NCBI RefSeq assembly: GCF_009914755.1 | Contig: NC_060933.1 | Strand: one strand, 5' to 3' | Source of the DNA: the human T2T-CHM13v2.0 reference genome, Homo sapiens | DNA length: 64,000 nucleotides | Shown: one piece after another, positions 1 to 64,000 of the stretch | How positions within the stretch are numbered: position 1 is the stretch's first letter | How the letters are laid out: every line of letters begins with the position of its first letter | Notes under the pieces: model-generated | Databases searched by the model: none | What the model saw: only the letters and a program-made list of their open reading frames with translations | What the model was told of the DNA's origin: nothing | Position numbers and translations under genes: made by a program

Positions 1-2174
1 GGCAGGACATAAAATTCATAATTGACATGTTTTTCTTTAAGCACTAGGAAAATCCTGATCTCTTCTGGCTTGTAAGGTTTCTGCTAAGAAGTCCACTGTT
101 AGTTTCATGGGGTTTTCTTTTTAGGTGACTAGATGTTTTTTTCTCACTGATTTTAGAATTTTTTTCTTCATATTGACTTTAGACAGTCTGATGAATATAT
201 GTCATAAAGTCTATCTTGCAATGTGTATTTTTCTGGTGTTCTTTTGGCCTCTTGTACCTGGATGTCTAAATCTTTTGCTAGACTAGGCAAGTGTTTGTCA
301 ATTATTTTCCTAAACAGGTTTTCTAAACATTTTGCTTTATCTTCTCCTTCAGGCATACCAACGATTGGTAGGTTTGGTCACTTCATGTAGTCTCATTGAT
401 TGATTTTCTCATTTCTTTTTATTGGTTTTCAGATTTCTTTTGGATCTCACTGAGATTCTTTAAAAATAAGTTTTGCATTATTTACCTGGCATTTTGAATA
501 TTCCATTTTGGTTAGGATTCATTGCTAGATAATTATTCATTGCTAGATAATTCATTGCTAGATAATTTGGTTAGGATTCATTGCTAGATAATTCCTTTGA
601 GGGTGTCAAGATACTCTGCTTTTTCATATTTCCAGTATTATTACACTGATTTCTTCACATCTAGAGAAACCGTTGCTTCTTCTTATATTTGAACTTACTT
701 TCATTAAAGTAGGGCTTTTTTTTCACTTGAGTATGTGACTATGATGTTCATTAAGTAGTGTCATTTGGCTTTGCTTCTGGGCCTGTCTAGTGGTAAAGAC
801 TGTATGATTTACTTGCTTATAGACAGCTTTAGTGTGGTGACCTTCTCAAATGCTGGTTGTAATAGTGATGTACTGAGCAGGTGAGCAGGTGAGCAGCCTC
901 CTGGGTAGCCAGGGTAGCATGAGTGATGGTATTAGCAGAGGTTGCAAGACGCTCATCTCCTTCCCAAGCACTATGCATTTATGTCAGCAGATGTTGTAAT
1001 GAGCCCTTTGGGTCAACCTCTGGGCCAATAGATGGCACTTGCTGGTGAAAGCCAGCTGCTGTGGCAGCAGTAGGGTTTACACTTGACCTTTGTTAACTAG
1101 GAGAAGCATGTGGGTGTCCTGGGGGATGGAATGGGCTGTGGAACTCTCAGTGGTCTGCACTCTGCTTCTGAGGTAGGGAGGGCAAAGCTTGTTGAGGTGG
1201 GCCAGGTAAGTCCACACTCAGGCCCCCTAGAGGCAGGCATAAGCACTGGTCCCAAAGGGGTTTGTGGGGCAGTCCTCAGGCCTCCAGAGAAGCGCCCAGC
1301 AAGGAATGGAGCAATCACTGCTGTGCCAAAGACATAGGAAGGAGGTGCAGCTCCACCTGAACAGCCTAGAAAGTGGCAGTGTTCTCAAGCTTCAGGCCCA
1401 GCAGGTCTCATTTGCTCAGGGCTTGACCTCAGCAGTAAGTCTGGACAGTTAACCAAGTTAGATGCAGTTTGCTTTCAGTCAGCAAAACTACTGTCCCAGG
1501 CCATAAAACTCACTGCCTGGGCTAATACTATATCCCCTAGGCAAATCTCACTCTGCTCTGGTCCCATTAAGGGGTGGGGAGTTTGCCCAACTGGAGTCCG
1601 TGCAGCTGGGGCCCATGCCACACCTGTTCTCAGTTCTGGCTATAGGGGACCCTCCCCTGCTCTAGACCAAATTGCCAAATCCCCTCCTGAGACTCTCCAA
1701 ACCAGTGACTGTTGACCCTGCCAGCTGGAAGGTTCTTGTGAATCCCTGTATGAGCTATGTTCAGGAATGGCCTCCTATTGGTGTGCATATCTGTGGGAGA
1801 ACCTGAAGAGCACACCACAGGGCAATTCCTTCTCACAGTCTCCCAACTGCTCCCAAAGTCATATCCAGGGCCTGGTAGGGTCAAGGACCTCTCTCATGGC
1901 CTGGATTTCCTGGCTTCTCAGTGAAAATGGGTATCAAGGACATACTGTCTCCCCATAGCATGCACTGGGGATTCACTCATAGTTTTCTACTGGACCCCAC
2001 CATGTAGGCTTCTGCTTGCCTTATTTTTCCCAGTATCTGAAGTTTTCTTTCATTTTCTGTTGAACTGACAAGCTCCTTCTTGTACAAAAGTTCACAGTGT
2101 GAACCCCTACAAACTATTTTGCTATTTCCAAGTGGGTATAGCAAGCTGGCAAAGCCTGTCTTCTGCCATCTTGG
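1..2174 (-). mobile_element. Old L1 (L1PB/L1MA-type), 5'UTR and ORF1, continues off the window start
   Basis: ORF1-like peptide 168-356 (LENLF..II..H.PSLAKDLDIQVQEA.RTP); 5' end CCAAGATGGCAG. Confidence 0.75.
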
Positions 2175-2179
2175 AAAAA

Positions 2180-3185
2180 AACCTGAAGAATTTCTTGTAA
2201 TATTTAATTCAAGAAAGGTCTAATAGCAACAAATTCTCTCAGTTTTTGTTATCTGAGAAAGTCTTTATTTCTCCTTCACTTTTGAAAGATAATTCCACAG
2301 GTTCCAGAATTCTAGATGCATGGTTTTTTCCTCTCAACACTTTTTATATTTCATTCCACTCTTCTTGCTAGCATGGCTTCTATGGATAAGTTAGATGTAA
2401 TTCTTTTCTTTCCTCTTCTAGAAGGTAAAGTTTTATCCCCCCACTGGACATTTTCAAAAGTTGTTCTTTATCATTGTTTCTATAATTTAAATATAATGCA
2501 CCCAGGTGTAGCATTTTTTTCATTTATTTTGCATGTTGCTCTCTGAGTTCCTTGGATCAATGGTTTGGTGTCTAACATTAATTTCGGGGAATTTTTAGTC
2601 ATTCTTGCTTCAAATATTTCTTCTGCTCCTTTTCTTTTAATTTGTCTTCTAATATTCTTATTAAGCAAAAGTTACACCTTTTACAGTTGTCACATAGTTC
2701 CTGGATATTCTGTTCCATTTTTTCAACTTTTTTCTTCTTGCTCTTCAGTCTTTAAAGTTTCTGTAAAGACATACTCAAGCTCACTTTCTTCAGCCATCTT
2801 CAGTCTACTGTGAGCCCACCAAAAACAATCTTCATTTCTTTTATAGTGTTTTTAATGCCTGGCATTTCACTCTGGTTTTTTTTCTTAGAACTGCTATCTC
2901 TCTGCTTTCATTACCTATCTGTTATGCATGCTGTCTACTTTATTTATTAGCACCTGTAGAATATTAATCAGAGGTACTTCACATTCCCAGTTGTTCACAT
3001 TCTGAGAAAATGGAGGTGAAATTTTTAAAAATTCCCCATTGTTAATTCCAATTTCTTGTCACACCAGGTTCAATTCTAATGGGTGCTATGTCTCTTCAAC
3101 TAAGTATTTGCCTTTTAGTATGTCTTATAATTTTCTCTTGATAGGCATAATAAACTTGGTAAAAAGAACTATGGTAATTATTAAG
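2180..3185 (-). mobile_element. Old L1M ORF1 fragment
   Basis: ORF1-like peptide 2480-2668 (GAEEIFE..M..N.PKLM.DTKP.IQ). Confidence 0.7.
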
Positions 3186-3224
3186 AATTGTTGTAGTAAG
3201 ATGTGGGGGAATTTGAGACTGGAG

Positions 3225-3970
3225 TTGGGAAGGTGAACAAGAGCTGAGTAAAAAATTCTAAGAAGGCAAGTGGTGAAAGAACTGGAGCTGGAACCACTGA
3301 CTCAAGTTGAGTGACAGACTGAAGGTTATAAAAGCCCAGTTGAGCCAGGAAGAGAGAGCAGCATTAGGCCCAGGATAGGCACACACACACAGGTTGGTAG
3401 GTGACAACAGCAGTTCCCAGAAAAAGGCTGAAGGTTCAGAGCAAAAGAGTCTAGGCCCAGGAAGCTCAGTCTGTTCTTGTCCAACCTGCTAAGAGTCTGG
3501 GTGCTACTGAGCCAGTTAACCATTTAGATCAAAGCCAGCTCAATTAAATGTCTGCCTAAATGGTCATGTAACAACACAATTGTGAGTGGCCTTGAGGTCT
3601 TCCGCAGGAAAACTTAATGGAGGATCTTCAATATCCAGGAGAAGCTGGTACTGGGACCTGGAGGACTGTCAGGTGAGAGTTCCTACTCCTGACTAGTTCT
3701 GTACTTTCCATTGGTTGCCCTCAAGCTGCTGACCAATCACTGCTCCCAAGGCCCTACTTGAAATCTCATTGACTGCCCACACTCAGTCCTCACTCTGCCA
3801 TTGCTGGTGCCCAAATGTTTAAACTTTTCCTTTGTAACTTGCTGTTATTGAAAGGATTTCACCTGTATTGAAAGGATTTCACAGTAACTACTTTTAGTAG
3901 CTATTAATAGGTCCTTGATCATGAGTAGTTTCAGTAGTCTAAGAAGTTGTGAAAAGCCAGATTAAATTTA
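3225..3970 (+). pseudogene. Relaxin/INSL4-family unprocessed pseudogene remnant P1 (promoter, 5'UTR, exon-1 coding segment 3462-3672, intron start)
   Basis: Colinear with the reverse complement of RLN2 39950-39250; AGGCCCAGG-AAG replaces AGGCCCAGG-ATG; reads KLSLFLSNLLRVWVLLSQLTI*...QEKLVLGPGGLS; 211 nt to donor AG|GTGAGAGTTCC (RLN2 GTGAGAGCTCC); TAGTCTAAGAAGT 3935-3947 matches RLN2 intron 38500-38488. Confidence 0.88.
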
Positions 3971-4175
3971 AAGTACACAAGTCTTTAAAGTCTTTAATAT
4001 GTAAACAGCCATTGTTAACATCTAAGAGGATAATATCGCCATTTTCTATTATTATTATTATATTGGTTCACCAAACTAGCATATGTAACACAGCTTTGGA
4101 CATATTGCATTTAAATATTGCTTCACTTGTTCTATCTGTTTTTAAACTATTTTGAAGCAATTTTTAATATTTGCA

Positions 4176-4795
4176 TTACCAAACCAAACTTGGGTCAGCT
4201 TGACTGCCACAGCAAAGGCAAACACACACTCCTAGGCTTATAGAGAGATTAAAAAAAAAAAAAAAACAAACAAAAAGGCATTTATTGCAGAGCAGAAAAC
4301 GAGGAGAACTGGCAGGTAACATTTAAGACCAAAACTCCCTGATAGCTTACAAGCAAAAGATTGTTAAAGGCTGAGGTAAGGGGGCTCTCTAAAGTGAGTT
4401 AGGGCTGAGGAATTTCTGGAATTTCCTCATCTACTTTCGGGTTCCGGTCTGTCTGAGGTTCCATTCTGTTTGAGGTCTATGTGACAGCAATCAGCATTTT
4501 TCGTGCAGTGGTAGTCCTTGATTCTGAAAAAAATTCGAGGATATATGTCAAGATGTTACCACTAGGTTATACAGGAAACCAAACATCTTGTGACTCTAAT
4601 TTACACAAGGTTGATTGTCTAAGTTATTATTACCTTCTTGCTGAGCAGGTTATTTATTCACGTCACCAGTTGCTGGTTGCAAAGGAAGCTAGATGAATGG
4701 AATTTCCCTTGAAGGGACCCAAATCTTTCTGTATTCCCATGCTTTGAAGAGGCGATAGGGACCTGGCAGGCCCTTAAGAGGCATTCCTACTCCAT
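4176..4795 (-). mobile_element. Probable ERV-class solo LTR
   Basis: GGCATTTATTGCAG...AAGACCAAAACTCCCTGATAGCTTACAAG resembles MER4-group LTRs; family not resolved. Confidence 0.45.
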
Positions 4796-4928
4796 CCAAT
4801 ATGCAATCTCCCTCTCACTGTAAGAAAATCTGCCAAATCTCCTTCAGCAATCCACATTTTGATTCACCAACAGTAGGTAAACTAATGGTTTGCAAATGTG
4901 CTCTAATGAAAGAAATTCAGTAAGATTG

Positions 4929-5170
4929 ATAATAATAATAAAAGCTAACATTTGATACTTTTTTGCTAAATGTCAAGCATTATGCTAAATGCTTAACATG
5001 ATTTATCTAACAATTCTTACAACAATGCCACAGAGTACATATTATTGTCCCCATTTTACCAATGAGAGGACTGAGGCACAGTGAGGTGAAGCTAATTTCT
5101 TACGGTAACACAGCTAAGTGGTTGAGTAGGAATATAAACCAAGCAGTCTGATTTCACAATTGCCACTCTT
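4929..5170 (-). mobile_element. MIR SINE
   Basis: MIR core CCCATTTTACCAATGAGAGGACTGAGGCACAG. Confidence 0.8.
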
Positions 5171-5641
5171 CAAAAATTTTATACGCCTTCCTAATCAAAT
5201 TTATCTATGGAACTCCTTTCCAGCTCACATATTCCTTAAGATGTCATCATTTTATAAAATAGCTTGCTCCTTTCTTTCCATGGACCCTCCAGTAATCCAT
5301 AGTTGTCTGAATGGTATCTCTGTATAGATGAGTATAGGTCTCTTTAAGAGGTCACCACGAAGTAGAATGACATTATATACATCTGCCTCATGAAAGTGGC
5401 AGCCAGGGAGGATTTATTTTAAAGTACTTACTCGTACTAAGAGATACAGTAGCTAGTTGATAACTCATTTGAGTTTACCTATTTTGAACATACTCTGTCT
5501 TCACTTTTATCAGAAATAACTGGCTTTTCTTGAGATCCAGTTTTCTATCTATGAATAAAGATTACATGTTTCCTAGCTAATAATTTTCTGTCGCAATTCT
5601 GGGTATCTTTCTATCTATCTATATAGTCACACATCTCTTAA

Positions 5642-7023
5642 CTATGGGGAAAATGTCTCCAGGGAACTTCAGAGATATTCAGGGCAGCACCCCCACACCT
5701 CCATCACAGGTCTAGAGGCCTAGGATGGAAAAATGGTTTCGTGGGCCAGGCCCAGGGCCCCACTGCTCTGTGCAGCCTTGGGACATGATGCCCTGCATCC
5801 CAGCTGCTCCAGCTCCAGCTGTGGCTAAAAGGAGCCAAGGTATAGCTCAGGTCACTTCTTCCGAGGGTGCAAGCCCCAAGCCTTGAGAGCTTCCACAGGT
5901 GTTGGGCCTGCAGGTGTGCAGAGTGTGATAGATGAGGTTTGGGAACCTCCACCTAGATTTCAGAGAATGTATGAAAACACCTGGATTTTCAGGCAGAAGT
6001 AGGTTGTAGGGACAGAGCCCTCATGGAGAACCTCTACTAGGAACTGCAGAGGGGAAACGTAGGGTTGAAGCCTCCACACAGAATCCCCACTAGGACACTG
6101 TCTAGTGCAGCTGTGAGAAGAGGACCACCTTTCTCCAGATGCCAGAATGGTAGATCCATCAACAGTTTGCACCATAGGCCTGGAAAAGCTGCAGGCACCC
6201 AACACCAGCCCATGAAAGCAGCCTCAGGGGCTGTATTCTGCAGAGCCATGGGGGCAGAGCCGCCCAGAGCCTTGGGAGCCCACCTCTTGCATTAGCGTGA
6301 CCTGGATGTGAGATACGGAGTCAAAGGAGATTATATTGGAGCTTTAAGATTTAATGACTGCCCTACTGGGGTTCATACTTGCTTGGGGCCTGTAGCCCCT
6401 TTGTTTCGGCCCATTTCTCTTATTTGGAATGGGAGCATTTACCCAAGGCCTGTACCTGCCTTATATCTTGAAAGCAATTAACTTGTTTTTTTATGTTTAC
6501 AGGTTCATAGGCAGAAGGGACTTGCCTTGTCTCAGATGAGACTTTGGACTTGGACTTTCGAGTTAGCGCTGGAATGAGTTAAGACTTTGGGGAACTGTTA
6601 AGATGGGATAATTGTATTTTGCAATGTGAGAAGGACATGAGATTTGGGAGGGGCCGGGGCAGAATGATGTGGTTTGGCTCTGTGTCCCCCCCTAAATTTC
6701 ATGTCAAATTGTAATCCCCACACATAAGAGGAGAGATGTCATGGGAGGTGATTGGATCATAGGGTGGATTTCCCTATGCTGTTCTTGTGATAGTGAGTGA
6801 GTTCTCATAAGATCTGATGGTTTAAAAGTGTGGCACTTTCCTCCTTGCTCTCTCCTGCTGCCATGTAAGACATGCTTTGCTTTCCTTTCACCCTCTGCCA
6901 TAATTGTAAGTTTTCTGGGGCCTCCCCAGCCATGTAGAACTGTGAATCAATTAAACCTCTTTTCTTTGTAAATTACCCAGTCTCAGGTATTTCTTTATAG
7001 CAGTGTGAAAATAAACTAATACA
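5642..7023 (+). mobile_element. THE1/MSTA MaLR: 5'-truncated internal region (5642-6664) and 3' LTR (6665-7023)
   Basis: MaLR internal motifs, polypurine tract GGGAGGGGCCGGGGCAGAA, LTR TGATGTGGTTTGGCTCTGTGTCCCC...AACTAATACA; no 5' LTR. Confidence 0.88.
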
Positions 7024-7074
7024 TTGATGTAACATGAAGACAGTACTGTAATGCACCCTACCTCCTTCAGGTCT

Positions 7075-7290
7075 CTAGGCAGCACTTCCTCCCCAAAGCT
7101 TCACCCTCCTTGGTGAGAAGAGCACCGAGAGCCTCTCAGTCAGGCAGCTTGCTGTTTCCACAACTTTCCTTCCCTTGGTGAGATTCTCAGTGAGACCCTT
7201 TCAATAGAAACACATTACAAAATAAAAATCCGATCTTTACCACCACAGTAGAGTGGGGACTGAGTGTGAGCAGCCAATGGGATCTCCAAC
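7075..7290 (-). pseudogene. Relaxin-family remnant P2, intron-1 segment (homologous to RLN2 ~39140-39367)
   Basis: GGTGAGATTCTCAGTGAGAC 7177-7196 vs 39251-39270 (19/20); CAGCCAATGGGATCTC 7271-7286 vs 39350-39365 (15/16). Confidence 0.82.
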
Positions 7291-7449
7291 AGAGTGTTTG
7301 GACTGTGGTTATGACTGGTGGATGGGGCGTCTGCCCTCCAAAGATCCTGACAAGGTTGAGAAAATACAGGGGCCTCTAGAGTTGATCTTAAGTCTTAGTG
7401 AAGTATTGACTTGGGGTCTTTTTACTTTTTACAGTGGTGGGAAATCAGA

Positions 7450-7605
7450 TTCTATCAGTTTCTAGTAATTTCATACTTTCCTCTGACTCCTCTGGGCAAT
7501 TGGTTGATTGATAACAGTTGTGATTATTTAAATTGGAAATTGTATTTACCCTTAGAGATTGGAAAACACACACCCCTAGCAAACACACACACACCATAAA
7601 ATTAC
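7450..7605 (-). pseudogene. P2 upstream segment 1 (homologous to ~40330-40470)
   Basis: TTGATTG..GAGATTGGAAAACACACAC aligns to TTGATTG..GAGACTGGAGAACATACCACACAC. Confidence 0.65.
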
Positions 7606-7610
7606 AGGGG

Positions 7611-8782
7611 AGGATGATCATAATTCTGAAAGACAATCCCAAACACCATCATCCCAGTTGTTGAAATCCTGAGAGATCAAAATCTATAAAGCCAAAAATC
7701 TCAAAAATTCTAATCCTGTAAGATCAAAATCCCAAAAATATAATTCTAGGAAAAATAATATACAATTATTTAAAAGACACTTATTTACATTTTAAAGAGG
7801 GATATATCTGAAAATATAAAAATACAAGAGAACATTTTATAGGCCACACTGCACAATAAAATAGACAATAATAGCATACATACTTTTGCAAGCATGAACA
7901 CTCAGATATACCTATGGTAGTTGCATGAGTATGGGCAGATGAACTGTATTCATTTTTTTTAAAGGCCATAAAGTGAATTGTACAATGTATTTCACTATGA
8001 TTGGTGATTGTATGCACCCAGCTTTATAACTGCAATCCTCTGAAATGACATGATGTACACCTAAGTGTTTGGAGGAGAACAAGCAAAAACCATGAAGGGC
8101 CATCACATATTCAATCACTCAAAGAGCTGAAATCTTGAGAAATTTCATCTTTCACAAATGCAGATTTACAAAAAGGACATCTTTTCATTTATTGAGGAAG
8201 TTTCAGTGTTTTCACATACATGCAGAATGTTAACACACAAAGTCAGTGGTGTGATAATGGACTTTAGTGGAACCAAATTTCTGATACCCAAAGAGCAGAA
8301 GAAATGTCTATCCCAGCTCTCAGAGACCAATTTGCCTTCTGTGTTTGTTGTCTCCTAGCCCTGGGCTGATAGATTGTTGCCCACCAACACTGAGGCCAGA
8401 TCTTCTGTACATAGTCCATTGAGATTCACACACTAATCTCTTCTGGAAAAACCCTCACAGACACACCCAAAATAATACTTTGCCAGATTTCTGGATATTC
8501 CTTAATCTGGTCAAGTTGACACCTAAAATTAAGTCCACAAGACTTAATTGTCAACTTGGCAGCCACACACATCTCCTTAAACCATTCTTAAATTCCAAAT
8601 AAAAAGAATAACAAGGTAATAGTTTCATTTAATATAATGCAACTGTCCTGTGAGAGTGATTGTGGGCATTTCAGATGTTAGGGATTTTAGACATTAAGGA
8701 TTTCAACTTTAGAGATTTGTATTTTTAGGGATTCAGAATTATGGCATCCAGGATTATGTCTTTTAGGATTATGATCCAAACC
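7611..8782. mobile_element. Ricksha (MuDR-like) DNA transposon carrying an HERVL/MLT2 fragment
   Basis: Imperfect terminal inverted repeats GATCATAATTCTGAAAGAC.. / ..GTCTTTTAGGATTATGATCCAAACC; internal antisense MLT2 LTR start (GTCAAGTTGACACCTAAAATTAA) near 8510-8532. Confidence 0.8.
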
Positions 8783-9345
8783 AAAAAAACAGTAGAATTC
8801 CACAATCCAGAGAGAACACGTTGGCAACACATATTCTTGCAAAATAGTTAATACACATGATCACTTCCTGTATTCTCTGTGTGTTTTGTATGAGAAAGAG
8901 TAAATTTTTATCATTTTTAAATGTTAAACAAATCAACATAATTTTCTAGGCAATGGATGCTGTAGAAGACTATCAAATTATACATTGATCTTTTAAATGC
9001 AAAGAGGTTCAATGTTTTTACACCTGATGTGTTTGAGTTCAAAATCTACTTAGTTTAGCTCTGTTCCCACAGAAGAGTCTAATAATTTGATATAAGTTAG
9101 GATATTTCTGAAGCAAACTAGTAAATATATTAGTTCCCACTAAAAAGTATGATCTAATTTTCTGCAAATTGGAGGAAGGTTTTGTCATCATTCCTCAAAT
9201 GGTGAGCATCAGGTAACTGGTCAAATAATAACTGTTTAAAGCTAAGGGATAGTTGGAGTCATGGCTTTTAGATGTGTTTTCCCTATGGCAAGCAGTTTGG
9301 AAGAGGCTTCTCGGAACTGAGGTTTGGGAGGCACTTTTACAGTGT
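8783..9345 (-). pseudogene. P2 upstream segment 2 (homologous to ~40517-41100)
   Basis: Resumes right after Ricksha (AAAAAAACAGTAGAATTCCACAATCC vs AAAAAAAGCAGTGGAAATCCCACAATCC); 9292-9326 vs 41046-41080 match 30/35. Confidence 0.78.
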
Positions 9346-9429
9346 GAGTATCTAAGGAGAACAAGTCATTGCTTACTTAAAAATAAATTTCCCACTCTCC
9401 ATTTAATGTTGAATTTTCTTTTTAAAAAA

Positions 9430-10990
9430 TTATTTTGGGAGACTCAGCATCCAGGCTGGCATGTAAGAAGTCACTATTTCATTCTGACAATAAGGAAAAA
9501 GCTTGACAAACTGAAAAATTAACAACTCTTAGACTCATGACAGAAGTGGAAATTTAGGGCACATTTTGCCTCCAAAATTGGAGAGAGTGACAGGCAAATA
9601 CAGAGAATCACAAGTTACTAGAGAAGAAACCCATGGGCAGAAACCTCTATGGGAACCAGCACTGGGGTAGGAAACCTCAACCGTAATGAATGAATTGCTG
9701 TGGGGGGGCCCTGTGGATAATTCTAAGAATTAACGCTTCCATGGGGTCTGAGTTATAGGAGGCCTGGACAATTTTTTAACTTAAGGAGTTCTGCCAGGTT
9801 CCACAGTGAATATTTTGAAGAATATTCTAATGCTTCTGACAGAGGAGAGGAAATATAACCTTTTTGAAATATGCCAGAGTATTCTGGTCTTCTTAATAAG
9901 ACCTGACCTCAAGAGAAACTACTTTACCACAAGCTAAACTATTGGGTTGCTACTTTTTTCTAGAGCCTAACCAATGAAGAGGAAAAGATATATCCAATTC
10001 AAATGCACTCTAGCAATCCTGTCACACCTAAACAGAAAAGGTGGTCACCTGAGGAGAAGTTGTGAAGTTCTCAGTCTAGAGGGACAAACTTACTAACCAC
10101 TAAGAGCTAATAATAAGACTATGAATGCTTCCCCTTCCCCTACACCTACGCCATTACGATTCTTACTATTTGTCACAATTCCTTTTATCCATTACATTTT
10201 GTTTGATTATCACAAAGACTAAAGTAACATCAGCCCACACAGATGATAAAGGGTCAGCAAAAGAACCTTGGCAACTCAAAAAGCCACAGTGTCTTCTTAC
10301 CTCCAAATGACCACACTAGCTACCCAGCAGTTGTTCTTAACCAGGATAAAATGATTGAAATTATAGACATAGAATTAAAAGTCTGGATAGCAGTGAAGAT
10401 AATCAAGATTCAGGACAAAGTGAAACCCGAATCCAAGAAATACCAAGAATCCAATAAAATGAAACAAAAGCTGAAAAATAAAATAGCCATTTTAAGAAAC
10501 AACCAAACTAATCTAATAGAGCTGAAAAACTCACTATAAGAAGAACTTCATAATATAATTGGAAGTATTAACAGAAGAATTGACCAAGCTGAGGAAATAA
10601 ATCTCAGAGCTCAAAGACTGGTTCTTCAAATAGACTTAGTCAGAAAAAGAAAATTAAAAATTAAAAAGAATAAACAGAAGCTCTGAGAAATATGAGATTA
10701 CATAGAAAGACCAAATCTACAACTCTTTGGTTTCTCTGAAAGAGAGGGAAAGAGAGCAACCAAGATGGAAAACACATCTGAGGATATTGTCCATGAAAAT
10801 TTCCCCAACCTCACTAGAGAGAAAGACATTCAAATTCAAGAAATTCAGAGAATGCCTATAAAATACTATACAAAACAACTATCCCTAAGAAAGAGTCATC
10901 ACATTCTCCAAAGTCAATGCAAAAAAAAATATATTAAAGGCAGCTAAAGAGGAGGGACTGGTCACCTACAAATGGAACCTCATCAGGCTA
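9430..10990 (+). mobile_element. L1 fragments (old L1M 5' region, then ORF1 of an L1PB/L1PA-type element)
   Basis: ORF1-like peptides 10243-10539 and 10765-10947 (EDIVHENFPNL.RE.DIQIQEIQR). Confidence 0.75.
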
Positions 10991-11059
10991 AATATGCATT
11001 TTAACGGCACCCCACTGAGAGTAGCCCTGATCCAGATACTTTAAAGATTTTTTTCAGCT

Positions 11060-11446
11060 TGCTATAGTTTGGATGTTTGTCCTTCTAAACCTCATGTTGA
11101 AATGTGATCCCATATGTTGGAGGTAGGGCCTAATGAGAGGTGTTTGGGTCATGGGGACAGATCCCTCATAAGTAGATAAATGCCCTCCCTGAGGAGGGGT
11201 AGTGAGTGAGTTCTTGCTCTGTTAGGTCCCATGAGAGCTGGTTGTTAGAAAGAGCCTGACACTTCCCCTCTCTCTCTTGCTTCTTCTTGTCATTTGATCT
11301 CTGCACAGACCAGCTCTCTTTTACCTTCTGCCATGAGTGGAAGCAGCCTGAGGCCCTCACCAGAAGCCAAGCAGATGCCAGCACCATGCTTCTTGTATAG
11401 CCTGCAGAACCATGAGCCAAATAAACCTCTTTTCCTTATAAATTAC
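11060..11446 (+). mobile_element. MSTB-like MaLR LTR, 3'-truncated
   Basis: TGCTATAGTTTGGATGTTTGTCC...AATAAACCTCTTTTCCTTATAAATTAC. Confidence 0.8.
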
Positions 11447-12745
11447 AAGCAATGGAGAAAGGACTCCCTATTCAATAAATGGTGCTGAGGTAACTAGCTA
11501 GCCATATGCAGAAGGTTGAAACTGGACCCCTTCCTTTCACCATATACAAAAATCAACTCAAGATGGATTAAGTACTTAATGTACTTAAATGGAAAACCAA
11601 AAACTATAAAAACCGTAAAAGAAAAGCTAGGAAATGTTACTCTAGACATGAACCCTGGCAAAGATTTCTTGATGAAGACTCTTAAAGCAATTGCAACAAA
11701 AACAAAAATTGATAAATGGGACCTAATTAAACTAAAGAGCTTCTGCACAGCAAAAGAAACTATCCACAGAGTAAACAGACTACCTATAGAATGGGAGAAA
11801 ATACTTGCAAACTGTGCATCCAACAAAGGTCTAATATCCAGAATCTATAAGAAACTTAAACAAATTAACAAATGAAAGACAAAAAACCCATTCAAAAATA
11901 GACAAAGGACATGAACAGACACTTTTCAAAAGAAGACCTACATGTGGCCCACAAACAAATGAAAAAAATGCTCAACTTCACTAATCGTTAGAGAAATGCA
12001 AATCAAAACCACAATGAGTTACCATCTCATACCAATCAGAATTGCAATTACTAAAAAGTCAAAAAATAACAGATGCTGACAAGGTTGCAGAGAAAAGGGA
12101 ACTCTTATACACTGCTGTTGGGAATGCAAGTTAGTTCAGTCACTGTGAAAAGCAGTTTGGAGATTTTTCAAAGAACTTGAAACAGAACAGCCATTTGACC
12201 CAGCAATCTCATTACTGGGTATGTACCCAGAGGAGTATAAATGGTTCTACCATAAAGACACATGTACACTTATGTTCATTGCAGCACTCTCACAATAGCA
12301 AAGACATGGAATCAACCTAAATGCCCATCAATGGTGAGTTGGATAAAGAAAATGTGGTATGTATACACCATGAAGTACTATGTAACCATTAAAAAAAATG
12401 AGATCATGTACTTTTAGCAATACAGATGGACCTGAAGGCCATTATCCTAAGTGAATTAACACAGGAACAGAAAACCAAGCACTGCATGTTCTTACTTATA
12501 AGTGTGTGCGAATTATTGAATACACATGGATGGACACAAAGAAGGAAAGAAGAGACACCATGGTCTAATTTAGGATGAATAGTGGGTAAAGGATGAGGAT
12601 TGAAAAACTACATATCAGGTACTATGCTTATTACCTAGGTAACAAAATAATCTACAGCAAACCCCCATGACATACATTTTACCCATGTAACAAACCTGCA
12701 CATGCATCCCCTGAACCTAAAACTTGGAAAGAAAATAAATAAATA
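11447..12745 (+). mobile_element. L1 ORF2 C-terminus and 3'UTR (older L1PA/L1PB)
   Basis: Peptide 11516-11875 [18 protein letters not shown]...; 3' end CCCCTGAACCTAAAA + A-rich tail. Confidence 0.85.
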
Positions 12746-13517
12746 TGACACATATATAGAAAAGTAAATGGATTGAGATAGAGATACCATGCTAATACGA
12801 ATCAAAAGAAAACAGCAATAGCTATAATAATTTCAGACAGAGTAGACTTCAGAGCAAGAAATGTAACCAGTGGCCACTCAGGGATACTACATCATGATTA
12901 AGAGTTCAATTCTCCAAGAAGTCTTAACAATTCTGAACACATATGTGGCTAACAACAGAGCATCATATATGACAGGCAATGCTGATAGAACTGGAAAGAG
13001 AAATAGATTAACCCACTGTTGGAGACTTCAACATCCCTATATCAGAAATACACATATCCAATAGGCAGAAAATCATTAATAACTCAAAAACATGATAAAT
13101 CACCTGGATATAATAGACTTTTAAGACTATTTCATCTAAGCAGAGTACACATTCTTCTCAAGCTCACACAGAACATTCATCACGACAGAGCACATTCTGG
13201 GTCATAGAGTATATCTTCAATTTAGAAGAAGGGAAATCAGAGAATGTGTGCTCTCAGAACACATTGGAATTAAGATACCTGGAAAATCCTACAATACTTG
13301 GAGATTAAACAATATACTTCTAAGTAATACATGGGTCAAAGAAGAACTTTCGAGAGAAACAAAAAAAATTTTTGTTTATATTTAATGAATACATTAAAAT
13401 GAAACTAAATGAAAGCTAAATGAAAATGAAAATACCATTTATAAAAATTAGTGGGAGGCAGCAAACATATTCTTAGAGGGAAATTTATGGTATTGAATCC
13501 ATGCATTAGGAAAAAAG

Positions 13518-13951
13518 TGTTAAATTGAATTCAGTTTGGCCTAAACCTGCCTCCATACATAGTTTAAGTTTCACCTAAACGTCTCTCTGTACATAGTAAA
13601 GTGTAACCTAACTTGATGTGTAAACAGACTGTGATCTACTCTTGTAACAAGTAGCCAAGTCTCAGCAAATCATAGCAGCTGAGTTTTGGTCATTCACAGG
13701 CAGCCAACTTGTACAATTGTGTTCAGATAAGGCAAACACCTACTTGCAACCAATCCACCTGTTTCTGTACTTCACTTCTGTTTTCTGTACATCACTTCCT
13801 TTTTTTATGTCTATGAATGTTACTGACCATGTGGCAGCCCTGGAGTCACTCTGAATGTATTCTGGTTCTGGGTTCTGCCTTGTTTGATAATTGTTCTTTT
13901 CCCAAATAAATTCTGTTAAACTTAATTTGTATAAAGTTTTTTCTTTTAACA
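13518..13951 (+). mobile_element. MER57-like ERV1 solo LTR
   Basis: TGTTAAA...TTTAACA termini, CCAAT-like motifs and AATAAA; inserted in L1M. Confidence 0.7.
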
Positions 13952-14230
13952 GAAGAAAGATCTAAAACCAATCATCGAAGCATTCACTTTAGGAAACCAA
14001 AAAAGAAAAGAAAAGAGCAAATTAAATCCAAGGTAAGCAGAGGATAAGAAATAATAAAAATTAGACCAATTATTAATAATATTAAAAACAGTAATGAATA
14101 AAGAAAATCTACTAAATCAGAAACTGGTTCTTTGGTAAGATCAGTAAACTTGATAAGCCTCTAACCAGGCTAACGAAGAAAAAAAAAAGAAGACACAAAT
14201 TGCCATTTAGTAATATCAGAAATAAGAGAG

Positions 14231-14524
<294 letters not shown>

Positions 14525-14842
14525 TCAATTCAATACTTAATAATCTTCCAAAGCAGAAAGTACCAGTGCTAGAAGGGTATAATGATAATGTATGCCAAAC
14601 TATTTGGAAGAAATTATATCAATTTTCTATAATCTCTTGCAAAAACTAGAGGTAAAGTGAATGCTTTTTAACTCATTCTATGATGCCAGCATTATCCTAT
14701 ACCAAAACCAGACAAAGACGCTACAAGAAAAGAACACTGAAAACCAATATATCTCATAAACATATTTATGAGATAAATATGAGATAATTATCAACAAAAT
14801 ATTAGCGCATCGAATCCAATAATGTTTAAAAAGAATTATACA

Positions 14843-15124
<282 letters not shown>

Positions 15125-15185
15125 GAATTACACACCATGTCCAAGGTACACAGGTCCGATTCACCAAAAGAAAATCAACTCATGC

Positions 15186-17935
15186 CAACATGACTGAACT
15201 AGAAAGAAGTCAAATCCCTGAATAGACCAATAACAAGTTCTGAAATTGAGGGAGTAATTAATAGCCTACCAACCAAAAAAAGCCCAGGACCAGATGGATT
15301 CACAGCCGAATTCTACCAGAGGTACAAGGAGGAGCTGGTACCATTTCTTCTGAAACTATTCCAAACAATATAAAAAGAGGGATTCCTCAATAACTCATTT
15401 TATAAGGCCAGCATCATCCTGATACAAAATCCTGGTAGAGACACAACAAAAAAAGACAATTTCAGGCCAATATCCCTGATGAACATCGATGTGGAAATAC
15501 TCAATACAAATACTGGCAGCACATCAAAAAGCTTATCCCCAATTATCAAGTCGGCTTCATCCCTGAGATGTAAGGCTGGTTCAACATACACAAATCAATA
15601 AACGTAATCCAGCACATAAACAGAACCAATGACAAAAACCACATGATTATCTCAGTAGATGCAGAAAAGGCCTTCGACAAAATCCAACACCCCTTTATGC
15701 TAACAACACTCAATAAACTAGGTATAGATGGAACATGTAACTATTTATGACAAACCCACAGCCAATATCATACCGAATGGGCAAAAGCTGGAAGCATTCC
15801 CTTTGAAAACTGGCACAAGACAAGGATGCCCTCTCTCACCACTCTTATTCAAAATAGTATTGGAAGTTCTGGCCAGGGCAATCAGGCAAGAGAAAGAAAG
15901 AAATAGTATTCAAATAGAAAGAGAGGAAGACAAATGGTCTCTGTTGGCAGATGACATGTTTGTATATTTAGAAAACCCCATCATCTCAGCCCAAAATCTC
16001 CTTAAGCTGACAAGCAACTTCAGCAAAGTCTCAGGATACAAAATCAATGTGCAAAAATCACAAGCATTCCTATAAACCAATTATAGACAAACAGAGAGCC
16101 AAGTCATGAGTGAACTCCCATTCACAATTGCTACAAAGACAATAAAATACCTAGGAATAAAACTTACAAGGGATGTGAAGGACCTCTTCAAGGAGAACTA
16201 CAAACTACTGATCAAGGAAATAAGAGAGGACACAAACAAATGGAAAAACATTCCATGCTCATGGATATGAAGAATCCATATCATGAAAATGGCCATACTG
16301 CCCAAAGAAATTTATACATTCAATGCTATTCCTATCAAGCTACCATTGACTTTCTTCACAGAATTAGAAAAAACTACTTTAAATTTCATATGGAATCAAA
16401 AAAAGAGCCCGCATATCCAAGGCAATCCTAAGCAAAAAGAACAAAACTGGAGGCATCACGCTACCTGTCTTCAAGCTATACTACAAGGCTACAGTAACCA
16501 AAACAGCATGGTACTGGTACCAAAACAGATATATAGACCAATGGAACAGATTAGAGGCCTCAGAAATAAACCACACATCTAGAACCATCTGATTTTCAAC
16601 AAACCTGACAAAAACAAGCAATGGGGAAAGAATTCCCTATTTAATAAACAGTGTTGGGAAAACTGGCTAGGCATATGCAGAAAACTGAAACTGGACCCCT
16701 TCCTTACATCTTACACAAAAACTAACTCAAGATGGATTAAAGGCTTAAACGTAAGACCTAAAGCCATAAAAACCCTAGAAGGAAACCTAGGCAATACCAT
16801 TCAGGACATAGGCATGGGCAAGGACTTCATGACTAAAACACCAAAAGCAATGGCAACGAAAGCCAAAATTGACAAATCGGATCTCATTAAACTAAAGAGC
16901 TTCTGCACAGCAAATGAAACTATCATCAGAGTGAACAGGCAACCTACAGAATGGGAGAAAATTTTTGCAATCTACCCATCTGACAAAGGGCTAATATCCA
17001 GAATCTACAAAGTACTTAAATTTACCAGAAAAAAAAACAACCCCATCAAAAAGTGGGCAAAGGATATGTACAGGCAATTCTTAAAAGAAGACATTTCTGT
17101 GGCCGATAAACATATGAAAAAAAGCTCATCGTCACTGGTCATTAGAGAAATGCAAATCAAAACCACAATGAGATACCATCTCATGCCAGTTAGAATGGCA
17201 ATCATTAAAAAGTCAGGAAACAACAGGTGCTAGAGAGGATGTAGAGAAATAGGAATGCTTTTACACTGTTGGTGGGAGTGTAAATTAGTTCAACCATTGT
17301 GGAAGCAGAGTGGAGATTCCTCAAGGATCTAGAACTAGAAATACCATTTGACCCAGCAATCCCATTACTGGGCATATACCCAAAGGATTATAAATCATTC
17401 TACTATAAAGACACATGCACACATATGTTTATTGTAGCAGTATTTACAATAGCAAGGACTTGGAACCAACCCAGATGTCCATCAATGATCGACTGGATAA
17501 AGAAAACGTGGCACATATACACCATGGAATACTATGCAGCCATAAAAAACGATGAGTTCGTGTCCTTCGCAGGGACATGGATGAAGCTGGGAACCATCAT
17601 CCTCAGCAAACTCATACAGGAAAAGAAAACCAAACACCACATGTTCTCACTCATAAATGGGGGTTGAACAATGAGAATACGTGGACACAGGGAGGGGAAC
17701 ATCACATACTGGAGCCTGTTGGGGGTTGGGGGCAAGGGGAGGGATAGCATTAGGAGAAATATCTAATGCATGCAGGGCTTGAAACCTAGATGACGGGTTG
17801 ATGGGTGCAGCAAACCACCATGGCACATGTATACCTATGTAACAAATCTGCATGTTCTGCACATGTAACCCAGAACTTAAAGTATACTAAAAGAATAAAT
17901 AAATCAATAAATACATAAAAATAAATGGTGAAAAA
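15186..17935 (+). mobile_element. 5'-truncated L1PA7-like element (ORF2 RT to 3'UTR)
   Basis: ORF2 peptides 15728-17667; TSD AAAAGAAAATCAACT(C/T)ATGC 15166-15185 / 17936-17955. Confidence 0.92.
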
Positions 17936-17955
17936 AAAAGAAAATCAACTTATGC

Positions 17956-20900
17956 AATACATCATACTAACAGGCTAAAGAGAAAACATCGCATGATTAT
18001 ATCAACAAATTCTGAGGAAACATTTGATAAATCCAACACTCGTGCATAATAAAAGCTTTCAGCCAACTAGGAATAGAGGAGAACATCCTCACTTGATAAA
18101 GAATATCTACAGAAAACCCATAGTTCATATTGTACTAAATGGTTGGATACTAGAAAATTTCCTGCTAAGGTGAAGAAGAAGAAAAAACGTTTCCTTTTGT
18201 CCTTCATTACACACTGTTCGTGGGAATGTAAATTAGTACAGCCATTATGGAAAACAGTATAGAGGTTCCTCAAAAATTTTAAAATATAACACTATATAAT
18301 CTAGCAAGTCCACCACTGGGCATATATCCAAAAGAAATTCAATCAGACTATCAAAGAAGTATCTGCATTCCCGTGTTTTCTCTAGCAGTATTCATAATAA
18401 CCAATATATGAGATCAACTTAAGTGTCCATCAACTAGAGATAATGCACTTTATATGTGCAATGGAATACTATCAGCCATAAAAAAGGAGAAATTCCCGTC
18501 ATTGTGACAATATGGGTAAACCTCAATGACTGTATATTAAGAGAAATAAGTCAGACACAGAAAAATATTGCATGATCTCACTCATAAGTGGCATCTTGAA
18601 GAGTATTTCTACATCTCATAGAAGTAGAAAGCAGAATGGGCTCACTAAAAATAAGAGACCTAATTCTAGGACTATAAAACCCATATCTCCTCCCCCCACA
18701 CACCTACCTTGCAATCACATCAATTGCACCCTAAATAATAACAGTGGCTTACAAGCAAAAGAACTGTAAGCCTCAGACCTTATTTAAGAAGTCTTTGGGA
18801 ATATTCAAAGATAACAGGGGAGACAAAAGCAAAGACATCAGAGAATTTTAGCCTCTGAGACTTACAGCTACAACATAAGTTAAATATACCAAAGACCTAT
18901 TTACATCAGGTCCTTTACCCATCATGTTTGGCTTTTAACAAACATTACAAAGTATACTAAAAGGCAAAAAATACAATTTGAAAATACAAAAAGCATCAGA
19001 CCAGACCCAGATATGGCAGAAATTTTGGAAATATCAGACTGGGAATTTAAAATAACTGTGATTACTGTACTAAGGTCTCTAATGGAGTCGACTACATGCA
19101 TGCACAGAAGCATAATGTAAGTAAAGTGATAGATGCTCTAAGAAAGATTTTTTAAATGACAGAAATTTAAAACACTAACGGAAATTTAAAAATGCTTTTG
19201 ATACACTTATCATAGATTGAATGCAGTCAAGGAAAGTACCAGGGCCTTAAGGATATGTCATAGAAACCTCTCAAATGATAAGGCAAAAATAAAAAAGAAA
19301 CTTTAAAGAATGGAATACAATATACAAGAACTGTAGAACGAGCACAAAAGGTATAACATATGAATTGTAGGAATGCCACAAAGAGAAGGAAAGGAGAAAA
19401 GAACTGAGAAACATTTAAGAAATAATGACTAATAATTTGCCCAAATAAATGTCAGACACCAAACCACAAATCCAGGAAGTGCAGAGAATGTCAAAGAGGA
19501 TAAATACTAATCTACAGCTAGATACAACATATTCAAACTGTAGAAAATCAAAGACAGAAAATTTTGAAAGAAACCAAAAGAAGAAGAAAAAAAAACATGT
19601 ACAACACACCCACAGCTAATATAATATTGACTGTGGAAAAACTGAAGGCCTTTGCTCTAAGATCTGGAACATGACAAGGATGCCCACTTTCACCCCTGTT
19701 ATTTAACACAGTACTGGAAGTCCCAGCTAGGGCAATCAGACAAGAGGAAAAACTAAAGGCCTGGGAAAGTGTGAAGAGGCTCCGCTGCTGTGGGGTGGGG
19801 TGTCACCAGTTGGTGCAGACCCCAAGTGGTCTGATCCTTGGACTCCCAGTGGGTCCAAATAAGTGCACGGTGGCTCTCCTGCTCGAGAGGGTCAGCTCTC
19901 AGGCTCTGGGGAGCATGTGCATCAGCTCCTTCTGTATTGGGGTTAGCCTGCCCCTTGTGCTGGTTAACTTGTTACCTGGGATGCCGGGTGATGATGTGTG
20001 GGCTCGGGTGCATGGGTTCATGGCTGCACTGCTGGGCCCAGCTGGAGTCATGGTACTGCAGCCTTTTGCGTGGATGTGATGGGATAATGGCAAAGCACTA
20101 GGGATGTACAGATGTATGGGGTCATTGGCCCCTGGGCAGAATGTGCTCTGACAGTGGTTTCATTCTCAAAATGGCACATGCTGCAGCAGTCTGAGTCCTG
20201 GAAATTCTGGGAGCATCAGTGTGATTTCCTCCCTGGAGTAATGCAGTCACGTGGATTCCAGGCAGCTCTCTACCCTGAACTCAAGGCCTGTGAGGATTAT
20301 AGGGCTCTCCTGCAGTTAGGATTACAGGTGTCTGTGGTAGGAATATGAACTTCCCGGGATCTTCCACTTATCTTTTCCCTGCAATAAAGAGTCCTTCTTG
20401 GCTCTGAGTAGATCCCAACCAGATGCTTTGCCTACCTCCCTATGCTGCCATCCCAAGTTTCCATGCCTTAAAGAGTCTTGCTGAATTCTGTTATTCTCCC
20501 CTAGAACCTCTATTTGATGTATGGTTATATACTTGTTATTTTTGCCCTTCTTTGTGAAGAAGGTGAATGCTGGGCACCTCTAGCCAGCCATCTTGATGAC
20601 ATCTCCTCTCTAATAGGGAGTTATTGATCAAAGGGTGCAAAGGTTCAGATGACAAGAGGAATAGATTTCAAGAGCTGTTGCACAGCAGGGGGTCTATAGT
20701 CAATAATAATGTATAATATATTTCAAAATAGCTAAGAGAGTACATTTCAAGTGTCTCATAAAAAATGATAGGTCAGCAAGGTGATGAATGTGTTAATTAG
20801 CTTGATTTAATAATTCCACATTGTATACATATATCAAAACATCACATTATACCCCATGAATGTATATAATTATGATCTGTCAATTGAAAATAATACAATA

Positions 20901-21276
20901 AAAGAAAAAGAAAAGAGCCCAATGATATACTACATCACGTCCATTAGGATGGCTCTAATGCAAAAAGGAAAATAACAAATGTCAGAGATGTAGAAAAATT
21001 GAAACATTCATGCACTATTGGTGGAAATGTAAAGTGGTGTAGCTTCTGTGGAAGACAGTAGGGTAGAGAAGACAGTAGGGTGGTTCCTCAAAAAGTTAAA
21101 AGTAGAAAGACCACATGATCCAGCAATTCCATTCCTAGGTATGTACTCCAAATAATTAAAAATAGGCAGTTGCACAGATAGTTATATACTAATGTTCACA
21201 GCAGCATTATTCACAAAAACTAAAAAGATAAAAATAAACTAAATGTCCATCAATGGACAAATGAATAAACAAAATG

Positions 21277-21315
<39 letters not shown>

Positions 21316-22013
21316 TGTATATATATCTATATAATACATGTATTTATATATATAATGAAACATTATTCCTCCATGAAAAGGAATGATCTTCTGACACATG
21401 CTGGAACATGGCTGAATCTGAAAAATGGTAAGTGAAATAAGCCAAACACAAAAAGACAAATATTCTATGATTCTATCTACATGAAGTAGCTAGAGTAGTC
21501 AATTTCACAAACACAGAAAGTAGAATAGTGGTTACCAGGGGCTTGAAGTGACAGAATGGGGATGTCATGTTTAATGAATACAGAGTTTCAGTTTGAGATG
21601 ATGAAAAAGTTCTGGAGATAGATAGTGGTGATGGTGTACAACAATGTGAACATACTTAATGCCACTAAACTTACACTAAAATATAATTAAAATGGCACAT
21701 TTTTGGTATGGGTATTTCATCATAATAAAAAAATGCAAAATTATAAAACTCTTAGAAGATGACATAGGAAAAAACTCTTAAGTGACATTGGGCTTGTCAA
21801 TGACTCTTTAGATACAATACTAAACACAGTCTGAGAATACAAAAATTGATAAATTGGACTACATTAAAATTATAACTTTCTACTCTTCAAAAGATATGCT
21901 TCAAGAGAATAAAATGACAAGCCATAGACTGGGGCAAAATATTTGCAAAATATATCTGATAAAGGACAATTACTCAAAATACACAGAGAACTCTTAAAAC
22001 TTAACAATAGGAA
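17956..22013. mobile_element. Mosaic of old L1M fragments (includes an antisense 5'UTR ~19770-20610 and (TG)n ~21279-21320)
   Basis: Several L1 ORF1, ORF2 and 3'UTR motifs; boundaries approximate. Confidence 0.6.
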
Positions 22014-22028
22014 AAAAATCCCAATTTT

Positions 22029-25000
22029 TTTCCGACTTTTATTTTAAGTTCAGGGGTACATGTGCAGAATGTGCAGATTTGTTACATATGTAAACATGTG
22101 CCATGGTGATTTGCTACACAGATCATCCCATCACCTAGGTATTAAGTCCAGCATCCATTAGCTATTCTTTCCGATGCTCTCCCTCCTCCCGTCCCCCATT
22201 TTCTGACAGGCCCCAGTGTGTGTTGCTCCCTGCAACCCCCATGTGTCCATGTGTTCTCATCATTTAGCTTCTGCTTATAAGTGAGAACATGTGGTATTTG
22301 GTTTTCTGTTCCTTTATTAGTTTGCTGAGGATAATGGCTTCCAACTCCATCCCTGTCCCTGCAAAGGACATAATCTCATTCGTTTTTATGGCTGTATAGT
22401 ATTCTATGGTGTATATGTACCACATTTTCTTTATCTAGTCTATCATTGATGGTCATTTAAGTTGACTCCATCTCTTTGTTATTGTGAATAGTGCTGCAAT
22501 GAATGTACACGCGCATGTATCTTTATACTAGAATGATTTATATTCCTTTGGGTATTCATCCAGTAATGGATTGCTGGGTCAAATGGTATTTCTGCCTCTA
22601 GGTCTTTGAAGAACTGCCACACTGTCTTCCACAATGGTTGAACTAATTTACACTCCCACCACAGTGTAAAAGTGTTCCTTTTTCTCTGCAACCTCACCAG
22701 CATCTGTTGTTTTTTGACTTTTTAATAATAGCCATTCTGGCTGGTGTGAGATGGTATCTCATTGTGGTTTTGATTTGCATTTTCTCTAATGATTAGCAAT
22801 GTTGAGTATTTTTTTTTTCATGTTTGCTGGCCGCATGTACATCTTCTTTTGAGAAGTGTCTGTCCATGTCCTTTGCCCACTTTTTACTGGGGTTGTTTGT
22901 TTGTTTCTTGTAAATTTGTTTAAATTCCTCACAAATGCTGAATATTAGTTCTCTGTCAGATGGATAGATTGCAAACATTTTCTTCCATTCTGTAGGTTTT
23001 CTGTTCATGCTGATGATAGCTTCTTTTGGTGTACAGAAGTTCCTCAGTTTAATTAGATCCCATTGGTTGCTTTTGCTTTTGGCAATCATTAAATCTTTGC
23101 CCGTGCCTATGTCCTAAATGGTATTGCCTAGATTTTCTTCTAGGATTTTTATAGTTTTGGATTTTACATTTAAGTCTTTCATCCATCTTGAGTTGATTTT
23201 TGTACATGGTGTAAAGAAAGGTTGCAGTTTCAATTTTCTGCATATGGCTAGCCAGTTCTTATAGCACCATTTATTGAATAGGGAGTCCTTTCCCCATTGC
23301 TTGTATTTGTCAGTTTTGTCAAAGATCAGATGGTTGTAGGTGTGTGGTCTTACTTCTGGGTTCTCTATTCTTTTCCATTGGCCTATGTGTCTGTTTTTGT
23401 AGCAGTACCATGCTGTTTTGGTTACTGTAGTCCTGTAGTGCAGTTTGAAGTCAGGTAGCATGATACCTGCAACTTTGTTTTTTGTTTCTTTGTTTGTTTG
23501 TTTTTTAGGATTTTCTTGGCTATTTGGGCTCTTTTTTGGTTCCACGTGAACTTTAAAATACCTTTTTCTAATTCTGTGAAGAATGTCAGTGGTAGTTTAA
23601 TGGGAATTGCATTGAATCTGTAAATTGCTTTGGGCAGTATGGCCATTTTCACAATATTAATTCTTCCTATCCATGAGCATGGAATATTTTTCCATGTTTA
23701 TGTCATCTGTGATTTCTTTGAGCAGTGGTTTATAGTTCTCCTTGAAAAGGTCTTTCACTTTGCTTCTTAGCTATATTCCTAGGTATTTTATTCCTTCTGT
23801 AGCAATCCATTCATTGAATGAATAAGACTTCACTCATTCATGAGATTTCATTCATGATTTGGCTCTAAGCTTGCCTGTTGGTGTACAGGAATGCTAGCAA
23901 TGTTTGCACATTGATTTTGTATTATGAAACTTTGCTGAAGTTGCTTATCAGTTTAAAAAGCTTTTGGGCTGAGACACTGAGGTTTTCTAGATATAGGATC
24001 GTAACATCTACAAACAAAGATAGTTTGACTTCCTCTATTCCTATTTGAATATCCTTTATTTCTTTCTCTTGCCTGATTGCCCTGGTTAGGACCTCCAATA
24101 CTACGTTGAATAGGAGTGGTGAGTGAGGGCATCCTTGTCTTGTAAGGTTTTCAAGGGGAATCCTTCCAGCTTTTGCCTATTCAGTATGATATTGGCTGTG
24201 GCTTTGTCATAAATGGCTGTTATTATTCTGAAGTATGTTCCTTCGATACCTAGTTTATTGAGAGTTTTTAACATGAAGGGATGTTGAATTTTATTGAAGG
24301 TCTTTTCTGCATGTATTGAGGTAATCAGTTGGTTTTTGTCTTTAGTTCTGTTTATGCGACGAACTACGTTTATTGATTTGTGTATGTTGAACCAACTTTG
24401 AATCCTTGGGTTGAAGCCTACTTGATCATGGTAGATAAGCTTTTTAATGTGTTGCTGGATTCCGTTTACCAGTATTTTACTGAGGATTTTTGCAATGATG
24501 CTCATCAAGGATAGTGTCCTGAAGTTTGCTTTTTTTATTGTATCTCTGCCAGGTTTTGGTATCAGGATGATTCGGACCTCATAGAATGAGTTAGGGAGGA
24601 GTCCCTTCTCTTCAATTTTTTGGAATAGTTTCAGTAGAAATGGTACCAGCTTTTCTTTGTACCTCTGGTACACTTCAACTGTGAATCCATCTGGTCCTGG
24701 GCTTTTTTTTGTTGGTAGGCTATTTATTACTGCCTCAATTTCAGAACTGTTTGTCTATTTATGGATTCAATTTCTTCCTGGTTCAGTCTTGGAAGGGCGT
24801 ATGGTGTCAAGAAATTTATCCATTTCTTCTAGACTTTCTAGTTTATGTCCACAGAGGTGTTTGTAGTAATCTCTGATGGTTGTTTGTATTTCGGTGGGGT
24901 CAGTGGTGATATCCCCCTTATCATTTCTGATTGTGTTTATTTGAATTCTCTCCCTTTTCTTCTTTATTTGTCTTGCTAGTGGTCTATCTATTTTATTAAT

Positions 25001-25196
25001 TTTTTCAAGAAACCAGCTTCTGGATTTGTTGTTTTGAAGGGTTTTTCTTATAGAGACAAATCCCCCTCAGTTAAGCTCTGATCTTGCTTATTTCTTGTGT
25101 TCTGCTACCTTTGGGGTTTGTTTGCTCTTGGTTCTCTAGTTTTCTTAGTTGTGATGTTCGATTGTTGACTTGAGATCTTTTTAGCTTTTTGATGTG
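22029..25196 (-). mobile_element. 5'-truncated L1PA (approx. PA8-PA10) in antisense
   Basis: ORF2 peptides 22479-24673; TSD AAAAATCCCAATTTT 22014-22028 / 25197-25211. Confidence 0.92.
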
Positions 25197-25211
25197 AAAA
25201 ATCCCAATTTT

Positions 25212-26480
25212 AAAATGGGCAAAAAATTGAAGAAATACTTTACCAAAGAAGATATGCTGATGGCTAATAAGCAAGTGAAAAAAAATTTCAACATCTTATA
25301 TCATTTGCAAATTGTAAGTTAAAACAACAATGAGATATCTTTACAGAACTATTAGAATGGCTAAAATCCAAAATGCTGACAACACCAAATGCTGATGAGG
25401 ACATGGAGCAACAGGAATTCTCATTCATTGTTGGTAGAAATGCAAAATGATACAGCTATTTTAGAAGACAGTTTAGCAGGATTTTTTCAACTAAACATAT
25501 TCTTACCATGTGGTTTAGCAATCACATTTCTTGGTATCTACCCAAGTGAGCTGAAAATTTATTTCAGCATAAAAACCTGCACATGAGTGAGTATGGCAGC
25601 TTTATTCATAATTTCCCAGACCTGGAAGCAACCAAAATGACTTTAAGTAGGTGAATGAATAAATAGACTGTGGTGCATTTAGACAAGGAATACTATTCAG
25701 TGCTAAAAGGAAAGAGTGAACAAGCCATGAAAATACACTGAGGAACTTTAAAAGCATATTACTAAGTGAAAGAAGCCAATCTGAAAAGGCTGTATCACGT
25801 ATAATTACACCTGTATGAGGTTCTGGAAAGGCAAAACCATGGAGACAGGAAAAAGATCAGTGATTGTCAGGGATTTGGGGAGAGAGAGGCATGAACAGGG
25901 GGAGCATAAGGAATTTTTAGGGCAGTAAAATCTATTTTGAATAATTCTATAAGGAGGATACATATCATTAGACATTTGTCAAAACCCATAGAATGTAAAA
26001 TACAAAGAGTAAACCGTAATGTAAATTATGGGCTTTGATTAATAATAATGTCAAGGTTCCTTCATCAGCTGTAACAAAGGTACCACATGTAACAAACTTA
26101 CAGATGATGTGGACTGCGGTAAGGGGATATGGTTGGGGGAGTATGCAGTAACATTCTGTATTTTCTACTTAAATTTCCTGTGAACTTAAAACTACTTTCA
26201 AAAGTCAATTAATTTTTAAAAATCCATAGAGTGTACTCTAAACAGTAAAATCCAAAGAGTGAACTCTAATGTAAACTATGGGCTTTAATTAATAATAATA
26301 ATATATCAATATTGGTTCAGTTGCTGCACAAGTACCACACTAATGCAAGGTGTTATTTATAGTTAAAACTGTTTTTGTGGTGAGGTGAGGAGCCATATGG
26401 GAAGTGACTCTACTTTCTACTATATTTTTCTGTAAACCTAAAATTACTTTTAAAAATGATTTTATTAATTTAAAAACAAA
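25212..26480 (+). mobile_element. L1MC-like 3' end (host of the antisense L1PA)
   Basis: Continues the 21740-22013 sequence; 3'UTR motif AAAACCCATAGAATGTA. Confidence 0.7.
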
Positions 26481-26499
26481 TATAAGTATTTTCTGTCAA

Positions 26500-27660
26500 A
26501 AGAAACAAACACCTTTTTAAAGAGAAAAAAAATATGTCTACACATACACCTGGTAAGTGCCGAGGCTACAATTCTACCCATGTCCACCGGATTCCAAAAA
26601 GGTCTTTCTTTTTTCCACAATATCCCATGGATTTACCTGCAGTTGAAGTCAATCTAATGGTGAAGGGTAATAGACAAACATGAAAGTCTTTCAGACAGTA
26701 ATTACGGATACAAGAACAGAGAGCGTGAGTGCATCTATAAGTTAACTATGCCAACCTCTTTTTCTAGAAACTTCTCCCTAGACTATCTAAACTCTTGAGG
26801 CTATAAGTGCTAGATACGATTTCTCAATGTTTCTTGCAGGTAGCAGTGTCCATATGACACAGCTCTTGCCAACATACCATGAGCACAAGTGAGGTTTCTG
26901 GAAAAGCCTTTGCTTTTCTCTTCTAGGCATTAAGCCCTCTTGTTTCCCCCTTTCTTTCCTGCCTGAAATGCAGACCGAGAAAGGAAGAGGAAGCAGCCAT
27001 CTTGGGACCCACCATGTGGTAGGGAGCATAAGGAGGAAGGCCTCTATGCTAGGCACAGGTGACTGGAAAGTTGGGAGGAGCCTGCTGGTAGCATTCAGAG
27101 GCTAAACAGGGGCAGATACTTACTTACTCCATGGGCCTCTTAGAAGCTACTTTTGTAGGGTATTCTGTTATTTACAGAGAACACAGTCTTAACTGATACA
27201 TAGTATCAATAGAGTAAATGTTTTATTTGAGACATAAGTTAAACTTACAAGTTTTTCATGACAGTTTTAGGTGGACTTTAGTAGCACTTGAAATATACAT
27301 TTTAAAGGTTGAAGTAATTATTTACATTTTTGTAGTAGACAGTTAACCATAAATTATCTTTGAACCACTCAAAAAGCGGACATACCATCAGAAGCAGTAA
27401 ATATGGCTTCTAATTCAGTGACTCTGCCTCCATGGAATTTGTGAAGGAGCAGATGTGAAACATGGGCTCAGACAGGGTCTGGGTAACAGCCTTCTGTGTC
27501 TGGAGGTGCCTCTCTGTCCTGTAAGAGCTGTAAGTTTCCTGGGCATTGTCCTCATTCTTCTAGGTTGGAATCTCCATATCAGACAGCACTCTTCCTTGCT
27601 TCATCTGAGGTGGATTATGATCTGTGAGGTTTTGCAGTCATTTATGAAGCTTTGCAAGGT
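26500..27660 (-). pseudogene. P2 upstream segment 3 (homologous to ~41715-42860, including a shared old MLT1-like LTR)
   Basis: About 1.1 kb colinear similarity; TGTAAGTTTCCTGGGCATTG identical at 27529-27548 and 42754-42773; ACCCATGTC(C/T)AC(C/T)GGATTCCAA in both. Confidence 0.85.
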
Positions 27661-27862
27661 ACCCTTGGTGAGGAATTAATAAATCCTAGAGACTTGGTTA
27701 TTATTAGTTATGTATGGGAATTTGAAAAGCAGGAATTACTATCTTCATTTCTTAAAATTGTTTACAGACATTTGATGGAGGAGATAAATGCAGTTGTCAT
27801 TGAACTGCATTTCTTCTATAAATGCTGGCTAAAATGCATGTGTATATAAATAGACAGAACCA

Positions 27863-30800
27863 AGGAGGAGGATTCAAGATGGCCAAAGGAACAGCATTGG
27901 TCTGCAGCTCCCAGTGACATTGTCACAGAAGATGGGTGATTTCTGCATTTCTAACTGAGGTACCTGGTTCATCTCACTGGGACTGGTTGGACAGTGGGTG
28001 CAGCCCACGGAAGACAAGCCGAAGCAGGGCAGGGCATCACCTCAACTGGGAAGCACAAGGGGTGAGGGAATTTTCTCCCCTACCCAAGGGAAGCCATGAG
28101 GGTCTGAGCCTGAGGAACTCCGGCACAGATACTGTGCTTGTCCCATGGTCTTTGCAACCTGCAAGCCAGGAGATCCCCTCTGGTGCCTACCCAACCAGGG
28201 CCCTGGGTTTCAAGCACAAAACTGGGCGGCCAATTGGGCAGACATCAAACTAGCTGCAGGAGATCTTTTTTTTTTTTCCCCATACCCCAGTGGTGCCTGG
28301 AATGCCAGCGAGACAGAACTGTTCACTCCCCTGGAAAGGGGTGCTGAAGCCGGGAGCCAAGTGATCTGGCTTGGCGGGTCCCACCTACACAGAGCCCAGG
28401 AAACTAAGATCCACTGGCTTGAAATTCTCGCTGCCAACACAGCAGCAATCTGAGATCCACCTGGGACATTCGAGCTTGGTTGGGGGAGGGGGATCCACCA
28501 TTGTTGAGGCTTGAGTAGGCAGCTTTATGGTCACAGTGTAAACAAAGCCACTGGGAAGTTCAAATTGGGCAGACCCCACTGCAGCTCAGCAAGGCTGCTA
28601 TGGCCAGACTGCCAGATTCCTCCTCTCTGGACAGGGCATCTCTGTAAAACAGGCAGCAGCCCCAGTCAGGGGCTTATAGCATACTTAAACATCCCTGCCT
28701 GATGGCTCTGAAGAGAGCAGTGGACTTCCCAGCACAGCGTTCAAGCTCTGCTAAGGGTCAGACTGCCTCCTCAAGTGGGTCCCTGACCCCTATGTATACT
28801 GACTGGGACACACCTCCCAATAGGGGCCAACAGACATCTCATACAGGAGACCTCTGGCTGGCATCTGGGAGGTGCCCCTCTGGGTCGAAACTTCCAGAGG
28901 AAAGAACAGGCAGTAATCTTTGCTGCTCTGCAGTCTCTGCTGGTGATACCCAGGCAAACAGGACTGGGAGTGGACCTCCAGCAAACTCCAGCAGACTGGC
29001 AGCAGAGGGGGCCTGACTGTTAGAAGGAAAAGAAATAAACAGAAAGGATTAGCACACCCACTCAAAGACCCCATCTGAAGGTCGCTAATATCAAAGACCA
29101 AAGGTAGATAAATCCACAAAGATGGGGAAAAACCAGTGCAAAAGGCTGAAAATTCCAAAAACCAGAATGCCTCTCCTCATCCAAAGGATCACAACTCCTT
29201 GCCAGCAAGGAACAAAACTGGATGGAGAATGAGTTTGACAAACTGATAGAAGTAGGCTTCAGAAGGTGGGTAATAACAAACTCCTCCAAGCTAAAGGAGC
29301 ATGTTCTAACTCAATACAAGGAAGCTAAGAGCCTTGAATAAAGGTTAGTTGAATTGCTAACTGGAATAATCAATGTAGAGAAGAACATAAATGACCTGAT
29401 GAAGCTGAAAAACACAGCACGAGAACTTTGTGAAGAATACACAAGTACCAATAGCTGAATTGATCAAATGGAAGAAAGGATATCAGTAATTGAAGATTAA
29501 CTCATTGAAATAAAGAGAGAAGACAAGATTAGAGAAAAAAGAATAAAAAGGAATGAACAAAGTCTTCAAGAAATATGGGACTATGTGAAAAGACAAAATC
29601 TACGTCTGATTGGTGTACCTAAAAGTGAAGGGGAGAATGGAACCAAGTTGGAAAACACATCTCAGGATATTATCCAGAACTTCCCCAACCTAGCAAGACA
29701 GGCCAACATTCAAATTCAGGAAATACAGAGACCACCACAAAATACTCCTTGAGAAGAGCAACCCCAAGACACATAACTGTCAGATTCACCTAGGTTGAAA
29801 TGAAGGAAAAAATGTTAAGGGCAGCCAGAGAGAAATATTGGGGCAGCCAGAGAGAAAGGTCAGGTTACCCACAAAGGGAGACCCATCAGACTAACAGTGG
29901 ATCTCTCTGCAGAAACCCTACAAGCCAGTAAAGAGTAGGGACCAATATTCGACGTTCTCAAAGAAAAGAATTTTCAAACCATAATTTCATATCCAGCCAA
30001 ACTAAGCTTCATAAAGGAGGGAGAAATAAAATCCTTTACAGACAAGCAGATGCTGAGGGATTTTGTCACCACCAGACCTGCCTTACAAGAATTCCTGAAG
30101 GCAGCACTAAACATGGAAAGGAACAACTGGTACCAGCCACTGCAAAAACATGACAAATTATAAAGAACATCGATGCTATGAAGAAACTGCATCAACTAAC
30201 AGGCAAAACAACCAGCTAGCATCATAATGACAGGATCAAATTCACACATAACAATATTAATCTTAAATGTAAATGGGCTAAATGCCCCAATTAAAAGACA
30301 CAGACTGGCAAATTGGATAAAGAGTCAAGACCCATCAGTGTGCTGTCTTCAGGAGACCCATCTGACGTGCAAAGACACACATAGGCTCAAAATAAAGGGA
30401 TGGAGGAATATTTACCAAGCAAATGGAAAGCAAAAAAAAAAAAAAAGCAGGAGTTGCAATCCTAATCTCTGATAAAACAGACTTTAAACCAACAAAGATC
30501 AAAAGAGACAAAGAAGGGCATTGCATAATGGTAAAGGGATCAATTCACCAAGAAGAGCTAACTATCCTAAATATATATGCATCCAATACAGAAGAACCCA
30601 GATTCATAAAGCAAGTTTTTAGAGACCCGCAAAGAGACTTAGACTCCCACACAATAATAGTGGGAGACTTTAACACCCCACTGTCAATATTAGACAGACC
30701 AACAAGACAGAAAATTAACAAGGATATTCAGGACTTGAACTCAGCTCTGGACCAAGCGGACCTAATAGACATCTACAGAACTCTGCACCCCAAATCAAAA

Positions 30801-33800
30801 GAATACACATTCTTCTCAGCACCTCATCGCAGTTATTCTAAAATTGACCACATAATTGGAAGTAAAACACTCCTCAGCCAATAGAAAAGAATGGAAATCA
30901 TAACAAACAGTCTCTCAGACCACAGTGCAATCAAATTAGAACTCAGGATTAAGAAACTCACTCAAAACCACACAATTACAAAAAAACTGAACAATCTGCT
31001 CCTGAATGACTACTGAGTAAATAATGAAATGAAGGCAGAAATAAAAATGTTCTTTGAAACCAATGAGAATGAAGACACAAAGTAACAGACTCTCTGGGAC
31101 ACATTTAAAGCAGTGTGTAGAGGGAAATTTATAGCACTAAATGCCCACAAGAGAAAGCAGGAAAGATCTAAAATTGATATCCTAATATTAAAAATAAAAG
31201 AACTAGAGAAGCAACAGCAAACAAATTCAAAAGCTAGCAGAAGACATGAAATAACTAACATCAGAGCAGAACTGAAGGAGATAGAGACATGAAACACCCT
31301 TCAAAAAATCAATGAATCCAGGAGCTGGTTTTTTGAAAAAACTCAACAAAATAGATAGACCGCTAGCCAGACTAATAAAGAAGAAATAGAGAAGAATCAA
31401 ATAGACACAATAAAAAATGACATAGGGGATATCACCACTGATCTCACAGAAATACAAACTACCATCAGAGAATACTATAAACACTTCCACACAAATAAAC
31501 TAGAAAATCTAGAAGAAATGGATAAATAACTGGACACAAACACCCTCCCAAGTCTAAGCCAGAAAGAAGTTGAACCCCTGAATAAACCAATAACAAGGTC
31601 AGAAATTGAGGCAGTAATTAATAGCTTACCAACCAAAAGAAGTCCAGGACCAGATGGATTCACAGCCAAATTCTAGCAGAGGTACAAAGAGGAGCTGGTA
31701 CCATTCCTTCTGAAACTATTCCAAACAATAGAAAAAGAAAGAATCCTCCCTAACTCATTTTATGAAGACAGCATCATCCTGATACCAAAACCTGGCAGAG
31801 ATACAACAAAAAAAGGAAATTGCAGGCCAATATCCCTAATGAACATCAATGAGAAAATCCTCAATAAAATACTGGCAAACTGAATCCAGCAGCACATCAA
31901 AAAGCTTATCCACCATGACCAAGTTGGCTTCATACCTGGGATGCAAGGCTGGTTCAACATACACAAATCAATAAACATAATCCATCACATAAACAGAACC
32001 AATGACAAAAACCACACGATTATCTCAATAGATGCAGAAAAGGCCTTCAATAGAATTCAACACCACTTCATGCTAAAAACTCAATAAACAGGTATTGATA
32101 GAACATATCTCAAAATAATAGGAGCTATTTATGACAAACCCACAGCCAATATCATACTGAATTGGCAAGAGCTGGAAGCATTCCCTTTGAAAACTGGCAC
32201 AAGACAAGGATGCCTTCACTCATCACTCCTATTTAACACAGTACTGGAAGTTCTGGCCAGGGCAATCAGGCAAGAGAAAGCAGTACAGGTATTCGAACAG
32301 GAAGAGAGGAAGTCAAATTGTCTCTGTTGGCAGATGACGTGACTGTATATTTAGAAAACCCCATTGTTTCAGCCCAAAAACCCCTTAAGCTGATAAGCAA
32401 CTTCAGCAACGTCTCAGGATACAAAATCAATGTGCAAAAATCACAAGCATTCGTATACACCAATAACAGACAAACAGAGAGCCAAATCATGAGTAAACTC
32501 CCATTCACAATTGCTACTAAGAAAATAAAATACCTAGGAATACAACTTACAAGGGAGGTGAAGTACCTGTTCAAAGAGAACTACAAACCACTGCTCAAGG
32601 ATATAAGAGAGGATACAAACAAATGGAAAAGCATTCCATGCTCGTGGATACAAAGAATCAATATCATGACAATGGCCATATTGCCCAAAGAAATTTATAC
32701 ATTCAATGCTATCCCCATCAAGCTACCATTGACTTTCTTCACAGAATTGGAAAAAACTACTTTAAACTTCATATGGAACCAAAAAAGAGCCCGCATAGCC
32801 AAGACAATCCTGGGCAACAAGGACAAAACTGGAGGCATCGCACTATCTGACTTCAAACTATACTACAAGGCTACAATAACCAAAACAACATGGTACTGGT
32901 ACCAAAACAGATATATAGATGAATGGAACAGAATGGAGGCCTCAGAAATAAACCACACATCTAGAACCATCTGATCTTCAACAAACCTGACAAAAACAAG
33001 CAATGGGGAAAGAATTCCCTATTTAATAAATGGTGTTTGGAAAACTGGCTAGCCATATGGAGAAAACTGAAACTGGACCCCTTCCTTACCTTATACAAAA
33101 ATCAACTCAAGACGGATTAAAGACTTAAACGTAAGACCTAGGGCCATAAAAATCCTAGAAGAAAACCTGGGCAATTCCATTCAGGACATATGCATGGGCA
33201 AAGACTTCATGACTGAAACACCAAAAGCAATGGCAACAAAAGCTAAAATTGACAAAAGGGATCACATTAAACTAAAGAGCTTCTGGACAGCAAATGAAAC
33301 TATCATCAGAGTGAACAGGCAACATACAGAATGGGAGAAAATTTTTGCAATCTGTCCATCTGACAAAGGCCTAATATCCAGAATCTACCAAGAACTTAAA
33401 CAACTTCACAAAAAAAAAAACCCCATCAAAAAGTGGGCAAAGGATATGAACAGATACTTCTCAAAAGAAGACATTTATGCAGCCAACAGACATGAAAAAA
33501 TACTCATCATCACAGGTCATTAGAGAAATGCAAATCAAAACCACAATGAGATACCATCTCATGCCAGTTAGAATGGCGATCATTAAAATGTCAGGAAACA
33601 ACTGATGCTGGAGAGGCTGTGGATAAGTAGGAATGCTTTTACACTGTTGGTGGGAGTGTAAATTAGTTCAACCACTGTGGAAGACAGTGTGGTGATTCCT
33701 CCAGGATCTAGAACTAGAAATACCATTTGACCCAGCAATCCCATTACTGGGCATATGCCCAAAGGATTATAAATCATTCTACAATAAAGACATTTGCACA

Positions 33801-34263
33801 TGTGTTTATTGCGTCACTATTCACAATAGCAAAGACTTGGAACCAACCCAAATGTCCATCAATGATAGACTGGATTAAGAAAACGTGGCACATATACACC
33901 ATGGAATACTATGCAGCCATAAAAAAGGATGAGTTTATGTCCTTTGCAGGGTCATGGATGAAGCTGGAAACCATCATTCTCAGCAAACTATCACAAGATC
34001 AGAAAACCAAACACCACATGTTCTCACTCATAAATGGGAGTTGAACAATGAGAACACATGGACACAGGGAGGGGAATATCACACACCGTGGCCTGTTTGG
34101 GGGTGGGGGGCTAGGGGAGGGATAGCATTGGAGAAATACCTACTGCAGGTGATGGGTTGATGGGTGAAGCAAACCACCATGGAACATGTATATCTATGTA
34201 ACAAACCTGCACGTTCTGCACATGTAACCAAGAACTTAAAGTATAATTTTTAAAAAAGAAAAA
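27863..34263 (+). mobile_element. Full-length, inactivated L1PA6/7-like LINE-1 (ORF1 ~29122-30162, ORF2 30227-34044)
   Basis: 5'UTR start GGAGGATTCAAGATGGCC; ORF2 MTGSNSHITIL; many stops and frameshifts; TSD AAATAGACAGAACCA 27848-27862 / 34264-34278. Confidence 0.97.
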
Positions 34264-34876
34264 AAATAGACAGAACCAGTAAAATACTAAGTTGATAACT
34301 ACGTCAGTTTACTTTTCTAACAAGTGTTCATACTATTTCAGTAATTTTGCTTACAGAAATAGTTTGCAAATTCTAAAGAAGTGAACATAAATTATGTTCC
34401 TTCATTATACTATTTCTTCTGTAATATATGATATGGACTTGTTTGTTCTGTTCTATATTATGTCTATTCCTTTTTATCCTTAAAAAATAATTTACTTTTA
34501 AGTTTCTTAGACACTGGAACTGAGAACAGAACCCTAGCTTGAAAAGTACTTGAGTTCCCTTCAGACTATACTAGAAAAAAAGGAAATTAAAAAGGAAAAA
34601 AAAGCGTTTGAGTTTATATGGTCTTAACTAAATTACATTGGTTTAGTGTCCAATCCGATTGTTTGCAATGAGTATTTCAATATGACACAAAAACCTTTTG
34701 TAATCTATTAGGAAAGGTCAAGTTTTATGGCTTTATCTATATCCAATCTAAGAGTTAATATCAATAAAACATTTTGGTCCATTTCATGTAACTGGTGTTA
34801 GGTATTGTTACTACTATATGGTGTTAGGTATTGTAACAACTGTATTGTTACTACGTATGGTTAAAGCGGTAGAGGT

Positions 34877-34882
34877 TTTATT
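34877..34882 (-). other. RLN2: RLN2 distal polyadenylation signal AATAAA
   Basis: TTTATT on plus strand 100 nt beyond the proximal signal. Confidence 0.55.
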
Positions 34883-34976
34883 GTAATTTTAAGTTAACAG
34901 CATTAAAAAGAATAACACAACATAATCATGCTGTTAATAAAAAGACAAAAAGGCTTTTCAGCAAAAAAATGTGTCA

Positions 34977-34982
34977 TTTAAT
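34977..34982 (-). other. RLN2: RLN2 proximal polyadenylation signal ATTAAA
   Basis: TTTAAT on plus strand about 207 nt after the stop codon. Confidence 0.65.
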
Positions 34983-35188
34983 CACACAAAGAACATTTTC
35001 TTACACATCAAATAAAAAAATCTAAACATCAACAAAGATGTTTAGATATTCTAAGAATTGATGGGACCTAATATCTAACAAAGATTCTTAGATATTCTAA
35101 GAATTGATGGGACCTGATAGAAGCATCAGTGAAATGTCATTAAGAATATGTGTGAATATTATACGAGATGTGCACAATTAGCTTCATC

Positions 35189-35535
35189 TCAGCAAAATCT
35201 AGCAAGAGATCTTTTGGTACAACCAACATGGCAACATTTATTAGCCAATGCACTGTAGAGTTGTCTCTTTTTTCGAGAATGAGTATCCAAGCCTAAGTAT
35301 TTTAATTCTGAAGGACTGCTGTCTGCGGCTTCACTTTGTCTATTGCGAATAAGTTTCTTAAATTCTTCAAAGAGAAGACTGGAATCTTTTAATACAGGTA
35401 CATGTTGTTGTAGCTGTGGTAATGCTGGCTGCATCTCAGACAGGGTTAACTTCAGCTCCTGTGGCAAATTAGCAACAAATTCTGACATCATATTTATGGT
35501 TTCTGTATCTTTGTTGATGAAGGATGGCACAATTT
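35189..35535 (-). CDS. RLN2: Relaxin-2 coding exon 2: C peptide and A chain
   Basis: Acceptor TTTAACAG|AAATTGTG at 35536/35535; [10 protein letters not shown]...[31 protein letters not shown] at 35191-35189; 211+347=558 nt = 185 aa + stop. Confidence 0.99.
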
Positions 35536-38500
35536 CTGTTAAATTTAAAAAAAAAGGTGTATGTGAGGGTATATTCATGTCAAAGAGCACTCAGAAAAAC
35601 TATGAATGTTTGCATAGACAAAAAAGCATTGCCTCAGTATAAATTAAACATTGAAACAAAATAAGCAAGCATCCTAATATCTAAACACTTAGCTTACTTA
35701 CAGTTGGACACCTTAAAGTACCATAATTTTACCAAGGCTCTGCTTTACCCCATTGGTCCTCTCTCGTCTCTCTTCATGATCCCCTCAGTGCTTTTATCAT
35801 AGTACTTTTGACTCTCCCTGACATTAATCTGTCATCTTTCTGAAGTCATGTAAGTCACTGAAAACAGTTTGACCACAGCTAGTGGTCATTTTCTTGGATT
35901 CTTCTTAGTTAAGTCATTTTCTTCCATTGCTATGATTTATGATATTATGAGTTGTAATAGTAACCCTTGAAAAAGATATTACTTTAAGCTATTGAATATT
36001 TCATGGTGGGAAGTTACTCCTGGAGGATAAAGTTAAAGAGGCAGAATTTCCAACACCTCTGATCTAATCAGCAGGAGAAAGAAGTCTCTGATGTTCCTTA
36101 ACCATCTATTTAACAATTTGTCTTCCCCAGAGTATTTACTCCAAAACAATAGTATTTTATATGAAAGAGAGAAGTGGGTTAAAAGAACACTAACCAAAAA
36201 TCACTGATTTAAGAAGAGATTTGTATCTGCTGTGGAGTATGTGTACTGACTAATGTTTTCTGTTTGATATTTGTTCCAAAGCTGCAGATCATGCACTATG
36301 CAAGATCTGTGTGTCTCCTAGGAAGGGAGCCTGTTCTTACACAGCATCCCAGGCTGGCCAAATGTGAAGGCTGGGACTTGGGCTGGGAACCTGCTGGACA
36401 CCCAGCTGACATCTTCCTCCATCTTTGCACCCATTCAGCTCAGTTGAACATTCATTACCTGTTTCCATGTCTCTGGCACTGCCAGTTAAAAGATATAAAT
36501 TTATTTAAATGTTTCTTGCTCTCAAAAAGCTTACAGTGAGTTAAACCCTCTCCTAACCTTAACTGTCCTAATTATACAACTTAATAGTTTTATTTCACAA
36601 AGAAATTAGAAACACGATGATGTTTAAATTACAGTGAAAACCCATATCAGGTCTTGCTGCTCTTCTTCCTGGACAGGAAAACTCTCCATTAACAAGGCAT
36701 TACTCTTGAAATAATGAAAATAAAGAGAAGAGGGGAGTAAATCTAAGTGCGGGAGGCAGACACCTGGTTAACCACTGATGCCTGCTGATCAGAGGAAACC
36801 ACGACCCTTCACCTAGACAGCGGTGGTTCTGGGGCTGATCATTTCCTGAGTTTTCTGGCAAGAGATTCAGTTGTTCCCCTTCTAGCCAACAAAAAAATTC
36901 AACAATTGGAGTTTGACAGAGGAATAAAAAAAAACAAACTGTAGTATTTCATCCTTCCTCCCAACACTCTCCCTCATTCATGTTCTAAACTGGAAATGAC
37001 AGATGAGAATTTATATCGTTTTTGGTTAAATGAGAGGTTTTGGCATTTCCCCTCAGTAAGACATCCTAAGTTTAATTCAATTTCATCATAAAAACCTCTC
37101 TTTGATCCAACCTAAACTTTCTGTAGTTGGGGCCTTATTAAATACTGAAAGAAGCTGATGGTAATTTTCTATATACTTAAAGCCAGTTAAATGAGTCAGC
37201 CAAAACAGTTATAGTTTGTATTAGGTTTGTTCATAGGCTGTGTATTTTATACTTTTATTAAAATTATATTTTTAAACCTGTTTTGAAATATTTCATAATC
37301 CATAACACCTTTAGCTATGGAACCTAGGCTCAAAGAAAATATTCTGTCTGAATTCATACAAATACCCTTATTCACTTATTATTTTGGATGTAAATCTCAC
37401 TAAAATAGGCCTCTTCTGGTTTAAAGGGTATCTTATTTTTAAAAGGGATGCAGTGAATATGATTTTAGCACATATTGTAGGATGAAATGGATGGCTAACA
37501 ATGTAATAATGTGGAAGCAAATAGCAACTACCTAACAGTAGAAGTCTGAAAACTCAAATTAATCACAAATTACTGACATGTACTTCCAAAACGATTCCTA
37601 CCTAGTAATGGTAAACATTTGTCTTAATCTCCACCTGCAGGCAATATTTTCTGAGGTTACTTTCAGTTAAATTATACTGCACATCAATAAAGAAAATTCT
37701 TTAAAAATACTTTGTAATCTCATGTCTCTTCAAAGGAAATAAAAATGTAGCCATATCTATATACAAATGTGCTTAATGAAGTATTTTCAGCAACAATTTA
37801 GAAATAAACTAAATATCCACCAAAGAATCCTTAAGTGTATGTGGCAGATTTATGACAAAAAATACTACACAGGAATTTCAAATTGTGTTTTGGGATAATA
37901 ACAATGTGAGAAACTGCTCAAAGTATAATGGTGAGTGAAAATGCAAAAGATATATACATATACCTATCCAAATGTTAACATTTCTTTCCACTTACTTGTT
38001 TAATATAATTTCATTTTCTCATAAAATTCACATATACTTTTCAAAGTCCTTAATATCTACGAGTGCTTCTCATTTTTCACGCTGCATTAATGTACATTTG
38101 TCTTTAATAGGAGCATTACTACTTTTATAGTCAGAAAATGTGGAATAATAAAGCAAATGCAATGCAATCCGGTCTTCTCTACTTTTTATCACTAAATTCC
38201 TAGACGTTGTGGTATTTTTGTACTAATGTTATACAAAAGTCATGTAAAAACTGCCATTAAATAAATCAAACTCTAACAATGTAGAAAAGTAAATAACTTT
38301 AGAAGCATACTTTAAATCTCATAAAAGAGAAGTAAATGTATTTCTGTTAGAGTCATTTATATATAGTATATGCATATAGCCTATAAAATTTAGTTGCGGT
38401 TTATCATAAATTACATGTCATACTAATACAAAACACTTAGTATTTGCAACTGCGGTTACTTTCTCTGAATTTAATATGACCCGTTACACTTCTTAGACTA

Positions 38501-39186
38501 GTATATACCTCCATGAGTTTCCACTGCTACTTTATAAATACTAAAATATTTTTAAAAGCCATTTCAGATTGAGCTGTACTCAACTCTAAGAGCTTGCCTT
38601 TAAAGCAAACCCACTGCAGCTTCCAAATGCTTGAAAGCATCAGTAGGGTCTTCAGCTATGATGGTCTGAACGGCCTGCTTTCCTTGTCTCTGGTCCTCTT
38701 GAGTTTCTCCTAAAGGCATTCAAGCCTTTCCTTTCTCTTCCATCCCCTGCCTCACAAATGAACTTCAATACCCAGATCAAAGAAGCGGGAGGTCAGACTC
38801 TTTCCTTTGGGATTTTCTGTTTGTTTATTTTAAAGAACGTTTCCAATGGCAAAGGCCACAGCCCAACTTCTGGACTAGGAGAGTCATTAAGTGTAAGGCC
38901 CTTCCTGTCTTCCCATCACGGGACCCTCACAGAGACCTCAGAGTGTTGCCCCGTCCTACAGGCGCGCAAACAGGCTTGATAACTAGCGCGCCGCCTCAGT
39001 GTTTGTCCCCTCTCCTCTCTATCCGAGAAGCCCTGTTCAGGTGCCCCCACCAGCACGCCCGCTGTCTGGCCGCCTGGCTTTCCTGTGGGGTGCAGGAGTG
39101 CGCCCGGCCTCCTGCGGGTCTCCGGGCGGCGTCACCTCCTCTGAGGCTTCCCCTCCCTTTCCACCCCGTCGCTCTGACTGCCTTAC

Positions 39187-39287
39187 GGAAAGGGCACCAA
39201 GGAACTCTCGGGTGAAGCAGCTTCCTGTTCTCAGTGCTTTCCCTCCGTCCGGTGAGATTCCCAGTGAGACTGTTTGAATAAAATCAC
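39187..39287 (-). CDS. RLN2: RLN2 101-nt alternative cassette exon (frameshifted 117-aa isoform lacking the A chain)
   Basis: Acceptor TTTCCTTTGCCAG|GT at 39288/39287, donor TCC|GTAAGG at 39187/39186; encodes [34 protein letters not shown], then exon 2 reads [13 protein letters not shown] (TAA 35496-35494); matches the known relaxin splice variant. Confidence 0.9.
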
Positions 39288-39460
39288 CTGGCAAAGGAAA
39301 AGCCCAAACTTTAGGGACCAGCCACGGCTGAGTAGGGGCTGAGCGGTGGCAGCCAATGAGATCTCGAGTCGGACGTGCAGGCCGCCGTTCCAATTGGGCG
39401 GCCGCCCCAGAGTAACCAATGGGAAGCGCGGGAAGGCCGGGAGGGGGCGGGAGCTCTCAC

Positions 39461-39671
39461 CTGCCACTGGTCTAGGTGTCTGAGGAGCATCTTCCTGGCT
39501 CAGAGACCTTTTGCTCCAGGTGCTCATGCCGCAAATGGCAATCTGCGCGCGAACTAATTCGCGGCCGCATAATTTAATAACTTCCTCCATCCATGAGTCC
39601 GCGACTGCTCTGGAAAATTGGTTCAGTAGTAAACAGACTCCTAGCAGGTGGAAAAAAAACAGGCGAGGCAT
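39461..39671 (-). CDS. RLN2: Relaxin-2 (preprorelaxin H2) coding exon 1: signal peptide, B chain, start of C peptide
   Basis: ATG at 39671; [70 protein letters not shown]; H2-type B chain ([17 protein letters not shown]); donor CAG|GTGAGA at 39461/39460, phase 1; 211 nt. Confidence 0.99.
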
Positions 39672-39950
39672 CCTGGGCCTGGTCTCTCCTGGAGGTCGGG
39701 ACGTTGCAGCCTTTCAGGACTGCAGCTGCTGTGGCCTACACACCTGGGCCTGTGTGCCTGTCCCGGGCTTTAGGCTGCTTTCCCTACCCGGCTCAAGCGG
39801 TCTTTTGTATCCCTTGGGCTATCACTCAGCTTTTAAGGCAAGGGTGCCAGCTCCACCCCTTTCCCACACCCCTCCACAGAATTTTCCCCCTCAGCTCTTG
39901 GTCTCCCTCTCTGCCTTTCCTTCATTTGCCCATCCCTCTGTCCTTGGCCC
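39672..39950 (-). promoter_or_regulatory. RLN2: RLN2 5'UTR and core promoter (degenerate TATA: TACAAAAG at 39809-39802)
   Basis: Immediately upstream of the ATG; aligns to P1, where the same position reads TATAAAAG. Confidence 0.6.
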
Positions 39951-40449
39951 TTTTACAGTTGTGTTCTTCTCATTCATTACCCTCAAACAATTTAGTATAC
40001 TGAGGTAAAGTCATTTTAGATATGAAGCCTTTCCTTTTACACACACAGAAACAAATTTGAGATCACCCATATTCTTACAACTCAGTTTTCTAGAGTGAAC
40101 ATTTGCCAAAAAACCCTTCTAACCTAAATAAGATTATAGATTATCTTGTAAATTGGGTTAATTAGTATAGTGTTGGGTATATCAATCCATAAAAATATAA
40201 AAATAGAATGGATGAATAAATAAATTGTTGATGACAGGGAAAACTGATGACTTTTAATCTGAATGCAGGTAAAAACATTAAAATCCCCAGTAACATCATG
40301 TTAGGCTTGTGCAGTAATGTCTTTAATTTACAAAACAATTTCTCCATTGCACTTTCCTTCCACTCTTGGGGATAAATTTGATTGTAACTAGTTATCTGAA
40401 CATTTTAATTTAAAATTCTAATCTACATCTCTGGAGACTGGAGAACATA

Positions 40450-40450
<1 letters not shown>

Positions 40451-40516
<66 letters not shown>
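40451..40516. repeat. Compound microsatellite (CA)21(GA)12 upstream of RLN2
   Basis: Read directly from the sequence. Confidence 0.95.
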
Positions 40517-41178
40517 AGAAAAAAAAGCAGTGGAAATCCCACAATCCCACAAAGAATATTTTGGTAACAAATTACAGCACAAAGATATGTTTGTTTGTTT
40601 ACTGTATTTTGTGTTTGCTGCACCTGGTAAGAGGTGATTTTTTACCATCATTTAATTTAACTTTCTAAAGATCCACACTGTTCTAGGTAATATGGTTAGT
40701 AGACAACCCTTCTACCTGTAAATTTTTAGTACAAGTAGGTTCATTTTTTAAAATAACTTACTTGCTTGTGTTCATAATATACTCAGATTAGTTCAGCTCC
40801 ATCAGATAAACTGGAGACATGCAGGACATTAGGGTAGCTTTGAAATAAAAGAATAACAATCTCTTAGTTACAAACATAACTATGGAATCAAATAATTCTA
40901 ATTTCTAGATTGCTGGTGATGTCAGTAGGCCCACTTAGCATTGGTCAAATGCCAAGCAATGTGTAATTCTTCAAAAAATACCTGACCAAGACTATGAGAT
41001 GGTCAGATGCAATCAATGCTTTTAAATGAGTTTTCATTAAAACACGCAGTTTGAGAGAGGCCTCTCAAAACTGAGGTTTGAAAACATTTTTGTGGGTTGA
41101 CAGTCCTTGTAAAAACAATCCATGTGCAAGGCTGTACTCCAAAGTAATTGGTCGTTAAAAATGTAAATTTCCAGGGAT

Positions 41179-41872
<694 letters not shown>

Positions 41873-42307
41873 TAGTGAAGGTTAATATGTACAGAGTAAT
41901 GTCTTTGAATGTAGGACAGCAGGAACATTCGAGGCTGTAAGTGCTAGACATGGTTTCCCAGTGTCTCTTACAAGTAGCAGTGTCTATGTGACACAGTTCT
42001 GTCTAATACAACCTAAGCACAAGTGTGGAGGTTTCTGGGAAAGCCTTTATTTCCTGATTCTAGCCCTAAGCCTTATTTCTCCTTTCTTTCCTTCCTGAAG
42101 CAGACATAGAAAGGGAGGTGAAGTAGCCCTCTTGGGACCATGAGGTGTGGAGCATAAAGAGGAAGGTCTATATGCTTAGACACAGCTGCCTGGGAGGGTG
42201 GGAATAGCCTGCTGGCAACATTGAGGGGCTAAATGGGGTTGGATGCTTTTTCTCACAGGCTCTTATAAGTAACTTTTTAAGGTTTTTCTGTTATTTACTC
42301 TATCCTG

Positions 42308-42360
42308 AGATAGATAGATGATAGATAGGTGATAGATAGATGATAGATAGATAGATAGAG

Positions 42361-42399
<39 letters not shown>

Positions 42400-42411
42400 G
42401 ATAGATAGATA
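42308..42411. repeat. (GATA)n tetranucleotide STR
   Basis: Read directly; interrupted GATA array. Confidence 0.95.
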
Positions 42412-43741
42412 GTGTGTGTATATATATATATGTGCAAAATACATTTTTATTAAGAAATAAACTTACAGTCATCAGTTTCCTATGAGAGTTTTAGGCATAC
42501 TTTAGTGGCACTTGAATTAGATAGTCTAAGGATTGAAGTGATTATTTGAGTGTTTATACTAGATGGTTTACCACAGGAAATCTTTGTACCACTGAAAGAG
42601 GAGTCATATATTGAAAAGCAGTGAATACAGATTCTGGGTCCAGAAGCCCTGCCTCCACGGATTTTGTGGAGGACAGGATGAGGGATGTGGGTCAGGATGG
42701 GCTCTGCCGAGCTGCTTTCTGCATCTGGGGGTGCATCTTTGTCTTGTCCAAGTTGTAAGTTTCCTGGGCATTGCCCTCGTCCTTCTGTGTTGGAATCTCC
42801 ATTTCATAGAGCACTCCTTTCAGCTTTGTCCCAGATGACAGGTGGCCTCTGAGCTTCTACAGCCCCATATTGAATTCCTTTGCTTGTGGCCTTCTACCTG
42901 CACCATCTTCCAGCGCCAACTTTGTCTATAGGGCTTTGCCAACAGTTGTAAGAGAAACTTATTTTTAAAATATATAAAACCCTGCTCTTTTATATTTTAC
43001 CACTAATCTCTTTTCCTAGTTTTGTATTTTCTACAAAATTCTTATTGTTTCCCATGATCTGTCAACAACAGGCAACTCATACCTGATCCCAATGACAGTC
43101 GGTGCTACATTGGATCTGTTTTTTTTCTAGTTTTTTTTTTAAATTATTATTTCATTGAGATTTGGAGAATAAGAAGAAGTAAACACTTTTATTCAAGCCT
43201 CCAGTGCTGACTCTCCCCAGATGCCTTTGGAACTGCTCCAGATGTTTATGCTTTCCTTTCAGGTTATCATGCTGCTTTATCCAGAAGAATCAAACAAGAA
43301 ATGAAGGGCCATCGTGATCTTCAAAAAGTCTTCTTCTCAGCAAACTGCTGGAAATACCTTGGTTAAGAGATTAGGAAAGATAAATAACTTCATTAGTTTT
43401 TTCCTCACTTCTTACTTCTACTCAAGTAATAGCGTATGTATGGAAAGAAAGTTCAGAAAGAATCACCCCTGGCCAGGTCTGGTGGTCCCAGTAATCATCA
43501 CCCAGGCCTCAGAGAAATTCAAAAACAAAAACAAAACAATAAGATGTCACTGTTTGCTTTTATTGGGGTTTGTGGTTTTACTGTTATGCTGGGCATTGGC
43601 TCTCACGTGTGTTCTCCAGTCTCTGACCATACAATCCAGCCATTGCCACAATCACATATGGAACATCACAAGGGACCCCAGAGCCCGGCTCTTCCATCTA
43701 AATTTAGGTTAAAATTAATGTCAAAGCATCAAGGGTTGATC

Positions 43742-44235
43742 TGTTCTATAAGGCCTAAAATTAATCCCAACATTATGTGCTGCCCTGACATCTGGTAAAA
43801 CTGGGATGGCCTCACATGGCCTGACCACAAGTTTCCTCCCTCACTCTGCTCCTGCAAAAAACCCTCCACTCAAGAGAGCCAGACACAGTTCCTGCTTATT
43901 CCTGAATAGCAAGTTTCAGCTCTCTGCCAGCCCTGGAATTATTCAAAGAAGGCAGTCACATCCTTTCGTGGTAACCAGGGGTCACCTTACCCTTTTGATA
44001 CTGCAAAGCCTGCCTCACACGGCCCCTCTTATTCAGTCTGTTCCCAACTGCAACACCCACGTGGCCCTGCATGGCATTTAGTGTCCTTATCCTCCATCCT
44101 GTAATTCTATGTAATTAATAAATTTCTGTCAGTCTCATTAGGCCAGTATCACTTGTCATATGTTTGGCCATGTGCGTAATCCTAAGGCAGGAATCCCTCC
44201 CACTCCAACAGGGTGAATAGGAGGTGATTAAAACA
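43742..44235 (+). mobile_element. Probable ERV1 solo LTR (MER31/MER67-like)
   Basis: TG...CA termini; ATTATGTGCTGCCCTGACATCTGG; AATAAA near 44117. Confidence 0.5.
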
Positions 44236-46494
44236 ACCAACTACTACAACATATCTCCTCCTCTTCTTTGTTCCTAGAGGGACAGAGGAGCCAGTTCAGA
44301 CTGTATATAATGTGTTCTATGGTTCTCAGGATCTCTTTGCTACCTCTTCCCACATCCCTTCTCACTCTCTGCTCAGCGTTGATAGAAAATTAGTCTCTCT
44401 AATACAGAAATCATGATCCTTTTGTAACCCCTTCAGCTATTTCCCATTACCCCTAGCATGTAGTCTAAACTTCACAGCTGGCTTCTACAAGGTTCTTTAA
44501 GATCCCCTCTTCCTGTCTTCTCTCCAGGAGCATTTTCCTTTCCCTCTTCCACAACCCAGTCCTCAGTCCTACTCACTCCCTGACAGTTCCCCTACATTCC
44601 ATGCCCTGGACCATCGGCCTTGCCACTCCCTTTGCCTTTCCCTGTCCCTCCTCCGCCTCTCTTTCTTTGCTTATTTTCTTTTCAAAAGCAGATCAAGCAT
44701 CAACTACATGATGGATCTTTTGCTAACCATCTCTTACACACTCAGCACCGCCCATCCCAGTTCCTCTACAGTCTGTTCCTTTTATCACAGCACTCACAAC
44801 TCCTTACTTGTAGGTCTTTCCTGCTAGACTGTGAGCTCTTTGGGGGCAGTGGCAAGCACACAGTGGCTGCTCAACACATCTGGGTTGAAGGAAATTTATA
44901 GATCTCATAATGAGGTGTGCGCAGCTTCCCTGGGGGTTGTGGGTGGAAGCATGGGAGCACCTAGAAGGCCCTGGCTACAGAGTATAAAATGAACTGAGTC
45001 CCCAGATTACTAGAACTAGGGAAAGGCAGAGCCCCTGTAATTAAAGACCCTGTGACACACAGTGAGGAGATCCAGGCTGCCACAGGAGCACCAATCTTAA
45101 GGTGAGTCACATCTTTGAGGAGGGGGAGTGGAGTAGTTGTGTTGGGTAAAAGAGGAATCCACAGGATTGTGGATGGGAGAGCAGGGTGCAGGAAGCAGGA
45201 GGAATATCTGTATTGGACTAAGGTCTAAGGAAGCAGGGTTTTAGAGAGGGCTTGGGGTTATCCCAGGGCAATCATGCCTAATTCCTCCCTCCACCAATTT
45301 TTTGCACCCTATTTAGTTCTGGTCTTTAGGTAGAGCAGGTTAGCTGCTTTAGCTCTTGCATTCTTTCCACTCTAGAAAGAGAACAAAACCACGAGATTCT
45401 TGTGTGTGAAGCTGTGTTTGTGTGTAGGACTTTTTGTTTTCAGTAATTTCATACCCTTCCTCCCTGTACCTCTCCCCTACACCCCTGCCCAAACTGCCAA
45501 GTTTCAAAGGACTTAGGATCTATACTTATTTCCTAGGAAAAAACTAACATTCCATTGAAGTTCCATTCCTATCATTTAGAGTCTCTTCCTCGCTAGGGTG
45601 ACAGATCTTTCAGATCCCCCAATCGTGCATGGCTCCCATTCCCCATAGTGCATAGCTTCAATCGAACCTTTAATATTATTACCTTTTCTCTCCTTTCTGA
45701 ACATATCAGTTATAACTCTTTTTGAACTATTTTTAGAGGTTGCCCAAGAATTTGCAATATACATTTACAATTAATCCAAGCCCACTTTCAAATAACACTA
45801 ACTTACTTCACTGGAGTACAAGTGTTTTATAATAAAAAGTAATTCTAATTCCTCCCTTCCATTTCTTGTATCATTGCTGTCATTTATGTCACTTAAACAG
45901 AAACATACACTAAGATATATATAAGCATACATAATCTAATACATTGTTTCAACTATTATTTTGAACAAAGTGTTCTGTTTTATCAATTAAGAATAAGAAA
46001 AATAAAAATTTTTGTTTTACCTTCACTTATTCCTTCTCTGATAGGCTTCCTTTCTTGATTTAGATCTGAGTGTTTGCTCTGGAAAGCCCTACTTGCAGAA
46101 ACAAATGTGGTTCTAGCAAGAGCTAGATCTCAGTCCAAGAATTCACCATGAGCTCATCTGGCTGGAGAAAAAAATGCACTCTAAGATGATAGGCCATCAC
46201 CTGACTCAAATAATTGCTTCTTGACATACCATAACTTGCAACAAAGTGAAATCTCTAAGATTAGGAAAAACTGAAGATTGGACCAACAACAGGAGTAACT
46301 GAAGGTCAAAACCAAGATATTTTGAAGAATTTATTTCACATGTACAAGATGAGAGTGGGGGGCGGGGTATGTGTATGTGTGCATGTATATGAGTGCATGA
46401 GCAGACATGTGATGGGAGGAAGGACATAAACCTCACTGGAACTAATGTAGCTGATAGGGAAAACAGCCGGGGCTCTCATTGGACACATTCTTAA

Positions 46495-47821
<1,327 letters not shown>

Positions 47822-48800
47822 GAATTGCTTGTGCTGCATCCCGTAAGTTTTGGTATGCTGTTTCTATTTTCATTTGTCTAAAAATATTTTTAATTTCCTT
47901 TTTATTTCCTTCTTTGACCCATTGTTTAGGAGGAGGGGGTCTAATTTCTACGTATTTTTGAATGTTCTGCAATTCCTTCTCCAAATTAACAATTTGATTT
48001 CTAGTTTCATGACATTGTGGTATCAAAAAATACTTGATATGATTTCAATTTTCTTAAATTTGTTAAGACTTGTTTTGTGACCTAACACATGATCTAGCAT
48101 GAAAAATGTTTTGTGTGTGCATGAAAAGAATGTGTATTCTGCTGCTGTTGAATAGAATGGTCTGTATATGTCTGTTAGGTTCATTTGACCCAAAGTGTAG
48201 TTCAAGTCCAAGTTTCCTTATTTTCTATCTAGATGATTTTTGTGTTGCTGAAAGTGAGATACTGAAGTCTTCTGCTATTATTATATTGCACTCTATCTCT
48301 TCTGATCTATTAATATTTGTGTTATGAATATATAGATTCTCTGATGTTGAATGCATATGTATTTACTTTATATCTTCTTCATGAATTGACCTTTTTATCT
48401 CATTATATAATGACCTTCTTTATCTCATTTTAGTTTTTGACAATGTCTATTTTTCCTGATTTAAGCATAGCTACCACTGATTTCTTTCGGTTTCCCTTTG
48501 CATGAAGTATCTTTTTACAACCTTTCTATTTCAATCTATGTGTATTCTTAAAGGAGAAGCAAGTCTCTTGCAGAGAGCATAGAGTTGGGTCTTGTTTTTT
48601 AATCCATTCAGTGACTCTATGTCTTAAAAACTTTTTATTTTATTTAATTGACAAATAATAATTACATATATATTTATTGGGTACATTGTGACAATTTGAT
48701 ACATGCATACATTGTGAAATGATCAAATCAGGTTCATTAATATATTCATCACCTAATATATTTGTCATTTATTTTTGGTGAGAGCATTTGAAATCCACTT
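47822..48800 (-). mobile_element. Old L1M fragments (ORF2 endonuclease, 3' end)
   Basis: Peptide 48023-48211 DLNYTL.QM.LTDIYR.F....AEYTFFS. Confidence 0.75.
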
Positions 48801-48804
48801 TTTA

Positions 48805-52617
<3,813 letters not shown>

Positions 52618-53084
52618 CTATTTCAAAGCCTATATAGGTAAAGCAGTTGGTATTAGTACGAGAAAAAAACCGCACACACATTGTAATCAGTCAAAAGATG
52701 GTATTAAATTGAAAGAAAATATTTGCCACATCTATTACAAATACAAACAATGGTTCTAACATACAAAGACCTTTTTAAAATTGAGAGGGAAAAGACCAAA
52801 ATTCTAGAGAAAAATGGGTAAAAGACACAAATTAGGCAACTTGCAAAAGATGTAAATTGGTCTGTGAACATGTCAAAAATGCTCAGTTGTATTTATAATA
52901 AGAGAAATGCAAACTAAAACCACACTAAGATACCATTTCTTACTCATTAGAATAGCAAAAATTTTCAACTTAATACACTGTTGACGAAGTGTGGGAGAGA
53001 CACTCATCTATGCCAATGGGGTGGTGGGAATGCAAAATCGTACGACCCTTTTGGAAGAGAATTTCACAGTATTTAACAAAACTA

Positions 53085-53119
53085 TGTGTGTGTGTGCGTG
53101 TGTGTGTGTGTGTGTGTGT
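53085..53119. repeat. (TG)n microsatellite
   Basis: Read directly from the sequence. Confidence 0.9.
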
Positions 53120-53140
53120 CTGTATACACACAGTTAGAAA

Positions 53141-53262
53141 TAGTAGAGACAGGGTTTCGCCACATTGGCCAGGCTGGTCTCAAACTTGTGACCTCAGGTG
53201 ATCCGCCTGCCTTGGCCTCCCAAAGTACTGGGATTTACAGGCATGAGCTACTGCACCCAGTC
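53141..53262 (-). mobile_element. Alu left-arm fragment
   Basis: TAGTAGAGACAGGGTTTC...GCATGAGCTACTGCACCCAG. Confidence 0.9.
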
Positions 53263-55055
53263 AAAATTTCTGGATTTTAAAAATTATTTGCAACATTATA
53301 ATAAGATGACTTCACCCTGCCATTTTTATTTTCTCCCTCAGTGAGTGAAGTCAGGATAAACAACATCCCTTTTTTGTTCCTCCTACCATGAACAAAGTAA
53401 CAAGAAATAGCTGGTTGGAAAAATGAACATCTCGTAATAATATGAAATACATTTAAAAGCCTTCTATTTCCTACACCTCTTGGTGGTTTTTTTCTATGGT
53501 TACTGTGAAATATGTGGATTTTTAAAAATAGCTCTAGCAGTTAAATGATGCTGTAAAACCCCAATATGGTAAGTGTAAATAATTCTAACAGTAATTTCTT
53601 GTTACTATACCTTTCAAAGAAGTTTATTCTATAATTTAGTAAGGTCTCTTAACATTAATGTTTTTACTCAGCAACAGATATGGACCTTCTCAAAAAGAAT
53701 CACAGAACAAGAGAATTAACAATCTTAATTTTCTTCTTACCTATTGATTGGTAAGAAAATGAGCTGTGCTGCTCATTTTCAACCTTTTGGATTCAGAAAT
53801 TCTGTTACTTGTTTGTAGTTTTTGCTGAGGATTCTATTTTTTTTTAAATAAGCTGGGAAAAGGATCAGCTAACTCAAGGAATTAAGTAATTTATTTCTAA
53901 CAATGTTTAACCATTTGCTGATTTAAAGTTGAGCTACTATTTTTTCTGGGTTGATTCCAAAGAGAATAGATTTCCGTTTTAAAGATTTTTAAGATTGGCA
54001 ATAAGAAAAGGGCCAATCAAATACAAATCTGTGCCCTCATGGAAATGAACACTGAAAACTATACCCAGATGTTTGATGATCTGGGAAGAAAAGCCTCTTA
54101 ACCTTATAGTGAGATACATTCTCCTTCAGTTGGTGAATCTCTAGAAATGACCATCTCCCTAGCCCAGCATTCTATCTAGTGTTGCTCTTTTTATCATTAA
54201 CACCAAGTTTCATACACATCCCTTTCCTAAGGAACTATAAACACGTTCACTGCAAGTAACCTTTGGGAAGTGGAAGTTTCAAAGGCAAAATGATCTAGAT
54301 TTTTTGATGTGGTGACTAAGATTTCTTTAATTCCTGGGAAGCAATACAGGAAGCCTACATGACTTCCTGATGAACTGAGGGTGAGCAGGGAAGGCAGAGG
54401 AGGCAGACATATTTACCACTTTCTAACATAGCCATTGAGAAAAGAACAAGACGAATGGCTCAGGTGCAGGGAAATGAAGAACGAGGGAGAAAACATGAAC
54501 TGAATGGAACGTCCCATGAGGATTTTTTATGAGAAGTTTTTTTTAATGTAACTTTTCATTTAGGAAAAAGTTCAAATATCAGATGCTATAAACAAAATTC
54601 ACCATCCTCCAGTGGTAGTTAAATTCATGCACAAATACATTAAGCTGACAAACTTTTACTAGGGTTTGGGTAAAGTTACCGATATATGCTATAAATATAT
54701 GAAACTATAAAATGAATCTCCTCTATGGGATCATTAGTCAAAGGCATGATGTTAGTTTATTTACAATAATTGGCAAGCAAGCAACTCAGTGAATTACTGG
54801 TATTTCAATTCTAGACTTCAATTCAGAAGCCACTGAAATCCTGGACAGTAGTTCTGACCATCTCTCTGTGTAAATAACTTTGCAGAATTATGGAGCAGGA
54901 CTCATTAAGAAATAAGAATAACATTCTTTATGAAGTCAGAAAATATGGATTCATGTAGTAGAAAATAATAGAAGAGCAGGTGAAAGAAGCACCTTTAAAG
55001 ATGTTCTTAAACTTAATTTTTTTATTTGATCAGATACCATTAAGAAATGCACTAA

Positions 55056-55372
<317 letters not shown>

Positions 55373-55408
55373 AAACCTAACACTTTTAATTAAACTTTAC
55401 AATTCTGA

Positions 55409-55807
<399 letters not shown>

Positions 55808-57942
55808 TAGTATTGCATTTAAAGACTCTTTATATTCAGAGGGCATTTAAAAATACTAAATAAAGACTTTTTGAAGAAGCACACAAACCTGGAAGAAAGA
55901 TAGTTCTGTCTTCTAGCTACTCTGTGCTGGAAGACTGGGTAGAAATGATGAATTTTATCATTATCATCTGAATGTAACAGATGGAAGCCAGCTATGGATA
56001 AATCTACAACTGCAACAAAGACTGGAACAATTTATCTCATCAAAATTAGGCAGCACTTCATTTTCAGTGAGTTGAAGAATCACAACATGATTCTCATCTT
56101 AAAATTATACAGTTCAATGTGATTCATACTTCACAGTAACAATAAAGGCAAACATAAGACTATTCTTCTACTAAAGCAGAATTTTTGAAAATCACAGTTT
56201 TAACCAAAAGTTTAAATTCCAATCTTACTTTCTCATATGAGTAAATTTTGATGCTGGAAGCAAATATTTTAGTGGTAAGTATGAATGTGAAGGCCACAAA
56301 ACAAAATTGTAGGCTTCCTCCTAGTGGCAACAGATTGAACCAACCCATTAGAAAATGAGCTCATGGACTTTCTTCCAGGTAAGATCAAAGAAGTGAGTGT
56401 GCTTATTACCTCATCTTGCACATGGCTTTCCCCTCATTTTATTCACGTTTTTATTCAAATACTTCTTTCCCAAAGACAGCTCTTCCCTGACTCTCCATCC
56501 AGCCTTAATGTTCATCATAGCACTTAGCTTGATTTACACTTTGTATTTCTTTAGATACTGTCTGTCATTTTTACTAAATGTAGGCTGTATATGAGCAGTG
56601 ACTGAGCACAATTCTGTGTCCCAATCACCTTAGATAAGTGTTAATCAAATATTTGTTGAAAAAAGGAAGGAAATAAGGCAGGAAGGAAGGAGGGATGGAG
56701 GGAAGGGATGCAGGGTGGGGGGAAGCAATGGAGAAAAAGAGGAAGAAAAAGGAGGGAAGAGGGAGGGAGGGAAGAAGGAAGCAAGCAATGGTCTGTGGCT
56801 TGGAGGCATCTGCCTAAACACATGCACTGTGGCTAAGGAAAAAGGAGAAAGCAAGAACACTGCAAGCAGCTGTCCCAGGTGCTGCCCTCAGGTCACTGAA
56901 CTTACAGAGCATAAAGATACAGGGAGCATTGGCTGCCCTTGGTGTCAGCTGTGCTCAGTACACTGGAGTTTGTGAGCTTGCTCCTCTTCTCTATCTCTAG
57001 CTTTGAGGCAGCCCTGAGAACGATGGTCACTTTCTTCTCCTCCTTATTTCCTTTTATTTCAAAACTAGAACAGGAAGGTATAGAATTTGAAGGAGGACAT
57101 AGCTGAGATCTGTGCAAATAGGAACTTTGTAGCTTGGTGCCCAAATCCGAATGGATGGGTACAGCAAAGCCTGAACCACACTGAGGAGTAGAGCAGGTAG
57201 ATTAGGATATCAGTGGATGGACAGCAAAACGGGAGCAGACAATGGATAAGATCCCTTCCAAGTGGGAGCTTCTCTTTGTGACTCTGGGAAAGCTGATAGG
57301 GCAGCAGCTGCACCCTTACCACTCAGCAACCCCCAAAGGAGAAACATCAGGGGTGAGTTACCCTCCAGCAGGGCTTTACTGCTCAGATTTAGGAAGGTGA
57401 GAAACCTGCTGCCCAGTCATAGGACTGCAGCATGCCAGGGACCCTCCAGAAGCAATATGCTTTTAATCACAGATGAAAAGTATTTAATAGTTACTGAACT
57501 ACATAAAAACAACGACAAGCAATCCAAGGAGAGAAGTTAATTCTGTTAAGCCAACCAAGTGACACAAGGTTTTGCCTGTAGGAAGGAAAACAGAGAAGCA
57601 AGCTGTGATCTTCCTTTTTTTTGTAGCAAGTGCTTTGAATCTCCTTGGAGAAGGAAGTCCACAGAGAACAATTTGATTTCTAAGTGAGTAATAATTAGAT
57701 GCTCTAAGTTTTCAATTTGATAAAGCTACAAACATCCTGGCATTTCTTCTCCACTGCATCCCAACCCACAATAGAATACGGGGGTATAAAGCCTTTGGGA
57801 TCCTCTCACTGGAGATGTCCATATCTGAGATACCTCATTTTACATCATAAAGCTTTGAGGAAATTATATCATGTTTAAAGACTTTTTAAAAGAAGGCGCC
57901 ACATGATGTTATAATATTGGGTAGCATTTTACCACCAAGTAG

Positions 57943-58462
57943 TGATGGGATCAGAACAAGTCATCCCAAAATATGCCACTTTGATGTATTATTTTGAGCT
58001 AAAAGAAACTGAGAACCAGTCAATGCAGAAAAAGCACTTCGCCTCCCCATCTGCTTAAAGTATAATTTCCCATTTGTAAAGGACATTTTTATTAGTAAAT
58101 GTATCTATCTTTGCCAGAAAGAGAGTTACTCATAGATAACTTTTTCTCACTGGAGAGACTTTTATCTGCATAGCAAGGTAACCTTTATTCACCACACATT
58201 TCCTCCTCTCGCCTTCCCACAATTCATCTCTACCACTCCCCAGTACCCCCAAATCCTTATTCCTATTCCTTACTCTAGCTTAAGATAGTATCTGTCTCAG
58301 TCATCTGGCTGCTTCCTGGAGTCTCATATTTTGGTGGGACTCCTGTGCATATGTGAGTAATTAAATGTTTTTTTCTCCTTTTAATCTGTCTAATATCAAT
58401 TTAATTCATAGACCAGCCAAAAAACCTCAAAGGGTACACAGAAGCAATTTTCCCTCTCCTAC
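57943..58462 (+). mobile_element. MER34/MER39-like ERV1 solo LTR
   Basis: TGATGGGATCAGAAC..CCCAAAATATGCCACTTTG...TTCCCTCTCCTACA. Confidence 0.6.
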
Positions 58463-58851
58463 AGTAGTTTTTCTCCTAATAAAATATATAAAGAAAACAA
58501 ATTCCTTGTCATCATCATTATTTCATCTTATATAACTTCTGTTATATAAGGTTACTTGTTCTTCCCTTTTATATGGCTCAATAGGCAGATTTTTTCCCTT
58601 TTCTTTAGAGTTGTGCATTTTTAGGGTGTCCAGTCCTTGCAACTGACTGTTCTTGAATATGAAAGCTCTAATTGCTGTACTTATTAAAGGTACACAGCAA
58701 CAAACTATTACTTAGAAATGAATTGATTTTCAGAGGTTTTAAAATATCTAACCTAATAGAATTTCCCTTACTTGTAAGTGTACTAATGTCTTTAAATATG
58801 CAAATGTTTAAATACTAAAAATATATGCAAAATATGGAATTAAAATACACA

Positions 58852-59159
58852 GGCCAGGCACGGTGGCTCATGCCTGTAATCCCAGCAATTTGGGAGGCCG
58901 AGGTGGATGGATTCACTTGAGGTCAGGAGTTCAAGACCAACCTGGCCAACATGGCTAAACTGCGTGTCTACTAAAAATACCTAAGGTTAGCCAGGTGTGT
59001 TGATATGTGCCTGTAGTCCCAGCTACCCAGGAGGCTGAGGAAGGAGAATCACTTGAACCCAAAGGCAGAGGTTGCAGTGAGCCAAGATCACACCACTGCA
59101 CTCCAGTCTGGGCAACAGAGTAAGACTCTGTCTCAAAATAAATAAATAAATAAATAAAA
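58852..59159 (+). mobile_element. AluS
   Basis: Full Alu with (AAAT)n tail. Confidence 0.95.
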
Positions 59160-62008
59160 GATGTAATTCCAATCAGCTCTTAAGGTGGTGGTAGTCATTT
59201 TTATTGTTATATGTGCAAAAAAAATCACCAATATTTGTGGGTAGATTAGCAGTTACTAATGTTAAAGTGCAGGGTCTACAGCTGAAGTTCTCCTTGTGTT
59301 TTTTACTTGTTTATGTACATTAAAAAGAAAATATATAATCACAGATAGATTTTCCAAGAGAGGAAAATTACGCATAATCCCCACTCAATATAACTTCTAA
59401 TACTCAGAGGTCTTCATATTCAAAATTCCCTCAAAACAAATGTGGCTTCAAATTGTGGGGTGCATAACTGAAAATAATCATTTTACATTATAATTTGACA
59501 TTTAAGTCATGTAAAATGATTTAAAAATCAGACCAAGTGTAAAATAAATTCCAATTCCAATGACATAATCCTATTACCATAATGAAATAAATCCCTAACC
59601 TGATGGTCCCTGTATTTCTAATTTGTCTTTGGTAAATATACTTGAACTGAACCTAACCAGGAATTTAACATCATAAACCTACCAAACAGATTCAAAGATA
59701 ACACAAAATTTGTGTTTACTGAACATCATCCAAATATTTCTTCTTCTAAGAAAAGCACTGAGTAAAATAATTTGAACCACCAGAACATATAAATATTATA
59801 AAAGTACGCAACCTTGCCTTTTCACCTTTATATCCTCATTGAATAGTACAGAGGCTGGCGTATTATTATTGTGTAATAAGCATGGAATAAGTAAACCAGT
59901 ATTATTCTCTTTGGGGTTCTATCCTTAACATAAACAAAGGTGAAGACACAAATAAAAAACTCAACATATTCAATTGCACTGCTATTCAGCCATATGATGT
60001 AATTCCAACGTAATTTTTCCAGAAATATTCTGAGGCGTTGCTTTGCAAATTCATGCCTAAGTATAAGGATAAGTGTAGGAGAAGTGGGGTGTTGGGAAAC
60101 TTTACCCTCAAAAACCCCAGAAACCAAGTTAGATAAGATCTTAAGACAGTTGGCTTAAAAATAATAATATAACATTTTTACTTTAAAATTTTATTTTTTA
60201 AGGAAAAATAACTGCTATTGCTGGCCTTAATTATTACTATTATTTTGTGGGGACAGGTGGCCGATAGGGGAATTTAAGGCTGTCATTTGCAAGTATACAA
60301 GCTTAGTGTTCCATTACCCAGTCTACACAAGACACAGGACTATAAGCTCAAGTCACAGAAACTACTGGAAGTCCATCAAAGACATAAAGAAATAAGAAAG
60401 GCAACAAGAATTTTAAAAATAGGAAAGGCTAGAAAAAAAAACTAGATTATGCTTTTCTAGAAAACTGCATTAATTTGTTCACATTAAAACTTTGTCTAAC
60501 ACTATTTTGTTTTGCATGGCACTCAGAATGAGGTAAATACACAATAGAACAAACAAGAGAGCTTAATAAAGCAATAGAGAGAACTCGTAATTAAGATTGT
60601 TAACCTCTAGCACAGTTCTATGGCCTGTATCACAAAGAAAGATTAGAAATGACTACAATATACCAAATAAGCTTCACAGATGAACAGGAAGACTTGGTCT
60701 CAAAAAAATATCTTTTAAGCAGAGCCTTTCATCTAAAAACAAGATATACTACTTATAAATAAAATAAGCCAGCATTATTCACTTCGGTTTGATGTAAATT
60801 TGTTAATTGTTATATGAGGAAAATGGGTATTCACAAGCCAATATCATCTTAATTTATGTTCTAGGTGAAGACAAGGGTTGTAGTTCTACAAATTCTTTAA
60901 GGTTGCAATATCTATATCTGAAAGGTGACATCAATTTTTTTTTAATTTTTCCTTCCCAAAGGCGATGTCAAGGGAACATCAATTCTATTGTGGAAGCAGC
61001 TTCTCTGTTGTAAAATCCATGTAACACACTGGAAAGTTCTTTTCTCTTTAGTCAACAGACACTTGTCTCATTTCAAGTGTGGATTTTTTTAAATTACCAC
61101 AGTTATAATGAAGTCTGACCCAAAAATTTAATTTGTAATTATGGCATGTATTAAAGCAGTTTAGGAGCATCACATTCAATCTAAAATTGCTAGAAACCTT
61201 GTTACAGTTTAATAAACAATTATTTTAAAATGGACCTTTTTAGTGTTCCTTATAAATGCAGGTTTCTGTTAAATTTTTTAAAATTGTTTATAACAAAAAC
61301 ACAAACATACCATTATTTTGTTTGAGTAGTGTCAATGGTAACCTCAAGGGATGAAAAGGCACCCAGGGGCTGACAGTAGCAGGAAACCATTAACTCTTTT
61401 AGGCTAGAAGGGGAAGAAGGAAACAGTATTAAGCAGATCCAGTGACAGGTGGAGCCACTGAAGTGGTACTGCCTAAAAGGATCTGTGGCTTAGGAACCCA
61501 CTGCCATAGGCAGACCACATACCTAAACTCACTGTCTCCCCACCCTAAAGACTCCTGCTGGTACCCAGACTGGCTGATCTCCATCAGAAGCCAGAGTGTG
61601 GGAGCCTGGGAAATGCAGTGTGGAGGGTCAGACTCAGAGCATAGGGCAGTGATGGACAAGGAAGAGCAGGGTATGGAGGAGCCAGGTGGGGACAAGGGGG
61701 GAGGGCATCAAACAGAGAATGCCCAGGTCTCCACCTGATTTATGTCAAATAGTGATCTGAATCAGCATGACAGACTATTTTTAGCGTTCTTGTTTAAATC
61801 AGCTTCAAAATTTTTATAAAGTGTAAAAGGAGGACAGGAAAATTAAGTCCTTAATGTTTTTTAAATTTAGGAAGAAATGATGGTTAGCACAAATCAGAAT
61901 TAGTTGTAAAGTAAATACTAAGTATTGAAATAGAAGGCAAATGTCTTGACAAGAAAAAATTGATAACAGAAATGAGGAAGGGGCATTAAAAATATAAAAT
62001 AAAAAACT

Positions 62009-64000
62009 GGTCACTTCCAAATGGCCCAATAGGAACAGCTCCAGTCTGCAACTCCCAGTGAGATTGATGCAGAAGACAGGTGATTTCTGCACTTCCAACT
62101 GAGGTGCCTGGTTCATTTCACTGGAACTGGTTGAACAGTGGGGGCAGCCCACAGAGGGTGAGCTGAAGCAGGGCGAGGTGTCACCTCACCCGGGAAATGC
62201 AAGGTTGGGGAGGATTTCCCTTTCCTAGCCAAGGGAAGCCACAACAGACTGTAGCTGGAGAAAGGGTACACTCATGACCAAATAGTGCCCTTTTCCAACA
62301 GTCTTAGCAACCGCAGACCAGGAGATACCCTCCTTTGCCTGGCTAGGCAGGTCCCATGCCCAAGGAGCCTTGCTCACTACTAGCGCAGCAGTCTGAGATC
62401 GACCGGCTACGCAGCAGCTTGATGGGGGGAGGGGCATCCACCATTGCTGAGGCTTGAGTAGCTCACAGTGTAAACAAAGAGGCTAGGAAGCACAAACTGG
62501 GTGGAGTCCACCGCAGCTCAACAAGGCCCACCAGCCTTTGTAGACTCCACCTCTAGCGGCAGGGCATAGTAGAACAAAAGGCAGCAGACAACTTCTGCAG
62601 ACTTAAACGTCCCTGTCTGACAACTCTAAAGAGAGCAGTGGTTCTCTCAGCACGGCATTCGAGCTTTGGGAATGGACAGACTGCCTCCTCAAGCAGGTCC
62701 CTGACCCCTGTGTAGCCTGACTGGGAAACACCTCCCAGTAGGGGCTGACAGACACTTCAAACAGGCAGGTGCCCCTCTGGGATGAAGCTTCCAGAGGAAA
62801 GATCAGGCAGTAATATTTGCTGTTCTGTAGCCTCCACTGGTGATACCCAGGCAAATAGGTTCTAGAGTGGACTTCTGGCAAACTCCAACACACCTGCAGC
62901 TGAGGGGTCTGACTGTTAGAAGGAAAACTAATAAACGGAAATGAATAGCATCAACATCAACAAAAAGGACATCCACAACAAAACCCCATTTGTAGGTCAC
63001 CAACATCAAAGACCAAAAGTAGATAAAACCGCAAAGATAGGGAGAAACCAGAGCAGAAAAGCTGAAAATTCCAAAAAACAGAGCACCACTTCTCCAAAGG
63101 ATCACACCTTCTCAGCAGCAAGGGAACAAAACTGGACAGAGAATGAGTTCGACAAGTTGACAGAAGTAGGCTTCAGAAGGTTGGTAATAACAAACTTCTC
63201 CTAGCTAAAGGAGCATGTTCTAACCCATCCCAAGTAAGTTAAAAACCTTGAAAAAAAGTTAGACGAATGGCTAACTAGAATAAACAGTGTAGAGAAGATC
63301 TTAAATGACCTGATGGAGCTGAAAACCATGCCATGAGAACTTCGTGACGCATGCACAAGCTTCAATTGCTGATTCGATCAAGTGGAAGAAAGGATATCAG
63401 TGATTGAAGATCAAATTAATGAAATAAAGTGAGAAGACAAGATTAGAGAAAAAAGAGTGAAAAGAAATGAACAAAGCCTCCAAGAAATATGGGACTATGT
63501 GAAAAGAACAAATATACGTTAGTTTGGTGTACTGGAAGTGACGGGGAGAATGGAACCAAGTTAGAAAACACTCTTCAGGATATTATCCACGAGAACTTCC
63601 CTAATCTAGCAAGGCAGGCCAACATTCAAATTCAGGAAATACAGAGACCACCACAAAGATACTCCTCGAGAAGAGCAACCCCAAGACACATAATTGTCAG
63701 ATTCACCAAGGTTGAAATGAAGGAAAAAATGTTAAGGGCAGCCAGAGAGAAAGGTCAGGTTACCAACAAAGGGAAGCCCATCAGACTAACAGCGGATCTC
63801 TCGGCAGAAACTCTACAAGCCAGAGGAGAGCGGGGGCCAATATTCAACATTCTTAAAGAAAAGAATTTTCAACCATCAGCTAGAATTTTCAACAATCAGA
63901 ATCTCATATCCAGCCAAACTAAGCTTCATAAGTGAAGGAGAAATAAAATCCTTTACAGACAAGAAAATGCTGAGAGATTTTGTCACCATCAGGGCTGCCT
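62009..64000 (+). mobile_element. L1PA6/7-like LINE-1, 5'UTR and ORF1, runs off the window end
   Basis: 5'UTR AATAGGAACAGCTCCAGTCTGC; ORF1 peptide 63489-63935 (ENGTKLENTLQDII.ENFPNLARQANIQIQEIQR). Confidence 0.95.

What the first reader, a model, noticed from the sequence alone, without database searches (positions are those of the whole stretch)
3225..3970. Hidden relaxin/INSL4-family pseudogene (P1) with preserved exon-1 architecture, opposite strand to RLN2
Seen: 3225-3880 aligns continuously to the RLN2 promoter, 5'UTR, exon 1 and intron start. The start context AGGCCCAGG-ATG has become AGGCCCAGG-AAG (3462), so no ORF is called. The segment from there to the donor GT (3673) is 211 nt, phase 1, exactly as in RLN2. 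It reads KLSLFLSNLLRVWVLLSQLTI*IKASSIKCLPKWSCNNTIVSGLEVFRRKT*WRIFNIQEKLVLGPGGLS. B-chain C47-G48 (TGC GGC) appears as TTC CGC, W52 as TAA, and Q59-E60 is kept. Known: the signal peptide resembles INSL4 (MASLFRSYLPAIWLLLSQLL), and INSL4 lies opposite to RLN2 in this cluster. Inference: this is a dead additional member of the cluster. A 20-bp tandem duplication (3846-3882) marks a ~700-bp intronic deletion, after which homology resumes at RLN2 ~38550. No exon 2 was found.
Basis: partly seen in the sequence, partly recalled or inferred. Interest (0 to 1): 0.85.

Follow-up and report, generated by a model that had tools for sequence, protein, structure and literature searches.

The report
Dead relaxin-family gene fragment near RLN2
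This is the decayed front end (promoter, first exon, start of the intron) of an ancient extra relaxin/INSL4-type hormone gene, one of several unannotated fossils in the human chromosome 9 relaxin cluster; it is real, cannot encode a hormone, and matters mainly for the history of the gene family.

Summary
Window 3199-3867 (+) aligns collinearly to the promoter, 5'UTR, exon 1 and intron start of RLN2, RLN1 and INSL4. Blastn gives E 1.5e-30. A profile built without this copy gives E 3.2e-90. The ATG is AAG at 3462. Start position to donor GT (3673) is 211 nt, as in RLN2. The frame has two stops, and the RLN2 B-chain Cys47 position reads Phe. It is not a dispersed repeat: genome-wide it matches only three places, all in this cluster.

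It is a fragment. No exon 2 turned up anywhere in 174 kb. Homology ends at a junction at 3865/3866 with a 17-nt duplication. The claimed resumption at RLN2 ~38550 is not supported.

It is old. K2P to RLN2 is 0.56, against 0.54 for INSL4-RLN2. It falls outside an INSL4+P3 clade (AU test). Three further relics exist:
- P2, 52 kb upstream, 89% identical over 224 bp, carries an INSL4-style exon 2.
- P3 is a complete two-exon INSL4-like pseudogene.
- P1b (7024-7320, minus strand) is an intron piece.

Verdict: a genuine unprocessed pseudogene relic in a birth-and-death cluster. Interest is modest.

The parts
3199..3461 (+). P1 relic of the 5' flank, promoter and 5'UTR. The RLN2 RefSeq exon-1 start at 39807 maps to about 3329. 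A TATAAAAG motif sits at 3327-3334.
   Evidence: for the alignment to RLN2 39950-39672. for the motif. The left edge abuts a dispersed repeat reaching about 3211.
3462..3672 (+). P1 exon-1 coding relic, 211 nt, phase 1. ATG has become AAG. In-frame stops lie at codons 22 (3525-3527) and 52 (3615-3617). In the ungapped register the RLN2 Cys47-Gly48 position reads Phe-Arg.
   Evidence: No Pfam Insulin match for the two stop-free pieces tested. tblastn with the RLN2 exon-1 peptide does not find it at E<=10.
3673..3865 (+). P1 intron-1 start: donor GT at 3673-3674 and the best-kept block at 3753-3853. It is 89% identical to P2 together with the last 31 nt of exon 1 (3642-3865).
3846..3882 (+). Junction. 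A 17-nt exact direct duplication (3846-3862 and 3866-3882, period 20) marks the end of homology to every other copy.
   Evidence: for the sequence. for the alignment: P2, RLN1/2, INSL4 and P1b continue and P1 diverges. Not listed by TRF.
3883..4270 (+). Unique DNA to the right of the junction, with no detectable relation to any relaxin-family intron or exon. Not shown to belong to the relic.
   Evidence: Marginal excess only.
7024..7320 (-). P1b: a separate old intron-1 fragment on the RLN2 strand, convergent with P1, without exon 1 or exon 2.
   Evidence: 7118-7286 <-> 39190-39365, 72%, E 4.8e-18. (E 1.4e-22 with a profile that excludes it)..

Best explanation
P1 (3199-3867, + strand) is the 5' remnant of an unprocessed pseudogene. 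It descends from an ancient tandem or inverted duplicate of the relaxin/INSL4 progenitor in the chromosome 9p24 relaxin cluster.

Shown:
- It keeps the promoter region, 5'UTR, a 211-nt phase-1 exon 1 and the donor site in the same order and spacing as RLN2.
- It has no start codon, two in-frame stops and no recognisable B chain.
- It has almost no CpG left.
- It has no exon 2, so no A chain. It therefore cannot make a relaxin-like peptide.

Inferred:
- The lineage split from RLN and from INSL4+P3 about as long ago as INSL4 split from RLN, at or before the placental ancestor.
- It then died.
- A second duplication, roughly contemporary with or somewhat older than the RLN1/RLN2 duplication, gave P1 and P2.
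- P1 then lost everything beyond 3865 at a break repaired with a short templated duplication. P2 lost everything upstream of the last 31 nt of exon 1, at a boundary with a dispersed repeat.

This is the birth-and-death evolution already proposed for this locus.
For: - Homology: (E 1.5e-30 by blastn; E 3.2e-90 with a profile that excludes P1).
- Not a repeat: the genome-wide search gave 3 candidates, all 3 scored, all in the cluster (P1 itself, P2, RLN1). The flanks gave 1069 and 245 candidates.
- Disablements.
- CpG: 1 in 666 nt (obs/exp 0.03), against 30 in 720 nt (0.51) in RLN2.
- No exon 2: exon-2 profiles find 5 of 5 expected or new copies (RLN2, RLN1, INSL4, P2, P3) and nothing near P1 at E<=10 in 174 kb.
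- Age: K2P for P1-RLN2 is 0.56, P1-INSL4 0.62, P1-P3 0.64, INSL4-RLN2 0.54 and P1-P2 0.128 (n=224). RLN1-RLN2 is 0.06-0.12 outside a converted tract.
- Tree: (INSL4,P3) has 98.7/99 support with P1P2 outside, and both alternatives are rejected by AU.
- P2 supplies the missing half. Its exon 2 at -48129..-47801 has the same C-peptide gaps relative to RLN1/2 as INSL4 and P3, and the A chain sits at the same place.
- Literature: INSL4 is stated to derive from a duplication in the placental ancestor, and RLN1/RLN2 from one at 29.6-44.2 Ma (PMC3971578; passages and section 8 read).
Against: - At protein level nothing is recognisable. tblastn with the RLN2 exon-1 peptide misses P1, and Pfam finds nothing in 2 of 2 P1 pieces tested. 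Family assignment therefore rests on DNA homology and position.
- No outgroup could be aligned. INSL6 gave no hit at E<=1 in the fetched part, so the tree is unrooted, and the long P1P2 branch (0.47) may distort it.
- Dating assumes rough rate constancy, and CpG decay inflates distances.
- P1 and P2 share only 224 bp, and no larger duplication block surrounds them. 'Two full copies, each truncated' is therefore an inference.
- No other mammal could be examined.
- Whether P1 is transcribed or acts as a regulatory element was not testable.
Confidence: 0.85

Rival explanations
1. P1 and P2 are not two truncated copies. They are the two halves of one ancestral gene, separated by a single duplicative rearrangement whose staggered breakpoints left the 224-bp overlap (3642-3865 = -48916..-48688).
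For: The two relics are complementary. P1 has the promoter and exon 1. P2 has the last 31 nt of exon 1, a short intron and exon 2. They overlap by only 224 bp at 89% and lie on the same strand. No other ~88% block surrounds either one.
Against: The order on the + strand is 3' half, then INSL4, then 5' half. A simple insertion does not give that order. P2's left edge coincides with the end of a dispersed repeat, and P1's right edge is a separate junction. Independent truncations explain the data equally well. Nothing here tells the two apart.
Confidence: 0.25
2. P1 is a young partial duplicate of the 5' end of RLN2, RLN1 or INSL4 that never was a gene.
For: It lacks exon 2. Partial segmental copies are common in this region: the RLN2/RLN1 block is ~91% identical over 7.6 kb.
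Against: K2P to every functional member is 0.56-0.62, against 0.03-0.12 between RLN1 and RLN2. The tree places it outside INSL4+P3 and away from RLN. Its sister P2 has an exon 2.
Confidence: 0.03
3. The relic promoter has been kept or re-used as a regulatory element or non-coding RNA promoter, so the DNA is not functionless.
For: TATAAAAG is kept at 3327-3334, and ATTGG/CCAAT-like motifs are kept just after the donor (3709-3717, 3732-3739) in most copies. The hub's RefSeq table lists an enhancer at 4176-4711, 300 bp to the right.
Against: The annotated enhancer does not overlap P1. CpG is depleted to 0.03. Overall identity of ~72% matches that of the other dead copies. No transcript is annotated here in the hub's table. 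No expression or chromatin data could be consulted.
Confidence: 0.1
4. The similarity is due to chance or to a dispersed repeat.
For: None beyond the low protein-level signal.
Against: E 3.2e-90 with an independent profile. Promoter, exon and intron are collinear. Only 3 of 3 genome-wide candidates match, all in the cluster.
Confidence: 0.01

Closest known systems
RLN2 / RLN1 (human relaxin genes), promoter-exon 1-intron 1 start
   Same: Same order and spacing of 5' flank, 5'UTR, 211-nt phase-1 first coding exon and donor, with ~71-72% DNA identity where alignable. Same gene cluster.
   Different: Opposite strand. ATG lost, two stops, B chain unrecognisable, CpG lost, no exon 2. K2P is 0.56, so it is not a recent copy.
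INSL4 (placentin)
   Same: Same strand. The signal-peptide relic is slightly more INSL4-like: 11 of 21 residues against 8 of 21, counted by eye. The sister relic P2 shares with INSL4 the same C-peptide gaps relative to RLN1/2 and the A-chain position.
   Different: DNA identity to INSL4 (0.59) is no higher than to RLN2 (0.61). The tree and AU tests exclude P1P2 from the INSL4+P3 clade. INSL4 exon 1 is 196 nt from ATG to donor, not 211 (counted from the sequence printed).
'INSL4 pseudogenes' reported in other placental mammals (Arroyo, Hoffmann, Good, Opazo, J Mol Evol 2012), and the birth-and-death model for the RFLB locus
   Same: Same idea: old paralogues of this locus survive as pseudogenes and date the duplications to the placental ancestor. 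I saw only the title in reference lists and how PMC3971578 summarises it.
   Different: That paper is not held. I could not see whether human relics at these positions are drawn or named there, or in Arroyo et al., Mol Phylogenet Evol 2012 (recalled, not seen). P3 rather than P1 would be the human INSL4-like pseudogene.

Membership tests
Relaxin/insulin-like gene family, chromosome 9p24 (RFLB) cluster paralogue | Significant DNA homology to the promoter, exon 1 and intron 1 of the cluster members | tested here: met
   (E 3.2e-90 with a profile lacking P1)
Relaxin/insulin-like gene family, chromosome 9p24 (RFLB) cluster paralogue | Position inside the cluster between INSL4 and RLN2 | tested here: met
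   Hub table
Relaxin/insulin-like gene family, chromosome 9p24 (RFLB) cluster paralogue | Two-exon structure with a phase-1 intron: exon 1 = signal peptide + B chain, exon 2 = C peptide + A chain | tested here: not met
   Exon 1 and the donor are present. No exon 2 within 174 kb at E<=10. The sister copy P2 has one.
Relaxin/insulin-like gene family, chromosome 9p24 (RFLB) cluster paralogue | Open reading frame with B-chain cysteines; Pfam PF00049 Insulin domain | tested here: not met
   Start codon lost and 2 stops. 0 of 2 P1 pieces match Pfam, while the RLN2 exon translations do at E 6.7e-4 and 4.6e-7. It is a pseudogene, not a gene.
INSL4 lineage (orthologue or copy of INSL4) | Groups with INSL4 in a tree of the paralogues | tested here: not met
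   (INSL4,P3) 98.7/99. AU p 0.031 for P1P2+INSL4.
Unprocessed (duplicated) pseudogene | Keeps flanking promoter and intron sequence of the parent; no poly(A) or intron loss | tested here: met
   Promoter and 193 nt of intron align
Dispersed repeat / transposable element | Many copies across the genome | tested here: not met
   3 of 3 candidates, all in the cluster, against 1069 and 245 candidates for the flanks

The most novel reading that the evidence does not exclude
P1/P2 are the human remains of a third ancient relaxin-family lineage, distinct from RLN and from INSL4+P3. With P1b and P3, this would mean the early placental cluster held at least five or six relaxin-like genes rather than the three usually drawn (INSL6, INSL4, RLN). 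An intact orthologue of this lineage might still serve as an unrecognised hormone gene in some non-catarrhine mammal.
Probability: 0.2. Interest if true: 0.55.

Novelty: new member of a known kind. Interest (0 to 1): 0.33.

Why it matters
The relaxin cluster is a textbook case of birth-and-death evolution in reproductive hormones, and the timing of its duplications has been argued over for years. Unannotated fossils give direct markers for how many paralogues existed and when they split. P1, P2, P1b and the complete INSL4-like P3 are all absent from the gene rows the hub supplied. These relics could be lifted over to other mammals to look for a lineage in which one of them still works. For human biology the fragment itself is most likely inert.

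Tried and rejected
- Protein-level detection failed. tblastn with RLN2 exon peptides found nothing at P1. Pfam found nothing in the 2 P1 pieces or the P3 A-chain piece.
- 'Homology resumes in the RLN2 intron': four tests gave nothing significant and one lenient test was marginal.
- Exon 2 near P1: not found with two profiles at E<=1 and E<=10 or with single-sequence nhmmer.
- A larger segmental duplication around P1/P2: none. The self-comparison of 174 kb (41 hits of 450 bp or more at 82% or more) shows only multi-copy repeats (probably LINE-1) and the RLN2/RLN1 block.
- Rooting with INSL6: no DNA hit in the part fetched.
- TRF did not list the 17-nt duplication.
- Arroyo et al. 2012 (J Mol Evol) is not held.
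- Five literature searches found no named relaxin or INSL4 pseudogene at this human locus. The subscription papers most likely to show one could not be read, and supplements were not consulted.
- GENCODE, RepeatMasker and cross-species alignments are not available here.

Full report
**What is there.**
Reading 3100-4300 (+) beside 40100-38400 (-) shows the similarity by eye.
- Blastn of 2900-4600 against the window gives 3229-3517 <-> 39909-39616, 70.9% over 299 columns, E 1.5e-30. It also gives 3753-3853 <-> 39372-39273, 74.3%, E 1.5e-11.
- A local alignment strings these into one collinear path, 3229-3956 <-> 39909-39157, with 484 of 671 aligned bases identical.
- In that path the A of the RLN2 ATG (39671) falls on 3462, where P1 reads AAG. 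The RLN2 donor GT (39460) falls on 3673.
- Both coding segments are 211 nt.
- That register has some support of its own. The first 60 nt match at 43 of 60. The central 120 nt match at 47 of 120, a value reached by 3 of 2000 shuffles.

**More than chance, and not a repeat.**
- A profile built from RLN1, RLN2, INSL4 and P3 only finds P1 at 3202-3867 with E 3.2e-90.
- A search of the whole assembly with 3225-3970 produced three candidates, all scored: the query itself, a place 52 kb upstream, and RLN1.
- The left flank is a dispersed repeat: 2305 to about 3211, 1069 first-look candidates. So is 4272-4802, with 245 candidates.
- P1 is thus single-copy-like cluster DNA lying between old repeats.

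**Where it ends.**
- In the seven-way alignment P2, RLN1, RLN2, INSL4 and P1b continue to align with each other past the column of 3865. P1 does not.
- At that point P1 has a 17-nt exact direct duplication (3846-3862, 3866-3882), a common scar of break repair. TRF did not list it at score 30.
  - Strict local alignment scored 29, against shuffle 24.2 +/- 2.1, max 30 of 100.
  - nhmmer with four introns gave no + strand hit in 3867-13000 at E<=10.
  - blastn and nhmmer of 3883-4250 against 174 kb gave nothing in RLN2 at E<=1.
  - Only a lenient scoring gave a marginal excess: 447 against 355 +/- 30, max 426 of 60. In the same test the opposite strand (321 against a shuffle mean of 348) and the INSL4 intron (298 against 332) scored below their shuffle means.
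- I treat the claim as not shown.
- 3883-4270 is unique DNA of unknown origin.

**No exon 2, but a sister copy has one.**
I fetched chr9:5180001-5270000 and 5334001-5354000 and scanned 174 kb with profiles.

Exon-1-region copies:
- RLN2, RLN1 and INSL4 (-33679..-32859, +)
- P1
- P3 (-69060..-69736, -)
- P2 (-48919..-48528, +; only the last 31 nt of exon 1 plus intron)
- P1b (7320-7024, -; intron only)

Exon-2 copies:
- RLN2, RLN1 and INSL4
- P3 (-71302..-71640, -; E 3.8e-45 with a profile that did not contain it)
- P2 (-48129..-47801, +)

Nothing else reached E<=10.
- P2 is 89.1% identical to P1 over 3642-3865.
- P2's exon 2 shares the same C-peptide gaps relative to RLN1/2 as INSL4 and P3, with the A chain at the same place.
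- P3 reads as a decayed INSL4. ATG has become ATA and the donor GT has become GC (alignment). Exon 2 has two stops but keeps the CC...C...C pattern.

**Age and relationships.**
K2P distances over the exon-1 region:

| Pair | K2P |
|---|---|
| P1-RLN2 | 0.56 |
| P1-INSL4 | 0.62 |
| P1-P3 | 0.64 |
| INSL4-RLN2 | 0.54 |
| INSL4-P3 | 0.475 |
| P1-P2 (n=224) | 0.128 |

- RLN1-RLN2 is 0.06-0.12 outside a converted tract.
- The seven-copy tree gives (P1,P2) 99.5/100, ((P1,P2),P1b) 82/77 and (INSL4,P3) 71.5/71.
- Concatenating the exon-1 region and exon 2, with P1 and P2 as one composite lineage, gives (INSL4,P3) 98.7/99. AU tests reject P1P2+P3 (p 0.004) and P1P2+INSL4 (p 0.031).
- The tree is unrooted because INSL6 could not be aligned.
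- PMC3971578 states that INSL4 stems from a duplication in the placental ancestor, and places the RLN1/RLN2 duplication at 29.6-44.2 Ma (passages and section 8 read).
- By that yardstick the P1/P2 lineage is as old as INSL4. The P1-P2 split is of the order of, or somewhat older than, the RLN1/RLN2 duplication. This is an inference that assumes roughly equal rates.
- P1 has one CpG (obs/exp 0.03), against 30 (0.51) in RLN2. In the alignment, 10 of the 29 RLN2 CpGs read TG or CA in P1 and none is kept. This fits long neutral decay.

**How it works.**
It does not work as a gene. There is no start codon, no open frame, no B-chain signature, no Pfam Insulin match (0 of 2 pieces) and no A-chain exon. 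The mechanism of origin is ordinary:
1. Local duplication.
2. Loss of function.
3. Partial deletion.
4. A later local duplication.

One puzzle is unresolved. P1 and P2 keep complementary halves that overlap by only 224 bp, with no larger duplicated block around them. Either there were two full copies, each truncated, or one gene was split by a duplicative rearrangement. I could not tell which.

**Known or new.**
- The hub's RefSeq table lists no gene or pseudogene at P1 or P1b. Between INSL6 and INSL4, where P2 and P3 lie, its within-100-kb neighbour list names only those two genes.
- Five full-text searches found no paper naming such relics in human.
- The two 2012 papers most likely to show them are not in the library (the other is recalled only). 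GENCODE could not be checked.
- The concept of old paralogues differentially retained in this locus is established. These particular copies appear to be unannotated members of that kind.

Noticed in passing
outside the window: window coordinates -71640..-69060, minus strand (chr9:5198361-5200941; loci L014/L004): P3: a complete two-exon INSL4-like pseudogene about 10 kb upstream of INSL6, absent from the hub's list of neighbouring genes. ATG has become ATA and the donor GT has become GC. Exon 2 is 73% identical to INSL4 exon 2, with two stops and the A-chain CC...C...C pattern kept.
   Followed up: partly
outside the window: window coordinates -48919..-47801, plus strand (chr9:5221082-5222200; locus L006/L002): P2: the sister of P1, 89% identical over 224 bp. 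It has the last 31 nt of exon 1, a short intron holding a ~300-bp multi-copy insert that I take for an Alu (-48403..-48105), and an INSL4-style exon 2 relic. Its left edge coincides with the end of a dispersed repeat.
   Followed up: partly
window 7024-7320 (-): P1b: an old intron-1 fragment of yet another relaxin-family copy, convergent with P1 and 3.1 kb away. It is 72% identical to RLN2 39190-39365. Neither exon is present.
   Followed up: partly
window 38111-39581 (-) versus RLN1 at window coordinates 73279-74749: RLN2 and RLN1 are 100% identical over 1,471 bp, covering most of the B-chain coding part of exon 1 and 1.35 kb of intron 1. The rest of the ~7.6-kb duplicated block differs by K2P 0.05-0.12. 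This looks like a recent gene-conversion tract.
   Followed up: partly
window 3709-3717, 3732-3739, 3768-3776, and the matching RLN2 stretch about 39425-39340: Three ATTGG/CCAAT-like motifs just downstream of the exon-1 donor are kept in most of the seven copies, including dead ones. The block 3753-3853 is the best-conserved part of every copy. In RLN2 it borders alternative exons listed by the hub (39187-39356).
   Followed up: no
window 30181-41809 versus window coordinates 64424-76942: The RLN2/RLN1 segmental duplication is visible as blocks at 86-91% identity, with an offset of about 34-35 kb.
   Followed up: no
window 4176-4711: The RefSeq 'enhancer' in the hub's table straddles the end of the unique stretch (to about 4270) and an A-rich tract (4251-4276), and runs into an old dispersed repeat that starts near 4272.
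   Followed up: no

What the first reader, a model, noticed from the sequence alone, without database searches (positions are those of the whole stretch)
3225..3970. Hidden relaxin/INSL4-family pseudogene (P1) with preserved exon-1 architecture, opposite strand to RLN2
Seen: 3225-3880 aligns continuously to the RLN2 promoter, 5'UTR, exon 1 and intron start. The start context AGGCCCAGG-ATG has become AGGCCCAGG-AAG (3462), so no ORF is called. The segment from there to the donor GT (3673) is 211 nt, phase 1, exactly as in RLN2. It reads KLSLFLSNLLRVWVLLSQLTI*IKASSIKCLPKWSCNNTIVSGLEVFRRKT*WRIFNIQEKLVLGPGGLS. B-chain C47-G48 (TGC GGC) appears as TTC CGC, W52 as TAA, and Q59-E60 is kept. Known: the signal peptide resembles INSL4 (MASLFRSYLPAIWLLLSQLL), and INSL4 lies opposite to RLN2 in this cluster. 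Inference: this is a dead additional member of the cluster. A 20-bp tandem duplication (3846-3882) marks a ~700-bp intronic deletion, after which homology resumes at RLN2 ~38550. No exon 2 was found.
Basis: partly seen in the sequence, partly recalled or inferred. Interest (0 to 1): 0.85.

Follow-up and report, generated by a model that had tools for sequence, protein, structure and literature searches.

The report
Decayed relaxin-family pseudogene fragment near RLN2
This stretch is the decayed front end (promoter, first exon, start of intron) of an old, unannotated extra copy of a relaxin/INSL4-type hormone gene, one of several such relics in the human chromosome 9 relaxin cluster, and it can no longer make a protein.

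Summary
Window 3223-3866 (+) aligns continuously to the promoter, 5'UTR, exon 1 and intron start of RLN2 (nhmmer E 1.5e-55), RLN1 and INSL4. The start codon is AAG. The exon-1 equivalent is 211 nt up to an intact GT donor, as in RLN1/RLN2. It has two in-frame stops and has lost both B-chain cysteines. No exon 2 exists.

It is an unprocessed pseudogene fragment and is absent from RefSeq. It is not specifically INSL4-like. Trees place it as a third old lineage beside (INSL4, P4) and (RLN1, RLN2), and rooting with INSL6 is unresolved. Its divergence from RLN2 roughly equals that of INSL4 from RLN2.

A sister fragment (P3, chr9:5221084-5222624) matches P1 with 18 mismatches in 223 aligned sites (K=0.085) and keeps an exon-2 relic. 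Three more relics (P2, P4, P5) lie between INSL6 and RLN2.

The claimed resumption of homology after the 20-nt duplication is only marginal.

This is an ordinary gene-family graveyard piece, of modest interest for relaxin-family history.

The parts
2500..3197 (.). Old dispersed repeat that bounds the relic on its 5' side. It is not part of the gene copy.
   Evidence: 934 first-look candidates genome-wide. 40 were scored, at about 69-73% identity over w2500-2990. In 4 of those 40 loci an adjoining match continues to w3197.
3198..3461 (+). Promoter and 5'UTR equivalent of RLN2/RLN1/INSL4, including a TATAAAAG motif at 3327-3334 aligned to the RLN2 ATACAAAAG. Secure homology starts at about 3195-3225.
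   Evidence: Identity to RLN2 is 96/127 in w3331-3461. Alignment upstream of about 3195 has low posterior probability.
3462..3672 (+). Exon-1 coding equivalent, 211 nt, phase 1. AAG replaces ATG at 3462-3464. Stops are TAG at 3525-3527 and TAA at 3615-3617. Both B-chain cysteines and the R-x-x-x-R-x-x-I/V positions are lost.
   Evidence: It stays in register with RLN2: 44/108 at offset 0, matched by 0 of 5000 shuffles. There is no protein-level hit.
3673..3866 (+). Start of intron 1, with the GT donor retained at 3673-3674. It holds an ATTGG box (3710-3714), a CCAAT box (3733-3737) and a decayed third box (ATTGA at 3768-3772). These align with the boxes at the RLN2 internal start sites.
   Evidence: Identity to RLN2 is 127/193. 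w3642-3865 differs from P3 (chr9:5221084-5221312) at 18 of 223 aligned sites.
3846..3882 (+). Exact 17-nt direct repeat at a 20-nt period, at the point where homology to RLN2, INSL4, P4 and P3 stops. It marks a rearrangement or deletion junction.
   Evidence: One search shows the repeat. Searches show all alignments ending at 3863-3869.
3892..3973 (+). Possible remnant of mid-intron sequence (RLN2 w38546-38463). The support is marginal.
   Evidence: it is the best local match in the whole RLN2 intron, and 2 of 200 shuffles reach its score. E 0.14 to the co-linear place in INSL4; not found by the profile.
7043..7335 (-). P2, a second and separate relic on the opposite strand. It is the intron-1 start equivalent (RLN2 w39406-39090). 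The exon 1 and promoter equivalents are missing.
   Evidence: E 3e-25 to 8e-25; E 3.5e-37. Identity to P1 is only 108/182 in the shared part, so it is a different copy.
7474..7594 (-). Weak match to the RLN2 far-upstream region (w40473-40350), co-linear with P2.
   Evidence: E 9e-05; E 2e-04. It could be an old shared repeat.

Best explanation
P1 (window ~3198-3866, + strand) is the 5' fragment of an unprocessed pseudogene of the relaxin/insulin-like family, inside the chromosome 9p24 relaxin cluster.

It descends from an old tandem or inverted duplicate of the RLN/INSL4-type ancestor. That duplicate is about as old as the INSL4/RLN split. It forms its own lineage together with a sister fragment, P3, at chr9:5221084-5222624.

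The gene died and then decayed neutrally. The start codon was lost, two stops arose, both B-chain cysteines and the receptor-binding arginines were lost, and nearly all CpGs were lost. Its 3' part (most of the intron, and exon 2) was removed at a junction marked by a 20-nt tandem duplication at 3846-3882. An old repeat abuts its 5' side.

P1 and P3 separated, or were homogenised, at about the time RLN1 and RLN2 duplicated.

Shown: the homology, the layout, the disabling changes, the absence of exon 2, the sister copy and the distances. Inferred: that the lineage was once a working gene, the dating, and the deletion mechanism. It makes no hormone today.
For: Homology. One continuous alignment runs across promoter, 5'UTR, exon 1 and intron start, to RLN2 (E 1.5e-55), RLN1 (2.1e-53) and INSL4 (7.7e-44). 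Because non-coding flanks and intron sequence are retained, it is an unprocessed copy, not a retrocopy.

Layout. The ATG-equivalent to donor segment is 211 nt, as in RLN1/RLN2, and stays in register through the B-chain part.

Disabling changes are shown.

CpG loss. P1 has 1 CpG (observed/expected 0.03) against 28 in RLN2 (0.5). At the 28 RLN2 CpG sites, P1 has CA, TG or TA at 14.

Phylogeny. (P4, INSL4) has 95% support, (RLN1, RLN2) has 100%, and P1 is a separate long branch. P1 and P3 are sisters at 100%.

Distances (K2P). P1-RLN2 is 0.435-0.573, P1-INSL4 is 0.523-0.662 and INSL4-RLN2 is 0.404-0.554, depending on the columns used.

Timing of the P1-P3 split. P1-P3 has 18 mismatches in 223 aligned sites, K=0.085 +/- 0.02. 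RLN1-RLN2 outside their identical tract also gives K=0.085 (n=3743). PMC3971578 (abstract) dates the RLN1/RLN2 duplication to about 44.2-29.6 Ma. [quoted passage not shown]

P3 keeps an exon-2 relic (E 6.5e-09 to RLN2 exon 2, tblastn to INSL4 residues 66-111, E 0.039, one stop). So the P1/P3 ancestor had both exons.

No gene or pseudogene is annotated here, and no RLN/INSL pseudogene is annotated anywhere in RefSeq.
Against: At protein level nothing is detectable. tblastn with human RLN1, RLN2, INSL4 and INSL6 gives no hit at P1 at E<=1. Pfam gives 0 families for the two longer pieces. The live controls are also weak: RLN2 exon 1 alone scores below the Insulin cut-off, and INSL4 exon 1 alone gets 0 families.

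That the lineage ever encoded a working hormone is not shown. The lack of net indels in 211 nt is suggestive only.

The P1-P3 similarity covers just 230 columns, and both ends of it coincide with structural breaks. It could therefore come from gene conversion rather than a duplication at that date.

No other mammal's genome could be examined, so presence, absence and age rest on within-genome distances alone.
Confidence: 0.9

Rival explanations
1. P1 was never a gene of its own. It is a dead-on-arrival partial copy (or a gene-conversion product) made around the catarrhine ancestor from an already dead older pseudogene, the P3 lineage. On this reading only one extra ancient paralogue existed, and P1 is a secondary fragment of it.
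For: P1 and P3 share only w3642-3865. They differ there at 18 of 223 aligned sites (K=0.085), the same K as RLN1-RLN2. No flanking homology at that level is seen. P3 carries the exon-2 relic that P1 lacks.
Against: P1 holds the promoter and nearly all of exon 1, which P3 lacks. A source copy with those parts therefore existed, and P1 may equally be the original and P3 the secondary copy. Both ends of the shared stretch are later breaks: a repeat at chr9:5221084 and the duplication junction at w3866. The original shared length is therefore unknown.
Confidence: 0.35
2. The fragment survives because it was taken over as a regulatory or non-coding element, for example a promoter of a non-coding RNA or part of an enhancer.
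For: A TATA-like motif and two of three CCAAT/ATTGG boxes are retained. In RLN2 the same boxes sit at or just upstream of internal RefSeq transcript starts at w39356 and w39319. RefSeq lists a NANOG-H3K27ac hESC enhancer at w4176-4711, about 300 bp downstream.
Against: CpG depletion to 0.03 observed/expected and about 35-40% divergence look like neutral decay. No transcript is annotated. The enhancer interval does not overlap P1, and most of it lies in an old dispersed repeat at w4272-4803. There is no Rfam match. No expression or conservation data could be consulted.
Confidence: 0.07
3. The similarity is due to chance or to a repeat family, and there is no gene relic.
For: None beyond the absence of protein-level hits.
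Against: E-values of 1e-43 to 1e-57 against three paralogues, in one co-linear piece. The genome-wide search returns only cluster members. The alignment keeps register through the coding part. The region is not masked.
Confidence: 0.01

Closest known systems
RLN2 and RLN1 (human relaxin genes), 5' region and exon 1
   Same: Co-linear promoter, 5'UTR, 211-nt phase-1 exon-1 coding part, GT donor and intron-start boxes. Local identity is about 70-71%. P1 lies in the same gene cluster.
   Different: P1 is on the opposite strand. It has no start codon, two stops and no B-chain cysteines. Exon 2 and most of the intron are absent, and CpGs are lost. It is not nested in the RLN clade.
INSL4 (early placenta insulin-like peptide gene)
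   Same: Same strand and same cluster. The signal-peptide equivalent shares 11 of 21 residues. P1 shares two small 5'UTR length differences with INSL4 and P4 against RLN.
   Different: INSL4 exon-1 coding is 196 nt, not 211. INSL4 has a roughly 42-nt gap after the donor that P1 lacks. Local identity is 67%. INSL4's true sister relic is P4, not P1. INSL4 has a mobile element just upstream of its promoter (RefSeq feature), which P1 lacks.
INSL4 pseudogenes of non-primate mammals and the 'ps' copies catalogued in primate relaxin-cluster studies (Arroyo, Hoffmann, Opazo and co-workers)
   Same: The same kind of object: decayed members of the relaxin family locus B, used to infer birth-and-death evolution. 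PMC3971578's methods define such pseudogenes. The title of the J Mol Evol 2012 paper was seen only in reference lists.
   Different: I could not read those catalogues, so I cannot say whether P1 or its sisters are listed. The parts of PMC3971578 and PMC551602 that I read name no human pseudogene. PMC551602 states that searches of the human genome found no novel relaxin-like peptides.

Membership tests
Relaxin/insulin-like (RLN/INSL) gene family, relaxin family locus B | Lies within the INSL6-INSL4-RLN2-RLN1 cluster on 9p24 | tested here: met
   P1 is at chr9:5273198-5273866, between INSL4 (5236508-5240393) and RLN2 (5304955-).
Relaxin/insulin-like (RLN/INSL) gene family, relaxin family locus B | Significant sequence homology to family members | tested here: met
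   At DNA level: nhmmer E 1.5e-55 (RLN2), 2.1e-53 (RLN1) and 7.7e-44 (INSL4). At protein level it is not met: no tblastn hit at E<=1.
Relaxin/insulin-like (RLN/INSL) gene family, relaxin family locus B | Two-exon gene with a phase-1 intron after the B-chain/C-peptide start | tested here: inconclusive
   The exon-1 half is met: 211 nt, GT donor, same register. Exon 2 is absent from P1. An exon-2 relic exists only in the sister copy P3.
Relaxin/insulin-like (RLN/INSL) gene family, relaxin family locus B | B-chain cysteine pair and, for relaxins, the R-x-x-x-R-x-x-I/V motif (motif as named in PMC551602) | tested here: not met
   At the RLN2 positions C35, C47, R37, R41 and I44, P1 reads S, F, N, V and L. 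This is expected for a decayed copy.
Relaxin/insulin-like (RLN/INSL) gene family, relaxin family locus B | Pfam Insulin/IGF/Relaxin domain (PF00049) | tested here: not met
   The 21-aa and 29-aa pieces give 0 families at E<=10. The controls are weak: RLN2 exon 1 scores 21 bits, below the 23-bit cut-off, and INSL4 exon 1 gives 0 families. The test has little power on exon 1 alone.
Unprocessed (duplicated) pseudogene | Retains promoter and intron sequence of the parent type, with no poly-A or intron-less structure | tested here: met
   The alignment runs through promoter, 5'UTR, donor and 194 nt of intron.
Unprocessed (duplicated) pseudogene | Disabling changes in the reading frame | tested here: met
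   AAG for ATG, plus TAG and TAA in frame. There is no ORF of 40 aa or more in the gene frame.
INSL4 subfamily | Groups with INSL4 in a tree and shares INSL4's exon-1 length | tested here: inconclusive
   P1 lies outside (P4, INSL4) in the unrooted tree. With the INSL6 root, P1 with (INSL4, P4) gets only 43% bootstrap and 17% aLRT. Exon-1 length is 211 nt against 196.

The most novel reading that the evidence does not exclude
P1/P3, and separately P2, are the remains of relaxin-family hormone genes additional to INSL6, INSL4 and RLN. They would have arisen in the same early burst of duplications as INSL4. The relaxin-cluster repertoire of early placental mammals (or at least of stem primates) would then have been larger than the three genes usually reconstructed. 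An intact orthologue may still exist in some non-catarrhine lineage. P1 keeps the 211-nt exon-1 frame without net indels despite about 35-40% divergence. That would fit a period of life as a working gene.
Probability: 0.3. Interest if true: 0.5.

Novelty: new member of a known kind. Interest (0 to 1): 0.3.

Why it matters
The relaxin cluster is a textbook case of birth-and-death evolution. The timing of its duplications is still debated (PMC3971578).

Five unannotated relics (P1-P5) lie between INSL6 and RLN2. Three of them (P1/P3, P2, P4/P5) appear to be old separate lineages. They are extra data points for reconstructing how many paralogues existed and when they were lost. Their non-coding parts are free of the selection and conversion that confound coding trees.

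Practically, P1 should be annotated as an unprocessed pseudogene fragment. It has no bearing on hormone production. For a non-specialist this is an ordinary decayed gene copy.

Tried and rejected
Protein-level detection. tblastn of the four human cluster proteins against chr9:5186000-5334000 gave no hit at P1 at E<=1. Pfam found nothing for the P1 pieces.

The search for homologous proteins was not used. P1's open pieces are 21, 29 and 18 residues. The tool's length rule (0.55-1.75 times the query) would exclude every full-length relaxin-family protein. A read-through query is not accepted.

Exon 2 and more intron. nhmmer with the RLN2, RLN1 and INSL4 gene regions, a profile of four gene bodies, blastn at word size 7 and P3's downstream part as query all found nothing for P1 beyond 3868. 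The only exception is the marginal 3892-3973 match.

Rooting. An exon-1 coding tree with INSL6 as outgroup left P1's affinity unresolved. INSL6 non-coding sequence was not alignable (no nhmmer hit).

Repeat explanation. This was rejected. The flanks w2500-3197 and w4272-4803 are dispersed repeats but P1 is not.

Other checks. There is no known RNA family in 2500-8000. TRF missed the 20-nt duplication and the repeat finder showed it. No further relics were found in the stretches examined beyond RLN1 (5346001-5364000) or in the INSL6 gene and its flank (5140000-5149999, 5166000-5189999).

Literature. Searches found no paper naming a human relaxin-cluster pseudogene.
- PMC3971578: I read the abstract, Results part 1 and found passages.
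- PMC551602, PMC4987104 and PMC10877632: I saw found passages only.
- Not held and unread: Arroyo et al. 2012 (Mol Phylogenet Evol and J Mol Evol), Hoffmann and Opazo 2011 (no look-up tried) and Park et al. 2008. These are the papers most likely to list such copies.
- Supplementary Table S1 of PMC3971578 could not be seen and may bear on novelty.
- GENCODE/Ensembl pseudogene tracks could not be consulted.

Full report
THE OBSERVATION

I read window 3000-4300 (+) and the RLN2 exon-1 region 38400-40000 (-).

blastn of 2500-5500 against the window gave two matches to RLN2. 3229-3517 matched w39909-39616 at 70.9% identity, and 3753-3853 matched w39372-39273 at 74.3%.

nhmmer joined these into one continuous alignment, 3223-3866 to RLN2 w39915-39260, at E 1.5e-55. 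The same stretch aligned to RLN1 (E 2.1e-53) and INSL4 (E 7.7e-44) (repeated from the P1 side).

- AAG stands at 3462-3464 where the three live genes have ATG, within the same preceding context.
- The GGTGAGAG donor is shared.
- The ATG-equivalent to donor segment is 211 nt, as in RLN2 and RLN1. INSL4 has 196 nt (coordinates from the annotation table).

It has stops at codons 22 (TAG, 3525-3527) and 52 (TAA, 3615-3617).

In the B-chain part the alignment to RLN2 is poor, but it is real and in register. Identity is 44 of 108 at offset 0. That is the best of 31 offsets, and none of 5000 shuffles reach it.

The 17-nt exact repeat at a 20-nt period at 3846-3882 is there.

A whole-genome search with 3200-3970 returned only P1 itself, one further place in the cluster and RLN1 (3 candidates, 3 scored). 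The stretch is not repeat-masked and carries no RefSeq gene. So this is neither chance nor a repeat.

LIMITS OF THE RELIC

On the 5' side, w2500-3197 belongs to an old dispersed repeat. There were 934 first-look candidates, of which 40 were scored at about 70% identity. In 4 of the 40, an adjoining match runs on to w3197. The alignments to INSL4 and RLN2 upstream of about 3195 have low posterior probability.

On the 3' side, every alignment (to RLN2, RLN1, INSL4, P4 and P3) stops at 3863-3869, inside the tandem duplication.

- w3892-3973 aligns to RLN2 w38546-38463, and this is the best local match in the whole RLN2 intron.
- 2 of 200 shuffles reach its score.
- blastn finds nothing to RLN2 there, and only E 0.14 to the co-linear place in INSL4.
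- A profile built from the gene bodies of RLN2, RLN1, INSL4 and P4 finds nothing past 3868.

No exon 2 was found by tblastn with the four human proteins, by nhmmer, or with the sister copy's downstream part as query.

WHAT IT IS

The copy keeps promoter, 5'UTR and intron sequence, so it is an unprocessed (duplicated) pseudogene fragment and not a retrocopy.

It is thoroughly dead:
- There is no start codon, and there are two in-frame stops.
- At the RLN2 positions C35, C47, R37, R41 and I44 it reads S, F, N, V and L.
- It has one CpG against 28 in the RLN2 counterpart. At 14 of those 28 sites P1 has CA, TG or TA.
- At protein level nothing is left to detect. Exon 1 of the live genes alone is itself barely detectable by Pfam.

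RELATIONSHIPS

Searching the cluster more widely changed the picture. I fetched chr9:5186000-5270000, joined it to the window, and searched it with the RLN2 and INSL4 gene regions and with P1. Besides P1 there are four more unannotated relics.

P2 is at window 7335-7043, on the - strand. It is the intron-start equivalent (E about 3e-25). A weak upstream match lies at 7594-7474. The promoter and exon 1 are missing between the two.

P3 is at chr9:5221084-5222624, on the + strand. It holds the last 31 nt of exon 1, the donor, the intron start, an Alu-like insert, an exon-2 relic at 5221902-5222048, and 3' flank.

P4 is at chr9:5201419-5197888, on the - strand. It is a near-complete INSL4-like copy.
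- It aligns to INSL4 at E 8e-278 and is 72% identical over 2 kb.
- It has ATA for ATG and GC for the donor GT.
- Its exon 2 has two in-frame stops but a recognisable A chain.

P5 is at chr9:5205785-5206798, on the + strand. It holds the 3' part of the intron and the sequence after exon 2, with the exon-2 coding part missing.

None of these is in RefSeq, which lists no RLN or INSL pseudogene anywhere. No further relic was found in the stretches I examined beyond RLN1 or in and beside INSL6.

In an ML tree of promoter plus exon 1 plus intron start, (P4, INSL4) has 95% support and (RLN1, RLN2) has 100%. P1 is a third, long branch.

In the intron-start tree, P1 and P3 are sisters at 100%. P2 and the others are unresolved.

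With INSL6 as outgroup on exon-1 coding sequence, P1 with (INSL4, P4) gets only 43%. Whether P1 is nearer to INSL4 or to RLN therefore cannot be decided here.

Nucleotide identity goes the other way, 41 against 44 of 63.

AGES (INFERENCE)

P1 and P3 differ at 18 of 223 aligned sites, giving K=0.085 +/- 0.02. RLN1 and RLN2 outside their identical tract give the same K=0.085 over 3743 sites.

The abstract of PMC3971578 dates the RLN1/RLN2 duplication to about 44.2-29.6 Ma. P1 and P3 therefore separated, or were last homogenised by conversion, in roughly that period.

The P1-P3 similarity ends on the left at a repeat in P3, and on the right at P1's duplication junction. Its original extent is unknown, and no flanking homology of that grade exists.

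The deeper split is old. K2P for P1-RLN2 is 0.435-0.573, and for INSL4-RLN2 it is 0.404-0.554, over the same column sets. [quoted passage not shown] The P1/P3 lineage would then be of similar age. This rests on within-genome distances only, because no other mammalian genome was available.

MECHANISM

The best-supported account has five steps.
1. An early duplicate of the RLN/INSL4-type gene arose in the cluster.
2. It lost function.
3. It decayed neutrally, with CpG loss.
4. A later small duplication or conversion linked P1 and P3.
5. Structural losses followed. P1 lost its 3' part at the 3846-3882 junction, and P3 lost its 5' part at a repeat.

Zero net indels in the 211-nt coding part contrasts with about six length differences in roughly 430 nt of flanks against RLN2. 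This hints at a period under coding constraint, but it is not statistically compelling.

COMPARISON WITH WHAT IS KNOWN, AND NOVELTY

This is a new, unannotated member of a well-known kind: a duplicated pseudogene in a birth-and-death gene family.

The literature I could read names no human relaxin-cluster pseudogene. PMC551602 states that searches of the human genome found no novel relaxin-like peptides.

The papers most likely to have catalogued such copies were not held, and supplements are closed. Prior description therefore cannot be excluded.

VERDICT

- P1 is not specifically INSL4-like.
- The resumption of homology after the duplication is marginal.
- P1 is one of at least five relics.

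Interest is modest.

Noticed in passing
window 7043-7335 (-) and 7474-7594 (-): P2 is a second, separate relaxin-family relic, convergent with P1. It keeps the intron-1 start (E 3e-25 to RLN2; E 3.5e-37 to a four-gene profile) and possibly far-upstream sequence. It lacks the promoter and exon 1. It is not annotated.
   Followed up: partly
chr9:5221084-5222624 (+), outside the window (locus L012): P3 is the sister of P1, with 18 mismatches in 223 aligned sites. It holds the last 31 nt of exon 1, the donor, the intron start, an Alu-like insert and an exon-2 relic with one stop. It is cut on its 5' side at a repeat. It is not annotated.
   Followed up: partly
chr9:5197888-5201419 (-), outside the window (locus L010): P4 is a near-complete, unannotated INSL4-like pseudogene between INSL6 and INSL4, with promoter, exon 1, intron and exon 2. 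It has ATA for ATG, GC for the donor GT and two in-frame stops in exon 2. Its A chain is still recognisable. It is about 72% identical to INSL4 over 2 kb. P5 at chr9:5205785-5206798 (+) is a further partial copy, about 74-79% identical to P4.
   Followed up: partly
window 38111-39581 (RLN2) and its RLN1 counterpart in L002: RLN2 and RLN1 are identical for 1471 consecutive bases, from inside exon 1 through the first ~1.35 kb of intron 1. The rest of the two genes differs by about 8%. This looks like a very recent gene-conversion tract in this haplotype. It would distort any RLN1/RLN2 tree that uses exon 1 or the early intron.
   Followed up: partly
window 39353-39420 (RLN2 intron-1 start) and the aligned blocks in P1, P2, P3, P4 and INSL4: The best-kept block across all seven copies is the start of intron 1, with three ATTGG/CCAAT boxes. 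In RLN2 it lies at or just upstream of internal RefSeq transcript starts (w39356 and w39319). It may be an internal, NF-Y-type promoter. That reading comes from general knowledge and was not tested.
   Followed up: no
window 4614-5650: This stretch is 83% identical over about 1 kb to a single intergenic place on chrX (86330097-86331145), with no gene annotated there. Its nature was not determined. The neighbouring w4272-4803 is an old dispersed repeat and covers most of the RefSeq 'NANOG-H3K27ac hESC enhancer' at w4176-4711.
   Followed up: no
chr9:5233146-5233628 and 5236136 onward (locus L001 and L013): The INSL4 upstream homology to RLN2 is split by about 2.5 kb of inserted sequence. The end of the insert coincides with the RefSeq 'mobile_genetic_element' at 5235785-5236130, just upstream of the INSL4 promoter. 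This fits the retroviral-element promoter named in a title cited in PMC3971578. I only noted it and did not analyse it.
   Followed up: no

What the first reader, a model, noticed from the sequence alone, without database searches (positions are those of the whole stretch)
7075..27660. Exon-less ghost relaxin paralog (P2) in tandem with RLN2, stretched over 20 kb by transposons
Four colinear same-orientation blocks match RLN2: 7075-7290 to intron 39140-39367, 7450-7605 to 40330-40470, 8783-9345 to 40517-41100, and 26500-27660 to 41715-42860. The gaps are filled by Ricksha and the L1 cluster. With the L1 at 27863-34263 removed, the last block ends about 1.1 kb from the RLN2 stop codon, which indicates a head-to-tail tandem duplication. 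The shared MLT1-like LTR predates the duplication; the old L1M and Ricksha insertions unique to P2 postdate it. Identity is roughly 70% by eye, far older than the RLN1/RLN2 split. RLN2 therefore has a diverged copy of its own upstream regulatory region on its 3' side.
Basis: partly seen in the sequence, partly recalled or inferred. Interest (0 to 1): 0.8.

Follow-up and report, generated by a model that had tools for sequence, protein, structure and literature searches.

The report
Exon-less relic copy beside relaxin-2
Just downstream of the human relaxin-2 gene lies a decayed, transposon-bloated copy of that gene's first-intron start and upstream DNA that has lost its coding exons; it is one of several unannotated fossils of ancient duplications in the relaxin/INSL gene cluster and shows no sign of present function.

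Summary
They share strand and order and are 63-75% identical (1,237 of 1,678 ungapped positions, 73.7%). A reversed-sequence control gave only a dinucleotide repeat. Whole-genome searches show the largest block is confined to the chr9 relaxin cluster, while the stretches between blocks are dispersed repeats.

P2 keeps the intron-1 start and upstream blocks U1-U4. It lacks about 1 kb holding exon 1 and the proximal promoter, and has no exon 2. It abuts RLN2's 3' flank once a TSD-flanked L1 is removed.

P2 is not alone. The INSL6-RLN1 interval holds at least four more unannotated relics, including an INSL4-like two-exon pseudogene. P2 is about as far from INSL4 as from RLN2 (K2P 0.45-0.49, against 0.06 for RLN1-RLN2). 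It shares one unique block only with RLN2.

Best reading: a neutrally decaying relic unit of the ancient relaxin-locus tandem array, probably as old as the INSL4/RLN split. I found no evidence of constraint or regulatory function. It is a new member of a known kind, of moderate interest.

The parts
7112..7286 (-). P2 block Y. It is the homolog of the 5' end of RLN2 intron 1 (RLN2 39190-39365). In RLN2 this stretch overlaps the alternative exons 39187-39356.
   Evidence: 72% identical to RLN2 and RLN1. It also matches Copy B (74%), INSL4 and Copy A.
7287..7329 (-). Deletion scar. These 43 bases stand where RLN2 has about 0.98 kb (39366-40346): the first 95 bases of the intron, exon 1 and about 540 bases of promoter.
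   Evidence: Block coordinates. No exon-1 relic was found by tblastn.
7330..7594 (-). P2 block U1 (upstream block, RLN2 about 40351-40473). Bases 7330-7474 are shared with INSL4 upstream only.
   Evidence: E 4e-4 to RLN2; 7330-7538 <-> INSL4 upstream, E 7e-11.
7615..8788 (.). Dispersed repeat with terminal inverted repeats, like a DNA transposon. It is inserted exactly between U1 and U2.
   Evidence: 2,252 first-look candidates across many chromosomes at 67-83% identity, with termini matching in both orientations. It is absent at RLN2 40473/40521. The family name was not testable.
8783..9361 (-). P2 block U2 (RLN2 40521-41080).
   Evidence: It is also colinear with Copy A (64.7% over 487 bases) and with INSL4 upstream (69.4% over 255). 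The whole-genome search found only self.
9362..26497 (.). 17.1 kb of insertions: several L1 fragments, two Alu-like elements and other repeats.
   Evidence: L1 ORF relics at 10687-13217, 15743-17664, 19597-19791, 22267-24250 (minus) and 25539-25685. 83.5% of the stretch has another copy within the 184-kb region, and 67% has three or more. Bases 26400-26492 are a dispersed repeat.
26498..27175 (-). P2 block U3 (RLN2 41710-42298). It is shared only with RLN2, apart from its first 100 bases, which RLN1 also has.
   Evidence: Copy A and INSL4 carry a different filling at this place. No dispersed copies were found.
27221..27648 (-). P2 block U4 (RLN2 42444-42862). It is also homologous to the INSL6 upstream tail and, for 52-75 bases, to U4 of Copy A and of INSL4.
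27646..27862 (-). 3' flank of the RLN2 unit. It is the junction between the P2 tail and the next unit.
   Evidence: 27646-27779 <-> Copy A 3' flank (71%). 27761-27862 <-> RLN1 3' flank (88%).
27863..34265 (+). Broken full-length L1 (longest open frame 245 aa), inserted into the RLN2 3' flank after the RLN1/RLN2 duplication.
   Evidence: 14-bp target-site duplication and an empty site in the RLN1 flank. ORF fragments.
39190..42862 (-). The RLN2 stretch that P2 copies: intron-1 start, exon 1, promoter and upstream blocks U1-U4. It contains an Alu-like insert at 41152-41490 and a (GATA)n repeat at about 42306-42432.
3229..3865 (+). Copy C, a separate inverted relic of promoter, exon 1 and intron start (RLN2 39909-39264). 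It converges on P2.
   Evidence: 62% identical to RLN2 (E 2e-44). 89% identical to Copy B over 224 bases. Weak signal-peptide relic at 3468-3518 (E 0.25).
5641..7024 (.). LTR-retroelement-like dispersed repeat (internal part plus a roughly 425-bp LTR at 6602-7024). It ends 88 bases from P2's left end.
   Evidence: 10,874 candidates; 8,718 candidates. Calling it MaLR THE1/MST-like rests on my recall of the LTR's terminal sequence, not on a call.

Best explanation
P2 (window 7112-27637, same sense as RLN2) is the decayed 5' half of one repeat unit of the ancient tandem array that forms the relaxin family locus on 9p24 (INSL6-INSL4-RLN2-RLN1). A unit runs 3' flank, exon 2, intron, exon 1, promoter, then upstream blocks U1-U4.

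P2 sits head-to-tail in front of the RLN2 unit. It keeps the intron-1 start and U1-U4.

Its losses and gains are as follows.
- An internal deletion of about 1 kb removed exon 1 and the proximal promoter.
- Exon 2 and the rest of the intron are missing beyond a junction that now faces an inverted relic (Copy C).
- Insertions swelled it from about 2.2 kb to 20.5 kb: one TIR-bearing transposon and about 17 kb of L1 and Alu.

Shown here: the homology, its colinearity with four other units, its uniqueness to the cluster, the insertions and the junction.

Inferred: that P2 once held a whole gene; that it dates to about the INSL4/RLN split, at or before the placental ancestor; and that it now decays neutrally without function.
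For: - Seven of seven non-repeat HSPs between P2 and RLN2 share strand and order. The reversed control gives none.
- The same P2 blocks are colinear with Copy A (plus strand: -69723, -67782, -67519, -65686) and with the INSL4 unit (minus strand: -33025, -36577, -36876, -42785, -42964, -45104).
- Whole-genome probes of U3-U4 from P2 and from RLN2 hit only the chr9 cluster, apart from a (GATA)n repeat. The same tool found thousands of copies for the neighbouring repeats.
- The homology spans both sides of the missing exon 1, with Y in the intron and U1 upstream. So exon 1 lay inside the copied segment.
- The P2 tail is followed at 27646 by the 3' flank that also precedes Copy A's exon 2. The order 'upstream tail, then 3' flank' also occurs between INSL6 and Copy A.
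- A tree on 806 shared columns gives ((RLN2,RLN1),P2,(INSL4,CopyA)) with support 99. K2P is 0.485 for P2-RLN2, 0.454 for P2-INSL4 and 0.064 for RLN1-RLN2.
- U3 is shared by P2 and RLN2 only. Copy A and INSL4 share another filling there.
- Neutral decay: 10 of 1,482 40-column windows reach 35 or more matches, against about 15 expected. CpG observed/expected is 0-0.31 in the P2 blocks.
- Arroyo et al. [quoted passage not shown] They place the origin of INSL4 in the ancestor of placental mammals.
Against: - No relic of exon 2, or of the intron beyond RLN2-equivalent 39190, was found for P2. That it was ever a whole gene is therefore not shown.
- The tree is unrooted. P2 may be sister to RLN or simply lie outside the INSL4/Copy A pair. 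The Y block alone leaves RLN2, P2 and Copies B/C unresolved.
- For the small blocks Y, U1 and U2, the whole-genome search did not even recover the RLN2 counterpart. It therefore cannot exclude very old repeats there; only colinearity speaks for those blocks.
- The P2 tail lacks about 2.7 kb that lies between U4 and the 3' flank at the INSL6-to-Copy A junction.
- No other mammal could be examined, so the age rests on distances alone.
Confidence: 0.8

Rival explanations
1. P2 was never a gene. Only the 5' segment of the RLN unit (intron start to U4) was copied and landed 3' of RLN2. Exon 1 was then deleted.
For: P2 homology starts abruptly at RLN2-equivalent 39190. Nothing resembling the rest of the intron, exon 2 or a 3' flank lies to its left, even at E up to 0.5.
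Against: The left side is occupied by later repeats (5641-7024 and 4272-4800) and by an inverted relic, so loss by rearrangement explains the gap equally well. The array elsewhere is built of whole units with the same tail-to-3'-flank order.
Confidence: 0.12
2. The blocks are independent copies of old interspersed repeats that happen to lie near each other.
For: For blocks Y, U1 and U2 the whole-genome search was too insensitive to see matches at 63-72% identity. Very old repeat families are therefore not formally excluded there.
Against: All seven blocks share order and strand with RLN2, and also with Copy A and the INSL4 unit. U3-U4 (1.1 kb) has no dispersed copy from either probe. The tool does find dispersed copies at similar identity for the adjacent transposon (67-83%).
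Confidence: 0.02
3. The retained upstream module of P2, above all U3-U4 at 26.5-27.6 kb, still acts as distal regulatory DNA for RLN2. It would be a shadow enhancer or boundary on the gene's 3' side. This can hold together with the relic origin.
For: U3b is the best-kept block, at 80.3% over 370 ungapped positions. It lies only about 1.15 kb, plus an L1, from the end of RLN2.
Against: There is no excess of highly conserved windows, and the blocks are CpG-depleted. None of the four RefSeq functional elements in the hub's table overlaps a block. Identity matches that of other relics that are plainly dead.
Confidence: 0.07

Closest known systems
RLN1/RLN2 duplication of catarrhine primates (Arroyo, Hoffmann & Opazo 2014, PMC3971578)
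   Same: It is a same-locus, same-orientation duplication of a relaxin unit that includes intron and flanks. Here the duplicated stretch is 27761-27862 plus 34266-41809 <-> 69432-76942.
   Different: RLN1/RLN2 are 92.3% identical over 6.8 kb and both are intact genes. P2 is about 70-74% identical over 1.7 kb, has no coding exon, and predates that event by a factor of about 4-7 in distance.
INSL4 and the INSL4 pseudogenes of other placental mammals (Arroyo, Hoffmann, Good & Opazo 2012, J Mol Evol). I saw this only as a citation and a one-sentence summary in PMC3971578; the paper itself is not held.
   Same: These are old duplicates in the same locus whose age exceeds their present distribution, and relics are used to infer the ancestral repertoire. 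P2's distance to RLN2 equals INSL4's distance to RLN2 (K2P 0.485 against 0.488).
   Different: Those pseudogenes are recognised by exon similarity. P2 has no exon relic and is recognisable only through intron and upstream DNA. P2 lies outside the INSL4/Copy A pair (support 99; U3 against U3').
Unprocessed (duplicated) pseudogenes and truncated relics in tandem gene clusters generally, such as the globin clusters (general knowledge, not from a call)
   Same: It arose by local duplication, decays neutrally, and is interrupted by deletions and transposon insertions.
   Different: Both coding exons are completely absent while about 2.2 kb of non-coding scaffold survives. Standard exon-based pseudogene annotation therefore cannot see it.

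Membership tests
Relic unit (unprocessed pseudogene fragment) of the relaxin family locus tandem array | Colinear, same-order homology to non-coding parts of a parent unit, beyond chance | tested here: met
   Seven of seven non-repeat HSPs are colinear with RLN2. The reversed control gave only a dinucleotide repeat. The blocks are also colinear with Copy A and the INSL4 unit.
Relic unit (unprocessed pseudogene fragment) of the relaxin family locus tandem array | The sequence is confined to the cluster and is not a dispersed repeat | tested here: met
   U3-U4: only chr9 cluster hits from two probes. For Y, U1 and U2 only self was found, and sensitivity was too low to be decisive.
Relic unit (unprocessed pseudogene fragment) of the relaxin family locus tandem array | Head-to-tail position next to a unit of the same orientation | tested here: met
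   The P2 tail ends at 27637. The RLN2-unit 3' flank begins at 27646. The L1 at 27863-34265 is a later insertion with a target-site duplication.
Relic unit (unprocessed pseudogene fragment) of the relaxin family locus tandem array | Recognisable remains of the coding exons | tested here: not met
   tblastn with RLN2 protein (E<=10) and with INSL4 exon peptides (E<=1) found nothing in 7112-27637 except one spurious Alu-region hit. blastn with the RLN2 exons found nothing. It is therefore filed as an exon-less relic, not as a classical pseudogene.
   (blocks) against (neighbouring repeats, with 62 to 10,874 candidates).
Duplicated (shadow) enhancer | Sequence constraint above the neutral level | tested here: not met
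   10 of 1,482 windows reach 35 of 40 matches, against about 15 expected by the binomial. The blocks are CpG-depleted. This is a within-genome comparison only.
Duplicated (shadow) enhancer | Chromatin marks or reporter activity in RLN2-expressing tissue | not testable with these tools
   No epigenomic data are held. The hub's RefSeq functional elements (4176-4711, 28345-28887, 39683-39732, 62339-62839) do not overlap any P2 block.

The most novel reading that the evidence does not exclude
The human INSL6-RLN1 interval is a readable fossil record of a relaxin/INSL array that was much larger than today's. It held at least nine units: INSL6, Copy A, Copy D, Copy B, INSL4, Copy C, P2, RLN2 and RLN1. 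P2 is the lost sister gene of relaxin. Its surviving upstream module (U3-U4, about 1.15 kb plus an L1 downstream of RLN2) has been kept as distal regulatory DNA for RLN2.
Probability: 0.07. Interest if true: 0.6.

Novelty: new member of a known kind. Interest (0 to 1): 0.35.

Why it matters
The relaxin locus is a textbook case of gene birth, loss and 'differential retention' in placental mammals. What the ancestral repertoire was is still argued from exon-bearing genes and pseudogenes.

P2 and the other relics found here show that non-coding scaffold outlives the exons. It can be used to count and order ancient units: at least five unannotated relics lie in 184 kb. That gives a concrete, testable map for comparison with other mammals.

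For RLN2 biology, the practical message is a caution. The DNA 3' of RLN2 that resembles its upstream region is most likely dead.

Tried and rejected
1. Default-sensitivity blastn found only the three strongest blocks. The weaker ones needed word 7 and +1/-1 scoring.

2. I looked for P2's missing 3' half.
- Low-stringency comparison of 3866-5640 with the introns and 3' flanks of RLN2, RLN1, INSL4, Copy A and Copy B gave only hits of 17-59 bases at E 0.001-0.5.
- I considered that Copy D (-64042..-62300) is P2's other half, separated by one inversion. I rejected this because D is 73-83% identical to Copy A and INSL4 but only 63-68% to RLN2, whereas P2 lies outside the INSL4/Copy A pair.

3. I considered that Copy C is P2's own exon 1, moved by an inversion. 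This is not supported. The two overlap by about 100 homologous bases at 67% identity, and C is 89% identical to Copy B. A later conversion from B could hide a C-P2 kinship, so the question stays open.

4. Rooting with the INSL6 tail failed. No stretch is shared by P2, RLN2, INSL6 and the INSL4/Copy A pair together.

5. Y-block trees with six copies were unresolved, with supports of 34-46.

6. Literature.
- Six searches found no description of an exon-less relaxin relic or of Copies A-D in human.
- Arroyo et al. 2012 (J Mol Evol) is not held. I did not look up Arroyo et al. 2012 (Mol Phylogenet Evol, which reported dot-plots), Hoffmann & Opazo 2011 or Park et al. 2008 by id, and no search listed them, so I did not see them. 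They may show such traces.
- The supplement of PMC3971578 is a PDF and was not seen.

8. Repeat family names (Ricksha, L1M, MLT1) could not be checked, because no repeat library was available.


Full report
**Material.** The window is T2T-CHM13 chr9:5,270,001-5,334,000, and the whole genome is held. I fetched 90 kb to the left and 30 kb to the right. I joined them with the window in genomic order into a 184-kb working sequence. Coordinates below are window coordinates; negative values lie to the left of the window.

**1. The observation.** Sensitive blastn of 6000-29000 against 34000-47000 returned 21 HSPs at E<=0.01.
  - 7118-7286 <-> 39190-39365 (72%)
  - 7475-7594 <-> 40351-40473 (67%)
  - 8783-9073 <-> 40521-40806 (63%)
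  - 9189-9326 <-> 40939-41080 (70%)
  - 26498-26691 <-> 41710-41906 (68%)
  - 26790-27175 <-> 41924-42298 (75%)
  - 27221-27637 <-> 42444-42862 (70%)
- The other 14 HSPs are Alu-like (4), L1 3' ends (6) and a dinucleotide repeat (4).
- Against the reversed target, only 9 HSPs remained, all at the dinucleotide repeat.
- Global alignment of the seven pairs gives 1,237 of 1,678 ungapped positions identical (73.7%; 70.5% with gap columns; K2P 0.33).

**2. Unique DNA or repeats?** Whole-genome searches separate the two classes cleanly.
- The large block probed from P2 (26797-27591) had 4 first-look candidates, all in the chr9 relaxin cluster.
- Probed from RLN2 (41700-42870), it hit P2, the first 110 bases at RLN1 and, otherwise, only a (GATA)n microsatellite at about 42306-42432.
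- By contrast, several neighbouring stretches are dispersed repeats:
  - 26400-26492 (62 candidates)
  - 6602-7024 (10,874 candidates)
  - 5641-6601 (8,718 candidates)
  - about 7615-8788 (2,252 candidates at 67-83% identity, with termini matching in both orientations, so probably a DNA transposon)
- For the small blocks 7075-7605 and 8783-9361, only the query itself was found. The RLN2 counterparts were missed too, so that test is uninformative for very old repeats. There the argument rests on colinearity.
- The interior 9362-26497 holds L1 ORF relics at five places. 83.5% of it has another copy within the 184 kb.
- The names Ricksha, L1M and MLT1 could not be tested.

**3. Anatomy of P2.**
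- In RLN2 terms, P2 holds Y (the start of intron 1, 39190-39365) and the upstream blocks U1-U4 (to 42862).
- Between Y and U1, P2 has 43 bases (7287-7329) where RLN2 has about 0.98 kb (39366-40346). That kilobase comprises the first 95 intron bases, exon 1 and about 540 bases of promoter.
- Homology thus lies on both sides of the missing exon, so exon 1 was inside the copied segment and was deleted later. This is an inference.
- The TIR-bearing repeat sits exactly between U1 and U2. The 17-kb L1/Alu cluster lies between U2 and U3.
- No coding relic exists in P2. tblastn with RLN2 protein (E<=10) and with INSL4 exon peptides (E<=1) found none.
- To the left of 7112 come 88 bases, the LTR-type element (5641-7024), an old dispersed repeat (4272-4800), and 4614-5640 with a single chrX match at 83%. 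No intron or exon-2 homology was found there.

**4. The junction with RLN2.**
- The P2 tail ends at 27637.
- From 27646, the sequence is the 3' flank of the RLN2 unit. 27646-27779 matches the 3' flank of Copy A (71%). 27761-27862 and 34266-34808 match the RLN1 3' flank (88% and 87%).
- The L1 at 27863-34265 has a 14-bp target-site duplication, and RLN1 shows the empty site. It therefore entered after the RLN1/RLN2 duplication.
- The order 'upstream tail, then 3' flank, then exon 2' also occurs between INSL6 and Copy A. That fits tandem duplication of whole units.

**5. Context: an array of relics.** Using the RLN2 unit and then the relics themselves as queries, I found further unannotated copies.
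- **Copy A** (about -72558..-65612, sense minus) has 3' flank, exon 2, intron, exon 1 and U1-U4.
  - Its exon-2 relic aligns with all 75 residues of INSL4 exon 2 (53% identity, E 1.7e-19).
  - It carries two in-frame stops, and the A-chain cysteines are kept.
- **Copy D** (-64042..-62300, sense plus) is 73-83% identical to Copy A and INSL4. It lacks the exon-2 coding part.
- **Copy B** (about -48902..-47898, sense plus) has a short intron. Its exon 1 is cut by an LTR-type repeat.
- **Copy C** (window 3229-3865, sense plus) is promoter, exon 1 and intron start. It is 62% identical to RLN2 (E 2e-44) and 89% identical to Copy B over 224 bases only.
- The INSL6 upstream tail (-75539..-73674) matches RLN2 42663-43386.
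- A further cluster-only block T (44451-45640) recurs three times elsewhere in the 184 kb.
- The unit orientations read INSL6(-) A(-) | D(+) B(+) INSL4(+) C(+) | P2(-) RLN2(-) RLN1(-).
- The hub's RefSeq table lists none of A-D or P2.

**6. Kinship and age.**
- On 806 columns shared by RLN2, P2, INSL4 and Copy A, the tree is ((RLN2,RLN1),P2,(INSL4,CopyA)) with support 99. The K2P distances are:
  - P2-RLN2 0.485
  - P2-INSL4 0.454
  - RLN2-INSL4 0.488
  - INSL4-CopyA 0.413
  - RLN1-RLN2 0.064
- Between U2 and U4, P2 and RLN2 share U3 (68-75%). Copy A and INSL4 share a different filling (70-78%), which is partly a multi-copy repeat.
- So INSL4 and Copy A form a pair, and P2 lies on the RLN side of that split. 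The tree is unrooted, and the Y block alone cannot resolve RLN2, P2 and B/C.
- Arroyo et al. 2014 date RLN1/RLN2 to 44.2-29.6 Ma. They place the origin of INSL4 in the ancestor of placental mammals (PMC3971578; introduction and results read).
- P2's distance is 4-7 times the RLN1-RLN2 distance and equals that of INSL4. I infer an origin at about the time of the INSL4/RLN split, roughly 100-200 Myr ago. This is a crude estimate with no outgroup.
- The TIR-bearing repeat unique to P2, whose copies differ by 17-33% from this one, gives a loose lower bound.

**7. Function.** I found no sign of it.
- 10 of 1,482 40-column windows reach 35 or more matches, against about 15 expected by chance.
- CpG observed/expected is 0-0.31 in the P2 blocks.
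- None of the RefSeq functional elements in the hub's table overlaps a block.
- Chromatin data and cross-species constraint could not be examined.

**8. Verdict.**
- One widening is needed: P2 is one relic among several of an ancient array, and not a private ghost of RLN2.
- One caution applies: 'regulatory' is unproven.
- In kind it is known, since decayed duplicates in a tandem cluster are common. As an exon-less member recognisable only through its non-coding scaffold, it appears to be undescribed in what I could search (six searches). The subscription papers that made dot-plots of this locus were not available.

Noticed in passing
window -71588..-69094 (chr9:5,198,413-5,200,906), between INSL6 and INSL4: Copy A is an unannotated INSL4-like two-exon pseudogene, sense minus. 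Its exon-2 relic aligns with all 75 aa of INSL4 exon 2 (53% identity, E 1.7e-19). It has two in-frame stops and keeps the A-chain cysteines. A signal-peptide relic lies at -69322..-69384. Its upstream blocks are 74-78% identical to those of INSL4.
   Followed up: partly
window -64042..-62300 (Copy D) and -48902..-47898 (Copy B): These are two more relic units on the plus sense. D is 73-83% identical to Copy A and INSL4 but has no counterpart of INSL4's exon-2 coding stretch. B has a roughly 440-bp intron, a decayed exon-2 relic (E 3e-4), and an LTR-type repeat cutting exon 1.
   Followed up: partly
window 3229-3865: Copy C is an inverted relic of RLN-type promoter, exon 1 and intron start. It is 89% identical to Copy B, but only over 224 bases. 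C and P2 point at each other, and both break off in intron 1 at nearly the same homologous place (RLN2-equivalent 39264 and 39190). This could be an old inverted duplication or an inversion breakpoint; it remains unexplained.
   Followed up: partly
window 38111-39581 and the matching stretch of RLN1, about 35.2 kb to the right (outside the window): RLN2 and RLN1 are perfectly identical over a 1,471-base run covering the 5' end of intron 1 and the 3' part of exon 1. Elsewhere in the duplicated unit they are mostly 82-96% identical per 250-column window, with one window at 74%. This looks like a recent gene-conversion tract in this human assembly.
   Followed up: partly
window 28345-28887, 62339-62839 and 4176-4711: Two RefSeq 'enhancer' features lie at equivalent places near the 5' ends of two L1 elements (27873-28996 <-> 62015-62893). 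The third overlaps an old dispersed repeat at 4272-4800 (245 candidates).
   Followed up: no
window 44451-45640: Block T, upstream of RLN2, is confined to the cluster (2 candidates genome-wide). It recurs downstream of INSL4 (-30567..-29625), at -54673..-53764 and at -60069..-58953, all inverted. It seems to be the far-upstream end of the ancient repeat unit.
   Followed up: partly
whole INSL6-RLN1 interval: The unit orientations read (-)(-) | (+)(+)(+)(+) | (-)(-)(-), with switch points near -64045 and between 3865 and 7112. A single inversion that makes D and P2 two halves of one unit was tested and does not fit.
   Followed up: partly
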